Program-made: the position numbers and the translations under genes | Origin: a virus | Lineage: Duplodnaviria > Heunggongvirae > Uroviricota > Caudoviricetes | Length of the DNA stretch: 64,000 nt | Strand: one strand, 5' to 3' | IMG/VR virus record: IMGVR_UViG_2703718815_000003 | Part shown: piece after piece, positions 1 through 64,000 of the stretch | Layout of the letters: each line of letters starts with the position of its first letter | How positions within the stretch are numbered: position 1 is the first letter of the stretch | The notes under the pieces: generated by a model | The model's input: only the letters and a program-made list of their open reading frames with translations | The model's database searches: none | What the model was told of the DNA's origin: nothing

Positions 1-2
1 AT

Positions 3-197
3 GAATATTTTGTTAATCGCATCGCTGGGATCGCTGGTTACGCTGGGCGCGCAGTCGAGCTTATAGATGAAACGACGCGCAAAATTGACTTATTGAGCGA
101 CCAGGAGCGAAAAAAAGCAGACGTGAATGACGCTGATATATTTTTAATGTTAAAAGCGTTTGTAGAAATGGGATTTGAAATCAGTTTACATAAATAA
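3..197 (+). CDS. hypothetical protein, 3' fragment (gene begins left of window)
   Basis: Frame open from window edge to TAA 195-197 (...DVNDADIFLMLKAFVEMGFEISLHK*); followed by two hairpin+T-run terminators. Confidence 0.35.
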   Translation, partial: EYFVNRIAGIAGYAGRAVELIDETTRKIDLLSDQERKKADVNDADIFLMLKAFVEMGFEISLHK

Positions 198-201
198 AAT
201 C

Positions 202-228
202 GAGCGCCCACTATGGGCGCTTTTTTCG
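202..228 (+). terminator. rho-independent terminator
   Basis: agcgccca/tgggcgct stem followed by TTTTTT. Confidence 0.55.
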
Positions 229-235
229 TTTCCAA

Positions 236-800
236 TACTCCCACCATAACGCGCCATCATTAGCGCGTTTTTTATTGTCTTTGACTCACACCAACAACAT
301 AAAAATAAGCGCCAAAATAACGCCATAGACGCGCTTTTATATCCTTACCAGTACATACCCATTACTTAGCGCATTAACGCGCTTAAATCGCGTTATATTG
401 CGTTATGGTGTATGGTTAATCATTGGTTTTTATTCTTGCTATGTGATCCGCGTTTAATTGTCGGCGCGGATCGGCATTTTGTTTTGTTCCGTATCCGCTC
501 GCGTATTATGTGCGCGTGATTTTTCACATAATCACACCACTTAATCACATATGTGATTACGCTACGAAAGAAATCTGGATGTCTCAGGCGACGAAAGTCA
601 TCATAATTTTCCCCGCTCACCTGTCCGACAACCGCTGGTTGGATTCCACCAGCTTCCCGATGTTTTTTCTATATAAAGGCGAATGCAGCCGTTTCCCGAA
701 AAAATCCTGGCCGTTTCCCGTCGGCTCATGAATGCGTTCCTCGCCGTTTCTGAAAATTTCCCTGCGGCAGCTGGTGGCTATAGAGAAAGGGCCGTTTCTG
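236..800. repeat. repeat-dense non-coding region (AACGCG/CGCGTT hairpins, TCACA palindrome, CCGTTTCCC direct repeats)
   Basis: Multiple ATAACGCG/CGCGTTAT copies 244-520; palindrome aatcacatatgtgatt about 540-556; three CCGTTTC(C/T) repeats about 682-745; no convincing ORF. Confidence 0.5.
248..277 (+). terminator. second hairpin + T-run
   Basis: aacgcgcc...gcgcgtt stem followed by TTTTTTATT. Confidence 0.45.
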
Positions 801-813
801 GCCCTCTTCTCAG

Positions 814-1296
814 TTACACGCCATCAAGGATGTGGATGCGGTTGCTTGCGTATACATTCAGCATAAAGTTAGCGCAAAACAGTTTCCATGTGTCAACGCC
901 AGCGGTATACGTAATGTTTTTGCATTTAATCGCATTGTTGGCGATCCGCATCCCCTGCGATACTGCTTCATCGTCGGAAAATTTGAACGACGATTGAGTT
1001 TTAATCCAGACAGAAATCTGCGTAGCGAACTCAATCAGCTTGGACTGGCAGAATCGCCCGGAGCGCACCGGAAAGACGAACGTTCCGAACCCAGAATTTA
1101 CCACATACGCTTTCTCAAATACCCGCGAGTAACGACGATTGCCAATGATGTCGCGTGCAATAATGCATTTTTCTTGTGCTGACAGTTCTACCGTCTCATT
1201 GTCGCGCCATGCACCAAGTACTCGTTTTTCAATGTCAGAGAACGTTACAGCGATATTGCCATGTGCGGGTGCGTTTACAGTAGCGATAAAATTCAT
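814..1296 (-). CDS. hypothetical protein (160 aa)
   Basis: Track ORF; ATG with AAGGA RBS; class I motif just upstream. Confidence 0.55.
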   Translation of the reverse strand: MNFIATVNAPAHGNIAVTFSDIEKRVLGAWRDNETVELSAQEKCIIARDIIGNRRYSRVFEKAYVVNSGFGTFVFPVRSGRFCQSKLIEFATQISVWIKTQSSFKFSDDEAVSQGMRIANNAIKCKNITYTAGVDTWKLFCANFMLNVYASNRIHILDGV

Positions 1297-1315
1297 GATT
1301 AATTCCTTATCGTAA

Positions 1316-1345
1316 ATAACAAATTGTTTTCTTGTTGGTGTTAAT
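1316..1345 (-). promoter_or_regulatory. class I palindromic motif (AACAAaTTGTT core + conserved GTTGGTGTTAATTATCG)
   Basis: Member of 13-copy family AAACAAsTTGTTT, always 15-70 nt upstream of a minus-strand start. Confidence 0.5.
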
Positions 1346-1500
1346 TATCGTTGTACGAATAAGGCGTCAAAGTGGAAAGTTGCGGTAGCCGGACGGGAAC
1401 AGGTGGGTTTGTCGGTTGCCTGGAGGTAAGAGGTTGGTGTTTTTAGCCTGCGGGAAACAGGATGGTCATTTAAGGCCACCAGCATTGGTGGCCTTAATCT

Positions 1501-1782
1501 TTAGTGGAGCAGACCGATGTCGATGGTATCCCCTGAATCATCCACACGGATCATCAGCATGGCAAAGGCGTTTAGTGGATAGCTTGCGTGCCATTCAGGG
1601 AAGCGGTCATCTCGCATGAAGTCGGCAATGTCGTAAACGCATCCCTCAAAGTGGAAGAATCGCGTGCTTACCTGCTCGTCATAATCCACATGATCCATTT
1701 CTTGCTGTTCTGTTTCCGGCAAGTCCAGCCATGATTCAAGGAATACATTTTGTGCTTTAGGGGTAATGGTGAAATCAGTCAT
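1501..1782 (-). CDS. hypothetical protein (93 aa)
   Basis: Track ORF 1501..1914 trimmed to ATG preceded by GAGGA; longer version would overlap class I motif. Confidence 0.5.
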   Translation of the reverse strand: MTDFTITPKAQNVFLESWLDLPETEQQEMDHVDYDEQVSTRFFHFEGCVYDIADFMRDDRFPEWHASYPLNAFAMLMIRVDDSGDTIDIGLLH

Positions 1783-1801
1783 GAGCATATCCTCACTGCG
1801 T

Positions 1802-1834
1802 AAACATATTGTTTTCTTGTTGGTGTAATTATCG
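1802..1834 (-). promoter_or_regulatory. class I palindromic motif
   Basis: aaacatattgttttcttgttggtgtaattatcg. Confidence 0.5.
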
Positions 1835-2117
1835 CAGTGTAGATAAGGCATAAAAGAAGTTAATACAGGCTGAATACACAAGAAAGGTTCTGGAAGTTGA
1901 TAGCCAGGTTTCAAACTAACCTTCGGTTATTAAAAGTCATTTAAGACCACCAATGCTGGTGGCCTTAATAATTATCGCCCGATTACGCTAAGGATCTTTT
2001 CCTCAACTGATTTGTTGTTGCGACTAAACTGCCTTGCGTATCTGATGACAGAAGAGGCGTTTCGCTTTCTGACCATCTCGGCTCTCTCCTTCAGGCGTTT
2101 CTTGAAATCGCCCATAT

Positions 2118-2492
2118 TTACCACCAGGCGCAGAAGGTCAGTCTGTTATTGTGAAAGTCGTGGTTCTTAATCAGATCTTCCACAAGCTCTTTCAACTCCC
2201 CCACATCATGCCAGTAACCTTCATCGTACTCCTGACTGCCGAAGAAAAAACCTTCCCGGGTAGGCAAGTACTCTTCGCAATTACTTTCGTTTATGTGCAT
2301 CAAATGAGCCTTCAGAAAACAAATGTCATTCATCGTTAATTCTAAAAGCTCACAATTTTCGACTTCACCTACGTTGCGCTCCATCCACCCAACGAGCGCA
2401 TTGAACTTACGGAAGTAAGCAACCTGCTTTCTGGATGCCTCGTTATTCAGATCGTTTTTAGGCTGTGTCTCGATATAGATATCAAGTCCCAT
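2118..2492 (-). CDS. hypothetical protein (124 aa)
   Basis: Track ORF (GTG start at 2534) trimmed to ATG with AAGGAAA RBS. Confidence 0.5.
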   Translation of the reverse strand: MGLDIYIETQPKNDLNNEASRKQVAYFRKFNALVGWMERNVGEVENCELLELTMNDICFLKAHLMHINESNCEEYLPTREGFFFGSQEYDEGYWHDVGELKELVEDLIKNHDFHNNRLTFCAWW

Positions 2493-2550
2493 GATGGTTT
2501 CCTTATTAAGTTGCTTCAGTGAAATCATTTTCACAAATCAGATAAGGCAG

Positions 2551-2566
2551 AAAACAAATTGTTATC
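2551..2566 (-). promoter_or_regulatory. class I palindromic motif
   Basis: aaaacaaattgttatc. Confidence 0.4.
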
Positions 2567-2577
2567 GGGCATAAGAA

Positions 2578-2606
2578 AATGGCGCGGTTTACGCGCCATT
2601 CAAAGA
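2578..2606 (-). terminator. rho-independent terminator
   Basis: ggcgcg...cgcgcc stem with T-run on minus strand, downstream of 2610..3005. Confidence 0.5.
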
Positions 2607-2609
2607 GGA

Positions 2610-3005
2610 TTAAGCGAATACGCTTTCAGGGATTAAGGTGTCAGCAGGAATGCCAGAGGTAATGCGCAGGCCGTACTGACCAATCCAGGTAGTGTTGGTA
2701 TTCAGGTTGGAGGCGAATACGGTGTTAACCATATTCATCATGGTTTCAAACACCTCTTCATCAACCTGGCGGAAGTAGTTCTCGATTTTCAGCAGCAGCG
2801 GGTCAGTTGCATCGAGAATGGACTGGTATTGAGTCGCGTACTCGCCGCCGGAGGCATCACCTTTACGCACGATCGTACTGGCCTGGACTTCGGCACCAGT
2901 TTCGGTGTTGTGCGTAACAACGGTGATTTTTGCCACATTCTTACCTTCGGCGGTTTCAGAGGCATAGTAAACATCAACTGTCAGTTTTTCGCGTTTAACG
3001 GTCAT
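2610..3005 (-). CDS. hypothetical protein (131 aa)
   Basis: Track ORF trimmed to ATG (MTVKREKL...) preceded by GGAGAG. Confidence 0.5.
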   Translation of the reverse strand: MTVKREKLTVDVYYASETAEGKNVAKITVVTHNTETGAEVQASTIVRKGDASGGEYATQYQSILDATDPLLLKIENYFRQVDEEVFETMMNMVNTVFASNLNTNTTWIGQYGLRITSGIPADTLIPESVFA

Positions 3006-3044
3006 TTCACTCTCCGTAGTGTTTTGGTTATTTTTATATTCTAT

Positions 3045-3064
3045 GATAGTAAGTATGTACTTAC
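3045..3064. promoter_or_regulatory. class II palindromic motif (TAAGTA..TACTTA core)
   Basis: gatagtaagtatgtacttac; family of about 15 AT-rich palindromes upstream of genes. Confidence 0.45.
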
Positions 3065-3131
3065 AATACAAAAAAGCCCCGTAAGGATGGCGGGGCTGTC
3101 GTACTGTCGACTAATTGCCACTTGCACATTA

Positions 3132-3443
3132 TCAGGCTATTGCCATCACTGATGCTCTCTGAATCTCTTGCTGGGCCACGCGGTTAACTTCCATCAAAGC
3201 CAGTTCGAGCTGATGTTCCGGCCACATTCTTTGAAATGCCACCCAGCCTTTTCCACGCTGGCGACGAACATTCATTACATAACGAGTAAAGGTGTTTTTA
3301 TCGAAAGATACCGCTGTTTCACGGAACAGACGAATAGAGGTTCCATTGGCAACGATGTCCAGCAAAGTTAATTGAGCAACCAGCGCAGGCTTCTCTTTTC
3401 TCTTCTGGTCTTTGTCCAGACCAAGAACCAATGATTTTTTCAT
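3132..3443 (-). CDS. hypothetical protein (103 aa)
   Basis: Track ORF trimmed to ATG (MKKSLVLG...) with GGAG RBS. Confidence 0.5.
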   Translation of the reverse strand: MKKSLVLGLDKDQKRKEKPALVAQLTLLDIVANGTSIRLFRETAVSFDKNTFTRYVMNVRRQRGKGWVAFQRMWPEHQLELALMEVNRVAQQEIQRASVMAIA

Positions 3444-3454
3444 TACAACTCCGT

Positions 3455-3470
3455 AAACAACTTGTTTTCT
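3455..3470 (-). promoter_or_regulatory. class I palindromic motif
   Basis: aaacaacttgttttct. Confidence 0.5.
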
Positions 3471-3596
3471 CAATGGCGTAAATAATACCAGTAAGAAAAC
3501 GGCTACAAAGCATATTGATCAGGCGCATGAGCGATATGCAGGTTCTTCCCTGCGGCTATAGAGAAATTAAGCCAGCAATGCTGGCTTTGGTTGGGG

Positions 3597-3926
3597 TTAC
3601 TCGAATACTTCAAGAAACTCCTGAACGTCCCAATGCTGGACGAGGTGAAGATAGACCTTAGAAATCACGTCATTTTCGCTATCGCATGTGAAGTAGTACT
3701 TCTGGCTGCGGTTGTATGTGTCCACACAAAATTCGCTCATATCCATAAAGTCAGCATCTTCACCCATGTCGCAAATCATCAAAGCAGGTGCGTCATCACG
3801 AGTCATCAGCTCAAGCACCCACCGCGAATTGATCAGAGTGGAAGACCAACCTTCTAACTCATAAAACTGATCAAACTCTTTTTGAGTTAATTTCTTGATT
3901 TGGTTGATGTCGATATTTGCAAACAT
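3597..3926 (-). CDS. hypothetical acidic protein (109 aa)
   Basis: Track ORF trimmed to ATG (MFANIDIN...) with AAGGA RBS; D/E-rich. Confidence 0.5.
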   Translation of the reverse strand: MFANIDINQIKKLTQKEFDQFYELEGWSSTLINSRWVLELMTRDDAPALMICDMGEDADFMDMSEFCVDTYNRSQKYYFTCDSENDVISKVYLHLVQHWDVQEFLEVFE

Positions 3927-3938
3927 AAAGCAATCCTT

Positions 3939-3971
3939 AAACAACTTGTTTTCTCGTTGGTGTTATTATCG
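3939..3971 (-). promoter_or_regulatory. class I palindromic motif
   Basis: aaacaacttgttttctcgttggtgttattatcg. Confidence 0.5.
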
Positions 3972-4263
3972 CAATAACGCACAGGCGAAAAAGGATTTTA
4001 TTCCGGTGAATGTTGTTTTGGCAGTGAGTTTTCAGGTTCAGTATCGAGTACACTTTTTACATTATTCTGATTTAGTGGCCGAAGGTGGCTGGTGGCAGAG
4101 TAATCCTCTCCCCAAAAACCTACTGAAATCGATTGTGCCCCGTTGGCTGTCTGGCACAATTACGCTGTAGCTGGGCATTCAGAGGGAATCCAGCGGTAAG
4201 CAAGTCCGCCTACGTGAGCGCCTCTCTTCTTCCCGCACATTACAGGTGGGTAGCCGCAACTCT

Positions 4264-4420
4264 CCCTCTCGCTATACCGGTACGCCGCCGTTCCTGAACC
4301 GGCATCGAGCCTTCTCCCGAAATCCACACAGGCAACTCGACCGTTTCCCTGAAAACCTCCAGCCGTTCCCCGAAGGCAACCCAGCCGTTTCTGTAGCGGG
4401 ATGCAACCTTTTCCCTGTAT
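4264..4420. repeat. cluster of degenerate direct repeats (G)CCGTT(T/C)CC
   Basis: At least 5 copies in about 150 bp; same unit as at 682-745. Confidence 0.5.
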
Positions 4421-4559
4421 GGACCGAAGGCTGACCGTAGGGGTTTTACGGGGGATAAAATCAGGAGTTGAATAAATACGAAAAAGGAGGCGACACCCCT
4501 CCTTCCCTCCCCACTTATACATACCTGGCTTCTTCGCTATACATGTTGTGTTTTATCTG

Positions 4560-5330
4560 TCTCAACCTCTCTATAGGCGTTAATGCTCACTCCTTCCAGA
4601 ATGTTCTATACGGCGACTATTTCTGTTGGTGAATTGGGTGTGTTGTTCTCTCTGTCGGTGTATGTGGTTTCGTTCGTTTTGCGGTGGTTCTTCTATGGGG
4701 TGTTCTCGTCGTTTTGGTGATTGTTCTTCTCCGTGTATGGAGTAATGGCAGGTGGGCGATTCCTTTCGTTGTTGTGTTTGAGTTGTTTGTCTGGAGTGTG
4801 TGAAAGGCTTTTGTAGTTATTCGTGTATTGGGTAATGGCATTTCCCGTGATTGTTATGTTTCGTGTCTTTTGGGATTGAGAGAATCCTTGCGGTTACAGG
4901 CTTCGTTGGGGTTTCAGTGATTCTGGTGTTTCTTCGCTGTTTGGGGAATGGCGTGTCGTGGGTATCGCGCGTATGAATGTTTTCGGATTGCCTGTGAAAG
5001 TTAGGTTGGTTGTCCGGTAGCCTGGGGAGAAGAGGTGGGTTGTTTTTGGAAATGGCATGTGTGTTATTTAGTTGTTTTGTTATGCCTGAAAATAAGTTGT
5101 TTATATGGTTGTGTAACGCAACGGGAGCGATTTTGAGCGTGTGTTTTTGTTGGTAGTGTGTTGGGTCGTCTGTGGTGAAAATTGGACGCTGTGGCGCTGT
5201 CTGCTGCGTAGAGTTGCGGGTATAAGAAGTGATGTGTGAAAACGTCAATTTTTTAGACCAAATCGGGTGAAAGCGTTGACGTTTCGTTGATCTGTTATTT
5301 AGTTGTTTTCTTATTTGTATAAACAACCAT
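4560..5330. other. GT-rich strand-skewed ORF-poor tract
   Basis: Plus strand almost devoid of C with many GG/GGG runs; only low-complexity T/H/K/P-rich minus-strand ORFs. Confidence 0.5.
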
Positions 5331-5436
5331 AACCTATTGATATTTAAGGGTATGATTGCAGGTATGGAAGGGGAGTAGTGGCGATCAACGGATTCTTATA
5401 GAAAAGAATCAAATTGTGACCGCCATTATCAATGTT

Positions 5437-6171
5437 TTACATAGTTTTGTTTAGCAGAGAGAGAATTTCATCACTAATTTCACTCGCCTGTTTGATAGCC
5501 AATGCAGTTACCTCTTCTATGGTTGGTGACTGTTGATGCTCATGTTTGGTTTCAGTTATGACAATGTGTTCTTCACCTGAATTTGCGCATAGTGCCGCAT
5601 TGACGATAAGGTTTGAGTAAGAATTTAGCAGAGCACTGTTGATGAACGCTTTCACGGTATTACTGTCTGCACCAAATACATCTTTTCTGACCGCTTCAGC
5701 CTCACAGCGAACCCCTGCAGCAACATCGTGAAGAACATGTATGGCCTTGGAGCTTGTTTGTTCACAGTACTCAATCATTATTGTCGAATTGTTCTGTTCA
5801 ACAAACGATCTGATGCCTGACGATTCACCCATAGCATCGAAGGCAGCATGACCCGCACTGGTAGAGATATCTTCATAGAGTTCTTCATCGCTATCTTTTT
5901 CTTCAGGTGTCGAGGTGTCTTCATCGTCGTAATAGATATTGCCTTTAATCAGTGTCTTGGACACTTGATATAAACAATAAGAAACGAGATTTAAGCATTG
6001 GATTTTAGCTGTATTGTCCTTTGTCGCCTCGCTCTTCAGTTCTTTCGCTTCTTCAGTAAGGCTGTTGATAAGACTTTGTATTTTTTCCAACGCGTTAGGC
6101 GCACACTCCGCGTTGTCCATAAAGAATTTATAACCAGTCCCAGGGATTTCTAAACTTTTCAACTTTTTCAT
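5437..6171 (-). CDS. hypothetical protein (244 aa), AT-rich
   Basis: Track ORF with ATG start. Confidence 0.5.
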   Translation of the reverse strand: MKKLKSLEIPGTGYKFFMDNAECAPNALEKIQSLINSLTEEAKELKSEATKDNTAKIQCLNLVSYCLYQVSKTLIKGNIYYDDEDTSTPEEKDSDEELYEDISTSAGHAAFDAMGESSGIRSFVEQNNSTIMIEYCEQTSSKAIHVLHDVAAGVRCEAEAVRKDVFGADSNTVKAFINSALLNSYSNLIVNAALCANSGEEHIVITETKHEHQQSPTIEEVTALAIKQASEISDEILSLLNKTM

Positions 6172-6216
6172 TTCTTTGATAATCCTAAAAACAAACTACC
6201 AATGCTTTAATATCTG

Positions 6217-6516
6217 TTACCAGTTCCAGCACTCAAGCCCTTCAACGACCGGCGCACCACAATCAAAATGTACAGAGTCAAAGCCTACATCAAGTACTTT
6301 CTGAATGTTAGCAATCGCGCCTTCGGATATACCATATCGACGCAAGTCGTCTTTCCAGACATCATTCTGTAACCCGGCGTGAACAATACAACCGCCATCA
6401 ATTTGTGAAACCCAATCCAGCTCATTGCTTGCGATCATGAATCGGCGAGCATCTTCCTCTGATGTATGAGATGAACTGATCAATGCCACCTGGTAGGCTT
6501 GGGTAATGTTCAACAT
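6217..6516 (-). CDS. hypothetical protein (99 aa)
   Basis: Track ORF; two class I motifs upstream. Confidence 0.5.
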   Translation of the reverse strand: MLNITQAYQVALISSSHTSEEDARRFMIASNELDWVSQIDGGCIVHAGLQNDVWKDDLRRYGISEGAIANIQKVLDVGFDSVHFDCGAPVVEGLECWNW

Positions 6517-6528
6517 TTCAACTACTCC

Positions 6529-6545
6529 AAAACAAGTTGTTTTCT
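6529..6545 (-). promoter_or_regulatory. class I palindromic motif
   Basis: aaaacaagttgttttct. Confidence 0.5.
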
Positions 6546-6578
6546 TATGTGGCTTATTATCTCAATCAACAAAAGGTA

Positions 6579-6595
6579 GAAAACAAATTGTTTTA
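6579..6595 (-). promoter_or_regulatory. class I palindromic motif
   Basis: gaaaacaaattgtttta preceded by aaaaggtag (same extension as copy near 15015). Confidence 0.45.
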
Positions 6596-6626
6596 GGGCT
6601 TGTGTAAATCAGGAGGGATTGTGTCT

Positions 6627-6657
6627 ATATGAAAATGCCCAGCGTGTTGCCGGGCAT
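6627..6657 (-). terminator. rho-independent terminator downstream of metG
   Basis: atgcccagc...gccgggcat stem followed by T-run on minus strand. Confidence 0.6.
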
Positions 6658-6677
6658 TGTGAAAAATGGTTGTTTAG

Positions 6678-8711
6678 TTACTTAACTTGGTGGCCTGGTT
6701 TAGCACCAGCATCCGGGCTTAACAGGAAGATATCTTTTCCGCCAGGGCCAGCAGCCATCACCATGCCTTCGGAGATACCGAAGCGCATTTTACGCGGTGC
6801 CAGGTTAGCCACCATAATGGTGTGACGACCAATCAGTGCCTGTGGGTCTGGATAAGCAGAACGGATGCCTGAGAAGACATTGCGTTTTTCACCGCCGAGA
6901 TCCAGCGTCAGGCGCAGCAGTTTGTCAGAACCTTCAACAAACTCTGCGTTTTCGATCAGTGCCACGCGCAGGTCAACTTTGGCAAAGTCGTCAAAGGTGA
7001 TGGTTTCCTGAATCGGGTCGTCTGCCAGCGGGCCAGTAACTGGCGCGGCAGCTGCTTTCACTTCTTCTTTGGATGCTTCCACCAGTGCTTCAACCTGCTT
7101 CATATCGATGCGGTTATACAGTGCCTTGAACGGATTCACTTTATGGCCCAGCAGCGGTTGCTGGATACCATCCCAGGTCAGTTCTGTATTCAGGAATGCT
7201 TCTGCACGTTCAGTCAGTTTCGGCAGTACCGGCTTCAGGTACGTCATCAGCACGCGGAACAGGTTAATGCCCATAGAGCAAATCGCCTGCAGATCGGCAT
7301 CGCGTCCTTCCTGCTTCGCCACCACCCACGGAGCCTGTTCATCGACATAGCGGTTAGCCAGGTCAGCCAATGCCATGATTTCACGGATAGCTTTACCAAA
7401 TTCACGGCTTTCCCATGCTTCGCCAATCACTTCAGCGGCATCAGTAAAGGTTTTGTACAGTTGCGGGTCAGCCAGTTCGCTTGCCAGCACGCCGTCAAAA
7501 CGCTTGTTGATAAAGCCTGCATTACGGGAGGCCAGGTTAACCACTTTGTTCACGATATCGGCATTCACGCGCTGAACGAAATCCTCCAGGTTGAGATCGA
7601 TATCATCAATGCGCGAAGAGAGTTTCGCAGTGTAGTAGTAACGCAGGCTGTCAGCGTCAAAATGATTCAGCCAGGTGCTGGCTTTAATAAAGGTGCCGCG
7701 AGACTTGGACATCTTCGCGCCGTTCACCGTCACATAGCCGTGAACAAACAGGTTGGTCGGCTTGCGGAAGTTGCTGCCTTCCAGCATGGCAGGCCAGAAC
7801 AGGCTGTGGAAGTAAACAATATCTTTACCGATGAAGTGGTACAGCTCGGCGGTGGAGTCTTTCTTCCAGTATTCATCGAAGCTGGTGGTATCGCCGCGCT
7901 TGTCGCACAGATTCTTGAAGGAACCCATGTAGCCAATCGGCGCGTCCAGCCAGACGTAGAAATATTTGCCCGGCGCGTTCGGAATTTCAAAACCGAAGTA
8001 GGGCGCATCTCGGGAGATATCCCACTGTTGCAGGCCGGATTCAAACCATTCCTGCATTTTGTTCGCCACCTGCTCCTGCAACGCGCCGCTGCGGGTCCAT
8101 GCCTGCAACATTTCGCTGAAAGAAGGCAGATCAAAGAAGAAGTGTTCGGAATCACGCATTACCGGGGTAGCGCCAGAAACCACCGATTTCGGCTCGATCA
8201 ATTCAGTCGGGCTATATGTTGCGCCGCAGACTTCACAGTTATCGCCGTATTGATCTGGCGCTTTACATTTCGGGCAGGTGCCTTTTACAAAACGATCCGG
8301 CAGGAACATGCCTTTTTCCGGGTCGTACAACTGAGAGATAGTGCGGTTTTTAATAAAACCGTTCTCTTTCAGGCGAGTATAGATAAGCTCAGACAACTGA
8401 CGGTTCTCTTCGCTGTGCGTCGAGTGATAGTTGTCATAGCTGATGTTAAAGCCTGCGAAATCAGTCTGGTGTTCCTGACTCATTTCGCCAATCATCTGCT
8501 CCGGTGTGATACCAAGCTGCTGTGCTTTCAGCATGATCGGCGTACCGTGGGCATCGTCGGCACAGATGAAATTAACCTCGTGGCCGCGCATTCGCTGGTA
8601 ACGAACCCAGACATCAGCCTGGATGTGCTCCAGCATATGGCCGAGGTGGATTGAGCCGTTAGCGTACGGCAGCGCGCACGTCACCAGAATTTTCTTCGCG
8701 ACTTGGGTCAT
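6678..8711 (-). CDS. metG: methionyl-tRNA synthetase
   Basis: Track ORF trimmed to ATG ([26 protein letters not shown]...); KMSKS motif (GAKMSKSRG); C-terminal tRNA-binding domain; enterobacterial-like, about 677 aa. Confidence 0.95.
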
Positions 8712-8868
8712 AGTAGGCATTACTTCTTTGTAGTGAAAAGGGGCTTGATAGTAACAAAATGGCCTTATGTCTGCCATGTGATAACAGCATTTCTCATAAA
8801 TGATTAAATGTCGTAGCTGGAGTACACTACAAGGCGACAATTGCGCAAATTAAAATAAAGGAGACGGG

Positions 8869-9969
8869 ATGAGCGAGTCCAAATCGCCGGATGCCCTGAG
8901 AGCAATGGTAGCCGGTACGCTGGCTAATTTTCAGCACCCAACCCTGAAACACAACCTGACTACGCTTAAAGCGTTACACCATGTTGCGTTGATGGATGAC
9001 ACACTGCATGTCGAACTAATCATGCCTTTCGTGTGGAATAAGCCTTTTGAAGACCTGAAAGAGCAATGTAGTGGTGATCTGCTCCGTATCACTGGCGCAA
9101 AGGCTATTGACTGGAAGCTGTCGTACAACATTGCCACGCTTAAGCGCGTCAAAAACCAACCAGGCATTAATGGCGTTAAGAACATTATCGCCGTCAGCTC
9201 AGGCAAGGGCGGCGTGGGTAAATCCTCCACGGCGGTAAACCTGGCACTGGCGTTGGCTGCTGAAGGTGCGAAAGTTGGTATTTTGGATGCCGATATCTAT
9301 GGTCCATCAATTCCAACCATGCTGGGCGCGGAAAACCAACGTCCAACCTCACCTGACGGTACTCACATGGCACCTATCATGTCTCATGGCCTGGCAACCA
9401 ACTCTATTGGTTATCTGGTCACCGACGACAATGCAATGGTGTGGCGTGGACCGATGGCGAGCAAGGCGTTAATGCAGATGTTGCAGGAAACATTGTGGCC
9501 TGATCTGGACTATCTTGTTCTCGATATGCCGCCGGGCACTGGTGATATTCAGTTGACGCTGGCGCAGAACATTCCTGTAACTGGTGCTGTTGTGGTAACT
9601 ACGCCGCAAGACATCGCGCTGATCGATGCGAAGAAAGGCATTGTGATGTTCGAAAAAGTCGAAGTGCCGGTACTTGGTATCGTCGAAAACATGAGTGTGC
9701 ATATTTGCAGTAACTGCGGTCATCACGAGCCAATTTTTGGCACCGGTGGCGCAGAGAAACTGGCCGAGAAATACAACACGCAGTTGTTAGGCCAAATGCC
9801 ACTTCATATCTCTCTTCGTGAAGATCTGGATAACGGAACACCAACCGTTATTAGTCGTCCAGATAGTGAATTTACGGCTATTTATCGTGACCTCGCAGAT
9901 CGCGTTGCTGCCCAAATGTATTGGCAAGGTGAAGTAATACCTGGCGAAATCGCATTCCGCGCAGTGTGA
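8869..9969 (+). CDS. apbC: Mrp/ApbC family Fe-S cluster carrier ATPase
   Basis: 366 aa; Walker A SGKGGVGKS; CxxC near C-terminus; divergent from metG as in enterobacterial chromosomes. Confidence 0.9.
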   Translation: MSESKSPDALRAMVAGTLANFQHPTLKHNLTTLKALHHVALMDDTLHVELIMPFVWNKPFEDLKEQCSGDLLRITGAKAIDWKLSYNIATLKRVKNQPGINGVKNIIAVSSGKGGVGKSSTAVNLALALAAEGAKVGILDADIYGPSIPTMLGAENQRPTSPDGTHMAPIMSHGLATNSIGYLVTDDNAMVWRGPMASKALMQMLQETLWPDLDYLVLDMPPGTGDIQLTLAQNIPVTGAVVVTTPQDIALIDAKKGIVMFEKVEVPVLGIVENMSVHICSNCGHHEPIFGTGGAEKLAEKYNTQLLGQMPLHISLREDLDNGTPTVISRPDSEFTAIYRDLADRVAAQMYWQGEVIPGEIAFRAV

Positions 9970-9970
9970 T

Positions 9971-9996
9971 AAAAAGGCGGTGCATTGCACCGCCTA
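9971..9996. terminator. hairpin terminator between convergent genes
   Basis: ggcggtgca tt gcaccgcc stem flanked by A-run. Confidence 0.5.
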
Positions 9997-18968: not shown

Positions 18969-19538
18969 TCAATTAGAGCTTTGAAAGACTTTGTGTGGTT
19001 GTGTTGCGAGGTTATGTCGATGGCTTAACTCACGCATCATGTCTTCAAGCCGACTCTTTGTGTCGTCGAGTTGGTCGGCCATTGCTCCCAAAAGCTGACG
19101 AACGGCCATCGGATCATCGCTGTTTAGTGATGGCATTTTATAACCCGCCTGAGAAGACATAAGATTGAACGCAGACATCAACATCGTTAGAGAGGATTTA
19201 AGCCCAGCAATTTCACGATCTTTGCTGGCAATAATCGCCTCACTCTTGTTAGTGTCATCAGTTCGTTGAGTCTCGCTCACCATATCCAAAGTCGCCTGCA
19301 ACTTATCAGCGCGCTCTTTTTCAGCAAGATAATGAACACCGAAATGATGTGCTAAAGCTACAACCTGAGTTGGCTCTTCAAAGGTGGACTCAAAATTAAG
19401 TGCTGTAACCACTCTCTCAAATATGGAAACGTCTTCTATTCCTCGAAGAATGGCTAACATTTTGACCAGTTCATTAGCATCCATTTCTTCGAATAAGGCG
19501 TTTTGTTCATCAGCTATCGCTTTGCATTTCTTGCACAT
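18969..19538 (-). CDS. hypothetical protein (189 aa)
   Basis: Track ORF; class I motif upstream. Confidence 0.5.
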   Translation of the reverse strand: MCKKCKAIADEQNALFEEMDANELVKMLAILRGIEDVSIFERVVTALNFESTFEEPTQVVALAHHFGVHYLAEKERADKLQATLDMVSETQRTDDTNKSEAIIASKDREIAGLKSSLTMLMSAFNLMSSQAGYKMPSLNSDDPMAVRQLLGAMADQLDDTKSRLEDMMRELSHRHNLATQPHKVFQSSN

Positions 19539-19557
19539 GTGTTTTTCCTAATGCTTA

Positions 19558-19573
19558 AACAAGTTGTTTTCTT
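19558..19573 (-). promoter_or_regulatory. class I palindromic motif
   Basis: aaacaagttgttttct. Confidence 0.5.
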
Positions 19574-19654
19574 ATTGGCTTTATTGTGATGTGGCATAAA
19601 AGGGGAGCAAGCTAAACGTAAAGGTGCAAACTCTCTATTTCGGTCAACGAAACA

Positions 19655-19676
19655 CAAGGGCCATTTGGCCCTTGTC
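19655..19676 (-). terminator. hairpin terminator
   Basis: caagggcca tt tggcccttg followed by T-rich run on minus strand. Confidence 0.45.
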
Positions 19677-19677
19677 A

Positions 19678-19836
19678 TTAACACGTTGCTTTACGGACTA
19701 GCGGATAAGCGAAGTAGATCGCCAGACCAATGAGGACGCCATCAGAAATGACAGACATCATCTTTCCCGTAAAATCCACCAACACCGCCATCACCAGAAG
19801 AGCAATGACGATCACAAGCCGGAATCTCTCAAGCAT
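19678..19836 (-). CDS. small membrane protein (52 aa)
   Basis: MLERFRLVIVIALLVMAVLVDF...; start overlaps stop of upstream gene (TAATG); not in 60-aa track. Confidence 0.45.
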   Translation of the reverse strand: MLERFRLVIVIALLVMAVLVDFTGKMMSVISDGVLIGLAIYFAYPLVRKATC

Positions 19837-20261
19837 TAGAGATAAGCATCCAGTGACAACTGAAGCGCCTGGGCGATCTTTTTCAGTGCCTGCTCTTCTT
19901 GTTCACCAATGCCGTCCTGATCGGCAATATCAAGGCACAGACACAGAACATCGACCGCCTCTGGAGTACCCGCAATATCAGACAGCTCACGAATAGCCTG
20001 TGCATTAGCAGAACGAGGGGACGCTTCGTAACGAGCACGGATATTGGCGCTCATTTGGGCAATTTCACCAGCAAACGGAGAAAACGCAGGCAGAGCTGCA
20101 ATTGTCTTCTCAAGAATGGCAATTTCTTTTGCGTCACATGTGCCGTCGGCATAGGAGATCATGTACGCGCCCCACACGGTGGCCTCAACCGCATCACGGT
20201 TCTCCATTTTTTTGACTTCGATAACAGCTTTACGAGTTTTCTTTTTGAAGAAACCTAACAT
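19836..20261 (-). CDS. TerB-like domain protein (141 aa), tentative
   Basis: Two repeats of the type ..DG..D..E...L.. (YADGTCDAKEIAILE / IADQDGIGEQEEQAL). Confidence 0.4.
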   Translation of the reverse strand: MLGFFKKKTRKAVIEVKKMENRDAVEATVWGAYMISYADGTCDAKEIAILEKTIAALPAFSPFAGEIAQMSANIRARYEASPRSANAQAIRELSDIAGTPEAVDVLCLCLDIADQDGIGEQEEQALKKIAQALQLSLDAYL

Positions 20262-20284
20262 GTGCTTTCCTTTTATTATTTGTC

Positions 20285-20301
20285 AAAACAAGTTGTTTTC
20301 T
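20285..20301 (-). promoter_or_regulatory. class I palindromic motif
   Basis: aaaacaagttgttttct. Confidence 0.5.
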
Positions 20302-20354
20302 AATTACATAAATTGCTTACGCAGAGATGGTCAATGCATATGCACTAACAGCCG

Positions 20355-20543
20355 TCAGAAATAACCAAGTACCGAACCAACTGGAAAAACAAAAATCCCA
20401 ACTACACGAGCCAAGGTCATGCCAGCCTGAAACTGGAGATCGCCAGAGCAAACAAGTTTTATAATGTTCGATACCCAACCGGCGGCCATAAGGGCAAGAA
20501 TTGCCAGCCAAATTTTTCCAAAGTGATTTGAAAACCAGTTCAT
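20355..20543 (-). CDS. small hydrophobic membrane protein (62 aa)
   Basis: Track ORF; ATGA overlap with 20540..20791. Confidence 0.4.
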   Translation of the reverse strand: MNWFSNHFGKIWLAILALMAAGWVSNIIKLVCSGDLQFQAGMTLARVVGIFVFPVGSVLGYF

Positions 20544-20791
20544 ACAACCGCCTTAGTCACAGCATGATCCTGAGTAACTGGATGAACTTGAGGTATCGCA
20601 TCCACCGCCATCCCATCCAGAGTGACAGGACGCTCCACTGGAGTGGTGGTAATTGTCGTCGACGAAGGTGTGGTGATGGATGAATCCGGCATCAAAAGGC
20701 TCTGACCGGCTGGAACGGCTACCGTCGCCAGTGAAACTATAATGAGAACGTAGGCCATTGGTTTCAGCCTCTTTCTTTGAAAATTTTCCAT
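20540..20791 (-). CDS. small protein with N-terminal signal/TM segment and T/S-rich region (83 aa)
   Basis: Track ORF; AAGGA RBS. Confidence 0.4.
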   Translation of the reverse strand: MENFQRKRLKPMAYVLIIVSLATVAVPAGQSLLMPDSSITTPSSTTITTTPVERPVTLDGMAVDAIPQVHPVTQDHAVTKAVV

Positions 20792-21047
20792 TCGAACTGT
20801 CCTTGTTGTTTTTCTCCTTCACTAAAGGCCGTGCATTTTTCGCTTCGCGTGAAGAGCCAGAGGCAACAATCGCCCCCACGTTCGCAACAACTGACGCTTG
20901 ATTATCTAAACGTTCATTCAGCAACCGAACGGTAGTCTCTAGTTCTTCAAGGCGTGACATAACACGACCGCTAAATAATTCGGCCAAAATTTGACGTAAA
21001 GAACGAGGGCGTTTAGTTACAGAAGTGAAATAGGTTTGACGTGCCAT
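20553..21047 (-). CDS. hypothetical protein (164 aa); 3' half overlaps 20540..20791 out of frame
   Basis: Good GGAG RBS and helical N-terminal 85 aa; C-terminal half is low complexity. Confidence 0.35.
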   Translation of the reverse strand: MARQTYFTSVTKRPRSLRQILAELFSGRVMSRLEELETTVRLLNERLDNQASVVANVGAIVASGSSREAKNARPLVKEKNNKDSSNGKFSKKEAETNGLRSHYSFTGDGSRSSRSEPFDAGFIHHHTFVDDNYHHSSGASCHSGWDGGGCDTSSSSSYSGSCCD

Positions 21048-21073
21048 GTGGACTCCATCCAGTGTCAGAAAGA

Positions 21074-21102
21074 GTTGCGGCTGGCGATTGCCAGCCGCCT
21101 TT
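21074..21102 (-). terminator. rho-independent terminator after RNase H
   Basis: gcggctggc gatt gccagccgc stem, T-rich flank. Confidence 0.6.
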
Positions 21103-21176
21103 CTCGTTCCATCCTGGAACTGTGTCTTACCGACACATTGTCATCCTGACGCCGATAAGATACATGATTTAAAATG

Positions 21177-21199
21177 ATAGGTAAACACTTACTTACTAT
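21177..21199. promoter_or_regulatory. class II palindromic motif
   Basis: gataggtaaacacttacttactat. Confidence 0.4.
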
Positions 21200-21786
21200 T
21201 TATTATAAACAAAACCAATATCTTTCTTGTGAGGCATATCTGCTGCTGAAAAAGCTGCGATCTTCGCGAGTCGATCACATATTTCATTTTCACGATGCCC
21301 GGCGTGACCTTTAACCCACTTCCAGCGAACATTATGTCGACTTGCGGCCTCATCCAGACGCTTCCACAGATCAACATTCTTTACCGGTTTTTTGTCAGAA
21401 GTCATCCATCCATTGCGTTTCCACCATTTCATCCACTGTGTCATGCCGTTTTTCAGATACTGGCTATCAGAGTGCAAAATAACGTTGCATGGATATTTCA
21501 AACGCTCCAGCCCGATAAGTGCCCCCATCATCTCCATGCGGTTATTGGTGGTGCTATGAAAACCATCTGAGAACTCGCGTTCCTCACCACGATACTGGAG
21601 AACTATACCGTAACCGCCCGGGCCACCCGGATTTTTAAGGCAAGAGCCATCACTGAAGATTTTCACGGTTTTAAGCTGGGGATTGAACTCTACGACAGGC
21701 GTTGTGGAATTGGTGCGGGGAGAATTTTTGTTTTTGGCTTTTTTGCGAGTTTTTTCTTGCGATCGGGCTGGTGTCTTCGTCGTCAT
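21196..21786 (-). CDS. rnhA: ribonuclease HI
   Basis: Trimmed to ATG with AGGAG RBS; [18 protein letters not shown]...TNNRMEMM...HSDSQY...VKGHAGH; N-terminal basic extension about 40 aa. Confidence 0.9.
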
Positions 21787-21879
21787 ATAAACTCCTGAAT
21801 CAAGCGCCGCGCCGATTTTTTTTCCTCGCGCGTGCGCACACGCGTGCGTGTTAATAATTATTAAAATAAACAAATTACT

Positions 21880-22370
21880 TCCCAGAACAGGTTTTTATAA
21901 ACCTGAACTGAACGAACGAAGTGAGTGAAGTTCACCTCGAACGAAGTGAGAGGTTGTCTTTTCAGGTAATACTCTCCCAGGGAGGTGAGTATAAAAATCC
22001 CTCACCAACCTGGTCGTTTCATAACCTGAAAAGTTATGGTCTAAGTCTACTGCCAGCTTAGACTTGGGAAGTTATGGATGACAGCACCCCAGAACCGAGA
22101 TCTTCCCACACTTTATGAAGGGGAGTACTGGATTCAACCTCTCGAAACACCCCAGACTCGACAATCATAAAGTGACCCTTGTCTCCGCTCACTTTGGTTC
22201 CCCCTTCCCCGACACCTAAACGGCACCAGTTCTACGCTGGTAGTGAGCTTTTTTAAACCTGACGCCAGTGACGCTTACCCCCACCCATCAGGTCGAGTCT
22301 CCAGTCTACGACTGGAAACTATCAGATCTTAGCACTTACAATTCACTTTATGAATAGTTTGTACTTATCT
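21880..22370. other. ORF-free structured intergenic region (about 490 bp)
   Basis: No ORF of 60 aa or more; direct repeats CGAACGAAGTGAG x2, AAGTTATGG x2; several stable hairpins. Confidence 0.4.
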
Positions 22371-22373
22371 ATC
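22361..22373. promoter_or_regulatory. class II motif (partial)
   Basis: gtacttatctatc. Confidence 0.3.
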
Positions 22374-22602
22374 ATTGTGATTGATTATTTTCTCTACCAT
22401 GTAGTTGAACATTCAAGGCAAACACCTCATTGATCAACTCACCTAAAAGCTGTTCAACAAGTTCGCGATGCTCGCCAAGATGCAAGCACTTAATTGCCCA
22501 TTCGTACAAGTTGAAAGCCTGCTCACGATCTTTCATCATTTCACGAGCCTGGGCCAGAAAATCGCTCTCTACGAGCGCAACGACATTAGTCGGGTATGAC
22601 AT
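22372..22602 (-). CDS. hypothetical protein (76 aa)
   Basis: Track ORF trimmed to ATG (MSYPTNVV...) with AAGGAAACC RBS. Confidence 0.45.
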   Translation of the reverse strand: MSYPTNVVALVESDFLAQAREMMKDREQAFNLYEWAIKCLHLGEHRELVEQLLGELINEVFALNVQLHGRENNQSQ

Positions 22603-22705
22603 GTTGGTTTCCTTAAAGTGGTTCATAAAATCGATTTTAAAGCGTCTGGGAAGGGGTTCTAGTGGATTCTGTAGTGATGTTCAGGTCTGGAGTCTCTGAT
22701 ACAAA

Positions 22706-22768
22706 ACAGCCTGCTTCCGTATATTAATAATTAATATGTAGTTATTTATATATACAGAAGCAGGCTAA
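22706..22768 (-). terminator. long-loop hairpin (10-bp GC stem enclosing AT palindrome) + U-run
   Basis: agcctgcttc...gaagcaggct; loop contains atattaat a attaatat. Confidence 0.4.
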
Positions 22769-22787
22769 TTACAGACGCCAGAACAAA

Positions 22788-23381
22788 CTAAGCAGCCTTC
22801 TTTGATGGTCTTTTTTTCCTGATCACATTCGCAGGATCATACCCTCCCAGACTTTTCATGACGTCCAAAGGGATCTTGCTTATAGAGTGCCCAGCGTCCT
22901 GACAGAATCCTCGAAAAACAACGAGCATACTGCCACCTGGGTTGATGTTTACTTCTACCTGACCCAGATTGACGTCAGGCTCGACAAACGCTACGCGGCC
23001 ACCAGACAGAATAATCGTCTCATTCGCACACTCTGTTGCACGCTCATACCACTTTGTATCTAGGGATTGAGGAATTAGCATCACTGTTGTAACTCCGCGA
23101 GCCTGCTCACGTATAGCCGCATCAATCCAGGGGGAGATTTTGGAGTAGGGTGGATTGAGGAAGGCAATTGTACCTGGCTGTCCCCATTCAGATTTCAAAG
23201 CATCACGCTCAACGCCTATGAAATTAGGCAGCTTTGCATTGTCCTTGTTGCAGGCAACGTCAACATCAAATGTCACTCCAAGATAACGTTGAATGGCAGA
23301 AAACAGCCAGTCAGGTGTTCTCCAGAGGTCACGAAGAGAGTTGTCGCGCTTTCGCTGTTTGATTTTTTCGGCTGCAATCAT
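22788..23381 (-). CDS. phage-type DNA N6-adenine methyltransferase (Dam-like)
   Basis: 197 aa; WRTPDWLF...FLNPPYS (NPPY motif). Confidence 0.75.
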   Translation of the reverse strand: MIAAEKIKQRKRDNSLRDLWRTPDWLFSAIQRYLGVTFDVDVACNKDNAKLPNFIGVERDALKSEWGQPGTIAFLNPPYSKISPWIDAAIREQARGVTTVMLIPQSLDTKWYERATECANETIILSGGRVAFVEPDVNLGQVEVNINPGGSMLVVFRGFCQDAGHSISKIPLDVMKSLGGYDPANVIRKKRPSKKAA

Positions 23382-23391
23382 CTTCTTTCTC

Positions 23392-23412
23392 GATAGGTAA
23401 GTAAATACCTAT
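23392..23412. promoter_or_regulatory. class II palindromic motif
   Basis: gataggtaagtaaatacctat. Confidence 0.45.
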
Positions 23413-23564
23413 TTTTGCATTTGATTTTATGTCTGGCAATCAAATAAAACGCGCCAGAAATGCAAACGAGAAGCTCTCTGGCGCGTTTTTGTGGTGCTGG
23501 GTATGTGATTGGCTTACCCAGCACTATAAAGCTCTCTATGGGCTTTATTTTCAGTAGGGGAACG

Positions 23565-24374
23565 TCATCCAATAGTGTACTCCGCGACAAACTTCTTAAC
23601 GATCGGTGATTCTTCGTTCAATGTTAGATTTCCACCGTCTCTAACGGCAATTCCTGTCGCTGGAAATACAGCCATCATTTGCCCAGCCTGAGTTGACGCA
23701 GTGTTAAGCGGATACGGTTTTTCTGGATTGCTCATTAAAGCAATCTTAATACTATTACTTGTAGCCTTCTTTTCTGTGAGAAGGTGTCTCATGGAAATTA
23801 CCGTGTAAACACTAATATCTGGACCTCCGCTAAACCAATTAAGAAGGTTTAATATCTTATCCTTTGCTTTGACAGGCGCGTTATCGTAAGCGTCTAAAAA
23901 AATATCTTTCTCTAAACCCGCTTTATTGAAAAACGCATCATCTTTATCACTTAGAGCAAAACGAGGACCTCTTGCAGTACGCGCTTTTTTATTTGTGTTG
24001 CTATCATTTGACTGTTGAACTTTTAATTCATCATTAATCTCAACACACCCTTCAACCTCGATGATCCCCAACTGTTCTGGTTCGTTTTCGGCAGCTTCAC
24101 CACTTTCAGCGTTAATTACGTTTATAGGCTCATGCGCTAACTCCAACTCATTTAAAGCTGAGCTGAAATCACCTGCTTTTTCTTCATTGAACAGTTCTTC
24201 GGCAACATCATCAGAACTCATGGCTACGCCAGCATCTAGGCCGAGCAGCAGATCGTCAATATCATCAGTATTTTCAACCTGTGCAGCTTTTTTTACTGGT
24301 TCATCAAGTGATTGCAACATGGCTGCCAGCTCGTCCAGATCATCATTTGTCATTACATTTTCAACCGAACTCAT
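23565..24374 (-). CDS. hypothetical protein with strongly acidic N-terminal half (269 aa)
   Basis: Track ORF; D/E-rich first about 120 aa. Confidence 0.5.
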   Translation of the reverse strand: MSSVENVMTNDDLDELAAMLQSLDEPVKKAAQVENTDDIDDLLLGLDAGVAMSSDDVAEELFNEEKAGDFSSALNELELAHEPINVINAESGEAAENEPEQLGIIEVEGCVEINDELKVQQSNDSNTNKKARTARGPRFALSDKDDAFFNKAGLEKDIFLDAYDNAPVKAKDKILNLLNWFSGGPDISVYTVISMRHLLTEKKATSNSIKIALMSNPEKPYPLNTASTQAGQMMAVFPATGIAVRDGGNLTLNEESPIVKKFVAEYTIG

Positions 24375-24486
24375 GTAAGTCTCCTTCTGTTTGGTTACAT
24401 TTGCGTTTCGATGGCTACATTTTGACTAAACCTATCAGGCGGAAAAGTATTAAATACAGGCAGGAAATGATTGAAAGGCGACTGTT

Positions 24487-24525
24487 CTTTAAAAGAAAGC
24501 CTACTTTAAACTTTTTAAAGTAGGC
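24487..24525. terminator. perfect 14-bp palindrome hairpin (bidirectional terminator)
   Basis: aagcctactttaaa c tttaaagtaggctt. Confidence 0.55.
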
Positions 24526-24532
24526 TTTTGTT

Positions 24533-25090
24533 TTACACAATTTCAGAGGGTAATTTAAAAAATCCGTACTTATTACGTGCCTTAAAGAAGCATTGCATCA
24601 TTAAGTTTGTGTCATATAAGGCACTATGTGCTTTGGCATGATCGTATATAAAGCCAAGAGAGAAGGCCAACTCTTCAAGGCGGGGACGTTTACCGTCTTC
24701 TGTGGCCCACAATCCCGATAACATAGTATCTATAACAGGAACTTCTGGCAGTCTTACTCCATACCCTGAAAACTCGTGTCGAATAAATGGTATATCAAAT
24801 GCTTCGCCGTTATGAGCAACCCACACACTACATGCCCCCATATAAGCGCCAATTTCGCTGGCATGATTTGACAACAAAGGTTCAGCTGCGAGCTGTTCCA
24901 ATGAAATGCCATGAACGGCTTGAGCTTTCGGATCTATGTTTCTGCGAGGGTTAAAACGCATCTCCAGACTATCAATATGTCTCTGTGTCTCCAGTTCATA
25001 GCGGGTAATTGCGATTTCAATAATTTTATGACCAGCAAGGAAATCCAGTCCCGTAGACTCGATATCGATGCCTGCAACAATCGTTGTCAT
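24533..25090 (-). CDS. DnaQ-like 3'-5' exonuclease (DEDDh family)
   Basis: 185 aa; GIDIESTGL ... VAHNGEAFDIPF ... HSALYD. Confidence 0.8.
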   Translation of the reverse strand: MTTIVAGIDIESTGLDFLAGHKIIEIAITRYELETQRHIDSLEMRFNPRRNIDPKAQAVHGISLEQLAAEPLLSNHASEIGAYMGACSVWVAHNGEAFDIPFIRHEFSGYGVRLPEVPVIDTMLSGLWATEDGKRPRLEELAFSLGFIYDHAKAHSALYDTNLMMQCFFKARNKYGFFKLPSEIV

Positions 25091-25099
25091 CAGAACTCC

Positions 25100-25519
25100 T
25101 TACAACTTCTTAGCGCCCTTAAGTAGTGCGCTACGTACAAATTGAGCCGCTTTTTTCAAAGTTTCTTCACTGGTTTCACAGACAATCGGATCTTTCCACT
25201 TACCTGACACAGTGTTGAGAATATTGATTTGGTTGCTATCCAGACAAACAGAGATATAAAGCACCGTGCCACCAGCCAGCATCAAATGCATAGGAAACAG
25301 AGGCTTTTTACTGCCTTCACTGAACTGAGACATGGCGATGTTAATGGCTTCACCCACTTGTGTACCAACAAGCCCCTGCGCAGTTTCGAATATGGCACGA
25401 ATAGCCAGACGAGCCTCTCGATCGCTCATAAGCGACCGGGAATGTTCGTCCGCTACACGAATCAAAGCCTCTGTTGTTTTCCGATCCAGTTCATCTTCAA
25501 GCAACATTTCACTAAACAT
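25100..25519 (-). CDS. hypothetical protein (139 aa)
   Basis: Track ORF. Confidence 0.5.
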   Translation of the reverse strand: MFSEMLLEDELDRKTTEALIRVADEHSRSLMSDREARLAIRAIFETAQGLVGTQVGEAINIAMSQFSEGSKKPLFPMHLMLAGGTVLYISVCLDSNQINILNTVSGKWKDPIVCETSEETLKKAAQFVRSALLKGAKKL

Positions 25520-25580
25520 TTTTTATCCTTAACCCATTTTGAGAGTTTTATTGTCGCAATGTCGAAGAGGCGAACAATTT

Positions 25581-26225
25581 CTAATGAACGGTCACTCGGC
25601 CACAGAACCGGTTTTCTATCTTTTCTACAGCGTTATCTAGCATTCTCATCACTGATCTGGCTCTTGCTTCAACCGTGCGATATCGGTTGGAAACGACGAA
25701 GGTTTGCAGATCTCCCCTTTGCGGATGCAGGTGAATTTTTGTCAGTTCCCCGCACATCAACGCATCAATACGAGCGACATACAGACGGTCTAATGATGCT
25801 CGTTGTGATCGCAAGTAATCTCGCTCTGAGAGAGCGACTCCCGGGCGTAAGCCAGCAATGGCGTTAAAGTTTGAAATAGCAGTTTTGTGGCAAAACTTTT
25901 CGATATCGAGGGCTAACTCAATACACCGATCTTCATTTGTATGGCCGACCAAATCCAACGTGTAGGCCATAACATCAGCAGGTGTGCGATCGATAACAAA
26001 GCCTTCAACACCACGCGTAAGTAGCTCTATATGCTTTGCTATTTCCATTTGAATCTGAAGCCGCTCATATAGAGGCATAGAATCACCTACTCGAACACCG
26101 AGGCGGCTCATCAAACTTCCGACACCAGCATCCACGTAAGGGATTCCGTAATGTTTGTCGATATATTTAGCCAGGGTTGTTTTCCCACTGCCCTGAGCAC
26201 CAGTGATCCCAATCCGGTAATCCAT
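25581..26225 (-). CDS. P-loop nucleotide kinase (dNMP kinase-like), tentative
   Basis: 214 aa; N-terminal IGITGAQGSGKTTLAKYI Walker A; within nucleotide-metabolism cluster. Confidence 0.55.
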   Translation of the reverse strand: MDYRIGITGAQGSGKTTLAKYIDKHYGIPYVDAGVGSLMSRLGVRVGDSMPLYERLQIQMEIAKHIELLTRGVEGFVIDRTPADVMAYTLDLVGHTNEDRCIELALDIEKFCHKTAISNFNAIAGLRPGVALSERDYLRSQRASLDRLYVARIDALMCGELTKIHLHPQRGDLQTFVVSNRYRTVEARARSVMRMLDNAVEKIENRFCGRVTVH

Positions 26226-26701
26226 TACGACCTTCTGTATACGATCTGCGAAAAGCCAGGCTCTTCCTCGCTGGCTCGTTGGGTATAAGCTGTTTCAACA
26301 GGCACAAAGCCTAAATTACGCATCATGCTTGCCGGGAAGAATGCATCGGCGTTTGGCACATCAACGCCGATGTGGGAGAGCCAAATCTCTTCAACATGCG
26401 GCATGAATAGCGAGTAAATTTGTTCCCCGCCAATCACCCACACAGGCTCTGGTAATCGCAACACATCATCCACACCAGCAGGGTAGAATCCATTTGGTAC
26501 AAAGCCATGAGAGCGCGTCAAAACGAGGTTATGACGCTCTGGAAGAGGGCGTTTGAGACTTTCCATCGTTTTACGCCCCATAACGACAGTGGCGTTTTTG
26601 GTGAGTCTCTTAAATAGCTTCAGATCGGTAGAACAACGCCAGGGGAGTTCATTCGCTATGCCGATCTCATAGTTACGGCCAACAGCAGCGATCATCTTCA
26701 T
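26225..26701 (-). CDS. folA: dihydrofolate reductase
   Basis: 158 aa; MIAAVGRNYEIG...LPW...VMGRKT...WVIGG pattern. Confidence 0.85.
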   Translation of the reverse strand: MKMIAAVGRNYEIGIANELPWRCSTDLKLFKRLTKNATVVMGRKTMESLKRPLPERHNLVLTRSHGFVPNGFYPAGVDDVLRLPEPVWVIGGEQIYSLFMPHVEEIWLSHIGVDVPNADAFFPASMMRNLGFVPVETAYTQRASEEEPGFSQIVYRRS

Positions 26702-27111
26702 TTGCTCACCTCATAGATGACCGGTCGATGGTGAGAGTCGGCTAAAGCGGCACGGAGTCGAGGATCGTGCACCAGCGCAGCGATAAGCAGATCGCCTTTA
26801 TGCTCCGCTAATGTGCGCTTAATATGCTTCTCATAACTGGTGCCATTCGGTACGAGATGAAGCCAGTCATAATCAACGCCAAAATCTTTCAGCCATCGTT
26901 TAGTTGGCGCTTCAAGAGTTTCAGAGCGGCTACTGATAAGCACCACTTCAGCCCCTGAGCGAGCAAAACCACGCAACATACGGCTGGTGGGGAAAATGAG
27001 TTCATCACCGGCAATGAGCTGGCCTGCATCCGCGTCAGATACTGATTTACGATGGCTGGCATTTGCCAGCACACCTTCAATTTCGCATAAGACATACATA
27101 CCTCTTGCCAT
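26698..27111 (-). CDS. hypothetical protein (about 137 aa)
   Basis: Track ORF 26698..27159 trimmed to first ATG not overlapping TS. Confidence 0.4.
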   Translation of the reverse strand: MARGMYVLCEIEGVLANASHRKSVSDADAGQLIAGDELIFPTSRMLRGFARSGAEVVLISSRSETLEAPTKRWLKDFGVDYDWLHLVPNGTSYEKHIKRTLAEHKGDLLIAALVHDPRLRAALADSHHRPVIYEVSK

Positions 27112-27112
27112 A

Positions 27113-28243
27113 TCACACCGCCACTGGAACCTTGATCCACGATAGAGGGTCATAGCCAAGAATTAAAACCTCGTCCCATTTGAAATCATCCAACTCTGAC
27201 CATTCATGAGGGAAAATAACGACCGGATCTGAATGCTCTGGAGCCTGTCGTTTCATTAGCTCACACACACCTTCCATGTGGTTGTTGTACAAATGCACGT
27301 CAAAGCCAAAATGCACAAATGCACCGGCCATGTGACCCGTAATCTTCGCGAGAAAATGAGTGAGAATGCCATAGCCAGCAATATTGAATGGCATACCAAC
27401 AAAAGTGTCTACGCTACGCTGTACGAGGCAGGAGTTGAGGATGCGTTTGGGGATTCCAAGTTCATCCAGTTCAGCTTCAGTAACACTGCCGTCCATCTCC
27501 AGATCGTATAGCATCTTGGTGTAGATAGACTCGTAACCGAGGCGACTGTGTTGAAGACCAATGTCAGTTGCCATCGTTAAACGGGTTTCAAAATCCAGCT
27601 CACGACTCCACAAAGAGAAGACAAAGTGGCAAGGTGGCAGTTTCATATCCTCAAGCTCGCCTACGTTCCATGCGTTAAGCATGATGCGACGATCGGTAGG
27701 GTTCGTGCGCAGTGTATCGACAATACGCTGTAGCTGATCGATTTCACGGGACAGCACTACGCGATCTTCACTGATACCCAGGTATCCCTCGACTTTGTAC
27801 CCGCGTTCACGGAAAGTAGCGATCTTGCTCAGATATTCACTATGGCTCACGATGCGGGTATCTTCCCATCGACGCCACTGCTTACCGTAAACCGGCCCCA
27901 AATCGCCATTCTCATCGGCCCATGCATCCCAAATCTTAACGCCGTTATCCTTGAGAAATTGGATGTTGCCCGTGCCTTTCAGATACCACTCAAGTTCGAC
28001 AAGCAGTGGCTTAAGATTTACCGCCTTTCCAGAAATAAGCGGCACAGTCCCACCAGTAAGCATGTAGTAAGAGGGAACGTAGCAGGTGCTTAAAGTACCA
28101 GTGCCTGTGCGATCATCAGCCTGCACGCCGCTTTTAAGCACCGTCTCAATAACTTTTGCATACGATGCGTTTGTTACCTGACCGTTCGTATGCTCACGAT
28201 TCAAAAGGAGTGACACAAAAACCTCACAAAGATAAGTAACCAC
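27113..28243 (-). CDS. thyA: thymidylate synthase (ThyA family) with two large internal insertions; start uncertain
   Basis: DRTGTGT, WADENGDLGPVYGKQWR, LPPCH, QRSVDTFVGMPFNIAGY (Asn retained), HLYNNH; about 30- and 50-aa inserts vs E. coli ThyA; track start is GTG, alternative GTG about 27 nt downstream. Confidence 0.85.
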   Translation of the reverse strand: MVTYLCEVFVSLLLNREHTNGQVTNASYAKVIETVLKSGVQADDRTGTGTLSTCYVPSYYMLTGGTVPLISGKAVNLKPLLVELEWYLKGTGNIQFLKDNGVKIWDAWADENGDLGPVYGKQWRRWEDTRIVSHSEYLSKIATFRERGYKVEGYLGISEDRVVLSREIDQLQRIVDTLRTNPTDRRIMLNAWNVGELEDMKLPPCHFVFSLWSRELDFETRLTMATDIGLQHSRLGYESIYTKMLYDLEMDGSVTEAELDELGIPKRILNSCLVQRSVDTFVGMPFNIAGYGILTHFLAKITGHMAGAFVHFGFDVHLYNNHMEGVCELMKRQAPEHSDPVVIFPHEWSELDDFKWDEVLILGYDPLSWIKVPVAV

Positions 28244-28248
28244 TTATT
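28230..28248. promoter_or_regulatory. class II palindromic motif
   Basis: gataagtaaccacttatta (near-identical copy near 53456). Confidence 0.45.
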
Positions 28249-28386
28249 AATTACGTGAGTTTACATTTATTGAGAGAACAAGACCAGACAGATAAAAAAA
28301 TGGTGGCCATAGGCCACCAAAACGAATAGTCATTCCAGAGTTTTATTACGCATGTTAAATATACACAGATAGATAACTACCTACAA

Positions 28387-29256
28387 TTATTTTTTGATCA
28401 TTCCGTACATTGCTGAGGCTTTAGCTTGCTCAACAAAGGAGGATAAATCGACATCACTATAGGTTGGAGACTTCAGAATCTTTCCATCGGAAATTCGAAA
28501 ACCGATCATCTTATCGGTGCCATCAGCATGGCGGAATCCCAGATCTGAAGAGTCGTATTTGCAGTTGGCCACAGCCTGGCGACGTTCCTCAACATCAGCA
28601 GGCCATAATTTTGTCATGTTAGACCGATGAATTTCGCCAACCAGCTCGACGACATTGATACCGAGGAAATCAGCCAGTCGATAAGTCATCATGCACGCCA
28701 CATAGATTTTGTTCATTACACGGCGCAGTTCCTGAATCAGCTCAGAATCCTTAACAGTCTTCTTCTCAAGTTTATCTGCCAGCTCTTCGAGCATACATGA
28801 CGCCTCACGAGCTTCCTGAAATGGCATTGCCATATCATCGAAAACAGTGTTACCGGGCACAAAAATTGTCTGCATAAAGCGATCAATGCTCTGTTCCTGC
28901 GTGTAATAGGTCATGCCGGTAGAAATACCACCTTTGATGGAGACCATCGTACCAACACCAACGTATAAAAAGTCGGCCATTGCATCCAGCAGTTGCTCAA
29001 TATCCCCATTCATTGCGGCTGGAATACCTTCCACTACAGCTTCTTCATGAATCAGGCTTGCACGGAGACGAAGCAGCTCTGGTGTCGGCATAACGCGTCT
29101 CGGATGCTGGAAGAGTTCATGAAACTGATCGACCATCTTGTAAATACTTTCAGTGGCTACACCATGGCCTTCATGCAACTCATATGGTTCTGGCTTAAAT
29201 CCAATGAGTCGATCGGTGGCAAGTTTCAGGTGGTCAGTCAGTTTGGTAAAGTTCAT
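28387..29256 (-). CDS. putative all-alpha NTP pyrophosphohydrolase-like protein (MazG/dUTPase-like), tentative
   Basis: Track ORF trimmed to ATG (MNFTKLTD...) with AAGGAAC RBS; 289 aa. Confidence 0.35.
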   Translation of the reverse strand: MNFTKLTDHLKLATDRLIGFKPEPYELHEGHGVATESIYKMVDQFHELFQHPRRVMPTPELLRLRASLIHEEAVVEGIPAAMNGDIEQLLDAMADFLYVGVGTMVSIKGGISTGMTYYTQEQSIDRFMQTIFVPGNTVFDDMAMPFQEAREASCMLEELADKLEKKTVKDSELIQELRRVMNKIYVACMMTYRLADFLGINVVELVGEIHRSNMTKLWPADVEERRQAVANCKYDSSDLGFRHADGTDKMIGFRISDGKILKSPTYSDVDLSSFVEQAKASAMYGMIKK

Positions 29257-29333
29257 GCTAGTTTTGTTCCTTCTTAATTCTTGTGATCCATTGTGGCCCA
29301 GCGTTGCCAGGCCACATAATGCTTTGTATCGGT

Positions 29334-30476
29334 TTACAGGTCTGCAAACTGGCTTAGAGAAGCCTTGTCCACGGTAGAATCGATCTGACCTACCAGATAT
29401 GTGCTTTGCTCTGCCTCTTGTGGTGCAATTTGCAGTGTGTCGGTTAACAACCACTTGTTCATCCAGACCAGCGGATCTGTGGTAACTTCTGGAAATAAAG
29501 CCTTCAGGCCAAGACGATTCATAGCCAGATTGGTGCGGTATTTTACATAGGTCTTCAGAATATCCGCGTTTAAACCAATCATCGAACCGTCTTTGAAGAG
29601 ATAGTCTGCCCAGTTCATTTCTTGTTCGGCGACTGATTTCATGGTGTCGTAAATGACGTTTTCTTCATCAGCAGCAATCTCTTTCCACAATAAACCTTCG
29701 CGACCGGTACGCATGAAGCGGATCATGCGTTCAGTTCCTTCGCAATGCAGAGCTTCATCACGGGCAATAAAGCGCATAATTTTGGTGTTACCCTCAAGCA
29801 ACTTCCGTTCGCCAAAGGCAAACGTACATGCAAAACTTACATAGAAACGGATCGCCTCAAGCGCATTAATGGACACCAACGTGCGGAAAAGCTGACGGTG
29901 CAAAGGGTATGGCTCCCAGCCATATTCATTTACGTACAGACGTTCAAACTCTTTCTCACCTAACGACTGGCGCTCGCAGGTCATCCCATAAAGCCTGTCA
30001 TATTCAGCAGAGATACTGATCGCTCGGTTGATGATTTCTTCATCCGTAACAATACCGTCAAAAACAATGCTCGGATCGTCCACCATGCCACGAATAATGT
30101 GGGTGTAGCTGCGGCTATGGATAGTCTCAGAGAAAGACCATGTTTCAACCCACGTTTCCAGTTCAGGAATAGAGATAAGCGGCAGCAGCGTTGCATTTGG
30201 GCTACGTCCCTGAACTGAATCGAGTAACGTTTGATAACGGAGATTGCTCAGAAAAATGTGACGTTCGTGGTCCCGCAGCTTCGTGTTGAAGTCGATACGA
30301 TCGCTCGAAATATCAACTTCTTCCGGCCGCCAGAAGAAAGACAATTGACGTTCAATCAACTTTTCAAAATCACGGTATTTTTGCTGATCGTAACGTGCCA
30401 CGTTGACAGATTGTCCGAGGAACATAGGCTCTTTGGTTGCATCATTAGCACCCAAACGGAACGTTGAATATGACAT
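29334..30476 (-). CDS. nrdB: ribonucleotide reductase class Ia beta subunit
   Basis: 380 aa; collinear with E. coli NrdB ([20 protein letters not shown]..., C-terminal YLVGQIDS). Confidence 0.95.
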
Positions 30477-30507
30477 GTGTTTTTCCTTTTTCTTTTTTGG
30501 TGCGTTT

Positions 30508-30523
30508 AAACAAGTTGTTATCT
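30508..30523 (-). promoter_or_regulatory. class I palindromic motif
   Basis: aaacaagttgttatct between nrdA terminator and nrdB start. Confidence 0.5.
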
Positions 30524-30556
30524 TATGTGTTTAAACAAGGCTTACAAATCAAAGAG

Positions 30557-30582
30557 AAGGTGGGGATATCCCCCACCATATG
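30557..30582 (-). terminator. rho-independent terminator after nrdA
   Basis: ggtgggga ta tcccccacc followed by T-rich run. Confidence 0.55.
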
Positions 30583-32898
30583 TCAGATTTTGCAGGCTCC
30601 GTCGCACTCATCTTCTGGCTCGACGGCTACAGCTTGCGTCAGTGGATTATGCGGTTCGTCGTCATCACGCTTTCCTGCCCCATCTCTGGTGTTGTGGTAG
30701 TAAAGCGTTTTAACTCCCATCTTGTAGGCGAGAAGCAAATCTGACAGTAGCGTCATCATTGGGACTTTATCGCCTTCAAAGCGAGAAGGGTCATAGTTGG
30801 TATTGGCTGAAATAGCCTGGTCAAAGAACTTCTGGATGATCGCCACCTTTGTCAGATAGCCGCGGTTGTCCGGCATATCCCACAGGTATTCATACTGTTC
30901 CTTCAGTTTTTCAAACTCAGGCACGACCATCTTAACGATGCCGTCCTTAGAAGATTTCACCGACACCAGGCCACGAGGCGGTTCGATGCCGTTGGTGGAA
31001 TTAGTGATCTGGCTGGAAGTCTCGCATGGCATTTGTGCCGTCAGTGTGGAGTTGCGAAGGCCGTATTTTGCAATACGTTCACGCAGTTCTTCCCACGGCA
31101 TCTTTAACTCAAAGTTGGTTTCGCCACTTTCGTCTAATGAAGAACGGTAATGGTCGATCGGCAACTGACCAATTGCGTACTTGGTCTGCTCAAACCAGTC
31201 ACACTCACCTTTTGCTTCAGCAAGTCGGCAGCTGGCATCAAGAAGGTAATACTGGATAGCTTCGAACGTTTCATGCACCAGTTTATTGCCAGCGGTATCA
31301 GAATAACGAACGCCATTCTTTGCCAGGTAATAAGCAAAGTTGGTTACACCAATTCCCAAGCTACGACGAGCTTTGGCAGGCACTTCGGCTGCCTCCATCG
31401 GATAGTCTTGATAATCCAGTAACGAATCCAGTGCAGCAACGGCATAGAACGCCACCTCTTTAAGAGACTCCAGTGAACGGATGGCTCCGAGGTTAAAAGC
31501 GGATAAAGTGCATAGCGCGATCTCACCGTTCGGGTCGTCGGTAAATGCCAGTGGACGAGTGGGTAGAGTGATCTCCATGCACAGGTTTGACTGGCGAACA
31601 GGTGCAAGAGCAGGAATGAAAGCGCCATGCTCGTTAATATGATCTACGTTCGCAATATAAATTCGGCCCGTGGACGCTCGTTCCTGCATCAGAGATGAGA
31701 ACAGCTCAATGGCAGGTACTGACTTCTTGCGAATTGAATCATCGGCTTCGTATTTATGGTACAGCTTTTCAAACAGCTCCTGGTCTGTGAAGAAGGCTTC
31801 GTACATATCAGGCACATCATGCGGGCTGAACAGAGTGATGTTCTCGCTTCTGACGAGTCGACGGTACATTAGACGGTTACTCATGACGCCGTAATCAAGA
31901 TGGCGAACGCGGTTTTCATCAATACCACGGTTATTTTTCACCACCAGCAGACTTTCAACTTCAAGATGCCAGATCGGGTAAAACGCTGTTGCTGCGCCAC
32001 CACGAACACCACCTTGCGAACAAGATTTAACAGCCGTCTGGAAATGCTTCAGGAATGGAATAACTCCGGTATGGGTGGCTTCACCATTGCGGATCTCGCT
32101 GCCCAGCGCACGGATACGGCCAAAACCAATACCAATTCCAGCACGACGTGAAACGTAGTCGATAATTGCGGCTGAAGCTGCACTAATCCCTTTCAGACTA
32201 TCGCCAGACTCAATCAGCACACAACTGGAGAACTGACGGGTTGGAGTACGGACGCCGGCCATGATTGGTGTGGGCAGAGACAGTTTGAACGTACTTGTAA
32301 CGTCATAGAAACCTTTGACCATCTCCATACGTGTTTTGCCAGCGCAGTCGTCTTCCCAATTCTGGAACAGACACATGCCTACCAGCATATAGATATGTTG
32401 CGGCCCCTCATGAATCTCACCAGTAACACGGTTTTGAACGAGGTATTTGCTTTGCAACTGCACCGTAGCTGCATAGCCAAAAAGATCGTCACGTTTCGGC
32501 TTAATGTAATTGCCGAGTTCTTCGATCTCTTCAAACGAATAATGTGTCAGCAAATCCTTGTCATAAACGCCCTTGTTAACGTTCTTGACAATGTGTTGGT
32601 AGAAGTTCGGATAGTCGTAACGACCGAAGGCATCTTTGCGGATTTTAAAAATGTTCAGGCGGGCAGCCACCTGTGAGTAATTTGGTGCTTCTGGTGAGAT
32701 CAAATCAGCGGCAGATTTAACCAAAGCCTCATGCAACTGGCTGGTGGTAATCCCATCAAAAATGCTGGCCGCAGCTCCCATTGCTACAGCGGATGCGCTT
32801 ACACCACGAATGCCTTCTACGCCATACATTACGACGCGGTTGTATTTTTCTTCGGATAACGGCTCTGTTTGGCCGTTACGTTTTACGATGCTTATCAT
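30583..32898 (-). CDS. nrdA: ribonucleotide reductase class Ia alpha subunit
   Basis: 771 aa; collinear with E. coli NrdA (VQNRVTGEI, SCVLIE, C-terminal CxxxxC...ACKI). Confidence 0.95.
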   Translation of the reverse strand: MISIVKRNGQTEPLSEEKYNRVVMYGVEGIRGVSASAVAMGAAASIFDGITTSQLHEALVKSAADLISPEAPNYSQVAARLNIFKIRKDAFGRYDYPNFYQHIVKNVNKGVYDKDLLTHYSFEEIEELGNYIKPKRDDLFGYAATVQLQSKYLVQNRVTGEIHEGPQHIYMLVGMCLFQNWEDDCAGKTRMEMVKGFYDVTSTFKLSLPTPIMAGVRTPTRQFSSCVLIESGDSLKGISAASAAIIDYVSRRAGIGIGFGRIRALGSEIRNGEATHTGVIPFLKHFQTAVKSCSQGGVRGGAATAFYPIWHLEVESLLVVKNNRGIDENRVRHLDYGVMSNRLMYRRLVRSENITLFSPHDVPDMYEAFFTDQELFEKLYHKYEADDSIRKKSVPAIELFSSLMQERASTGRIYIANVDHINEHGAFIPALAPVRQSNLCMEITLPTRPLAFTDDPNGEIALCTLSAFNLGAIRSLESLKEVAFYAVAALDSLLDYQDYPMEAAEVPAKARRSLGIGVTNFAYYLAKNGVRYSDTAGNKLVHETFEAIQYYLLDASCRLAEAKGECDWFEQTKYAIGQLPIDHYRSSLDESGETNFELKMPWEELRERIAKYGLRNSTLTAQMPCETSSQITNSTNGIEPPRGLVSVKSSKDGIVKMVVPEFEKLKEQYEYLWDMPDNRGYLTKVAIIQKFFDQAISANTNYDPSRFEGDKVPMMTLLSDLLLAYKMGVKTLYYHNTRDGAGKRDDDEPHNPLTQAVAVEPEDECDGACKI

Positions 32899-32913
32899 GT
32901 ATCACCAAATAAA

Positions 32914-32939
32914 GAGGGCCACTAAATATAGTGGCCCAT
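32914..32939 (-). terminator. hairpin + T-run about 20 nt upstream of nrdA ATG
   Basis: gggccacta tattt agtggccc then TCTTTATTT. Confidence 0.45.
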
Positions 32940-32946
32940 GTTAATA

Positions 32947-32964
32947 GATAAGCACTTACCTATC
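32947..32964. promoter_or_regulatory. class II palindromic motif
   Basis: gataagcacttacctatc. Confidence 0.45.
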
Positions 32965-32971
32965 AATGAAA

Positions 32972-33541
32972 TCAAATGAGAGACTTAAGAACATCGCGCA
33001 CCTGGCGGAACTGATCTGTTTGCATACCGGTATGGATGGCAGCCACCGCATCAGCCAAATGTTCGTTTTTGTTCACGAGAACATCCTGTCCAGATTGCTT
33101 ACGACGCAGCCACGGTGCTTTAGGGTGTTTTTTCGTAGCCCACTGGATAATCTCTTCTTTCGATGTAGTAAGTTTATTGCCGACAAAATGCTTGATTTCG
33201 TTTGGAGTAACCTGGATCAATGGCTTATCCACACACGCAAGTACACCGATACAAATACCGTAAGACGTCTGCGAACGAGAGTTTTGGCTCCCAACCGGTA
33301 GCTCACAAAAAACCATATTTGCCTTATCAATGATTGGCTTCGCAACACGCCATATTTCACTGGCGCGGCGCAGATCGTCACTGTTCACACGAACGGTCTT
33401 TTTGTTACTCCCCGCTTTAGTCTCAACAAGAGTAAGGCCGTGAATCTCAAGTTCGTCCGTCTCAAGGTCTAAAGTGCCCACAGCAAGCCCAAAGTTGCTC
33501 ATTGAGGGATCAACACCAACTACGCTGATTTTTTTACTCAT
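32972..33541 (-). CDS. RuvC-like Holliday junction resolvase, tentative
   Basis: 189 aa; N-terminal VVGVDPSMSNFGLAV; C-terminal HLADAVAAIHTG. Confidence 0.55.
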   Translation of the reverse strand: MSKKISVVGVDPSMSNFGLAVGTLDLETDELEIHGLTLVETKAGSNKKTVRVNSDDLRRASEIWRVAKPIIDKANMVFCELPVGSQNSRSQTSYGICIGVLACVDKPLIQVTPNEIKHFVGNKLTTSKEEIIQWATKKHPKAPWLRRKQSGQDVLVNKNEHLADAVAAIHTGMQTDQFRQVRDVLKSLI

Positions 33542-33550
33542 ATAGTCTCC

Positions 33551-34294
33551 TTACCATGTTCCCCATATAGGGTTTTCCAATAATCTCGCCTCCAACGAAT
33601 TGGCTACTATTGCCGTTTGCAACGTTGGTTGGGGATAGTTTGCAAAGTCTGAATACTCATTTTCCTGCGTGACACGTTTATCTGCGGCATGTTTAACACC
33701 ACTTGCTATGAAATGACGCATGATGCCCAATAGCCTCCGACTGTCTGCACTATCGTTTGCTAAAACATGAGGGAGCTGAAGTTCGATTTCTACCATTTCT
33801 CCATACTTACCAACAAACTGTAGTTTGTCCGCACTGTACTTTTTATCCCTCCTTTGGATAAGGAAACCAGTAAAAGCATCACCTGGCGATGCCAAACTAT
33901 CCACCCGCTTATTGGCAAGTCGAATAAGGTTCGTGAAAGCCATACAGTGATGCGCACCCATTCCCCCAAAGACCCCTTCGCTATTAATGTTAAGATCTTC
34001 AGTTTCATGGGATGCAATAAACCCAGGCCCGACGTTGGGAAGATATCCCCCCTCAACAAAAGGATTAATCAGGATCGGCGCAATACATCCAGGTGGTAGT
34101 GATTTCAAACTTTGCATCAATGGCGTCTCGGATATTAGACCAAGCAACGCGGCGAATTGTACTCCGTCAATATTGTTGCTGCCCCACAGAATACGTGGAG
34201 CCGCACCATTGGAAGTATGCCCATTGATCAGTTTTATCGACTGCATCACTGCAAATACCTGCAAAAACTGCGAGCGGCTTAATTTAAACGACAT
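33551..34294 (-). CDS. hypothetical protein (247 aa)
   Basis: Track ORF. Confidence 0.5.
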   Translation of the reverse strand: MSFKLSRSQFLQVFAVMQSIKLINGHTSNGAAPRILWGSNNIDGVQFAALLGLISETPLMQSLKSLPPGCIAPILINPFVEGGYLPNVGPGFIASHETEDLNINSEGVFGGMGAHHCMAFTNLIRLANKRVDSLASPGDAFTGFLIQRRDKKYSADKLQFVGKYGEMVEIELQLPHVLANDSADSRRLLGIMRHFIASGVKHAADKRVTQENEYSDFANYPQPTLQTAIVANSLEARLLENPIWGTW

Positions 34295-36200
34295 AGCTGC
34301 GCCCCTCTTTAACTTCCAGCGTAATAGTTTCCCGGAACCATGACTTCATCTCTTTATGGGAGATAATCAGCACAGTACCTCGCTCGCGAGCTTTGGACTC
34401 CAGAATACCCATGAGGCGTTCAAGACCGGCTGTATCGAGTGCATCGTCAATTTCGTCGCCGATAAACAAATCGATGTTTTTACTCGCCCGGTTACTAACC
34501 AGATCCTGCAATGCCAAAGAACACGCAATGCGAACCTTCCGCTTCTCACCACCAGAGAGGGTCTGGAACGACTTACTTGAACCTTTCTTCTGCACACTAA
34601 TGTTGAATTTGTCGCGATACTCACCTTTTTTAGTGACATCCATCGTCGACCACTCAGCAGTAATATTCCCGTCAGACAACGTATTGAGATACTCGGCAGT
34701 GCGTGTATTCAGGAAAGGCGTAACAGACGTCAAAATATGAGAACGCACCCCGGCAGGAGAGTAGACCTGACGAGCTTTTTCCAATAGCAACGTTTGTTCC
34801 TGAATAGCCTTCAACTCATCTTTTAAGGACTTGAAGGTAGACTTACTGGATACCAAGTTATCTTCGTGTCTGGCGATAAGAGCAATAAACGGATTAATCT
34901 CTTTTGATATACGATCGACCTCAGTACGAGCACGAGTCACAAGAGACTCAATAGCAACAACCTCCTTCTCACGATGACGCAAAGATGAGAGTTGTTTCGT
35001 AAGCTCTTCAATCCGGGCAATGATAGCCGTTACATCAGGTGTCGTTTTAACAAGGGCAGACTCAATGCTTAACGCTTTCTCAAGATTCGTTTTGTGTTTA
35101 GCCATTGCCTCTGCAAGTGTCTTCGCCTGACCAATTTCCTGACGTGCTTGTTCAATGAAATTCTCCTTCACCGTTGATAGATCTTCTTCGCAGTAGGCTT
35201 TGCCACAAGTAGGGCATGGTGATCCTACTTTAGTACCAACCTCTTCTGCTTTGGTCTTAAAATTGCGCGCGCGGCTCATTGCATCAGCCTGACTATTTTC
35301 TGTAGCTTTGATGCTTGCCCGAATATCAGTTATCGCACCACGAACTTTGAGCAACTTGGCGTCATGTTCTTCTTTTGAGGCTAACTTTTTGCGCTCACTT
35401 TCGATTGCCTTCTCGGTATCACGTATCTGTTCGGGAAGAGTGCGGATCTCAAGTTCAACTTCCGTTAACTCAACTTCGGCACTGGCCAGCCCAGCCAGGG
35501 CATCGTCATAACGTTTAGAACGCTCTTGCTCCCATGATTCAGAGGAGGCTTTCGCTGACTCAATTTCTGACTGTGTTGCCTCAATGGTCGAGATTGTCGA
35601 CTCCAATTTGGTTTTAACCACATCCATACGTGCGGCAGCTGCATTAGCTCGCTCACGAGCAATAGCGTAGGCGCGTGTCAGTCTGTCAACGCCAGCGGCT
35701 TCTTCTACGATGGTTTTGAGGTTTTTGTCGGACATTCCAGGTAAATCTGGCATAGCTTCTTGGCTCGCATAGATGGAAGCCATGAAAACCTCTTTAGATG
35801 CACCGATCAGACGCTCGACGAACTCCTGCGTCAGCGCATCTTTGCCTTTCGTCATATCGCCATCTTCACCACGAACGATAAGACGATTTTTGAACTCTTT
35901 GTGTTTACGGTGACGAATGATTGCGTATCTCTTGCCTTCATCCTCGATGGTTACTGCAACACGACAGTTCTTTTCATGGTCGGTAGACAACACATCGTCA
36001 CCCTTCACACCATGAGCTGTTTCGCCATAAAGACACCACATCAGGCTATTCATTAGAGTTGACTTTCCAGAGCCATTACTTGATGCGGAACTATCATCAC
36101 TATTAACACCCTGAATAAGCACTAAACCACGCTGATCTAACTCGACCTCCGCGCTGGCGATAGCCATAAAATTCTCAACCTGGAGCTTTAAAAACTTCAT
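34284..36200 (-). CDS. SbcC/Rad50-like ATPase
   Basis: 638 aa; Walker A GSGKST; zinc hook CPTCG; long coiled coil; ABC signature LSGGEKRKV; Walker B GDEIDDALD. Confidence 0.8.
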   Translation of the reverse strand: MKFLKLQVENFMAIASAEVELDQRGLVLIQGVNSDDSSASSNGSGKSTLMNSLMWCLYGETAHGVKGDDVLSTDHEKNCRVAVTIEDEGKRYAIIRHRKHKEFKNRLIVRGEDGDMTKGKDALTQEFVERLIGASKEVFMASIYASQEAMPDLPGMSDKNLKTIVEEAAGVDRLTRAYAIARERANAAAARMDVVKTKLESTISTIEATQSEIESAKASSESWEQERSKRYDDALAGLASAEVELTEVELEIRTLPEQIRDTEKAIESERKKLASKEEHDAKLLKVRGAITDIRASIKATENSQADAMSRARNFKTKAEEVGTKVGSPCPTCGKAYCEEDLSTVKENFIEQARQEIGQAKTLAEAMAKHKTNLEKALSIESALVKTTPDVTAIIARIEELTKQLSSLRHREKEVVAIESLVTRARTEVDRISKEINPFIALIARHEDNLVSSKSTFKSLKDELKAIQEQTLLLEKARQVYSPAGVRSHILTSVTPFLNTRTAEYLNTLSDGNITAEWSTMDVTKKGEYRDKFNISVQKKGSSKSFQTLSGGEKRKVRIACSLALQDLVSNRASKNIDLFIGDEIDDALDTAGLERLMGILESKARERGTVLIISHKEMKSWFRETITLEVKEGRSYVV

Positions 36201-36429
36201 ATAACACCTCTGATACCGTGTGTTAGCTTTTGGCCTTCTTTCAATCTGAACTCCGTATGCGCCGGGAAGGATCTGCGCCTCAATACGCCTTTTCTTGTTA
36301 ACCTTCCAAGATAAAACGCTACGGGATTTCCTTGTGGCGGGTAGGGCTTGTGAAACATCACCGTCTGGCCTCGTTCAAGTCTTTTCATCGTGATGGCAAA
36401 GTCTCGAAAGCTCCCATAACGACTTTGCT

Positions 36430-37515
36430 TCACACAGCCTCCGAACTCTCCGCTTCGGTGAGGATTTCCTGACACAAAATATCCAATTTGCTCAGATCAA
36501 ATCCGCCGTCAGTATCGTGGACAATCTTGCAATAAGCAGATACCGACTCTCCCAGGCTATCGATTTTGCTGGTTTCAGTTGTGCTGGCTGTCCCTTCCAT
36601 CATTGATGACTTACGGATGAAGTTGCACACGACACCTTTTGCACCCATTGTTTTGAGGATGTTCTGGTACTTAATGCCTTCTTCATCGTTCTCAATTACG
36701 GCGCGGAAACGCACGTAGTTGCCGCGAATTTGGTCATCAGCAACATCATCTTCCAGGTTAATGAATTTAGGCGCACTGGTTTCGTAGTGACTGAAACTGC
36801 CGTCCGGGTTTACGATCATGTAGCCAGCCAGAGATCCAACATCTCCCCAATTTTGATGAGTCAGTGCACCGACACTGATAACTCCAGGAATGACCTCTTT
36901 GTGGTTGTGGTAATGCCCACTAAGCACGAGACGAAAGCCGATATCCTTTAACTCCTGCGCATCGATACCGACGTCAGGCATTGTTGGAATGGCTTTGTTA
37001 ATGGATGTATGGATAACAACGTCATGATTATCACCTTCTACGCTCTTACGTAATGCTTTCAGATCGCTGATAAGCTCCGCATGATTGTTACGCCAGCTAA
37101 TCAGGTGGACAGTCACATCACCAATTTTTATTGAGTGTGGGCGCTTGCCACATACGATTACCACGCCGATAGAACTCAGCGATGCTGCTGCGTTGGCGCT
37201 ATATACTGAATCGTTGGTTTCAAGATCGTGATTACCGGCCAGCATTACTACTGTCAGATCAAGCTCGTTGATAATCCACTTGTACGTTTCAGTTACGTAA
37301 TGCAAAACAGAAGGGGACACAGTTCCTCGGACGTGAAATGTATCACCGGCAACCAACATGTACTTACAACCGGCCTTCTTCATGGCGATGGCTGCTTCTT
37401 TCGTTGCTTCCAACTGTATTTCAAGTCTGGAGTTAAGCCCCTCAGCGTTCGTCGTGGAGAACGCATCCCATTTGTGGTAGTGGCAGTCAGAAATGACGCC
37501 GTATGGCAAAGTCAT
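36430..37515 (-). CDS. SbcD/Mre11-like nuclease
   Basis: 361 aa; calcineurin-like motifs (SDCHYH, VAGDTFH, AGNHD). Confidence 0.8.
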   Translation of the reverse strand: MTLPYGVISDCHYHKWDAFSTTNAEGLNSRLEIQLEATKEAAIAMKKAGCKYMLVAGDTFHVRGTVSPSVLHYVTETYKWIINELDLTVVMLAGNHDLETNDSVYSANAAASLSSIGVVIVCGKRPHSIKIGDVTVHLISWRNNHAELISDLKALRKSVEGDNHDVVIHTSINKAIPTMPDVGIDAQELKDIGFRLVLSGHYHNHKEVIPGVISVGALTHQNWGDVGSLAGYMIVNPDGSFSHYETSAPKFINLEDDVADDQIRGNYVRFRAVIENDEEGIKYQNILKTMGAKGVVCNFIRKSSMMEGTASTTETSKIDSLGESVSAYCKIVHDTDGGFDLSKLDILCQEILTEAESSEAV

Positions 37516-37627
37516 GTATTTTTCCTTTGTGGTTATTTTGATACAAATTCTAAGAGCAATGAGGAGGTAAACAACTATGCATAACGGTATGTTAGGAATG
37601 AAACGAGCGCCTTAATATACAAAATTT

Positions 37628-37647
37628 ATAAGTAAGTATATACCTAT
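37628..37647. promoter_or_regulatory. class II palindromic motif
   Basis: ataagtaagtatatacctat. Confidence 0.45.
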
Positions 37648-37769
37648 TTATCGTGGCGCAACTTTGCTTGTCTGTATGACTAAAAATAAGACAGGATCAC
37701 TGTAGAACGCTATGAGAGCTATTTTGAGGGGACGTAGATTCTATCTACGCCAATATACGATCTGGAGGG

Positions 37770-38414
37770 TTACAGCGCGTCAGTGGGCTTTTTACGCGCT
37801 GCGTTTATGCTTATGACGCCAGCTTTTGGACGTGGGTCAACAAGGTTAAGCTCTTCTTCGCTGTGGTATTCGAGGTCGAACTCACGTTTTACATGTCTGA
37901 TGTAGATTGCGGTGAGCAGGCTATCTTTGGTCAGAAAGTGTCCGTAGGATTTGCGGATCACTTCTTCTACTTTCTCGATTTTCTCACCACCCATACAGAG
38001 ATGATTAAACCGGCTGTGTTTCCGCAACATTTCGTCTACTGGGCCTGAGTAAACCTTGTCTACTTTCCCAAAACGGATGATTTTCCCTGTGTCTGCGGAT
38101 ACGAGGCAAATCAGCTTGTCTGGTGATAAACGATCTCGCCACGTCACACCTGAACGGAGTGTGTTGAAGTAGGGAGCATCCAATCCGATGATCGGTTTAC
38201 GAAATGCGAGTAATGGAACGTACCTGATGCAACTGTTTAAATGAAAATTCACACCAGCCTTATCAAGTTTAATTCTGGTTTCGTAGATCGGGCACTTCGC
38301 CGCTATACCGCAGATGTCACAAAGCAACTTCTGCTTATTCAGGTTGGAATTTGATTCGATAGTGTAGGAGCCGTCTTCAAGACGACGAACCCAGCGCGTG
38401 CGTTTTAGATCCAT
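37770..38414 (-). CDS. hypothetical protein (214 aa)
   Basis: Track ORF. Confidence 0.5.
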   Translation of the reverse strand: MDLKRTRWVRRLEDGSYTIESNSNLNKQKLLCDICGIAAKCPIYETRIKLDKAGVNFHLNSCIRYVPLLAFRKPIIGLDAPYFNTLRSGVTWRDRLSPDKLICLVSADTGKIIRFGKVDKVYSGPVDEMLRKHSRFNHLCMGGEKIEKVEEVIRKSYGHFLTKDSLLTAIYIRHVKREFDLEYHSEEELNLVDPRPKAGVISINAARKKPTDAL

Positions 38415-38494
38415 ATGTCATTTTTCTGTGATTGTTAGCCGAGGCAACGATAACCCACCAGGTGCGCCGAAGGTAGTAAATGCCTGTTTTAATT

Positions 38495-38580
38495 ATTCAC
38501 ATATCCACAGGATAGATCCTAATAAAGAGATCCATAGATAGATCCTTGTATAGATCAAATAAGATCCCCGATCGCTGTAA
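38495..38580. promoter_or_regulatory. origin-like region: DnaA-box-like site + GATC cluster
   Basis: atatccaca (8/9 to TTATCCACA) followed by 6 GATC sites in about 70 bp. Confidence 0.55.
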
Positions 38581-38610
38581 GCCGCGCCACGACTGGTCTG
38601 AAGCCATGTT

Positions 38611-38720
38611 CATGTATGCTGTCAGCGGTAATTGATAGTCTGTCAGCGGTTCACCGTATGCTGCCAACTGTTTTTGGTATTCTGTCAGCGGCAAATCAAG
38701 TATGCTGTCAGCGGTTGAAT
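38611..38720. repeat. iteron array upstream of repA (about 5 copies TATGCTGTCAGCGGT)
   Basis: Direct repeats, same orientation, ending about 15 nt before repA ATG. Confidence 0.75.
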
Positions 38721-38735
38721 GACAAAGGTGTCCAC

Positions 38736-39830
38736 ATGTCCACAAAAAATAAAAAAGGTAAAAATAACAAAGAAGTAGAAGATAATCTCGACAACTTTGA
38801 AGAAGGTTCCCTTGAATTGTACACAGGGGAACTTGTCCCTAATAGCAACAATACAGTCCAACCAATTGCGTTGATGCGGCTGGGATTGTTCGTGCCCACG
38901 CTCAAGGGGACAAAATACAGCAAGCGTAACAAGCCAAATGAGATCGATGCTTCAAAGGAGCTTGTTCAGCTCGAAGTAGCCCGTTCTGAAGGCTATTCCG
39001 ATATCAAGATAACCGGTCCTCGTCTCGACATGGATCATGATTTCAAAACGTGGGTGGGCGTTGTGCGTTCGCTGGCAGAATACGGCGAACCTAACGGTCG
39101 TGTCGAGTTAAGCATCACGAAATTTGCGAAGTTTTGTGGCTATCCATCGTCACAGATCCGCAAAACACTCCGCGACCGGCTTACAAACAGTCTTTTGAAG
39201 ATCATGCGTACAACTCTGTCTTTCCAGAGAACGTATGAAGAAAAGAACGTCGACGGCTCTAACAAGATCTCGCTTCTGATGGTGCACCTCATCAATAGCG
39301 TGGACTACAACGAGCAGAAAGATACGGTGGTGTTCTATGCAGAACCGAAGCTGGCCGAACTATATCGCTTTGACCATAAGGTTCTTTTGCAGTTAAAGGT
39401 TATCAATAAGCTACCACGCAAAGAAACAGCACAGGCTCTGTACACCTTCATCGAAAGTCTTCCAACCAAGCCTGCGCCGGTATCGCTTGCTCGATTGCGT
39501 GCGCGACTCAATTTGAGTAGCAGGAATGTCAGCTCGCAGAATCAGACTATACGCAACGGCTTAAAAGCTCTCCAAGATTTGGGTTATCTCGAATACAGCG
39601 AGATTAAGCGAGGGCGGTCGATCTATATCCAGATTCACAGCCGCAATCCAAAACTCAAAGTCGCACCGCCAAAACCTGAAGACATCGAACCCAAAAAACT
39701 AGATGAGAAAGCTGGGGAAATTGATGCCAAACAGAACATTATCAACAAGATAACCGAACTTTCGCAGAATTTGACGCCTGAAAATATCAAGATGATTGAG
39801 ATCCTTTCCAATAGTCTCAAACTGCTTTGA
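38736..39830 (+). CDS. repA: RepA-type iteron-binding replication initiator
   Basis: Track ORF trimmed to ATG (MSTKNKKGK...) with AAAGGTG RBS; 364 aa; flanked by iterons; motif NSNNTVQPIALMRLGLFVP. Confidence 0.7.
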   Translation: MSTKNKKGKNNKEVEDNLDNFEEGSLELYTGELVPNSNNTVQPIALMRLGLFVPTLKGTKYSKRNKPNEIDASKELVQLEVARSEGYSDIKITGPRLDMDHDFKTWVGVVRSLAEYGEPNGRVELSITKFAKFCGYPSSQIRKTLRDRLTNSLLKIMRTTLSFQRTYEEKNVDGSNKISLLMVHLINSVDYNEQKDTVVFYAEPKLAELYRFDHKVLLQLKVINKLPRKETAQALYTFIESLPTKPAPVSLARLRARLNLSSRNVSSQNQTIRNGLKALQDLGYLEYSEIKRGRSIYIQIHSRNPKLKVAPPKPEDIEPKKLDEKAGEIDAKQNIINKITELSQNLTPENIKMIEILSNSLKLL

Positions 39831-40365
39831 TATGCTGTCAGCGGTGAAATGTATGCTATCAGCGGCTATTTTTCTGAAAAGTATGCTGTAAACGGTTAAA
39901 TATATGCTACCAGCGGTATAGTGAGATGAACGTATGCTGTGGGCGGTAAATCATCTATCACCACTCAATGCTCTGTCATACCTCCCCAGTGGTTACTAAC
40001 CTCGAAGAGTGCATTCCATATAGGTTTGCGCTCACTAACATTCTATTGCTATTGCGCTGATTGCTTGTAGTGAAAGGCATTTATTGCCTGCTGCTCCCTG
40101 ATAGAACGTATGCTGTCAGCGGTGTTTTATTGAGGAATTTTTGTTTGGATATGCTATCAGCGGTAATTAATGGTATATGTCAGACCTTCGTATGCTGCCA
40201 GCGGTAATTTTGTTCTGGTTATACCCATACCGGTACACATTATTCATGCAATGTCTTAAGTATGCTGTCAGCGGTAAAAAATCGAGTAAAGTATGCTGTG
40301 AGCGGTGAGATAGACTCTCGATATGCTATCAGCGGTAGTTGATTGTGTATGCTGTCAGCGGTGAC
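39831..40365. repeat. iteron array downstream of repA (about 12 copies TATGCT(G/A)(T/C)(C/G)AGCGGT)
   Basis: Same 15-bp core as upstream array, irregular 15-35 bp spacing, same orientation. Confidence 0.75.
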
Positions 40366-40409
40366 GACTATGAAATATGACTGCGGAACGTGCCGCAGTC
40401 AGTTTGCAT

Positions 40410-40622
40410 TTAGTGTATTTTCTTTAACAGACCCCAAAGTGTTCCGGCTTTTGTAGTCAGTTTTCCTGTTTCTGGATCGTACATACGCCATTCACGCCGC
40501 TGGTGGACGATATACCCATCTTCACGTTCCAGACGCTCAAGAATGCCAGGCTGCTTGAAACCCTTAGCACGCCAGTAGCCGCTTGTTTTCTCGATTTCCA
40601 GACCTGCCAGTGTTAATGCCAT
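40410..40622 (-). CDS. hypothetical protein (70 aa)
   Basis: Track ORF; ATGA coupling. Confidence 0.4.
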   Translation of the reverse strand: MALTLAGLEIEKTSGYWRAKGFKQPGILERLEREDGYIVHQRREWRMYDPETGKLTTKAGTLWGLLKKIH

Positions 40623-40957
40623 TATCCAACCTCCTTGCAGTCATCGAAAAGGTAGCTTTGCTGAGAAGCGTGAACACCATAGAAGCCCTTGTATTTGTTG
40701 TATACGAAGTGGTCTTCTCCGACGCCGGTTAATTTGCCATTACGATTTGTGAGATATGGGGATGACAACACTCGATCGTCACGCACAACATAGAACTGGT
40801 CGCCGCTGTCTACGACCATCGCTCCATATGGTGCTTTTATGACGTCGGTAAGAGCGCCATTCTTAACGTCGGCTACAGACATTTCACACTGATAAACAGT
40901 GGTGTCGGCCACAACGATCGAAGAAAGGAACAACAGCGCGAATGGGATGGTCTTCAT
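40622..40957 (-). CDS. secreted protein with signal peptide (111 aa)
   Basis: N-terminal MKTIPFALLFLSSIVVA. Confidence 0.5.
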   Translation of the reverse strand: MKTIPFALLFLSSIVVADTTVYQCEMSVADVKNGALTDVIKAPYGAMVVDSGDQFYVVRDDRVLSSPYLTNRNGKLTGVGEDHFVYNKYKGFYGVHASQQSYLFDDCKEVG

Positions 40958-41133
40958 GCTGCCACCTCTTTGATTACATCAAATGCTGAATTAAATACGA
41001 GCACGATAGCCAAAGCGTTTATGACTACGTCGTGCACCGGGGAAAAGACTTTACGAATGACACCAGTGAAAATGCAGTCGATGACAAAAGCTATTGAAAC
41101 GATGAGTAACAAGTATTCAATAAAAATCTTCAT
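40954..41133 (-). CDS. small membrane protein (59 aa)
   Basis: MKIFIEYLLLIVSIAFVIDCIF...; stop overlaps next start (ATGA); not in 60-aa track. Confidence 0.4.
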   Translation of the reverse strand: MKIFIEYLLLIVSIAFVIDCIFTGVIRKVFSPVHDVVINALAIVLVFNSAFDVIKEVAA

Positions 41134-41172
41134 GATAGGTAGATACTAACTTATATAAATTTTACTGTAAAC

Positions 41173-41448
41173 TCACTCAAAAGTGCTGATGCTTAAAATA
41201 CGCTCAAGATGTTCGGCATCTTCATCACTGATTTGTTGAGTCTCTTCTACGTACCAACAGTTGCCGTTATGCCAACAAACACCATCATCATCAACCATCA
41301 CTGAATCAGCGTCATGACCTGTATATTCAACGAGAATACGCTGGATCAGCGCGTCAGTTTCTTCGTCGTTAAGGCCATCGGCTTTGACCATAAAAAGCGG
41401 AAACACGTCATAGACAGTGCTGGTAACGATTCGAACTAAAACTCTCAT
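41173..41448 (-). CDS. hypothetical acidic protein (91 aa)
   Basis: Track ORF. Confidence 0.45.
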   Translation of the reverse strand: MRVLVRIVTSTVYDVFPLFMVKADGLNDEETDALIQRILVEYTGHDADSVMVDDDGVCWHNGNCWYVEETQQISDEDAEHLERILSISTFE

Positions 41449-41503
41449 GTGTTTTTCCTTTTGTGGTTAGTGTTTACTTATTTTGTTAGTTATGAATAGG
41501 CGA

Positions 41504-41929
41504 TCAATCTTCTTGTTTAGGGAAAAACTGTTCAATAACTCTGTCAACGGCTGTGTCTATATGGAGTAGATGCCACACAACCATATCTTTGCTTCCCATG
41601 CCTTGTGTGAATATCACGTCATACTTACGCCATGCGCAGTGGAACCAATATGCTGAGTCATCAATTGGTAAATCCTCTCCCGCCTCTTTGAAGTATTTCA
41701 GCAGCATTGCCTGCTCTGCCGTTGGCGTTGGACCTATTTCCTGAGCGTACATACGGATGAATCGCTGCCAGTCTGTCTCCTCGGGGGTTGGATCTGGTGG
41801 GGTCATTTCTGCGATAGCGTTTCGTAGTTGATGCGCCCAATCAGGTTCAGGAAAGCCTTTTGCTGCTTCATCATCAATAACATCCAGAGCCACGTTTGCG
41901 GCATCGTAGAGTTTCTTAATAGCTGTCAT
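41504..41929 (-). CDS. hypothetical protein (141 aa)
   Basis: Track ORF; class I motif upstream. Confidence 0.5.
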   Translation of the reverse strand: MTAIKKLYDAANVALDVIDDEAAKGFPEPDWAHQLRNAIAEMTPPDPTPEETDWQRFIRMYAQEIGPTPTAEQAMLLKYFKEAGEDLPIDDSAYWFHCAWRKYDVIFTQGMGSKDMVVWHLLHIDTAVDRVIEQFFPKQED

Positions 41930-41945
41930 GTTTTCTTATCCTTTT

Positions 41946-41961
41946 AAACAAATTATTTTCT
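41946..41961 (-). promoter_or_regulatory. class I palindromic motif
   Basis: aaacaaattattttct. Confidence 0.45.
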
Positions 41962-41974
41962 TAATAAGATAATT

Positions 41975-42008
41975 GCGATAAAAAAGGCGTCCAACTGGAC
42001 GCCTGAAC
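41975..42008 (-). terminator. rho-independent terminator (GGCGTCC/GGACGCC family)
   Basis: aaaaaaggcgtccaactggacgcct. Confidence 0.6.
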
Positions 42009-42020
42009 TTTTTAGGGGAG

Positions 42021-42851
42021 TTATTTCACTGTAATGAAAGGAGTGTTAGCCCCTTGAGTCATGTACTGCGGTAACTGGCCATTCCATTTATTGATGGCTT
42101 CCAGTTCCATAACGTTCGGGTTTTGACGCAGAGCTTCACCGCGCAGACGAATGGCGTCTGCTTCTGCTTGCGCACGAGCACGGATAGCATCAGCTTCACC
42201 ATTAGCCTGTTCACGTAGCATATTCGCCTCAGCTTTACGTTGTTCAACTTCCTGCTGACGTTGCAGAGTACGCTGGTTAGCCGTTACTTTGGCGTTAATA
42301 GATTCAATGACGGTTTTTGGGTAATCAGGCTTTCCAACCCATGACAGGCTCAGTACCTCAATACCAACCGGAGACATCTCTTTCTGAATATCTTTCAGTG
42401 CGTTGTCCAGCAATTGTGCCTTACCACCGTCGATAAATGAGTCAGTGGTCATACGGCTGGCCAAACGGTTTAGAGAGTCGGCAATTTTCTGACGCAGATC
42501 TGATTCGGTGATATCGTCTACGCCTTTGCGATAGGTCTGGAACACCGTCGTTACCTTGTCACGATTAACCAGATACGCAACGCCAATTTTGTGACCAATA
42601 GCAGTACCGTCACTCATCTGGAATGTGAACGGCTCGTCGTAGGTCTTCATTTGTTTGAAGGTCGGGAATACGTAAAGTTCGGTGTTAAGACCTGTCCATT
42701 GGCGACCAACGCCAACTACTTCACCAATCCCTTTGTCTTCACCTAATTTGTTTACTTTGATGCCAACGTATCCAGGCTCCACGCGATCACAGCCAGTAAG
42801 ACCCATTGTGCAAACAGCGGCCACGATCACTGCCAGTAAACCTTTCTTCAT
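42021..42851 (-). CDS. SPFH/band-7 domain lipoprotein
   Basis: 276 aa; signal peptide + lipobox LTGC; SPFH-like core then Ala/Glu/Arg-rich coiled coil. Confidence 0.6.
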   Translation of the reverse strand: MKKGLLAVIVAAVCTMGLTGCDRVEPGYVGIKVNKLGEDKGIGEVVGVGRQWTGLNTELYVFPTFKQMKTYDEPFTFQMSDGTAIGHKIGVAYLVNRDKVTTVFQTYRKGVDDITESDLRQKIADSLNRLASRMTTDSFIDGGKAQLLDNALKDIQKEMSPVGIEVLSLSWVGKPDYPKTVIESINAKVTANQRTLQRQQEVEQRKAEANMLREQANGEADAIRARAQAEADAIRLRGEALRQNPNVMELEAINKWNGQLPQYMTQGANTPFITVK

Positions 42852-42854
42852 TAC

Positions 42855-43055
42855 TTACTTCTCCTTCGAATTGATGAGTGACTTTAGAAACTTACGACCT
42901 GCAATAAACCCGATCACAGGAGCGCCAAAAGCAACGATGATTCCAAGCATTACGGCAATGTCGCTTTTAGTAGAGATCAGCGACGGAACCAGCAAACAGT
43001 AGATGAAAACTACAGATAGACCTGTAACTACTGCCATAAGATAGAGTTTGATCAT
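42855..43055 (-). CDS. small two-TM membrane protein (66 aa)
   Basis: Track ORF; immediately upstream of SPFH gene. Confidence 0.45.
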   Translation of the reverse strand: MIKLYLMAVVTGLSVVFIYCLLVPSLISTKSDIAVMLGIIVAFGAPVIGFIAGRKFLKSLINSKEK

Positions 43056-43086
43056 GTGTTTTCCTATGTGGTTATTGTGTGCTAAT

Positions 43087-43103
43087 GATAAGTAAGTGCT
43101 TAT
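43087..43103. promoter_or_regulatory. class II palindromic motif
   Basis: gataagtaagtgcttat. Confidence 0.45.
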
Positions 43104-43114
43104 ACATTTTCAAT

Positions 43115-43146
43115 ATACAAAAAAGGCGTCCGTTTGGACGCCTGAT
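43115..43146 (-). terminator. rho-independent terminator after recA (GGCGTCC/GGACGCC family)
   Basis: aaaaaaggcgtccgtttggacgcct. Confidence 0.6.
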
Positions 43147-43148
43147 AA

Positions 43149-45488
43149 TTAATCTTCTAGTTCTTCTGTTGGTGATGTCTTCTCTCGTCGGTCATCTATC
43201 GTCTGTAAAGCCGCAATGATTTCAGCTAGTGGCTTCTCCCGATACATCTCGACGATCTGTGATTTGGTGTATTTCTTGTCACCAATTTCAACTCGCCCGC
43301 TGGCGTTCTTTGGCAGGTATCCTTCTTCCAGCATGTACTCGACGAGCGACTCGATAACGTCGAGGCCACGAGTAGGATCGAAGTAGAATTTCCAGGTGCA
43401 TTTGCCATACGGTGGTGCAACTTTGTTTTTGATGCACTCTGCGCCTACGTCCTGACCGATCTTCTCTTTCCCATCCTTCATCACCGATGCACCGAGACGG
43501 ATGCGCACAGAAGCGTAAAACTTCGGTGAATCGCCGCCTGGCGACGTAGTAGGGTCGCCAAACATTACACCGATTTTTGTGCGAACCTGATTCAAGAAGA
43601 TGATGCAGGCGTTGTATTTGCGTGCCCACAAAGCCAGAGTAGGGAAGTTCGCACTCGTCGCACGAGCCAGTGCCGTATTGTCGTTCATGTTCAGCTGATC
43701 TTTGTCTTTGGCAGTGCCTTCAGCCATCTTTTCGAACTTCTCGGCTTTGGAGTTCGGAACCATAGACGCAAGTGAGTCAGCCACGATACAGATAGGTGCT
43801 GATTCAGGAATAAGCTCTTCATCACGTACCAATTTAAGAATTGTGCCGATCAACTCTACAGAGTCTTCGAAGGTATCAGGCTGCTTGTATACCCACTGAC
43901 CGTCATCCTCATCTGCGTTCAGACCATTGGCGACAGCCAGGCCAACGTCAAAACTGTTTTCATGATCGAGGAATACCGCCAGACCATCTTGTTTTTGAGC
44001 GGAGATCATCGCTGCTGTTGCAAGGAATGTGTTGTGGCTGATAATCCCGTTAGACCAGAAAGAGTGTGTTTCCGGCATCGCTACGTCGAACGTTGGTGCT
44101 TCACCTTCCTCAATAGCCACGACTTCGTCGTAGAACAAGTTAGAGCCAATTACCGCTGCCAGTTGTGCAAACAGATGCTCGTTAAAACGATTCTTTCTGC
44201 CAATGAAGGAGACATAGATTTCTCGCAGTTTGTCTATTCCGACACGATCGCCGCGGCCAATAACGTGGTCTACCAGAGCGTAGTCTTCACGGGTGGTCTT
44301 GGTGAGCGACTCGTAGAGTGATTTCACTAAGCCGCTGATGTGCGGAACATAGCCTGAGTAAGTGCGGTCAAAACCAATGTCCCGTTTGGTTGCCACTGAT
44401 AAACGTGCCGGAGATTCGAAACCAATCGTTGACAGAAAAAGGTCGTAATTAGAGCCACTGAATGACAGCCGGTAATATGTATTTTCATAACCCGCGACGT
44501 GTTTTTCAGAGATAGTTGACGTAATCCCCAGATTCAGGAGCATGAGGCGAATTTGCTGTAGCAGCAGCCCACTCGCGCTCACAACCTCAATGCAGCGACC
44601 ATCATTGACGTGGCATTCCAGCTCAAAGTAGCCGCGAAGGAATGCAATTTGAGCCTCGCTATTGGCGCGACGCACACTCAACGGAACCTGCTTGCCAGCA
44701 GCTTTCTCATACTCCAGACCATATTCTTTAAAAAGCAGCGAACGCACCTCTTTGCTAAACAGCACATGGTCTTCCGAGCCGTTATGTTTTCTCGTAACTG
44801 GCATCTTGTCTGATACCAGCGAAATGAGGCGGTAGTACTCATCCTTGATGAAAGGATCTGTGTTAGAAAAATTCACTGAATTTTCAGAGGCCACGTATCC
44901 GTCAGCAATTAAATAGCCCATCAGTTTTGCGATATTGGCATCCAGGTGCTGATCGCCGAATTGATGTGTGCCAACCATTGAAGGAATCGTGTCGCCTACA
45001 CTGATTTTTTCAGCATGTCGCCAGACGACATTACCTAAGTCGTCAACCACACGGATTGGGTGACGGAACGTAGCCTCGATATAACCGCCTGATGCCAGCT
45101 TAATACGCTTGAATTTGCGACGGTTGTTCCATGTCAGGTGTGAGGTCTTCTCTATCACGCCATTTTCATTGATGAGTCCAACGTTATGCTCTACATCGCG
45201 AGTAGTGCATGTCGCTTTGTACCCTTCAATCTCAAACAACTCTTTCACTGTTACCATTCCACGCTCCGTCAGCAGCATGGTGTCTGCGGTAACACATTTC
45301 CCTGCACTTGGAGGACCGAATACTTCGACGATACGACCACATGGGAAGCCGCCATCGTAACGACCGGAAATAGCTTTGTTTAACGGTGGAAAGCCTGTAT
45401 CAATCCAATGAGTTACTTTCTGAATTTCGTCGTTGCTACCGATTTTCTTTTTCAGAGCAAGTGCCAGTGCGGATTTTCCTTTTGCCAT
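43149..45488 (-). CDS. recA: RecA-family recombinase interrupted by an intein (precursor 779 aa)
   Basis: N-extein ...GRIVEVFGPPSAGK then Cys; C-extein collinear with RecA (FLNQVRTKIGVMFGDPTTSPGGDSPKFYASVRI); exteins total about 357 aa. Confidence 0.85.
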   Translation of the reverse strand: MAKGKSALALALKKKIGSNDEIQKVTHWIDTGFPPLNKAISGRYDGGFPCGRIVEVFGPPSAGKCVTADTMLLTERGMVTVKELFEIEGYKATCTTRDVEHNVGLINENGVIEKTSHLTWNNRRKFKRIKLASGGYIEATFRHPIRVVDDLGNVVWRHAEKISVGDTIPSMVGTHQFGDQHLDANIAKLMGYLIADGYVASENSVNFSNTDPFIKDEYYRLISLVSDKMPVTRKHNGSEDHVLFSKEVRSLLFKEYGLEYEKAAGKQVPLSVRRANSEAQIAFLRGYFELECHVNDGRCIEVVSASGLLLQQIRLMLLNLGITSTISEKHVAGYENTYYRLSFSGSNYDLFLSTIGFESPARLSVATKRDIGFDRTYSGYVPHISGLVKSLYESLTKTTREDYALVDHVIGRGDRVGIDKLREIYVSFIGRKNRFNEHLFAQLAAVIGSNLFYDEVVAIEEGEAPTFDVAMPETHSFWSNGIISHNTFLATAAMISAQKQDGLAVFLDHENSFDVGLAVANGLNADEDDGQWVYKQPDTFEDSVELIGTILKLVRDEELIPESAPICIVADSLASMVPNSKAEKFEKMAEGTAKDKDQLNMNDNTALARATSANFPTLALWARKYNACIIFLNQVRTKIGVMFGDPTTSPGGDSPKFYASVRIRLGASVMKDGKEKIGQDVGAECIKNKVAPPYGKCTWKFYFDPTRGLDVIESLVEYMLEEGYLPKNASGRVEIGDKKYTKSQIVEMYREKPLAEIIAALQTIDDRREKTSPTEELED
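44031..45296 (-). mobile_element. intein with LAGLIDADG homing-endonuclease domain inserted in RecA P-loop
   Basis: About 422 aa between GK and T; starts Cys, ends His-Asn, +1 Thr; LMGYLIADGYV and FLRGYFELE motifs. Confidence 0.8.
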
Positions 45489-45490
45489 GA

Positions 45491-45763
45491 TCAGGCTCCT
45501 TTTGTTTCGTTGATTCGTTTTAAAGCGGCGGATTCATCGAATACAATCGCATCGTGGTTAAGGAGTCTGGATACACGAGCGAGGATTTTTACGACCTGCT
45601 CGCTGACTAATCCAAACTCGCGATCTGTCGCTTTCATTCCGGCAGCGCCTAGAATTGACGGCAGTGCGATGACAGCGTACTCACCGTGATAAAAGACAAT
45701 CTCTTTTGCCAGTTGGGTGGGGGTGGTTGTAGCGCCATTAATAATCGATTTAAGCATTAGCAA
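45491..45763 (-). CDS. hypothetical protein (90 aa)
   Basis: Track ORF; stop abuts recA start. Confidence 0.45.
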   Translation of the reverse strand: MLMLKSIINGATTTPTQLAKEIVFYHGEYAVIALPSILGAAGMKATDREFGLVSEQVVKILARVSRLLNHDAIVFDESAALKRINETKGA

Positions 45764-46701
45764 TACCTTTCGAATGGAAGAACAAACACTTCAAGGTCTT
45801 CAAGGAACGAACGGAAATTCAGCTCGTAGCACAGTTGCTCGAATGCTTTCACGTCACGATTGCCTTTGATTGTTTCGATTTCGGTAGGCGGAAACTTCGT
45901 CTCAATCAGGTTCATTAGCGTGATGTTTCTCTTGAACGCTTCGAGCATTCGACAGCCTGTTTTCTCGTTGAAGGCATTCTTCGCTAGTTTGTTGAAGGCG
46001 GTCTTATGACGTCCTTTGTCAACCACGATTGAGCCGTCGTTGATGCCGCGTACCATCGTTGCGACACTTCCCCATTCATGCAGCAGCTCTTTCGCACCGC
46101 CAGCACCAATGCCACCAACACCGCTAATGTTGTCCGATTTATCGCCTTGTAATGCTTTTGCTTCCAAAAATGCGCGAGGAGTAGCGAATCCTGTCAGCTC
46201 CGCAAATTGCTCAAAATTAACCTGCTTGTTTTTGGCGTCTTCACGCAGGCTTACCCAGCTTACGTTTTCACGAACTAACTGAAGCCAGTCGCTATCGCCT
46301 GTTAACAGATAGATGTGTTCAACGGTTGGCTGCGGTGCCATGCGGGATACCAGCAGCCCGGCCAGATCATCCGCTTCTGCATCTTTTGCAATGAGTTGGG
46401 TAACTCCAAGCGCGGTCATCATTTTGAGGATGTATGGCTTCTGGATAGCAAAGCCTTCCTTCATCTTTTTCATATCAGGATCGTCGTCGCGATTTGCTTT
46501 GTAGTCCGGGTAAAAGTCGCGACGCTTGTCACTAAATCCATCCCAAAGAATCATAGGCCGGGCATGGAGGATGGAGGCATAACGACGGACGTTCTTAACA
46601 AAGCCGAAAGCAGCCTGTACTTCCATTTCGCCGTTGTGCAATTTGTCAGATTGTTGGTGGTAATAGCCCAGGCTATTGCCATCTACGAAGAGATAATTCA
46701 C
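45757..46701 (-). CDS. 5'-3' exonuclease / flap endonuclease
   Basis: Track ORF (to 46752) trimmed to GTG after GGAAGGA RBS because terminator hairpin lies in annotated N-terminus; LFVDGNSLGYY, GDKSDNISGVGGIG. Confidence 0.75.
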   Translation of the reverse strand: MNYLFVDGNSLGYYHQQSDKLHNGEMEVQAAFGFVKNVRRYASILHARPMILWDGFSDKRRDFYPDYKANRDDDPDMKKMKEGFAIQKPYILKMMTALGVTQLIAKDAEADDLAGLLVSRMAPQPTVEHIYLLTGDSDWLQLVRENVSWVSLREDAKNKQVNFEQFAELTGFATPRAFLEAKALQGDKSDNISGVGGIGAGGAKELLHEWGSVATMVRGINDGSIVVDKGRHKTAFNKLAKNAFNEKTGCRMLEAFKRNITLMNLIETKFPPTEIETIKGNRDVKAFEQLCYELNFRSFLEDLEVFVLPFERYC

Positions 46702-46719
46702 CGGTACATTCCTTCCAAA

Positions 46720-46748
46720 AAGTAAGGCGTCCGTAGACGCCTTACTGG
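46720..46748 (-). terminator. rho-independent terminator (GGCGTCC/GGACGCC family)
   Basis: gtaaggcgtc cgta gacgccttac, T-run on minus strand. Confidence 0.6.
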
Positions 46749-46761
46749 TCACGTAATGGGA

Positions 46762-47790
46762 TTACAGAGAGTCCAGCTCTCTCAGTAGGTCATCCAGACC
46801 TTCATCTTCCGTCGCAGATGCGGTTGCTACAGATGTCGCTGCGACTGCTTCAGACTCTTTGACTGATACGGCAACGGCAGCGGAACTTGCCTCTGGTTTA
46901 AATTCAGTTTCAACGGCACGGAGGATTTCTTCATCAACCAGACTGGTTGGTTCAGAAGCCGGTGTGTGCGCGGTTGCTACAGCCGTCGCTCCTTCTGTAT
47001 GACCAGTGACAGAGCCAAATCCAGGTAGTGCCGCAGCCGATGTTTTCGCGGTTGAGGAAATTGCTGGTGCAGATGCTGCGGCAGTTGGTGCAGCGATGCC
47101 AATCAGACGACCCATAGTGCGAACTGTCGACAGAAGACGAGTTTCATCAGCCTGATTTGCGTATGCGATCAGATCATGCTGGGTGTTCCAGAATTTATCT
47201 TCGATATCGCCTTTGTAGACTTTACGCTTAGGCGAGACGTCATATTTGGTATCGCGACCAGAGCCAGTACGTTTAATCAGGAATGCGTAGCCTTCCTCTT
47301 TGCTCAGTGGATTGCCGATATCATCAGCGATGTCTTCGGTGATTGCTTTGCAGATATCATCGAATACAGTAGACGGCAGCTCGATTAATTGGCATTTCTC
47401 AGCATCTGCGAAATCCTCACGAGCTGAAAGAATGCCGTTGACCAGGTAGCGAGGAGTGGCACGCATTTGACCGATGCGTTCTTCCATTGCTTTGTTACCC
47501 TTGTGACGAGCGCGACCTTCCATCACCATTTCGCATAGCTGACAAGCGCGACCGTGAGTATGTTGCTCACAAATATAAGCGTTGGTTGCTTCTTTACCGT
47601 CCTCGTTCTGATACTTAACGTAGTGCATACCGAAAGTCTGGAAGAACTTACCGTTTGGGTCGTCCTTATTCGGGAAGATACGGATATAGTTGACGCCATC
47701 TTTTAAGCGAGTCAGATCAACGTTGTTACCACGTTTGGCGGCAATGTCTTCACGAGTTTTGTTAAGCAAATCAAGTAATGTCTTAGACAT
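46762..47790 (-). CDS. gp32-like single-stranded DNA-binding protein, tentative
   Basis: 342 aa; IRIFPNKDDP...YICEQHTHGRACQLC resembles T4 gp32 Zn-binding core; Ala/Ser-rich linker and acidic tail. Confidence 0.55.
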   Translation of the reverse strand: MSKTLLDLLNKTREDIAAKRGNNVDLTRLKDGVNYIRIFPNKDDPNGKFFQTFGMHYVKYQNEDGKEATNAYICEQHTHGRACQLCEMVMEGRARHKGNKAMEERIGQMRATPRYLVNGILSAREDFADAEKCQLIELPSTVFDDICKAITEDIADDIGNPLSKEEGYAFLIKRTGSGRDTKYDVSPKRKVYKGDIEDKFWNTQHDLIAYANQADETRLLSTVRTMGRLIGIAAPTAAASAPAISSTAKTSAAALPGFGSVTGHTEGATAVATAHTPASEPTSLVDEEILRAVETEFKPEASSAAVAVSVKESEAVAATSVATASATEDEGLDDLLRELDSL

Positions 47791-47881
47791 GTGTTTCTCC
47801 TTGTTGTGATTTGGCCGATGGCGCTATGCGCGTTGGGCTTTCGTTCATTCGTGGCTCTTTCGAGCTGTTCAATGATAGATC

Positions 47882-47902
47882 AGTACTTACTTATTATCTA
47901 TC
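47882..47902. promoter_or_regulatory. class II palindromic motif
   Basis: agtacttacttattatctatc. Confidence 0.4.
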
Positions 47903-47907
47903 AAAAA

Positions 47908-48339
47908 TCAACGGGGAGTAATAAAGCGTTCGGAGCCTAATCGCTCCAATTCAACAATGGCCATCTTCGACGCCTGAACGATCATGTCTCGGCGATGCGA
48001 AAAGGCGGCGACAGCATGTTTGTATATGTCTGCGATGTGCCGTGCTTCATCCAACTTCTGCCGTTTAGACAGATACTGTGGGTTTGTTTTAACCTTAGCG
48101 TCCAGTACAGATTCGTTGAACTTAATGCCGTTCATACTCAAGTTCTTACGCTCTGTGTCGTATAGCTTTGCTTCAACAGCTTCAAGGTTAAGTTTTGCCT
48201 CTGCGACACTTCTTTCTGCATGAGCGAGTTTTGAGCCATATTCCATCAACAGGCGGGGTTGTCTACGCCAGACTTCTTCCAGATTGTCTCGGTCAAACTC
48301 GAGATCAGACATTATTTTCTCGTAAATATCGGTGATCAT
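47908..48339 (-). CDS. hypothetical protein (143 aa); possible UvsY-like recombination mediator
   Basis: Track ORF; helical; weak pattern similarity to T4 UvsY and synteny with SSB/RecA. Confidence 0.3.
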   Translation of the reverse strand: MITDIYEKIMSDLEFDRDNLEEVWRRQPRLLMEYGSKLAHAERSVAEAKLNLEAVEAKLYDTERKNLSMNGIKFNESVLDAKVKTNPQYLSKRQKLDEARHIADIYKHAVAAFSHRRDMIVQASKMAIVELERLGSERFITPR

Positions 48340-48464
48340 GTGCTTTCCTTTTTACTTATCATCTTATATTGATTATATCATTGTGATGATAAGGCAAGGA
48401 GTTCGAGGATAGGGGATATGAGGGGATAAGAGAAAACATGGCCATAGAGGCCATGTTTATTGGA

Positions 48465-51400
48465 TCACGACTTAATAGTTTCTGCTACGTCGGCTAATAT
48501 CGCTTCTAGTCGTTCTCCCTCTTCAGGTCTGAAGTAAAGAATGTTGGGGTTAAACCCGTAAAAGACTGTAACGTCAAGGTCTGGAAGATACTCCTTCCTA
48601 CCGACTAAATCGGATGGCTTGTTTTTGTTGTTAAACAATGCCGTTGCCCGACTGCCACACGTCAGCACATAGGTCGGACGTACCAGATTGATCTCTTCAC
48701 GCATAAAGTCGGTGAACTGGCCGATCTCGTCTTTGGTGTAGTCCTTTTCTTTGTCTTTCACCTTTTTGCAAACGCCTGTGACATAGAGATCGCCCATGCG
48801 CAAATCTCCAGCCGTCAACAGCTTGGCCTTAAAATCGTCGTATCCGTTCTCCATGAAGTAACCGGTTCGAGCATCATTGCCGTTTGCATTGTCCAGAATG
48901 ATCATGATTTTCGGCTTAATACCAATGCTGGGGCGGATTAGTTCATCACCTAAGCCCATTTCAGCCGCCATCCGTGTCATGAGTGCGTTAATTTCAGCCG
49001 ATCGTTTGGGGTTCATCTCAAACGGACGTGAGGCTTTAACTGCGTCTATGACAAGGTTTCCCATCAATTCTGCCTGGTCGCGGAGACGCTCTGGATCAGT
49101 TGCTGGCAGACTGCCAGGCTCGATGGCTGCAAATGCCCCTACTTTTTGCAGCGATTCGCGAACTCGACTATTACAGGCACGTTTCTCGACAGCTTCTTCG
49201 AATTGCGCAAGTGACTCGAATTTGCCGCCAACCTTTTCTCGCGCTCTCATGATGGCCTGGCAGCCATTCTCAGAACACCCCTTCACAGCAGAGAAGGGCG
49301 CATACAGCACCTGGCTGCCATCTTCAAGCGTGCGGATCTCGATTCGGTTTGATGACACGTTAACGTCTGGTGGCAATACGCGAATACCATAGGTCAGCGC
49401 ATCTTTAACCAGCCCCTGGTGTTTATCTTCGCCAAGAATAGTGAGAGCAGCAGCGAAAAACTCTGCGGGGTAATGAGTTTTCAACCACATAGATTGATAA
49501 CTGATTAAGGAGTAAGCAACAGAGTGTGATTTGTTGAACTGGTAGGCACCATTTTTTTCGAATGCGGTCCAGATCTCCTTCGCTTTCATCTCTGATAGCC
49601 CTGGATGTGACGCTGTAACACGTACTGCGTTTATAGGTAGTGTTGCTCCGTGCTCAAGTGCCTCTTCGACAGTTTTCAGAGTTCCGTCTTCGCATTTAAA
49701 ATGTTCCGCACGGTGAATGCGCTGCGTAGTGCCATCTTCCAGTTCAACGTCTATCCAGCCAGCTTGAGCCTGAACGATGAACTTCTCGCCCATGCTCTTC
49801 ATTTTTTCCATGTCCTTTTTGCCGATCGCTTTACGAACACCGTCAGCTTCAGCCATTGTGAAGCCAGCAAGCAATCGAGTCGCGTTCATCGTCTGTTCCT
49901 GATAGAGAATCACGCCATTTGTTTCTGCGGTAAGTTCATCAAGAACGGGGTGTAATGATTCCGGCGTCATAAAGCCTTTGGCGACAGAAACATAATCATC
50001 CAACATGCCTGACTGAATTGGTCCCGGCCGGAAGAGCGCAGTCGTAGCAACAACCGTTTTAAAGCTCATTGGCTCAATTCCACCACCTAAATCTTTAAGC
50101 AGCTTGCGCATTGGGCCTGATTCAAGCTGGAAAACACCTTGAGTGTACCCAGCAGCAAAACCATCCAGCACCTTGCGATCTTCAAGAGAAATGGCATCAA
50201 GATTGATATCTTCACCTGTGTTCTCTTTTATGTAGCGTTTTGCACTATCGAGCAAATCGAGAGTTGCCAGACCGAGTACGTCCAGCTTAATTAGGCCCAT
50301 AGCCTCGCAGTAACGCTTGTCAAATGCGATACAACGCGCGTCACCACGGCGTTCAACCGGTGTACGTTCTGTCAGAGGAACACCTGCTACGATCATCCCT
50401 GCCGCATGTCTACCAAAGCCACGCATAAGGCTTTGTAACTTGCAGGCTGCATTGAATGCATCAGGATATTTTGTTGCGTATTTGTCGAGACTTGCCAGTT
50501 GTTCGCGCAGTTCTTCCAATGGAAGGCTATCATCCTCGACGTTCTTCAGTTCTTTTGATACCGCCATATCTGCGGACTCCACACCATAAATACGAGCGGT
50601 GTCACGTAGTGCAGAGGCTGCGCCCAGATATGTGAAGTTCGGAATACCCGCAACGTAATCTTCGCCGTAGCGTTCATTCAGATACTCGATCACTTCATGG
50701 CGACGTGCCTGGCTGAAGTCCAAATCCGCATCCGGCAAGTCGAGACGCTCAGGGTTGATGAAACGTTCAAACAGAAGACCGTGACGGATTGGGTCGACGT
50801 TGGTTATGCCTATGCACCATGCCACCAAAGAGCCAGCAGAGGAACCACGACCAGGCCCAACGGGAATGCCAGTTTCACGACTATGATTCATCAGATCGCG
50901 CACCATCAGGAAGTAACCACAGAATCCCAGGCGAGTCAGCGTGTCCATTTCGTACTTTAGCCGCTCAACATAAACCCTGTTCTCAGAAGCCGGTGGTGTG
51001 TAGCCAAACTCTTTTGTGGTAAGACGTTTACGCAGCCCAGCAACGGCCAGTTTCATCAGAGTTGCAGGCTCGTCGTCTGCCATCTTTGGCAGTGCTGGTG
51101 GCAATTCATGCCAGCGCCATGTGCAGGCATCGATAATGGTATCCTGCGTTGTTGAGGCCATTGCAGCTGTTACCGGCACATCCATGCGAACGGAGAAGGC
51201 TTTAAGCGCCTCAAGGAGATGGCGGCGACCATTGACGGCGTTATCTCGCTGGTGGGGGATACGCAGACGATGCGGCTGGTCGATTTTGATGTTGTTCGTA
51301 ACCATGTGCGCAATGTCTTTAATGTCTGCATCGTCGATCGATTCGTAATAAGCGGGATAGAACGCCACTGGCTCTATTTTCAATGCGCTGGCGACTTTCA

Positions 51401-51983
51401 TCGCCCGGACGTTAATCTGGTCGTAGAATGGGGTAGGATGCGGATAAACCACACTATAGAAGTTGTCTTTTCCACCCGCTGTAATCAGTGTGCTTATAAT
51501 TTTTGCAAAATCGTTGCGTTGGAACACGCTACCGATGTCGGAAGTAAGCAGGATGATGTTGCCTTTGGCATATGTAGAAACCAACTGTTCGAGCGAGAGA
51601 CGCGGTACAAAGTAGAACTGTTCTCGTGTGTTGGCCGCCGTCATTAGTTCGCAGATGTCGCGATATCCTTGCTCATTTTTAATTAGAGCGGTAAACGAGT
51701 AGTTACGTCCCCGCTCTAATGATTCCATACATCTCATAGATTCTTTAGCAAGTTTAGCCCGGTGCTCGTATGTGGGATCATCAACAATGTTTAGTTTCAC
51801 ACCACAAATAACCGCCATGTCGTCACCAGCGGCACGTTGTAGTGGAATAACACTTGCAATATTCATGCTATCTGCTGAAATTACAGCGGTGTAGCCAGCT
51901 TCTCTGGCAATCTTCACCGCGTTTTCTGCTTTTAGAGCCGACTCCCCAAGTGAGAAGTCAGTTCGAACCATCAGTGCCTTCAT
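48465..51983 (-). CDS. dnaE: DnaE-type DNA polymerase III alpha subunit
   Basis: 1172 aa; N-terminal PHP domain; GFCGYFLMV...GPGRGSSAGSLVAW...LLFERFINPER and ILYQEQ...YQFNKSHS cores; about 60-aa insertion before YQFNKSHS. Confidence 0.9.
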   Translation of the reverse strand: MKALMVRTDFSLGESALKAENAVKIAREAGYTAVISADSMNIASVIPLQRAAGDDMAVICGVKLNIVDDPTYEHRAKLAKESMRCMESLERGRNYSFTALIKNEQGYRDICELMTAANTREQFYFVPRLSLEQLVSTYAKGNIILLTSDIGSVFQRNDFAKIISTLITAGGKDNFYSVVYPHPTPFYDQINVRAMKVASALKIEPVAFYPAYYESIDDADIKDIAHMVTNNIKIDQPHRLRIPHQRDNAVNGRRHLLEALKAFSVRMDVPVTAAMASTTQDTIIDACTWRWHELPPALPKMADDEPATLMKLAVAGLRKRLTTKEFGYTPPASENRVYVERLKYEMDTLTRLGFCGYFLMVRDLMNHSRETGIPVGPGRGSSAGSLVAWCIGITNVDPIRHGLLFERFINPERLDLPDADLDFSQARRHEVIEYLNERYGEDYVAGIPNFTYLGAASALRDTARIYGVESADMAVSKELKNVEDDSLPLEELREQLASLDKYATKYPDAFNAACKLQSLMRGFGRHAAGMIVAGVPLTERTPVERRGDARCIAFDKRYCEAMGLIKLDVLGLATLDLLDSAKRYIKENTGEDINLDAISLEDRKVLDGFAAGYTQGVFQLESGPMRKLLKDLGGGIEPMSFKTVVATTALFRPGPIQSGMLDDYVSVAKGFMTPESLHPVLDELTAETNGVILYQEQTMNATRLLAGFTMAEADGVRKAIGKKDMEKMKSMGEKFIVQAQAGWIDVELEDGTTQRIHRAEHFKCEDGTLKTVEEALEHGATLPINAVRVTASHPGLSEMKAKEIWTAFEKNGAYQFNKSHSVAYSLISYQSMWLKTHYPAEFFAAALTILGEDKHQGLVKDALTYGIRVLPPDVNVSSNRIEIRTLEDGSQVLYAPFSAVKGCSENGCQAIMRAREKVGGKFESLAQFEEAVEKRACNSRVRESLQKVGAFAAIEPGSLPATDPERLRDQAELMGNLVIDAVKASRPFEMNPKRSAEINALMTRMAAEMGLGDELIRPSIGIKPKIMIILDNANGNDARTGYFMENGYDDFKAKLLTAGDLRMGDLYVTGVCKKVKDKEKDYTKDEIGQFTDFMREEINLVRPTYVLTCGSRATALFNNKNKPSDLVGRKEYLPDLDVTVFYGFNPNILYFRPEEGERLEAILADVAETIKS

Positions 51984-52161
51984 GTGTTTTTACCTTTCTG
52001 GTTTTTTTGATTTTGTCATTGGGGAAGCCTACGAACTTCCCATACATCGAAATCGCAACTTCTTTTGCTGATTGGTGACAATCGGGCTTGTCTGGACACC
52101 CCAGACAAGTCTTGCCAGTTTCAGAAGCAGCGATAAGAGAGCCGAAACATCCTTTACGCAC
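51958..52161 (-). CDS. possible small Cys-rich protein (67 aa)
   Basis: Track ORF with non-ATG start; KTCLGCPDKPDC; 3' end overlaps dnaE start. Confidence 0.25.
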   Translation of the reverse strand: MRKGCFGSLIAASETGKTCLGCPDKPDCHQSAKEVAISMYGKFVGFPNDKIKKTRKVKTHEGTDGSN

Positions 52162-52163
52162 GA

Positions 52164-53399
52164 TTAACCAAATATTTTTTGAACAACTTCACGAGCCGCT
52201 TGCGCAGAAGCTGAAGGGAGTTTGTTAATGAAAGAACGCTCAATACCTGTCACAAAGTCGCCTCGCATCATTCCAATCTTGGCCGACAACAAAAGCTCAC
52301 GAGGCCCAATTGGCTGGCTGATAAGGTGTTCTTCATATCCATCGCGAACGATACCGGCAAACTTAACCATCTTTTCAGCGTATTCATCCACGATGCCGGC
52401 ATTTATCAACATGTTGATCTCTGCCTCTTTGCTCATGTATTTCACATTCGAAACGATGCCAAAACGTGAAAAGTTCGCGGCGTTCTGGATGTTTGTACCC
52501 TGGTACAAGCCGGTTTCATCACCAGAACCGTTTGTGTTGCCAGTGCCAATGAAAGCAAACCGTTCATGCGGAGTAATGCGACGCCATTCTGGAGTCGCCT
52601 CTTTGATGACCAACGCTTCACCTTCCAGCACTGGCTGATACACGCCAAGAATCTGTGGAAACGCAAAGTCGTATTCATCCGCGAGGTAAACCCAGCCATG
52701 CTTCATTGCGAGCGCAAGCAAGCCAGGCTCGAAATACGTAGAGCCATCACGCGCCAGAATTTGTCCCGTAACATGAGCCTCTTCCATTGATGCTGTATGT
52801 TGGGCACGGATTAACGGACGATTGAGCAAAGCACATAGTTGTGTAGGCAATGAAGATTTGCCTGTTCCTGCATGACCCCACAAATAGCCAGGTATGCCAA
52901 GTTCAAGCATCATGAAAATGTCTTTGATCAGTTCGAAGTCGCCATATACGTATCCCTTCTTCACTTCTGGAACGAACTCTGGAAACGGCGTATTGACGTT
53001 GACGCTAACCATGAGCGGCGTCCCACGTTTTGTTCCGAGTTCTTTCACCGTTACATTTAGCAGTTCGTGAGCTGCGACCAGATCTGTCTTGTACTCAACT
53101 GTGCCTGTGTAGCCTGGGCTACTGGTCACGCCAGATGATTTGGCCATTTCGCTTTTTTGCTCGGCACGTTTAGCTTGAATTGCATCAAGTGCCTTTTTCG
53201 ATAGCGTTGGCTCATCTGGAAACTGTGTTGTGTACATTTTCAGTACGGTGTCAGGATCGGCATCTTTTACTGACTCAGGAATGCCCTCGCAATTACCATT
53301 GGCTACATGGGACTTAAAATAGTGAAATGATTTTCCGCACCACTTGCAAACAAGGTAATCAGAAGGATTTTTTTCATTTTGCAGTGCAGTAGTAGTCAT
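52164..53399 (-). CDS. AAA+ ATPase, CobS/MoxR-like
   Basis: 411 aa; Walker A GHAGTGKSS; Walker B-like VYLADEYD; N-terminal CKWCGKSFHY Zn-finger-like. Confidence 0.6.
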   Translation of the reverse strand: MTTTALQNEKNPSDYLVCKWCGKSFHYFKSHVANGNCEGIPESVKDADPDTVLKMYTTQFPDEPTLSKKALDAIQAKRAEQKSEMAKSSGVTSSPGYTGTVEYKTDLVAAHELLNVTVKELGTKRGTPLMVSVNVNTPFPEFVPEVKKGYVYGDFELIKDIFMMLELGIPGYLWGHAGTGKSSLPTQLCALLNRPLIRAQHTASMEEAHVTGQILARDGSTYFEPGLLALAMKHGWVYLADEYDFAFPQILGVYQPVLEGEALVIKEATPEWRRITPHERFAFIGTGNTNGSGDETGLYQGTNIQNAANFSRFGIVSNVKYMSKEAEINMLINAGIVDEYAEKMVKFAGIVRDGYEEHLISQPIGPRELLLSAKIGMMRGDFVTGIERSFINKLPSASAQAAREVVQKIFG

Positions 53400-53455
53400 G
53401 CGTTTTTCCTTTGTTTTCTAATGAGCGTTCAACTTCTTATATAAATATATCATTA

Positions 53456-53479
53456 TCTATCGTAAGTGGTTACTTATCG
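53456..53479. promoter_or_regulatory. class II palindromic motif
   Basis: ctatcgtaagtggttacttatcg. Confidence 0.45.
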
Positions 53480-53494
53480 TTAAGGCTGTTTTGT

Positions 53495-55603
53495 TCACTT
53501 TAAAATGATACGAGATAGTTCAGTAACTACAGATGAACCAAGACTATCAACGCTCGTTACCAGGGCATGATTTGAGTAAAATCTCTCCGGTGCATCAGTC
53601 ATGATGCCAATTGCCATCAAATCAATGTCAGTCTGCGTTTCAATTTGCTTCGCAACTGAACGCAAATGAGCGTCAAAACCTCTCCCAACAGCCCACGGCG
53701 CGCCATCACTCAGAACAAGCATGATCTTCCTGTCCTCCAAGCGACCGGAAAATAACGATGCAAGGCTGGCTATGCTTTCACCATCCACGTTATTAAGAAG
53801 TGGGAATGTGTAGCCTACGCACCCCATACGTGAGCGAACTTCGCGAGAATTTGCTTTTTCATTCCAATTTTTGATGATAGGTAGCATTAAAGATTCAAAG
53901 CGAGAGAACTCATATTTGATAGCCTTAAGTTCTCCTGCTGCCATATGACTGCCAAATGTAGTGAAGCCGGTGATAATGTTGGGAACATTTATTCGATCAA
54001 GTGCATCGGCGATGGTATATGCACTTGCAAGAGCTAGTTTTATCGTTTCGCCACTCATTGAACCCGATAAATCAATCACTTGTTGAACACAGGCGTTAAC
54101 GGCTTTAGATTCTTCTTTTTTACGAAACACGCGATCATCATTCATTGTTAATCTGTAGATACTTGAACCATGAATGCGCCCCCGACGCTGGCCAGGTATA
54201 AACTGAACTCTGTTTCTGCTTGCTATTGCACGTTCCAGGTCTTTTGCCAGCGTCGACGAAACACCTGACGAAAGGTGCTTTTCAATATATTTGTCGAAGA
54301 GTTGGTTGCCTTCAGGAACGATGCGATAACGGCTGATTGGATATCCACCTAAATCAATATCGGAGAATGTTTTAATAAGCCGTTTGATATGGGCTTCTGC
54401 CTGATCAATCGAGCCGATGAAGTCGTATGAGCGATTGTATGGCCTGTATTCGCTTTTCGAGCTTTCTGTTAACTCGCTTTTAATCGTTTCGGATAGCGCA
54501 TCTTCTGTCATGCCTCCGACTTCATCTTCCATGCTATCCAACTCCTCTAAAGCCTCTTCCAGACTCATTTTTGACGGAGTTGGAATGTCTGAAGAGCCGT
54601 CTTCTGTCGTTTTTCTTTTTTCGTGGTCAGCGGTTAATGATTCTGACGCCGCGTTATCAGAAGCATCAGAATCTGATACCGCTTTATCATTTTCTGTATC
54701 ATCGAATATTGTTTCTGATGATTCAGGATTATCTGAATCATCACTGTCGTTATTATCATTTTTGTGCTTACTATGTGACTCTGATTTAATAGATTTGTGA
54801 TTATCTAACGATGAGGGTGTCTCATGATCTTCGTTGTCTTCATTGTTTTCTCCAGAGGCATCCGTCTGGTCAGCGTCTGAAGGATCGGAAGTTTTTCCCG
54901 GAGCTGACTCCTTACCTTTGCTTTCACTTTCAGTGTCTTTGAGGATCTTAGCTATGGTCGCAGCCACCTTTACACAATCCTCGGTGCAAGACATGTTACG
55001 CACGGCCACATCGATACCATGTTCTTTTAATAATGAAATTGGTTTCTCAATGACAGGCCAATATTCATCCATGAAATCTACGAACGGTGCTTGGCCATCC
55101 CAGGCTCTTACAACCGGACAGAGAAAGAAGTTTAGAACAAGCGCGCGCTGATCTTTGCCACAATAAGCAATAGCCTCTGAAGCCTTTGGTTTAAAGACTT
55201 TTTCGATTATAAGGCGCTGAGTTGCCATCAGATTACGTCCTGTTCCGTTAAAGACCTGACCCATTTTTCGCTCGATGAACACGTCTTCTAAGGCATTCCA
55301 TAGCGACCAGGAAGGAACGCGTCCTTTTTCTCTCATTTTGTTGGACACACGAATATCGGTAAACAAAATGTGAGCAACCTCATGATCGAGAAATCCGCGC
55401 ACAGCATTCATCAATGCCGGTGTTGCGTTATCCGGGATTGATGGGATGTTTACGAGAATTGGCTCTCCATCATCGTTATAGCGTACATAAGCGTCGTCCC
55501 CTCGTTCTGCAACAGGGATGTTTTTACCTGAAAGGAGAGCGACTACTCGTTTTACACTGTCACGGAAGTCCTGAACCTCTTTGATGGAACGTTTTTTAGA
55601 CAT
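53495..55603 (-). CDS. VWA-domain protein, CobT-like, with long acidic S/D/E-rich linker
   Basis: 702 aa; C-terminal MIDAS DLSGSMSG; about 150-aa acidic low-complexity middle region. Confidence 0.65.
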   Translation of the reverse strand: MSKKRSIKEVQDFRDSVKRVVALLSGKNIPVAERGDDAYVRYNDDGEPILVNIPSIPDNATPALMNAVRGFLDHEVAHILFTDIRVSNKMREKGRVPSWSLWNALEDVFIERKMGQVFNGTGRNLMATQRLIIEKVFKPKASEAIAYCGKDQRALVLNFFLCPVVRAWDGQAPFVDFMDEYWPVIEKPISLLKEHGIDVAVRNMSCTEDCVKVAATIAKILKDTESESKGKESAPGKTSDPSDADQTDASGENNEDNEDHETPSSLDNHKSIKSESHSKHKNDNNDSDDSDNPESSETIFDDTENDKAVSDSDASDNAASESLTADHEKRKTTEDGSSDIPTPSKMSLEEALEELDSMEDEVGGMTEDALSETIKSELTESSKSEYRPYNRSYDFIGSIDQAEAHIKRLIKTFSDIDLGGYPISRYRIVPEGNQLFDKYIEKHLSSGVSSTLAKDLERAIASRNRVQFIPGQRRGRIHGSSIYRLTMNDDRVFRKKEESKAVNACVQQVIDLSGSMSGETIKLALASAYTIADALDRINVPNIITGFTTFGSHMAAGELKAIKYEFSRFESLMLPIIKNWNEKANSREVRSRMGCVGYTFPLLNNVDGESIASLASLFSGRLEDRKIMLVLSDGAPWAVGRGFDAHLRSVAKQIETQTDIDLMAIGIMTDAPERFYSNHALVTSVDSLGSSVVTELSRIILK

Positions 55604-55620
55604 GGCTAATCCTTTGTTAT

Positions 55621-55638
55621 GAAAACAAATTATTTACT
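55621..55638 (-). promoter_or_regulatory. class I palindromic motif
   Basis: gaaaacaaattatttact. Confidence 0.45.
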
Positions 55639-55701
55639 AGTGTGTTTAATGTAGCACTGCGCGAACAGGGAACTAAGCCATTCGCGCAGGGAGAAGAGGG
55701 G

Positions 55702-55914
55702 TTAACAGATTCTGACGGCTAAAGACCCGGAGCCGGTATTGAGAAGCGTGAAGCGTTTGTTGTTAAGTTCGAATATAAATCCAGTTGTGTCATTCACACC
55801 AACCTGAATCTGCTCATTCGGTAGATCGGTGAGGATGTCAGCTACACACTCATCAGCTAATTTCTGTACGTGTCCGATCTCAAGAGCGATTAGGCTGGAA
55901 ATAGTGGTGTTCAT
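55702..55914 (-). CDS. hypothetical protein (70 aa)
   Basis: Track ORF. Confidence 0.4.
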   Translation of the reverse strand: MNTTISSLIALEIGHVQKLADECVADILTDLPNEQIQVGVNDTTGFIFELNNKRFTLLNTGSGSLAVRIC

Positions 55915-56119
55915 TCAATCAATCCATTCTAACTTATACTATGGTAAGGAATACTACTAAAATTTGTATCAATACTGAATACATTCATATCATATGCAAG
56001 TTGATTTTCTTACCTGTTTTGGGCTAATTTTTCTCCGTGCAATGGCCTTTAAACGGTCTTTTAAGTGCCTATCGAAAAAATGATAATAGCTTTACAACCC
56101 TAACCTTTGATGTAATATC

Positions 56120-56133
56120 GGTAAGCACTTACC
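56120..56133. promoter_or_regulatory. class II palindromic motif upstream of HTH gene
   Basis: ggtaagcacttacc about 30 nt upstream of 56165 start. Confidence 0.45.
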
Positions 56134-56164
56134 AGAGAGAATTGAACGCGCAAAGGTTGTAACC

Positions 56165-56551
56165 ATGTCTGATAACAAGATTGAATTTATAGAAAGTCGC
56201 TACGCTGCTTTTATCGCAGGGTTGATTGAATCCTCACCTATGAGCCAGGCCCAGATAGCCAAAACAATTGGGTATAAAAACGCCAACAACCTTTCTTTAA
56301 TTAAAAGCGGCAAAATTCCTTTGCCTATCGATAAGGTTCGTCCGCTGGCGCTGGCACTGGGCATTGAGCCAAGTCGTCTTATGATGATGGTGCTGGAAGA
56401 ACGCCAACCCGAACTCGCAGCATTTTTATACAAAGAAGGCACTGCTCCTCTTAACGAGGACGAAAAACAGGTTCTTGCTGCATATAACGAGCGATTCGGT
56501 AAAGAGAAAGGCGCATCACAAAAGGTTGTTGAGGCCATAAAGTCTCTATGA
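56165..56551 (+). CDS. HTH (XRE-type) DNA-binding regulator
   Basis: 128 aa; MSQAQIAKTIGYKNANNLSLIKSGK helix-turn-helix; one of few plus-strand genes. Confidence 0.6.
   Translation: MSDNKIEFIESRYAAFIAGLIESSPMSQAQIAKTIGYKNANNLSLIKSGKIPLPIDKVRPLALALGIEPSRLMMMVLEERQPELAAFLYKEGTAPLNEDEKQVLAAYNERFGKEKGASQKVVEAIKSL

Positions 56552-64000: not shown

Follow-up and report, generated by a model that had tools for sequence, protein, structure and literature searches.

A single gene in the window, the 64,000-nucleotide stretch of DNA analyzed here, very probably carries a genuine class 1 intein that harbors a LAGLIDADG homing endonuclease and is inserted between the Walker A Lys and Thr of a RecA/UvsX-like recombinase of an SSU5-type E. 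coli phage-plasmid. The insertion is exact, the catalytic motifs are in place, related alleles are polymorphic for the presence of the insert, and the occupied alleles bear the signatures of horizontal transfer and co-conversion; the fold is that of a predicted model. The coordinates of the gene and its parts are given in Table 1.

Table 1. Positions, in the window, of the recombinase precursor gene, its exteins, and the intein blocks
Feature	Position (nt)	Strand	Support or conservation
Precursor gene, RecA/UvsX-like recombinase with predicted intein	43149..45488	minus	ORF list, profiles, computed mass
N-extein, aa 1-64, with C-terminal Walker A segment GPPSAGK (nt 45297..45317)	45297..45488	minus	
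Predicted intein, aa 65-486, HINT splicing domain with nested LAGLIDADG homing endonuclease	44031..45296	minus	
Block A (CVTADTMLLTERG), Cys1 as first nucleophile	45258..45296	minus	Cys in 107/109 relatives
Block B (GGYIEATFRHPIRV), Thr76-x-x-His79	45048..45089	minus	
Block C, first LAGLIDADG motif (AKLMGYLIADGYV), catalytic acidic residue Asp132	44892..44930	minus	Asp/Glu in 105/109
Block D (GKQVPLSVRRA), conserved Lys202	44664..44696	minus	Lys in 107/109
Block E, second LAGLIDADG motif (IAFLRGYFELECHV), acidic residue Glu227	44607..44648	minus	Glu/Asp in 103/109
Block H (LLLQQIRLMLLNLGITSTI) of the endonuclease domain	44511..44567	minus	L253, L254, G257 invariant
Block F (PTFDVAMPETHSFWSNG), Asp404 and His411	44046..44096	minus	
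Block G (IISHN) and +1 Thr487, final residue of restored GPPSAGKT	44028..44045	minus	
C-extein, aa 487-779 and stop, RecA core	43149..44030	minus	

A phage RecA-like recombinase gene with a split P-loop

The precursor is encoded by one uninterrupted frame (779 aa; computed mass, 86.6 kDa), with an AGGAG ribosome-binding site 8 nt 5' of its start codon and the stop codon of an upstream 90-aa ORF 2 nt before it. Its neighborhood is a recombination module that includes genes for a 5'-3' exonuclease, a gp32-like SSB, an annotated UvsY mediator, and SbcCD-like proteins. A preliminary description of this DNA had reported a RecA homolog in which GPPSAGK is followed by Cys and in which, about 422 residues later, His-Asn is followed by Thr. 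This was borne out exactly: GPPSAGK occupies aa 58 to 64, the insert begins with Cys at aa 65 and ends in His-Asn, and Thr487 follows, so that the insert comprises 422 aa (1,266 nt; computed mass, 47.5 kDa). When joined, the exteins (64 + 293 = 357 aa; computed mass, 39.1 kDa) restore the Walker A sequence GPPSAGKT; the predicted peptide across the ligated junction is ...GPPSAGKTFLATAAMISAQK, and the junction itself reads ...SAGK-TFLATAAMISAQK. GC content was uninformative as a sign of foreign origin, because GC3 is 0.524 in the intein and in the C-extein alike.

Membership in the RecA family was evident from the match of the precursor to Pfam RecA (PF00154; 125.5 bits; cutoff, 27; E = 3.4e-36) and from the assignment of the extein to phrog_97 of PHROGs, "UvsX-like recombinase" (E = 1.2e-91). 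Both exteins align collinearly with solved E. coli RecA structures, and the order Walker A, catalytic Glu, Walker B, L2 is that of RecA. The end of the N-extein aligns to ...GPESSGK of RecA, and the C-extein picks up immediately afterwards, bringing the catalytic-Glu region (FLDHENSFD), a Walker B-like segment (ICIVADS), and the L2 region (NQVRTKIGVMFGDPTTSPGG). The length of about 357 aa and the collinearity with bacterial RecA that had been described therefore stand, but orthology does not, since the score for the bacterial RecA equivalog TIGR02012 (132.5 bits) is far below the cutoff of 325.3. The Pfam search of the precursor gave no match to RecA_C (PF21096), and the Mtu-type intein-containing RecA model NF007072 reached 100.8 bits versus a cutoff of 1024, with only the RecA core covered. 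Judged by these profiles, the extein is classified as a phage RecA/UvsX-like recombinase rather than as a cellular RecA ortholog.

Splicing blocks, endonuclease motifs, and predicted fold

The identification of the insert as an intein is supported by three models scoring above their cutoffs, namely, Pfam Intein_splicing (PF14890; 44.4 bits; cutoff, 35.8; E = 2e-11), the intein N-terminal model TIGR01445 (35.5 bits; cutoff, 24.5), and the intein C-terminal model TIGR01443 (17.8 bits; cutoff, 15.6). Conservation of individual residues was counted, in intein numbering, in an alignment of 109 relatives. No block A, B, F, or G residue is missing: Cys1, Thr76/His79, Asp404, His411, His421-Asn422, and Thr+1 are all there, and the consensus is shared by 96 to 108 of the aligned relatives. 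The block B motif reads Thr76-Phe-Arg-His79; Cys1, Thr76, and His79 show no variation in alignment A2, and at least 105 of the 109 relatives have them. Cys30, which is considered below, occurs in 57 of them.

The nested endonuclease matches Pfam LAGLIDADG_3 (PF14528; 63.4 bits; cutoff, 22.5; E = 2.4e-17), and the two LAGLIDADG-type motifs noticed earlier were both recovered. The first (LMGYLIADG; precursor aa 189 to 197) is clear; the second (LRGYFELEC; aa 284 to 292), which lies inside the LAGLIDADG_3 match, is more degenerate, with Cys replacing the canonical Gly, as it does in 29 of the 109 relatives. An AlphaFold model of the intein (pLDDT, 79.8; pTM, 0.83) matches the fold of solved inteins, the best Foldseek match being the TliVMA intein (E = 2.5e-19; TM, 0.68), followed by PI-PfuI, PI-PkoII, PhoVMA, and PI-SceI; in the last 14 modeled residues (blocks F and G), pLDDT is about 46 to 50, and the active-site geometry is of low confidence there. 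The sequence features identify the insert as a predicted canonical class 1 intein in which a two-motif LAGLIDADG endonuclease is nested. Thr is a poorer +1 nucleophile than Cys or Ser, and for this reason splicing could be slow or conditional in this protein.

Empty sites and signs of horizontal transfer

Intein-less alleles for comparison came from the sister phage-plasmids CMS-2020a (an Escherichia phage), SSU5 (a Salmonella phage), and pMT1 (Y. pestis) and from one E. hormaechei plasmid. Alignment of these with the gene of the window leaves an in-frame gap that measures exactly 1,266 nt and falls at Lys64-Thr65; with a hyphen marking the insertion point, the uninterrupted site reads GGGAAA-ACGTTCCTT in CMS-2020a and GGTAAA-ACCTTTTTG in SSU5. 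About half of the related plasmids are occupied by the intein: among PLSDB plasmids, intein DNA is present in 248 and C-extein DNA in 484, and among 5,426 complete E. coli genomes, 120 contain the intein and about 130 contain the uninterrupted site. Some copies are decaying, the ORF being shortened to 614 aa on an E. albertii plasmid and the gene being broken by an IS3 element in pHS30-1, and thus the intein element is not kept everywhere. Host recA as a homing target was unsupported, as no E. coli chromosome contains a match to the 85-nt site or to the intein.

Intein DNA is 96.8 to 99.8% identical among alleles whose exteins share only 79 to 86%, and alleles of Enterobacter and Klebsiella share a near-identical intein (99.8%) despite being only 84 to 85% identical themselves. 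Likewise, dS is 0.09 for the intein versus 1.0 to 2.3 for the C-extein, where values above 1 are saturated and approximate. The dN/dS ratios are 0.15 for the whole intein, 0.20 for the endonuclease region, and about 0.01 to 0.02 for the exteins of occupied alleles, the last indicating strong purifying selection. One occupied and one empty allele of the same extein background are 97 to 100% identical outside the insertion point and 87% identical in the two 60-nt segments spanning it. These short co-conversion patches lie exactly at the insertion site, and their tract lengths are unequal in the window and in Cyrano. Partial occupancy, the contrast between intein and extein in identity and dS, and the co-conversion patches suggest that homing has been recent and repeated and that the intein may still be spreading among enterobacterial plasmids.

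The same data bear on the possibility that splicing is intact but the endonuclease is now dead, so that inheritance is only by vertical descent or through ordinary plasmid recombination; the homing cycle would then be in a late phase. This intein lineage can indeed degenerate, since the first LAGLIDADG motif is gone from chromosomal and metagenomic relatives (P0007, P0012, and P0013), and both the Cys-for-Gly replacement in the second motif and the decaying copies are compatible with such an end. However, neither catalytic acidic residue has been lost, the block D Lys is retained, and the dN/dS of the endonuclease region, the Enterobacter-Klebsiella comparison, and the co-conversion patches, which are short, of varied length, and precisely at the site, all argue for an active enzyme, as does the state of the population, in which roughly half of the sites are empty, so that selection for endonuclease activity would continue. 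We consider a dead endonuclease unlikely.

Much less probable is a permanent non-splicing domain or an inactivated gene, with the 779-aa product being a fusion endonuclease or a pseudogene product. Such a reading would agree with the RefSeq/PGAP annotation, in which the majority of copies are named "LAGLIDADG family homing endonuclease," but this name is automatic and not evidence based. Every splicing residue is conserved, the frame is intact (425 contigs encode exactly this protein, and 1,496 members make up its 90% cluster), and the strong purifying selection on the exteins of occupied alleles would be unexpected for a dead recombinase. The PGAP name is a mislabel of the recombinase gene, and some RefSeq records already read "intein-containing recombinase RecA." LAGLIDADG endonucleases are encoded by group I introns too, but an interruption at the RNA level by a group I or II intron with a LAGLIDADG ORF is ruled out for practical purposes by an insert that is in frame with both exteins, has neither a stop codon nor a start of its own, and carries HINT blocks A, B, F, and G, and by the absence of any match to Rfam intron families at the gathering threshold in the whole window.

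Proposed splicing and homing cycle

For a splicing intein with an active endonuclease, we infer from the sequence that both protein splicing and DNA cleavage would take place, as follows. Translation would yield the 86.6-kDa precursor, in which the split P-loop would prevent proper ATP binding. Next, the intein would excise itself in the four standard steps (N-S acyl shift at Cys1, transesterification onto Thr+1, Asn422 cyclization, and O-N shift), releasing a 39.1-kDa recombinase with GPPSAGKT and a free 47.5-kDa endonuclease. The free enzyme would cleave the uninterrupted recA allele of a related co-resident or co-infecting phage-plasmid, and recombinational repair off the occupied allele would copy the intein together with a few flanking bases. 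As 422 residues part the Walker A Lys from the Thr, recombinase activity is in all likelihood contingent on splicing.

A further reading, which we regard as doubtful, is that the intein, rather than being purely selfish, is a conditional switch that couples the phage-plasmid recombinase to the state of the cell, for example, by reversible disulfide trapping of Cys1 by the nearby Cys30, and that it is also native to E. coli plasmids and naturally active in homing. If it were such a switch, active RecA-like protein would be present only under reducing or stressed conditions, such as those prevailing when plasmid maintenance gives way to lytic replication; if it were active in and native to E. 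coli plasmids, it would provide a tractable bacterial model of intein homing.

General knowledge of inteins is left unchanged by this example, as P-loop inteins are well documented in RecA/RadA-family and other ATPases. What it offers is an apparently active homing intein in common phage-plasmids of E. coli, Klebsiella, and Enterobacter. Because about half of the natural alleles are empty and the footprints of recent transfer are clear, it lends itself to measurements of intein homing, co-conversion, and fitness effects in a host that is amenable to genetics. It also exposes a systematic annotation error, affecting most RefSeq copies of the gene, and the intein is a possible marker for tracing recombination among SSU5-type phage-plasmids, some of which bear resistance genes.

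Relatives and comparison with known inteins

An exhaustive protein-cluster search returned 189 representatives at E values of ≤1e-30, which rules out rarity of this intein lineage; a word-indexed search under-sampled it (13 to 19 matches). At least 89 of the top 147 cluster representatives (P0035 to P0181) have RecA-like C-exteins, and in nearly all of the RecA-hosted relatives the junction follows GxxxxGK-C...HN-T/S. The nearest inteins beyond the enterobacterial phage-plasmids (P0035 and P0036) are 46 to 48% identical and have exteins of the same family of phage RecA-like proteins. Since none outside the enterobacterial phage-plasmid cluster exceeds 48% identity, the intein of the window is, by sequence comparison, classed as a distinct allele within the RecA P-loop intein family. 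The RecA P-loop intein is a common and already recognized arrangement, of which this is a real but ordinary example. Outside RecA, the top intein-bearing matches in NCBIfam were archaeal RFC small subunit and IF-2 models, beginning at the P-loop. A search of the literature on inteins together with SSU5, pHCM2, or phage-plasmids, with the supplementary tables of Novikova et al. lying outside its scope, found no description of this intein, and it is unmentioned in the LF82/Cyrano paper and in the phage-plasmid survey; other matching papers named inteins just in their bibliographies or dealt with engineered toxin-intein constructs.

Insertion between the Walker A Lys and Thr is the "classic" P-loop insertion (PMC5050341, PMC4760082). 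Like the inteins of mycobacteriophage TerL1-a, DnaB site b, MCM site a, and RFC-S site a, the intein of the window has the invariant Lys of Walker A on one side and the nucleophilic Thr on the other, is phage borne, and has the class 1 features Cys1 and His-Asn; unlike them, it resides in a RecA/UvsX-like recombinase rather than in a terminase, helicase, or clamp loader, and it is found in enterobacterial phage-plasmids. The combination of a HINT domain with a two-motif LAGLIDADG endonuclease is shared with TliVMA (7qss), PI-PfuI (1dq3), PI-PkoII (2cw7), and PI-SceI (1vde) (Foldseek E values of 2.5e-19 to 1e-8; TM of ≤0.68), but these are only 9 to 22% identical, come from other organisms, and are hosted by V-ATPase, ribonucleotide reductase, or DNA polymerase. 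The RadA inteins of Pyrococcus horikoshii and Thermococcus sibericus resemble it in the structure of the splicing domain (4e2t; Foldseek E = 8e-5). However, these are archaeal mini-inteins that lack a homing endonuclease and whose temperature-conditional splicing has been proven experimentally, whereas the intein of the window, at 422 aa, is full length and has a seemingly intact endonuclease, occurs in mesophilic bacteria, and is predicted to splice. The Mycobacterium tuberculosis RecA intein (PI-MtuI) is not known to lie in the P-loop. It has in common with the intein described here a bacterial RecA-family host and an endonuclease domain, but it is a separate allele, and the structural likeness is confined to the splicing domain (2in0; E = 2e-3). 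In M. tuberculosis, active RecA is produced only when this intein is spliced out (PMC5050341, PMC11377839).

A recombinase gene interrupted in its P loop

The recombinase precursor is encoded by a single long open reading frame (ORF), with an AGGAG ribosome-binding site 8 nt upstream of its start. GPPSAGK occupies aa 58 to 64 of the precursor and is directly followed by Cys65. Joining both flanks of the insert gives 357 aa, and the calculated masses are 86.6 kDa (precursor), 39.1 kDa (joined exteins), and 47.5 kDa (insert). The preliminary description had listed GPPSAGK, Cys, an insert of about 422 residues, His-Asn, Thr, and exteins of about 357 aa, all of which proved exact in the ORF; its coordinates also stood, and the strand, which it had omitted, is minus.

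The same gene is uninterrupted (357 to 358 aa) in Escherichia phage CMS-2020a, Salmonella phage SSU5, Y. pestis pMT, and an E. hormaechei plasmid. In both protein and DNA alignments, these empty alleles show just one large difference from the window's gene: precisely 422 codons are absent between Lys64 and Thr65, which independently fixes the boundaries where intein chemistry needs them.

The Pfam RecA model matched the precursor above its curated threshold (E = 3.4e-36) in two stretches flanking the insert. Searched against solved structures, the exteins matched RecA from E. coli, mycobacteria, and other sources (E of about 1e-27); the N-extein stops at RecA ...GPESSGK and the C-extein resumes immediately after, confirming the earlier suggestion that they are collinear with RecA. 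In PHROGs, the extein is a "UvsX-like recombinase" (E = 1.2e-91). A cellular RecA orthologue was ruled out, the score against the TIGR02012 equivalog being 132 bits versus a cutoff of 325.

Features of the intein-containing recombinase gene and of the window that carries it (block residues in intein numbering)
Feature	Window position (nt)	Strand	Extent or sequence	Remarks
Precursor ORF	43149..45488	minus	779 aa	
Intein	44031..45296	minus	aa 65-486 (422 aa)	C-terminal Ser-His-Asn, then Thr487
Block A			CVTADTMLLTERG	Cys1
Second cysteine	about 45207..45209		KATCTT	Cys30 (precursor Cys94), N-terminal splicing region
Block B			GGYIEATFRHPIRV	Thr76, His79
Block C			AKLMGYLIADGYV	Asp132
Block D			GKQVPLSVRRA	Lys202
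Block E			IAFLRGYFELECHV	Glu227
Block H			LLLQQIRLMLLNLGITSTI	
Block F			PTFDVAMPETHSFWSNG	Asp404, His411
Block G			IISHN, then Thr	His421, Asn422, Thr+1
phrog_2207 ORF	45491..45763	minus	90 aa	between exonuclease gene and recA
metG, apbC	6678..9969	minus (metG)		chromosomal-type methionyl-tRNA synthetase; apbC divergent
Nucleotide metabolism module	about 26224..26700, 27113..28216, 29334..32898			dihydrofolate reductase (placed by its start only), thymidylate synthase, nrdB, nrdA
tRNA cluster	59852..60398	minus	four tRNAs	Ser(TGA), Thr(TGT), Tyr(GTA), Asn(GTT)

An apparently intact intein with a LAGLIDADG endonuclease

The insert matched Pfam LAGLIDADG_3 (E = 2.4e-17) and Intein_splicing (E = 2e-11; aa 73 to 486), both above curated thresholds, and the NCBIfam intein N- and C-terminal domain models, both above cutoff. 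In a search of solved structures, the middle of the precursor resembled V-ATPase inteins and PI-PkoII. An AlphaFold model of the intein, built from a 10-sequence alignment, had a mean pLDDT of 79.8 and a pTM of 0.83, with low confidence in the last 14 residues. Its best PDB match in Foldseek was TliVMA (E = 2.5e-19, TM 0.68), followed by PI-PfuI, PI-PkoII, PhoVMA, and PI-SceI; the best matches were all endonuclease-containing inteins. Across an alignment of 109 full-length relatives, the window agrees with the majority (96 to 108 sequences) at each position of the splicing blocks, and the two acidic positions of the endonuclease hold Asp or Glu in 103 of the 109. Thus, the residues of blocks A, B, F, and G, whose absence would have counted against an intein, are all present, and the profiles and predicted fold uphold the reading of the insert as a LAGLIDADG-bearing intein.

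Because Lys64 and Thr487 stand 422 residues apart, no Walker A loop can form in the precursor. Class 1 splicing by the standard pathway would restore GPPSAGKT and free the endonuclease, which would then cut empty alleles of related phage-plasmids within one cell; repair of the cut allele would copy the intein across. From established intein biology, we infer that this splicing chemistry and DNA cleavage operate here; the anatomy and population signatures of the intein were observed directly. A second cysteine, Cys30, is shared by 57 of the 109 related inteins and might form a redox trap by pairing with Cys1. A regulatory role via conditional splicing, for which Cys30 is the sole hint, is possible but unsupported.

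Distribution and signs of mobility among enterobacterial plasmids

Intein DNA was found in 248 PLSDB plasmids (123 Escherichia, 71 Klebsiella, 41 Enterobacter, 6 Citrobacter, and a few others), to which Salmonella contributed one record and Yersinia none. C-extein DNA was found in 484, including 63 from Yersinia and 42 from Salmonella, and the aligned Y. pestis pMT and SSU5 copies are both uninterrupted. A set of 5,426 complete E. coli genomes yielded 120 with the intein, on a plasmid every time, and about 130 with an uninterrupted site, so that roughly half of the alleles are occupied.

Between lineages, the intein is much more alike than its surrounding gene: identities for intein and extein, respectively, are 96.8% and 82 to 84% (window versus E. 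hormaechei plasmid), 97.0% and 79 to 81% (window versus K. pneumoniae plasmid), and 99.8% and 84 to 85% (Enterobacter versus Klebsiella). At synonymous sites, the divergence is 0.09 for the intein versus 1.0 to 2.3 (saturated values) for the C-extein. The intein is under purifying selection: its overall dN/dS is 0.15, rising to 0.20 across the endonuclease region and falling to 0.05 to 0.10 in the N-terminal splicing region. In the Enterobacter-type background, occupied and empty alleles are 97 to 100% identical along the gene but only 87% identical in two 60-nt windows straddling the insertion point. The site reads GGGAAA/ACATTCCT in all occupied alleles and GGTAAA/ACCTTTTTG in empty SSU5-type alleles. 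In its N-flank, the window is identical to the empty allele of E. coli type, and Escherichia phage Cyrano is identical to occupied SSU5-type alleles, implying co-conversion tracts of unequal length from separate events. Distribution, divergence contrast, selection, and co-conversion are the footprints that would be expected of repeated endonuclease-driven homing, and they are strong indirect signs that homing is ongoing among plasmids of E. coli, Klebsiella, and Enterobacter, which makes the intein a handy experimental system.

Two gene copies are decaying. In E. coli pHS30-1 (NZ_CP029493.1), an IS3 element adjoins a "recombinase" ORF reduced to the C-extein and intein tail; in E. albertii p3RM15115 (CP043243.1), the ORF is shortened to 614 aa and unannotated, and its intein is only 92 to 94% identical to other copies.

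Host element and gene neighborhood

The region is 98.5% identical to Cyrano, an SSU5-like phage-plasmid of E. coli LF82 (PMC9928086), and over 24 kb the identity to the 110-kb E. coli plasmid NZ_CP027358.1 is 98.7%, indicating that the window is part of an SSU5-type phage-plasmid. Neighbors of the recombinase gene encode a 5'-3' exonuclease, a gp32-like single-strand DNA-binding protein, SbcCD-like proteins, DnaE, and a protein annotated as a UvsY mediator in Cyrano; these genes make up the phage-plasmid's recombination and replication module. The phrog_2207 ORF, whose stop codon lies 2 nt before the recA start, is conserved and common to SSU5, Y. pestis pMT, and Enterobacter and Klebsiella plasmids.

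The metG/apbC stretch has a raised GC content (0.50 to 0.52). The pair recurs (95 to 99% identical) in 208 plasmid records, almost all of them from Escherichia, and is therefore cargo that the E. coli branch of these phage-plasmids carries as standard, not an assembly artifact. The dihydrofolate reductase bears the RefSeq name trimethoprim-resistant DfrA51 in the near-identical NZ_CP027358.1. The tRNA-Thr(TGT) reads ACA, the +1 Thr codon of every occupied recA allele examined, versus ACG, ACC, or ACT in empty alleles; this match is probably coincidence plus co-conversion.

Annotation and comparison with known inteins

The exact 779-aa protein occurs on 425 contigs and belongs to a 90% cluster with 1,496 members; it goes by the names "LAGLIDADG family homing endonuclease," "recombinase RecA," and "RecA/RadA recombinase"; some RefSeq plasmid records read "intein-containing recombinase RecA." Naming in RefSeq/PLSDB is inconsistent and mostly misleading, usually "LAGLIDADG family homing endonuclease" and more rarely "recombinase RecA," "hypothetical protein," or "intein-containing recombinase RecA." PHROGs places the precursor in a separate "unknown function" family (phrog_9666). 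A literature search of limited scope found no publication on this intein in SSU5-type phage-plasmids. The overall reading, a RecA-family P-loop intein with a homing endonuclease, is real and correctly interpreted; the intein is new, or at least unpublished, its kind is thoroughly known, and annotation pipelines already recognize it in part.

When the intein of the window served as query in an exhaustive HMMER search, 4,662 cluster representatives passed E ≤ 1e-3, and 189 passed E ≤ 1e-30. Of the best 147, 89 have RecA-like C-exteins, and the GK/C...HN/(T or S) junction is present in nearly all of these and in most non-RecA hosts. The nearest inteins outside the enterobacterial cluster are 46 to 48% identical and lie in the same phage RecA-like family. 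Three relatives at the same RecA site (P0007, on the 550-kb MAG contig GCA_027484465.1; P0012; and P0013), hosted by a cellular RecA and by phage-like contigs, no longer have the first LAGLIDADG motif or are missing much of their endonuclease domain; they stand further along the homing cycle than the window's copy, which is apparently intact.

The Walker A Lys/Thr junction is a "classic" P-loop insertion point (PMC5050341). P-loop inteins interrupt DnaB, MCM, RFC, and many further ATPases, and RecA is among the top bacterial intein hosts, with 56 inteins, some in Proteobacteria (PMC4760082). The precursor falls short of the M. tuberculosis-type model NF007072, which distinguishes this intein allele from PI-MtuI. 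Archaeal RadA carries a mini-intein inside its P loop that splices conditionally (PMC5790916). The splicing domain alone also resembles mini-inteins in Foldseek, including those of P. horikoshii RadA and M. tuberculosis RecA.

What the first reader, a model, noticed from the sequence alone, without database searches (positions are those of the whole stretch)
52164..55603. CobS/CobT-like AAA+ ATPase and VWA protein pair with extreme acidic linker
A MoxR/CobS-type AAA+ ATPase with an N-terminal zinc-finger-like motif is followed by a 702-aa protein ending in a VWA domain (MIDAS DLSGSMSG) and containing about 150 aa of Ser/Asp/Glu-rich low-complexity sequence. Such pairs act as chaperone-like metal-insertion or remodelling machines; their role in a replication module is unknown.
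Basis: partly seen in the sequence, partly recalled or inferred. Interest (0 to 1): 0.4.

Follow-up and report, generated by a model that had tools for sequence, protein, structure and literature searches.

The report
Phage CobS–CobT-like ATPase/adaptor pair
Two adjacent genes of an E. coli phage-plasmid encode a common, already catalogued viral copy of the motor and adaptor subunits of the vitamin-B12 cobalt chelatase, but neither phage nor host has the third subunit, the adaptor keeps a protease-like zinc site that the bacterial enzyme has lost, and its real job is still unknown.

Summary
Both ORFs are on the minus strand. A 702-aa CobT-like protein (53495-55603) is transcribed first, followed by a 411-aa CobS-like AAA+ ATPase (52164-53399), a 67-aa ORF and a DnaE polymerase.

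The window is about 98% identical to Escherichia phage Cyrano (pLF82), an SSU5-type phage-plasmid. The pair occurs on plasmids in 219 of 5426 complete E. coli genomes and on 1005 PLSDB plasmids, so it is already known.

- **CobS:** it has every catalytic AAA+ residue of the solved Brucella CobS, plus a conserved N-terminal C2H2/C2HC zinc finger that the Brucella and Methylorubrum CobS compared here lack.
- **CobT:** it has all five MIDAS residues and a pore-"shaft" equivalent. Its acidic linker is typical of the family and milder than in 93% of relatives.
the CobT N-domain has an invariant HExxH…E zincin motif that bacterial CobT has lost.

No CobN gene exists in the phage, and E. coli needs heterologous cobN for B12 synthesis. 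The phage RNR is class I, so cobalt chelation is unlikely here.

The pair lies in replication clusters of three phage lineages that use different replicative polymerases. My best reading is a CobN-independent, ATP-driven machine that remodels, and possibly cleaves, a protein client early in lytic replication. The client is unknown.

The parts
53495..55603 (-). cobT-like gene, 702 aa: zincin-like N-domain, acidic linker, shaft segment, VWA/MIDAS domain. It is the first large gene of the operon.
   Evidence: ORF. Pfam CobT 3.3e-26 and CobT_C 1.5e-82. phrog_1576 2e-299. PDB CobT 9uka_G 3.2e-17, and 7.4e-41 with a profile.
54941..55603 (-). CobT N-domain (res 1-221), M48/zincin-like fold.
55370..55387 (-). 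D73-H74-E75-V-A-H78: HExxH zinc-site motif.
   Evidence: Invariant in 10 and in 61 aligned homologues. Present in 127 of 127 full-length cluster representatives. Replaced by D-S-M-A-L-R in the two cellular CobT read here. Coordinates checked.
55271..55297 (-). N103-A-L-E106-D107-V-F-I-E111: candidate third-ligand 'Glu helix' motif.
   Evidence: N103, E106, D107 and E111 are invariant or nearly so. 127 of 127 representatives match E[DEQN]xx[ILVM]E. Cellular CobT keeps E..xxE as 'DAVEQARVE'.
54449..54940 (-). Disordered Ser/Asp/Glu-rich linker (res 222-385, 164 aa, net charge -35).
   Evidence: Composition. Length and sequence vary among close relatives of 684-790 aa. No tandem DNA repeat of note. 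The equivalent linker of about 90 aa is disordered in the Brucella CobST structures.
54098..54214 (-). Equivalent of the CobT 'shaft' (res 464-502) that enters the CobS ring pore in the Brucella enzyme.
   Evidence: Pairwise mapping to Brucella Q373-R413. G471, R473, G475, R484, L485, D489 and R491-V-F-R494 are invariant in viral homologues. Shaft function is taken; it is inferred here, not shown.
53498..54130 (-). VWA domain (res 492-702).
   Evidence: Pfam CobT_C covers res 492-701. Aligned to Brucella CobT_C.
54059..54073 (-). MIDAS DxSxS (D511, S513, S515). The other two MIDAS residues are N605 and D633.
   Evidence: The five Brucella MIDAS residues D422, S424, S426, N518 and D546 map to D511, S513, S515, N605 and D633. 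All five are invariant in alignment A2.
52164..53399 (-). cobS-like gene, 411 aa: zinc-finger N-extension plus a MoxR-class AAA+ module.
   Evidence: ORF. AAA_5 2.1e-15. phrog_249 2e-106. PDB CobS 1.8e-25. AF2 pLDDT 85. Foldseek NorQ/CbbQ TM 0.85.
52980..53399 (-). CobS N-terminal extension (res 1-140), absent from the 328-aa Brucella CobS. It contains the zinc finger, two helices and a disordered stretch (res 85-97).
   Evidence: The PDB alignment starts at query residue 141. The two cellular CobS examined here (Methylorubrum, Brucellaceae) carry Pfam CobS_N instead. Model features.
53289..53348 (-). Zinc finger C18-x2-C21-x9-H31-x5-C37 (C2HC here; C2H2 in most relatives).
   Evidence: Conservation. 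Beta-beta-alpha element in the model. Coordinates checked.
52167..52979 (-). AAA+ module (res 141-411): Walker A 175-182, Walker B D241-E242, sensor-1 N288, Arg finger R312, sensor-2 R367, and a C-terminal E404..Q407-K408..F410-G411 helix.
   Evidence: Residue-by-residue alignment to Brucella CobS, read against the catalytic residues named. All are invariant in A1.
51958..52161 (-). Context: 67-aa four-Cys ORF packed between cobS and dnaE. It starts 2 nt after the cobS stop codon and overlaps the dnaE start by 26 nt.
   Evidence: phrog_6337 1.3e-45. Whether it belongs to the system is unknown.
48465..51983 (-). Context: DnaE (Pol III alpha) with a C-terminal family-4 UDG-like domain, last gene of the same transcription unit.
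   Evidence: Pfam PHP, DNA_pol3_alpha, finger and HHH_6. UDG_fam4 2.8e-7. The same neighbour is found in relatives with 45% identity.
48434..48458 (-). Context: terminator-like hairpin (10-bp stem) right after dnaE. It is the only one on the minus strand between here and the start of cobT at 55603.
   Evidence: This is a consensus match only.
55702..55914 (-). Context: 70-aa ORF upstream of cobT, divergent from the HTH repressor gene at 56165..56551 (+).
   Evidence: phrog_2627 8.8e-41. Repressor HTH_19 and the Cyrano annotation 'putative repressor'.

Best explanation
The two genes encode the phage version of the CobS-CobT motor-adaptor module of ATP-driven (class I) chelatases. Here it works without the chelatase subunit CobN.

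Architecture, by homology with the solved Brucella CobSTN complex:
- CobS forms a hexameric MoxR-class AAA+ ring.
- CobT plugs its conserved 'shaft' (res 464-502) into the ring pore.
- The CobT N-domain docks on the CobS small subdomain.
- A long disordered acidic linker leaves the VWA/MIDAS domain and the N-domain free to clamp a third protein between them.

In bacteria that third protein is CobN. In this phage-plasmid it must be a different client, still unidentified. Unlike bacterial CobT, the phage N-domain keeps a complete zincin site (HExxH plus a downstream Glu). I therefore propose that ATP-driven rotation of CobT remodels the client and that the client is probably also cleaved.

The genes open the operon that ends with the DnaE polymerase, next to the repressor gene. 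The machine is therefore most likely made at the very start of lytic development and serves genome replication or host takeover, not vitamin B12 synthesis.

What is shown: domain identities, catalytic and MIDAS residues, motif conservation, gene order, absence of CobN.
What is inferred: complex geometry (from the Brucella structures), expression timing, client remodelling and proteolysis.
For: Identity and integrity of the pair
- Searches place the two proteins in the CobS and CobT families.
- Walker A, Walker B, sensor-1, Arg finger and sensor-2 align one-to-one with Brucella CobS and are invariant in homologues.
- The five MIDAS residues map exactly.
- The shaft segment and the CobS C-terminal helix that contacts CobT_N (E404, Q407, K408 = Brucella E308, Q311, R312), and CobT R69 and D73 (= Brucella R76 and D80), are conserved.

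Not a cobalt chelatase here
- The fully annotated 108-kb relative Cyrano has no CobN-like gene.
- Its RNR is class I NrdAB, with ThyX and DHFR.
- Fang et al. supplied cobN/S/T from other bacteria when they built a de novo B12 pathway in E. coli (PMC6249242).
- NCBIfam equivalog scores are far below cut-off: 84.8 against 558.6, and 68.4 against 759.

Zincin site
- D-H-E-x-x-H and E..xxE are kept in 127 of 127 representatives of clusters at 50% identity.
- They are also kept in cyanophage P-SSM4, Vibrio ICP2-like JSF27, Rhizobium and Roseobacter phage versions.
- Two cellular CobT have S-M-x-x-R instead.

Association with replication and early genes
- cobT-cobS lies directly upstream of DnaE in relatives at 35-45% identity.
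- In a T4-like cyanophage it lies between gp46/47 and gp45/44/62.
- In a 49-kb podovirus it lies upstream of helicase and PolA, on the strand opposite the structural genes.
- It sits next to HTH repressor or integrase genes here and in relatives.
- There is no minus-strand terminator-like site between cobT and the end of dnaE.
Against: - No experiment on any viral CobST was found.
- The HExxH motif is lost in Nickievirus (S-E-I-S-K) and in a Stenotrophomonas phage (R-E-V-S-T) that keep the same gene order. It is also lost in cellular CobT. Catalysis is therefore dispensable in some lineages and may not be the core function.
- Conserved position in replication clusters may only reflect shared expression timing or vertical inheritance.
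- Promoter-like matches are no more frequent than in shuffled sequence, so the operon structure is inferred from gene packing only.
- No candidate client has been identified.
Confidence: 0.5

Rival explanations
1. Metallochaperone without proteolysis. Like NorQ/NorD (iron into nitric-oxide reductase) or CbbQ/CbbO, the pair inserts or exchanges a metal in a phage or host enzyme. Candidates are the di-iron site of the phage NrdB, or the metal site of the DnaE PHP domain encoded in the same operon. In this reading the HExxH site serves as a metal-binding or hand-over site rather than a protease.
For: The CobS model is closest in fold to NorQ in complex with the NorD VWA domain, and to CbbQ (TM 0.85). 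The MIDAS is complete. The bacterial homologue is itself a metal-insertion machine. The operon contains a PHP-domain polymerase, and the phage encodes NrdAB. Loss of HExxH in some lineages is easier to tolerate if the site is accessory.
Against: No single metalloenzyme partner is shared by the lineages compared: DnaE in the SSU5 type, gp43-type replication genes in the cyanophage, PolA and no annotated RNR in ICP2-like JSF27. Strict conservation of the catalytic Glu of HExxH in 127 of 127 representatives is what a hydrolase predicts; a mere metal-binding site needs only the two His.
Confidence: 0.25
2. Virion-assembly chaperone and protease. The MoxR-vWA pair with a metallopeptidase domain helps assemble the virion and processes structural proteins, as proposed for T4-like jumbo phages.
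For: Iyer et al. 2021 made this proposal and cited the MoxR-vWA pair needed for tail development of Acidianus two-tailed virus (PMC7824862). No head-maturation protease is annotated in the Cyrano structural module.
Against: In every genome inspected the pair lies in the replication or early region, not the structural module. Here it is more than 15 kb from the structural module, with the lysis, partition/toxin-antitoxin and helicase-primase-ligase genes between them. In JSF27 it is on the strand opposite all structural genes. In P-SSM4 it lies among gp46/47, gp45 and gp44/62.
Confidence: 0.12
3. Auxiliary metabolic gene. The phage CobST joins a host CobN (or ChlH-like) subunit to raise cobalamin production and so feed B12-dependent nucleotide synthesis.
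For: This is the published interpretation for viral cobST in haloarchaeal viruses and cyanophages (PMC8651126) and for ICP2 (PMC3037004). Homology to the genuine chelatase subunits is real. Some hosts of related phages, such as Rhizobium, have the aerobic pathway (my own knowledge).
Against: There is no CobN in the phage. In E. coli, a de novo B12 pathway has only been obtained by introducing heterologous genes, cobN/S/T among them. The phage RNR is class I, not B12-dependent. Equivalog scores are far below cut-off. The pair occurs on 1005 plasmids, mostly of Klebsiella, Escherichia, Acinetobacter, Enterobacter, Yersinia and Salmonella, genera that to my knowledge lack the CobN-dependent aerobic route (not tested here). 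The intact HExxH and the zinc finger have no role in the chelatase model.
Confidence: 0.07
4. Inactive relic or selfish passenger with no function for the phage.
For: None beyond the absence of a known function.
Against: Catalytic, MIDAS, shaft and zincin residues are invariant over more than 1000 clusters at 50% identity, and gene order is conserved across distant phages. The pair is retained in 219 E. coli plasmids at 97-100% identity.
Confidence: 0.03

Closest known systems
Aerobic cobaltochelatase CobS/CobT of Brucella melitensis (CobSTN; PDB 9UJV, 9UKA, 21VT, 21VU; bioRxiv 10.64898/2026.07.21.739949)
   Same: Homologous AAA+ motor with the same Walker A/B, sensor-1, Arg-finger and sensor-2 residues. 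Homologous adaptor with an M48-like N-domain, a disordered acidic linker, a shaft segment and a VWA domain with the same five MIDAS residues.
   Different: There is no CobN partner. Gene order is cobT then cobS, whereas the cellular order is cobS then cobT. CobS has a 140-aa zinc-finger extension instead of CobS_N. CobT keeps HExxH where the cellular protein has S-M-x-x-R. The shaft is basic rather than acidic or neutral. Identity is only about 25-30%, and NCBIfam equivalog cut-offs are missed by a wide margin.
Viral cobST gene pair (cyanomyoviruses, haloarchaeal tailed viruses, Vibrio phage ICP2; PHROG 249 and 1576)
   Same: Same two-gene cluster and the same families. HExxH is also present in P-SSM4 'peptidase' and JSF27 CobT.
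   Different: Cyanophage CobS aligns only from residue 115-142 onward at 28-31% identity, so the part of the N-extension that carries the zinc finger lies outside the match. The published functional guess, use of host CobN, cannot apply in E. coli.
MoxR AAA+ / vWA-metallopeptidase pair of T4-like jumbo phages (Iyer et al. 2021, PMC7824862)
   Same: The architecture described there is the same: a MoxR-class ATPase plus a vWA protein with an N-terminal metallopeptidase domain.
   Different: Those authors propose virion assembly. Here and in other lineages the pair sits in replication or early clusters. I did not test directly whether the jumbo-phage proteins they cite belong to the same family.
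NorQ/NorD and CbbQ/CbbO MoxR-VWA chaperones
   Same: Closest solved folds for the ATPase (TM 0.85). A VWA/MIDAS partner docks on the hexamer and drives metal insertion or remodelling of a client enzyme.
   Different: Sequence identity is only 16-22%. To my knowledge NorD and CbbO carry no zincin N-domain, and NorQ no zinc finger (not tested here). Their clients are encoded next to them, whereas no client is evident here.
Mg-chelatase BchI/BchD (ChlI/ChlD)
   Same: It is the other class I chelatase. To my knowledge its D subunit also links an N-terminal domain to a C-terminal VWA/MIDAS domain through an acidic, proline-rich linker, so acidic linkers may be a general trait of chelatase adaptors (not tested here).
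   Different: To my knowledge the BchD N-domain is an inactive AAA+ module, not a zincin, and BchI belongs to a different AAA+ subgroup from CobS/MoxR.

Membership tests
Cobaltochelatase motor subunit CobS (TIGR01650 equivalog) | MoxR-class AAA+ module with Walker A, Walker B, sensor-1, Arg finger and sensor-2 | tested here: met
   G175-S182, D241-E242, N288, R312 and R367 align with Brucella G71-S78, D141-E142, N186, R210 and R271. Fold TM is 0.85 to NorQ/CbbQ.
Cobaltochelatase motor subunit CobS (TIGR01650 equivalog) | Score above the curated equivalog cut-off | tested here: not met
   84.8 bits against a cut-off of 558.55.
Cobaltochelatase motor subunit CobS (TIGR01650 equivalog) | CobS_N (PF12556) N-terminal segment | tested here: not met
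   Only AAA_5 is found. Cellular CobS in L007 and L008 have CobS_N. Here a zinc-finger extension takes its place.
Cobaltochelatase CobNST holoenzyme | A CobN (large, corrin-binding) subunit available in the same genome or host | tested here: not met
   No CobN-like gene exists among the 126 features of the 98%-identical phage Cyrano. For the host I rely on the literature: the cobN/S/T genes in the engineered E. coli B12 strains came from other bacteria (PMC6249242). I did not scan E. coli genomes for CobN myself.
Cobaltochelatase CobNST holoenzyme | ATP-dependent insertion of Co2+ into hydrogenobyrinic acid a,c-diamide | not testable with these tools
   This needs a biochemical assay or complementation of the engineered pathway.
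Cobaltochelatase adaptor subunit CobT (Pfam CobT + CobT_C; TIGR01651) | Pfam CobT_C and CobT N-domain above gathering score | tested here: met
   277 bits against 21, and 92.9 bits against 26.1.
Cobaltochelatase adaptor subunit CobT (Pfam CobT + CobT_C; TIGR01651) | Score above the curated equivalog cut-off | tested here: not met
   68.4 bits against a cut-off of 759.05.
Cobaltochelatase adaptor subunit CobT (Pfam CobT + CobT_C; TIGR01651) | Complete MIDAS (D-x-S-x-S plus N and D) | tested here: met
   D511, S513, S515, N605 and D633 correspond to Brucella D422, S424, S426, N518 and D546. All are invariant.
Cobaltochelatase adaptor subunit CobT (Pfam CobT + CobT_C; TIGR01651) | Disordered acidic linker between the N- and C-domains | tested here: met
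   Res 222-385, 30% D+E, net charge -35. The feature is family-wide: the median is 45% D+E in the most acidic 120 aa.
Cobaltochelatase adaptor subunit CobT (Pfam CobT + CobT_C; TIGR01651) | Pore-inserting shaft preceding the VWA domain | tested here: inconclusive
   An aligned and strongly conserved segment exists (res 464-502), but its composition differs (basic). Pore insertion cannot be tested here.
MoxR-VWA chaperone systems | MoxR-class ATPase encoded next to a VWA/MIDAS protein | tested here: met
   The genes are adjacent, separated by a 95-nt gap. Folds and motifs as above.
Zincin (gluzincin, M48-like) metallopeptidase | HExxH motif on a helix following a small beta-sheet | tested here: met
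   H74-E75-x-x-H78 lies on helix 62-81, after strands 31-33, 39-42 and 48-53. The motif is present in 127 of 127 representatives.
Zincin (gluzincin, M48-like) metallopeptidase | Third metal ligand (Glu) on a downstream helix | tested here: inconclusive
   Invariant E106 and E111 lie on helix 97-117.
Zincin (gluzincin, M48-like) metallopeptidase | Overall fold similarity to solved zincins | tested here: inconclusive
Zincin (gluzincin, M48-like) metallopeptidase | Peptidase activity | not testable with these tools
   This needs purified protein and a substrate.
Known anti-phage defence systems (PADLOC) | Match to a defence-system protein model | tested here: not met
   There is no hit for CobS. 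For CobT there is only a weak DrmE match (E 6.8e-4) that starts in the low-complexity linker and runs into the VWA domain (res 340-533).

The most novel reading that the evidence does not exclude
The viral CobT-like protein is a genuine ATP-coupled zinc protease-adaptor. The CobS ring turns it, the VWA/MIDAS domain and the zincin cleft grip a specific phage or host protein, perhaps a replisome or takeover factor, and the client is cut at the onset of lytic replication. On this reading the bacterial aerobic cobaltochelatase CobST is a catalytically dead descendant of such a machine, in which CobN now occupies the former substrate cleft. In the Brucella structure CobN contacts the three-stranded sheet of CobT_N.
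Probability: 0.25. Interest if true: 0.7.

Novelty: already known. Interest (0 to 1): 0.35.

Why it matters
The pair is carried by about 4% of complete E. coli genomes and by about a thousand sequenced plasmids of clinically important genera, including Yersinia plasmids of about 100 kb. It is also a core gene pair of marine cyanophages. Even so, its function has never been tested, and the usual label ("cobalamin/porphyrin biosynthesis") cannot be right in hosts without CobN.

One close relative, PhiR41_1, is recorded with E. coli K-12 MG1655 as host. The question is therefore directly testable by genetics.

Three outcomes would follow from an answer:
- It would correct a widespread annotation. 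Cyrano's record even names the two genes after unrelated Salmonella enzymes.
- It could reveal a new early-infection function.
- It would shed light on how the three-subunit chelatases evolved.

Tried and rejected

2. The search for related loci with the CobS alignment returned only near-identical enterobacterial loci, which were useless for diversity. I used tblastn on annotated phages instead.

3. My third homologue search, with the Brucella CobT C-domain, listed only truncated proteins. The two loci I opened have a frame change between the N-domain and the linker. I read the N-domains from the other frame. I treat the frame changes as probable assembly errors, because they lie at different GC-rich sites.

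4. Defence-system hypothesis: PADLOC gave no meaningful hit.

5. Linker expansion by DNA repeats: only a trivial 9-nt, 2.6-copy match was found.

6. Promoter and terminator scans were no better than shuffled sequence. Weak inverted repeats lie in the repressor-operon intergenic region. I draw no operator claim from them.

7. RNR as a universal client is rejected, because ICP2-like JSF27 has the pair but no annotated RNR.

8. A role as a clamp loader or helicase for DnaE is rejected. The ATPase is MoxR-class and paired with a VWA protein.

9. Literature searches for CobT with HEXXH, and for cyanophage cobS expression class, gave nothing useful.

Full report
**What is there**

The two ORFs are real and lie at the stated coordinates, both on the minus strand: a 702-aa protein at 53495..55603 and a 411-aa protein at 52164..53399. 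In the direction of transcription the order is:
- a 70-aa ORF (55702..55914);
- the 702-aa gene;
- a 95-nt gap;
- the 411-aa gene;
- a 67-aa four-Cys ORF that starts 2 nt after the stop codon of the 411-aa gene;
- a 1172-aa DnaE whose start overlaps the 67-aa ORF by 26 nt.

The only terminator-like hairpin on this strand between the start of the 702-aa gene and the end of dnaE follows dnaE, at 48458-48434. Upstream, the operon diverges from an HTH repressor gene (56165..56551, plus strand) and an integrase.

**Where the window comes from**

The 3.4-kb stretch is 97.4-98.1% identical to Escherichia phage Cyrano, PhiR41_1 and two CMS-2020a records. Cyrano is pLF82, the SSU5-like phage-plasmid of E. 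coli LF82. It is kept at about 5.5 copies per cell and induced 39-fold by ciprofloxacin (PMC9928086).

The pair is found in 219 of 5426 complete E. coli genomes, always on plasmids of roughly 95-155 kb (most listed are 105-116 kb). PGAP names the genes "cobaltochelatase CobT-related protein | AAA family ATPase". The CobT N-domain is found on 1005 PLSDB plasmids: Klebsiella 348, Escherichia 229, Acinetobacter 154, Enterobacter 92, Yersinia 63, Salmonella 49. The feature is therefore ordinary and already catalogued.

The Cyrano record itself calls the two genes "cobalamin synthetase" and "dimethylbenzimidazole phosphoribosyltransferase". To my knowledge those are the unrelated Salmonella enzymes that share the names CobS and CobT, so this looks like a name-collision error.

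**The ATPase**

- Pfam AAA_5 scores 2.1e-15 and phrog_249 scores 2e-106.
- The best solved relative by sequence is Brucella CobS (1.8e-25), followed by midasin, CbbQ and NorQ.
- Read against the residues named in the Brucella CobSTN study (bioRxiv 10.64898/2026.07.21.739949), the alignment matches every catalytic element:

| Element | Window | Brucella |
|---|---|---|
| Walker A | G175-S182 | G71-S78 |
| Walker B | D241-E242 | D141-E142 |
| Sensor-1 | N288 | N186 |
| Arg finger | R312 | R210 |
| Sensor-2 | R367 | R271 |

- All of these are invariant in 19 homologues down to 45% identity.
- An AF2 model (pLDDT 85) superposes on NorQ and CbbQ with TM 0.85.
- The first 140 residues have no counterpart in the 328-aa Brucella CobS; the Methylorubrum and Brucellaceae CobS I examined carry Pfam CobS_N instead. 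This extension holds the motif C18-x2-C21-x9-H31-x5-C37.
- The strict motif is present in 96 of 113 full-length homologues, mostly as C2H2. It is modelled as a beta-beta-alpha element followed by two helices and a disordered stretch.
- Cyanophage CobS aligns only from residue 115-142 onward. The zinc finger is degenerate in a Rhizobium phage. It is therefore a lineage feature, not a universal one.

**The VWA protein**

- Pfam CobT_C scores 1.5e-82 (res 492-701), Pfam CobT scores 3.3e-26 (res 9-292), and phrog_1576 scores 2e-299.
- The five MIDAS residues of Brucella CobT (D422, S424, S426, N518, D546) map onto D511, S513, S515, N605 and D633. All are invariant.
- The Brucella "shaft" (Q373-R413), which enters the CobS pore when nucleotide binds, corresponds to res 464-502. 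This segment is strongly conserved in viral homologues (G471, R473, G475, R484, L485, D489, R491-V-F-R494). It is basic rather than acidic.
- The linker (res 222-385) has 30% D+E, 27% S+T and a net charge of -35.
- Such a linker is a family trait. In 127 representatives the most acidic 120-aa stretch has a median of 45% D+E, and 93% of them exceed this window's value of 32.5%. The equivalent Brucella linker is disordered. "Extreme" is therefore not warranted.

The N-domain carries D73-H74-E75-V-A-H78, followed 25 residues later by N103-x-x-E106-D107-x-x-x-E111.
- These residues are invariant in alignments of 10 and 61 homologues.
- A phmmer scan of 1.84 billion cluster representatives found 1042 proteins with this domain. 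All 127 full-length proteins among the best 150 keep HExxH and the downstream E..xxE, and 125 keep the MIDAS motif.
- Two cellular CobT genes, from Methylorubrum and a Brucellaceae genome, read R-G-x-x-D-S-M-A-L-R at the same place. They lack both His and the catalytic Glu but keep "DAVEQARVE".
- The AF2 model of the N-domain is confident (pLDDT 93.3) and has the zincin layout: a helix, a three-stranded sheet, the HExxH helix (62-81) and a Glu-bearing helix (97-117).
- Independently, the crystal structure of Brucella CobT_N is reported to resemble the peptidase M48C domain.

The idea is not new in outline. Iyer et al. described a MoxR-vWA pair with an N-terminal metallopeptidase domain in T4-like jumbo phages (PMC7824862), and cyanophage genomes annotate the gene as "peptidase".

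The motif is intact in P-SSM4 (HEVGH), ICP2-like JSF27 (HECYH), a Rhizobium phage (HEVGH) and Roseobacter phage CRP-810 (HEAGH). It is lost in Nickievirus phiK7B1 (SEISK) and Stenotrophomonas phage BUCTxx99 (REVST).

**Is it a cobalt chelatase here?**

Probably not, for four reasons:
- The fully annotated Cyrano genome has no CobN-like gene. Its nucleotide genes are class I NrdAB, ThyX and DHFR, none of which to my knowledge needs B12.
- A de novo B12 pathway in E. coli has only been obtained by supplying heterologous genes, including cobN, cobS and cobT from other bacteria (PMC6249242).
- Both proteins miss the NCBIfam equivalog cut-offs by a wide margin: 84.8 against 558.6, and 68.4 against 759.
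- Gene order is inverted relative to cellular cobS-cobT.

The published guess that viral CobST hijacks host CobN (PMC8651126; similarly PMC3037004) cannot apply to this host.

**Genomic context**

- cobT-cobS sits directly upstream of a DnaE-UDG fusion, then gp32, a 5'-3' exonuclease and RecA, in marine contigs of about 100 kb and an Ectothiorhodospira prophage whose CobS is only 45-47% identical.
- The same holds in Pseudomonas, Rhizobium and Stenotrophomonas phages of 109-116 kb.
- In these relatives cobT again follows HTH or integrase genes, as it does here.
- In the T4-like cyanophage P-SSM4 the pair lies between gp46/47 and gp45/gp44/gp62.
- In the 49-kb podovirus JSF27 it precedes the helicase and PolA, on the strand opposite all structural genes, and no RNR is annotated.

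Three phage lineages that use different replicative polymerases thus keep the pair in the replication or early cluster and none keeps it in the structural module. This weighs against the virion-assembly proposal and against any single phage metalloenzyme as a universal client. Shared timing of expression would give the same pattern.

**How it most likely works**

Shown:
- an intact AAA+ motor;
- an adaptor with a complete MIDAS, a conserved shaft-equivalent and a disordered linker;
- an N-domain of zincin type with an intact motif;
- contact residues of the Brucella CobS_S-CobT_N interface that are conserved: CobS E404, Q407, K408 = Brucella E308, Q311, R312; CobT R69, D73 = Brucella R76, D80.

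Inferred from the Brucella structures:
- a CobS hexamer with the CobT shaft in its pore;
- CobT_N on the small subdomain;
- a third protein held between CobT_N and the MIDAS face, where CobN sits in bacteria.

My proposal is that in the phage a protein client takes that place, is remodelled by ATP-driven rotation of CobT, and is probably cleaved at the HExxH site. This would happen at the start of lytic development, when the operon next to the repressor is switched on.

My confidence in each step:

| Claim | Confidence |
|---|---|
| CobST-type complex | about 0.9 |
| Independence from B12 synthesis in this host | about 0.8 |
| Early or replication-linked role | about 0.45 |
| Actual proteolysis | about 0.4 |
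| Best explanation overall | 0.5 |

The main rival (0.25) is a NorQD-like metallochaperone role without cleavage. Loss of HExxH in two phage lineages makes that rival plausible.

**Verdict**

- The feature is already known and very common.
- The unresolved function, the contrast between the intact viral zincin site and the dead cellular one, and the availability of a relative recorded on E. coli K-12 make it a modestly interesting, directly testable problem. It is not a surprise.
- Interest score: 0.35.

Noticed in passing
window 48465-51983 (-), C-terminal part (res ~1027-1171): The DnaE polymerase is fused to a family-4 uracil-DNA-glycosylase-like domain (TIGR00758 2.8e-7; phrog_13175). The same PHP-Pol3alpha-HHH-UDG architecture recurs in distant relatives L002, L004 and L006.
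   Followed up: partly
window 43149-45488 (-): The 779-aa RecA is interrupted by an intein carrying a LAGLIDADG endonuclease (Intein_splicing res 73-486, LAGLIDADG_3 res 279-356). The RecA of the Ectothiorhodospira prophage relative (L006) also has an intein.
   Followed up: partly
L001 (OV696614.1) 14999-18438; window 52164-55603: The public Cyrano record names the two genes 'cobalamin synthetase' and 'dimethylbenzimidazole phosphoribosyltransferase'. To my knowledge these are the unrelated Salmonella CobS and CobT enzymes, so this looks like an annotation error caused by a name collision.
   Followed up: yes
window 51958-52161 (-): A 67-aa ORF with four Cys (phrog_6337) is wedged between cobS and dnaE with overlapping or abutting codons. 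In marine, Rhizobium and Ectothiorhodospira relatives this slot holds a sigma-70 region-2-like gene of about 210 aa plus an ORF of about 190 aa.
   Followed up: partly
window 55657-55689 (-): A 9-bp-stem hairpin (CTGCGCGAA, 15-nt loop, TTCGCGCAG) lies between the 70-aa ORF and cobT. It has no T-run. It could be an RNA processing or attenuation element.
   Followed up: no
window 48340-48464 versus L001 9615-10463: The window lacks the hicA/hicB toxin-antitoxin cassette that Cyrano carries between dnaE and the uvsY-like gene.
   Followed up: partly
L092 (MT354569.1) 6847-8931 and L096 (OR529408.1) 7992-9977: The CobT-like proteins of Pseudomonas phage phiK7B1 and Stenotrophomonas phage BUCTxx99 have lost both His of HExxH (SEISK, REVST). 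They keep the MIDAS motif, the acidic linker and the cobT-cobS-dnaE order.
   Followed up: partly
L092 (MT354569.1) about 9000-9120: The annotated start of phiK7B1_059 (CobS) lies too far downstream. The upstream in-frame sequence encodes the zinc finger (KCEICGEEVHSIANHLKTAH).
   Followed up: partly
L007 3400-4100 and L008 3450-4100: In two bacterial assemblies (GCA_029504535.1, GCA_012103055.1) cobT changes reading frame between the N-domain and the acidic linker, at different GC-rich sites. These are probably assembly errors. All 120 best hits of that search were truncated proteins.
   Followed up: partly
L097 (OR671924.1) 1827-5645: In Roseobacter phage CRP-810 the order is cobS then cobT, and CobS is 617 aa with a long unrelated N-terminal region.
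   Followed up: no
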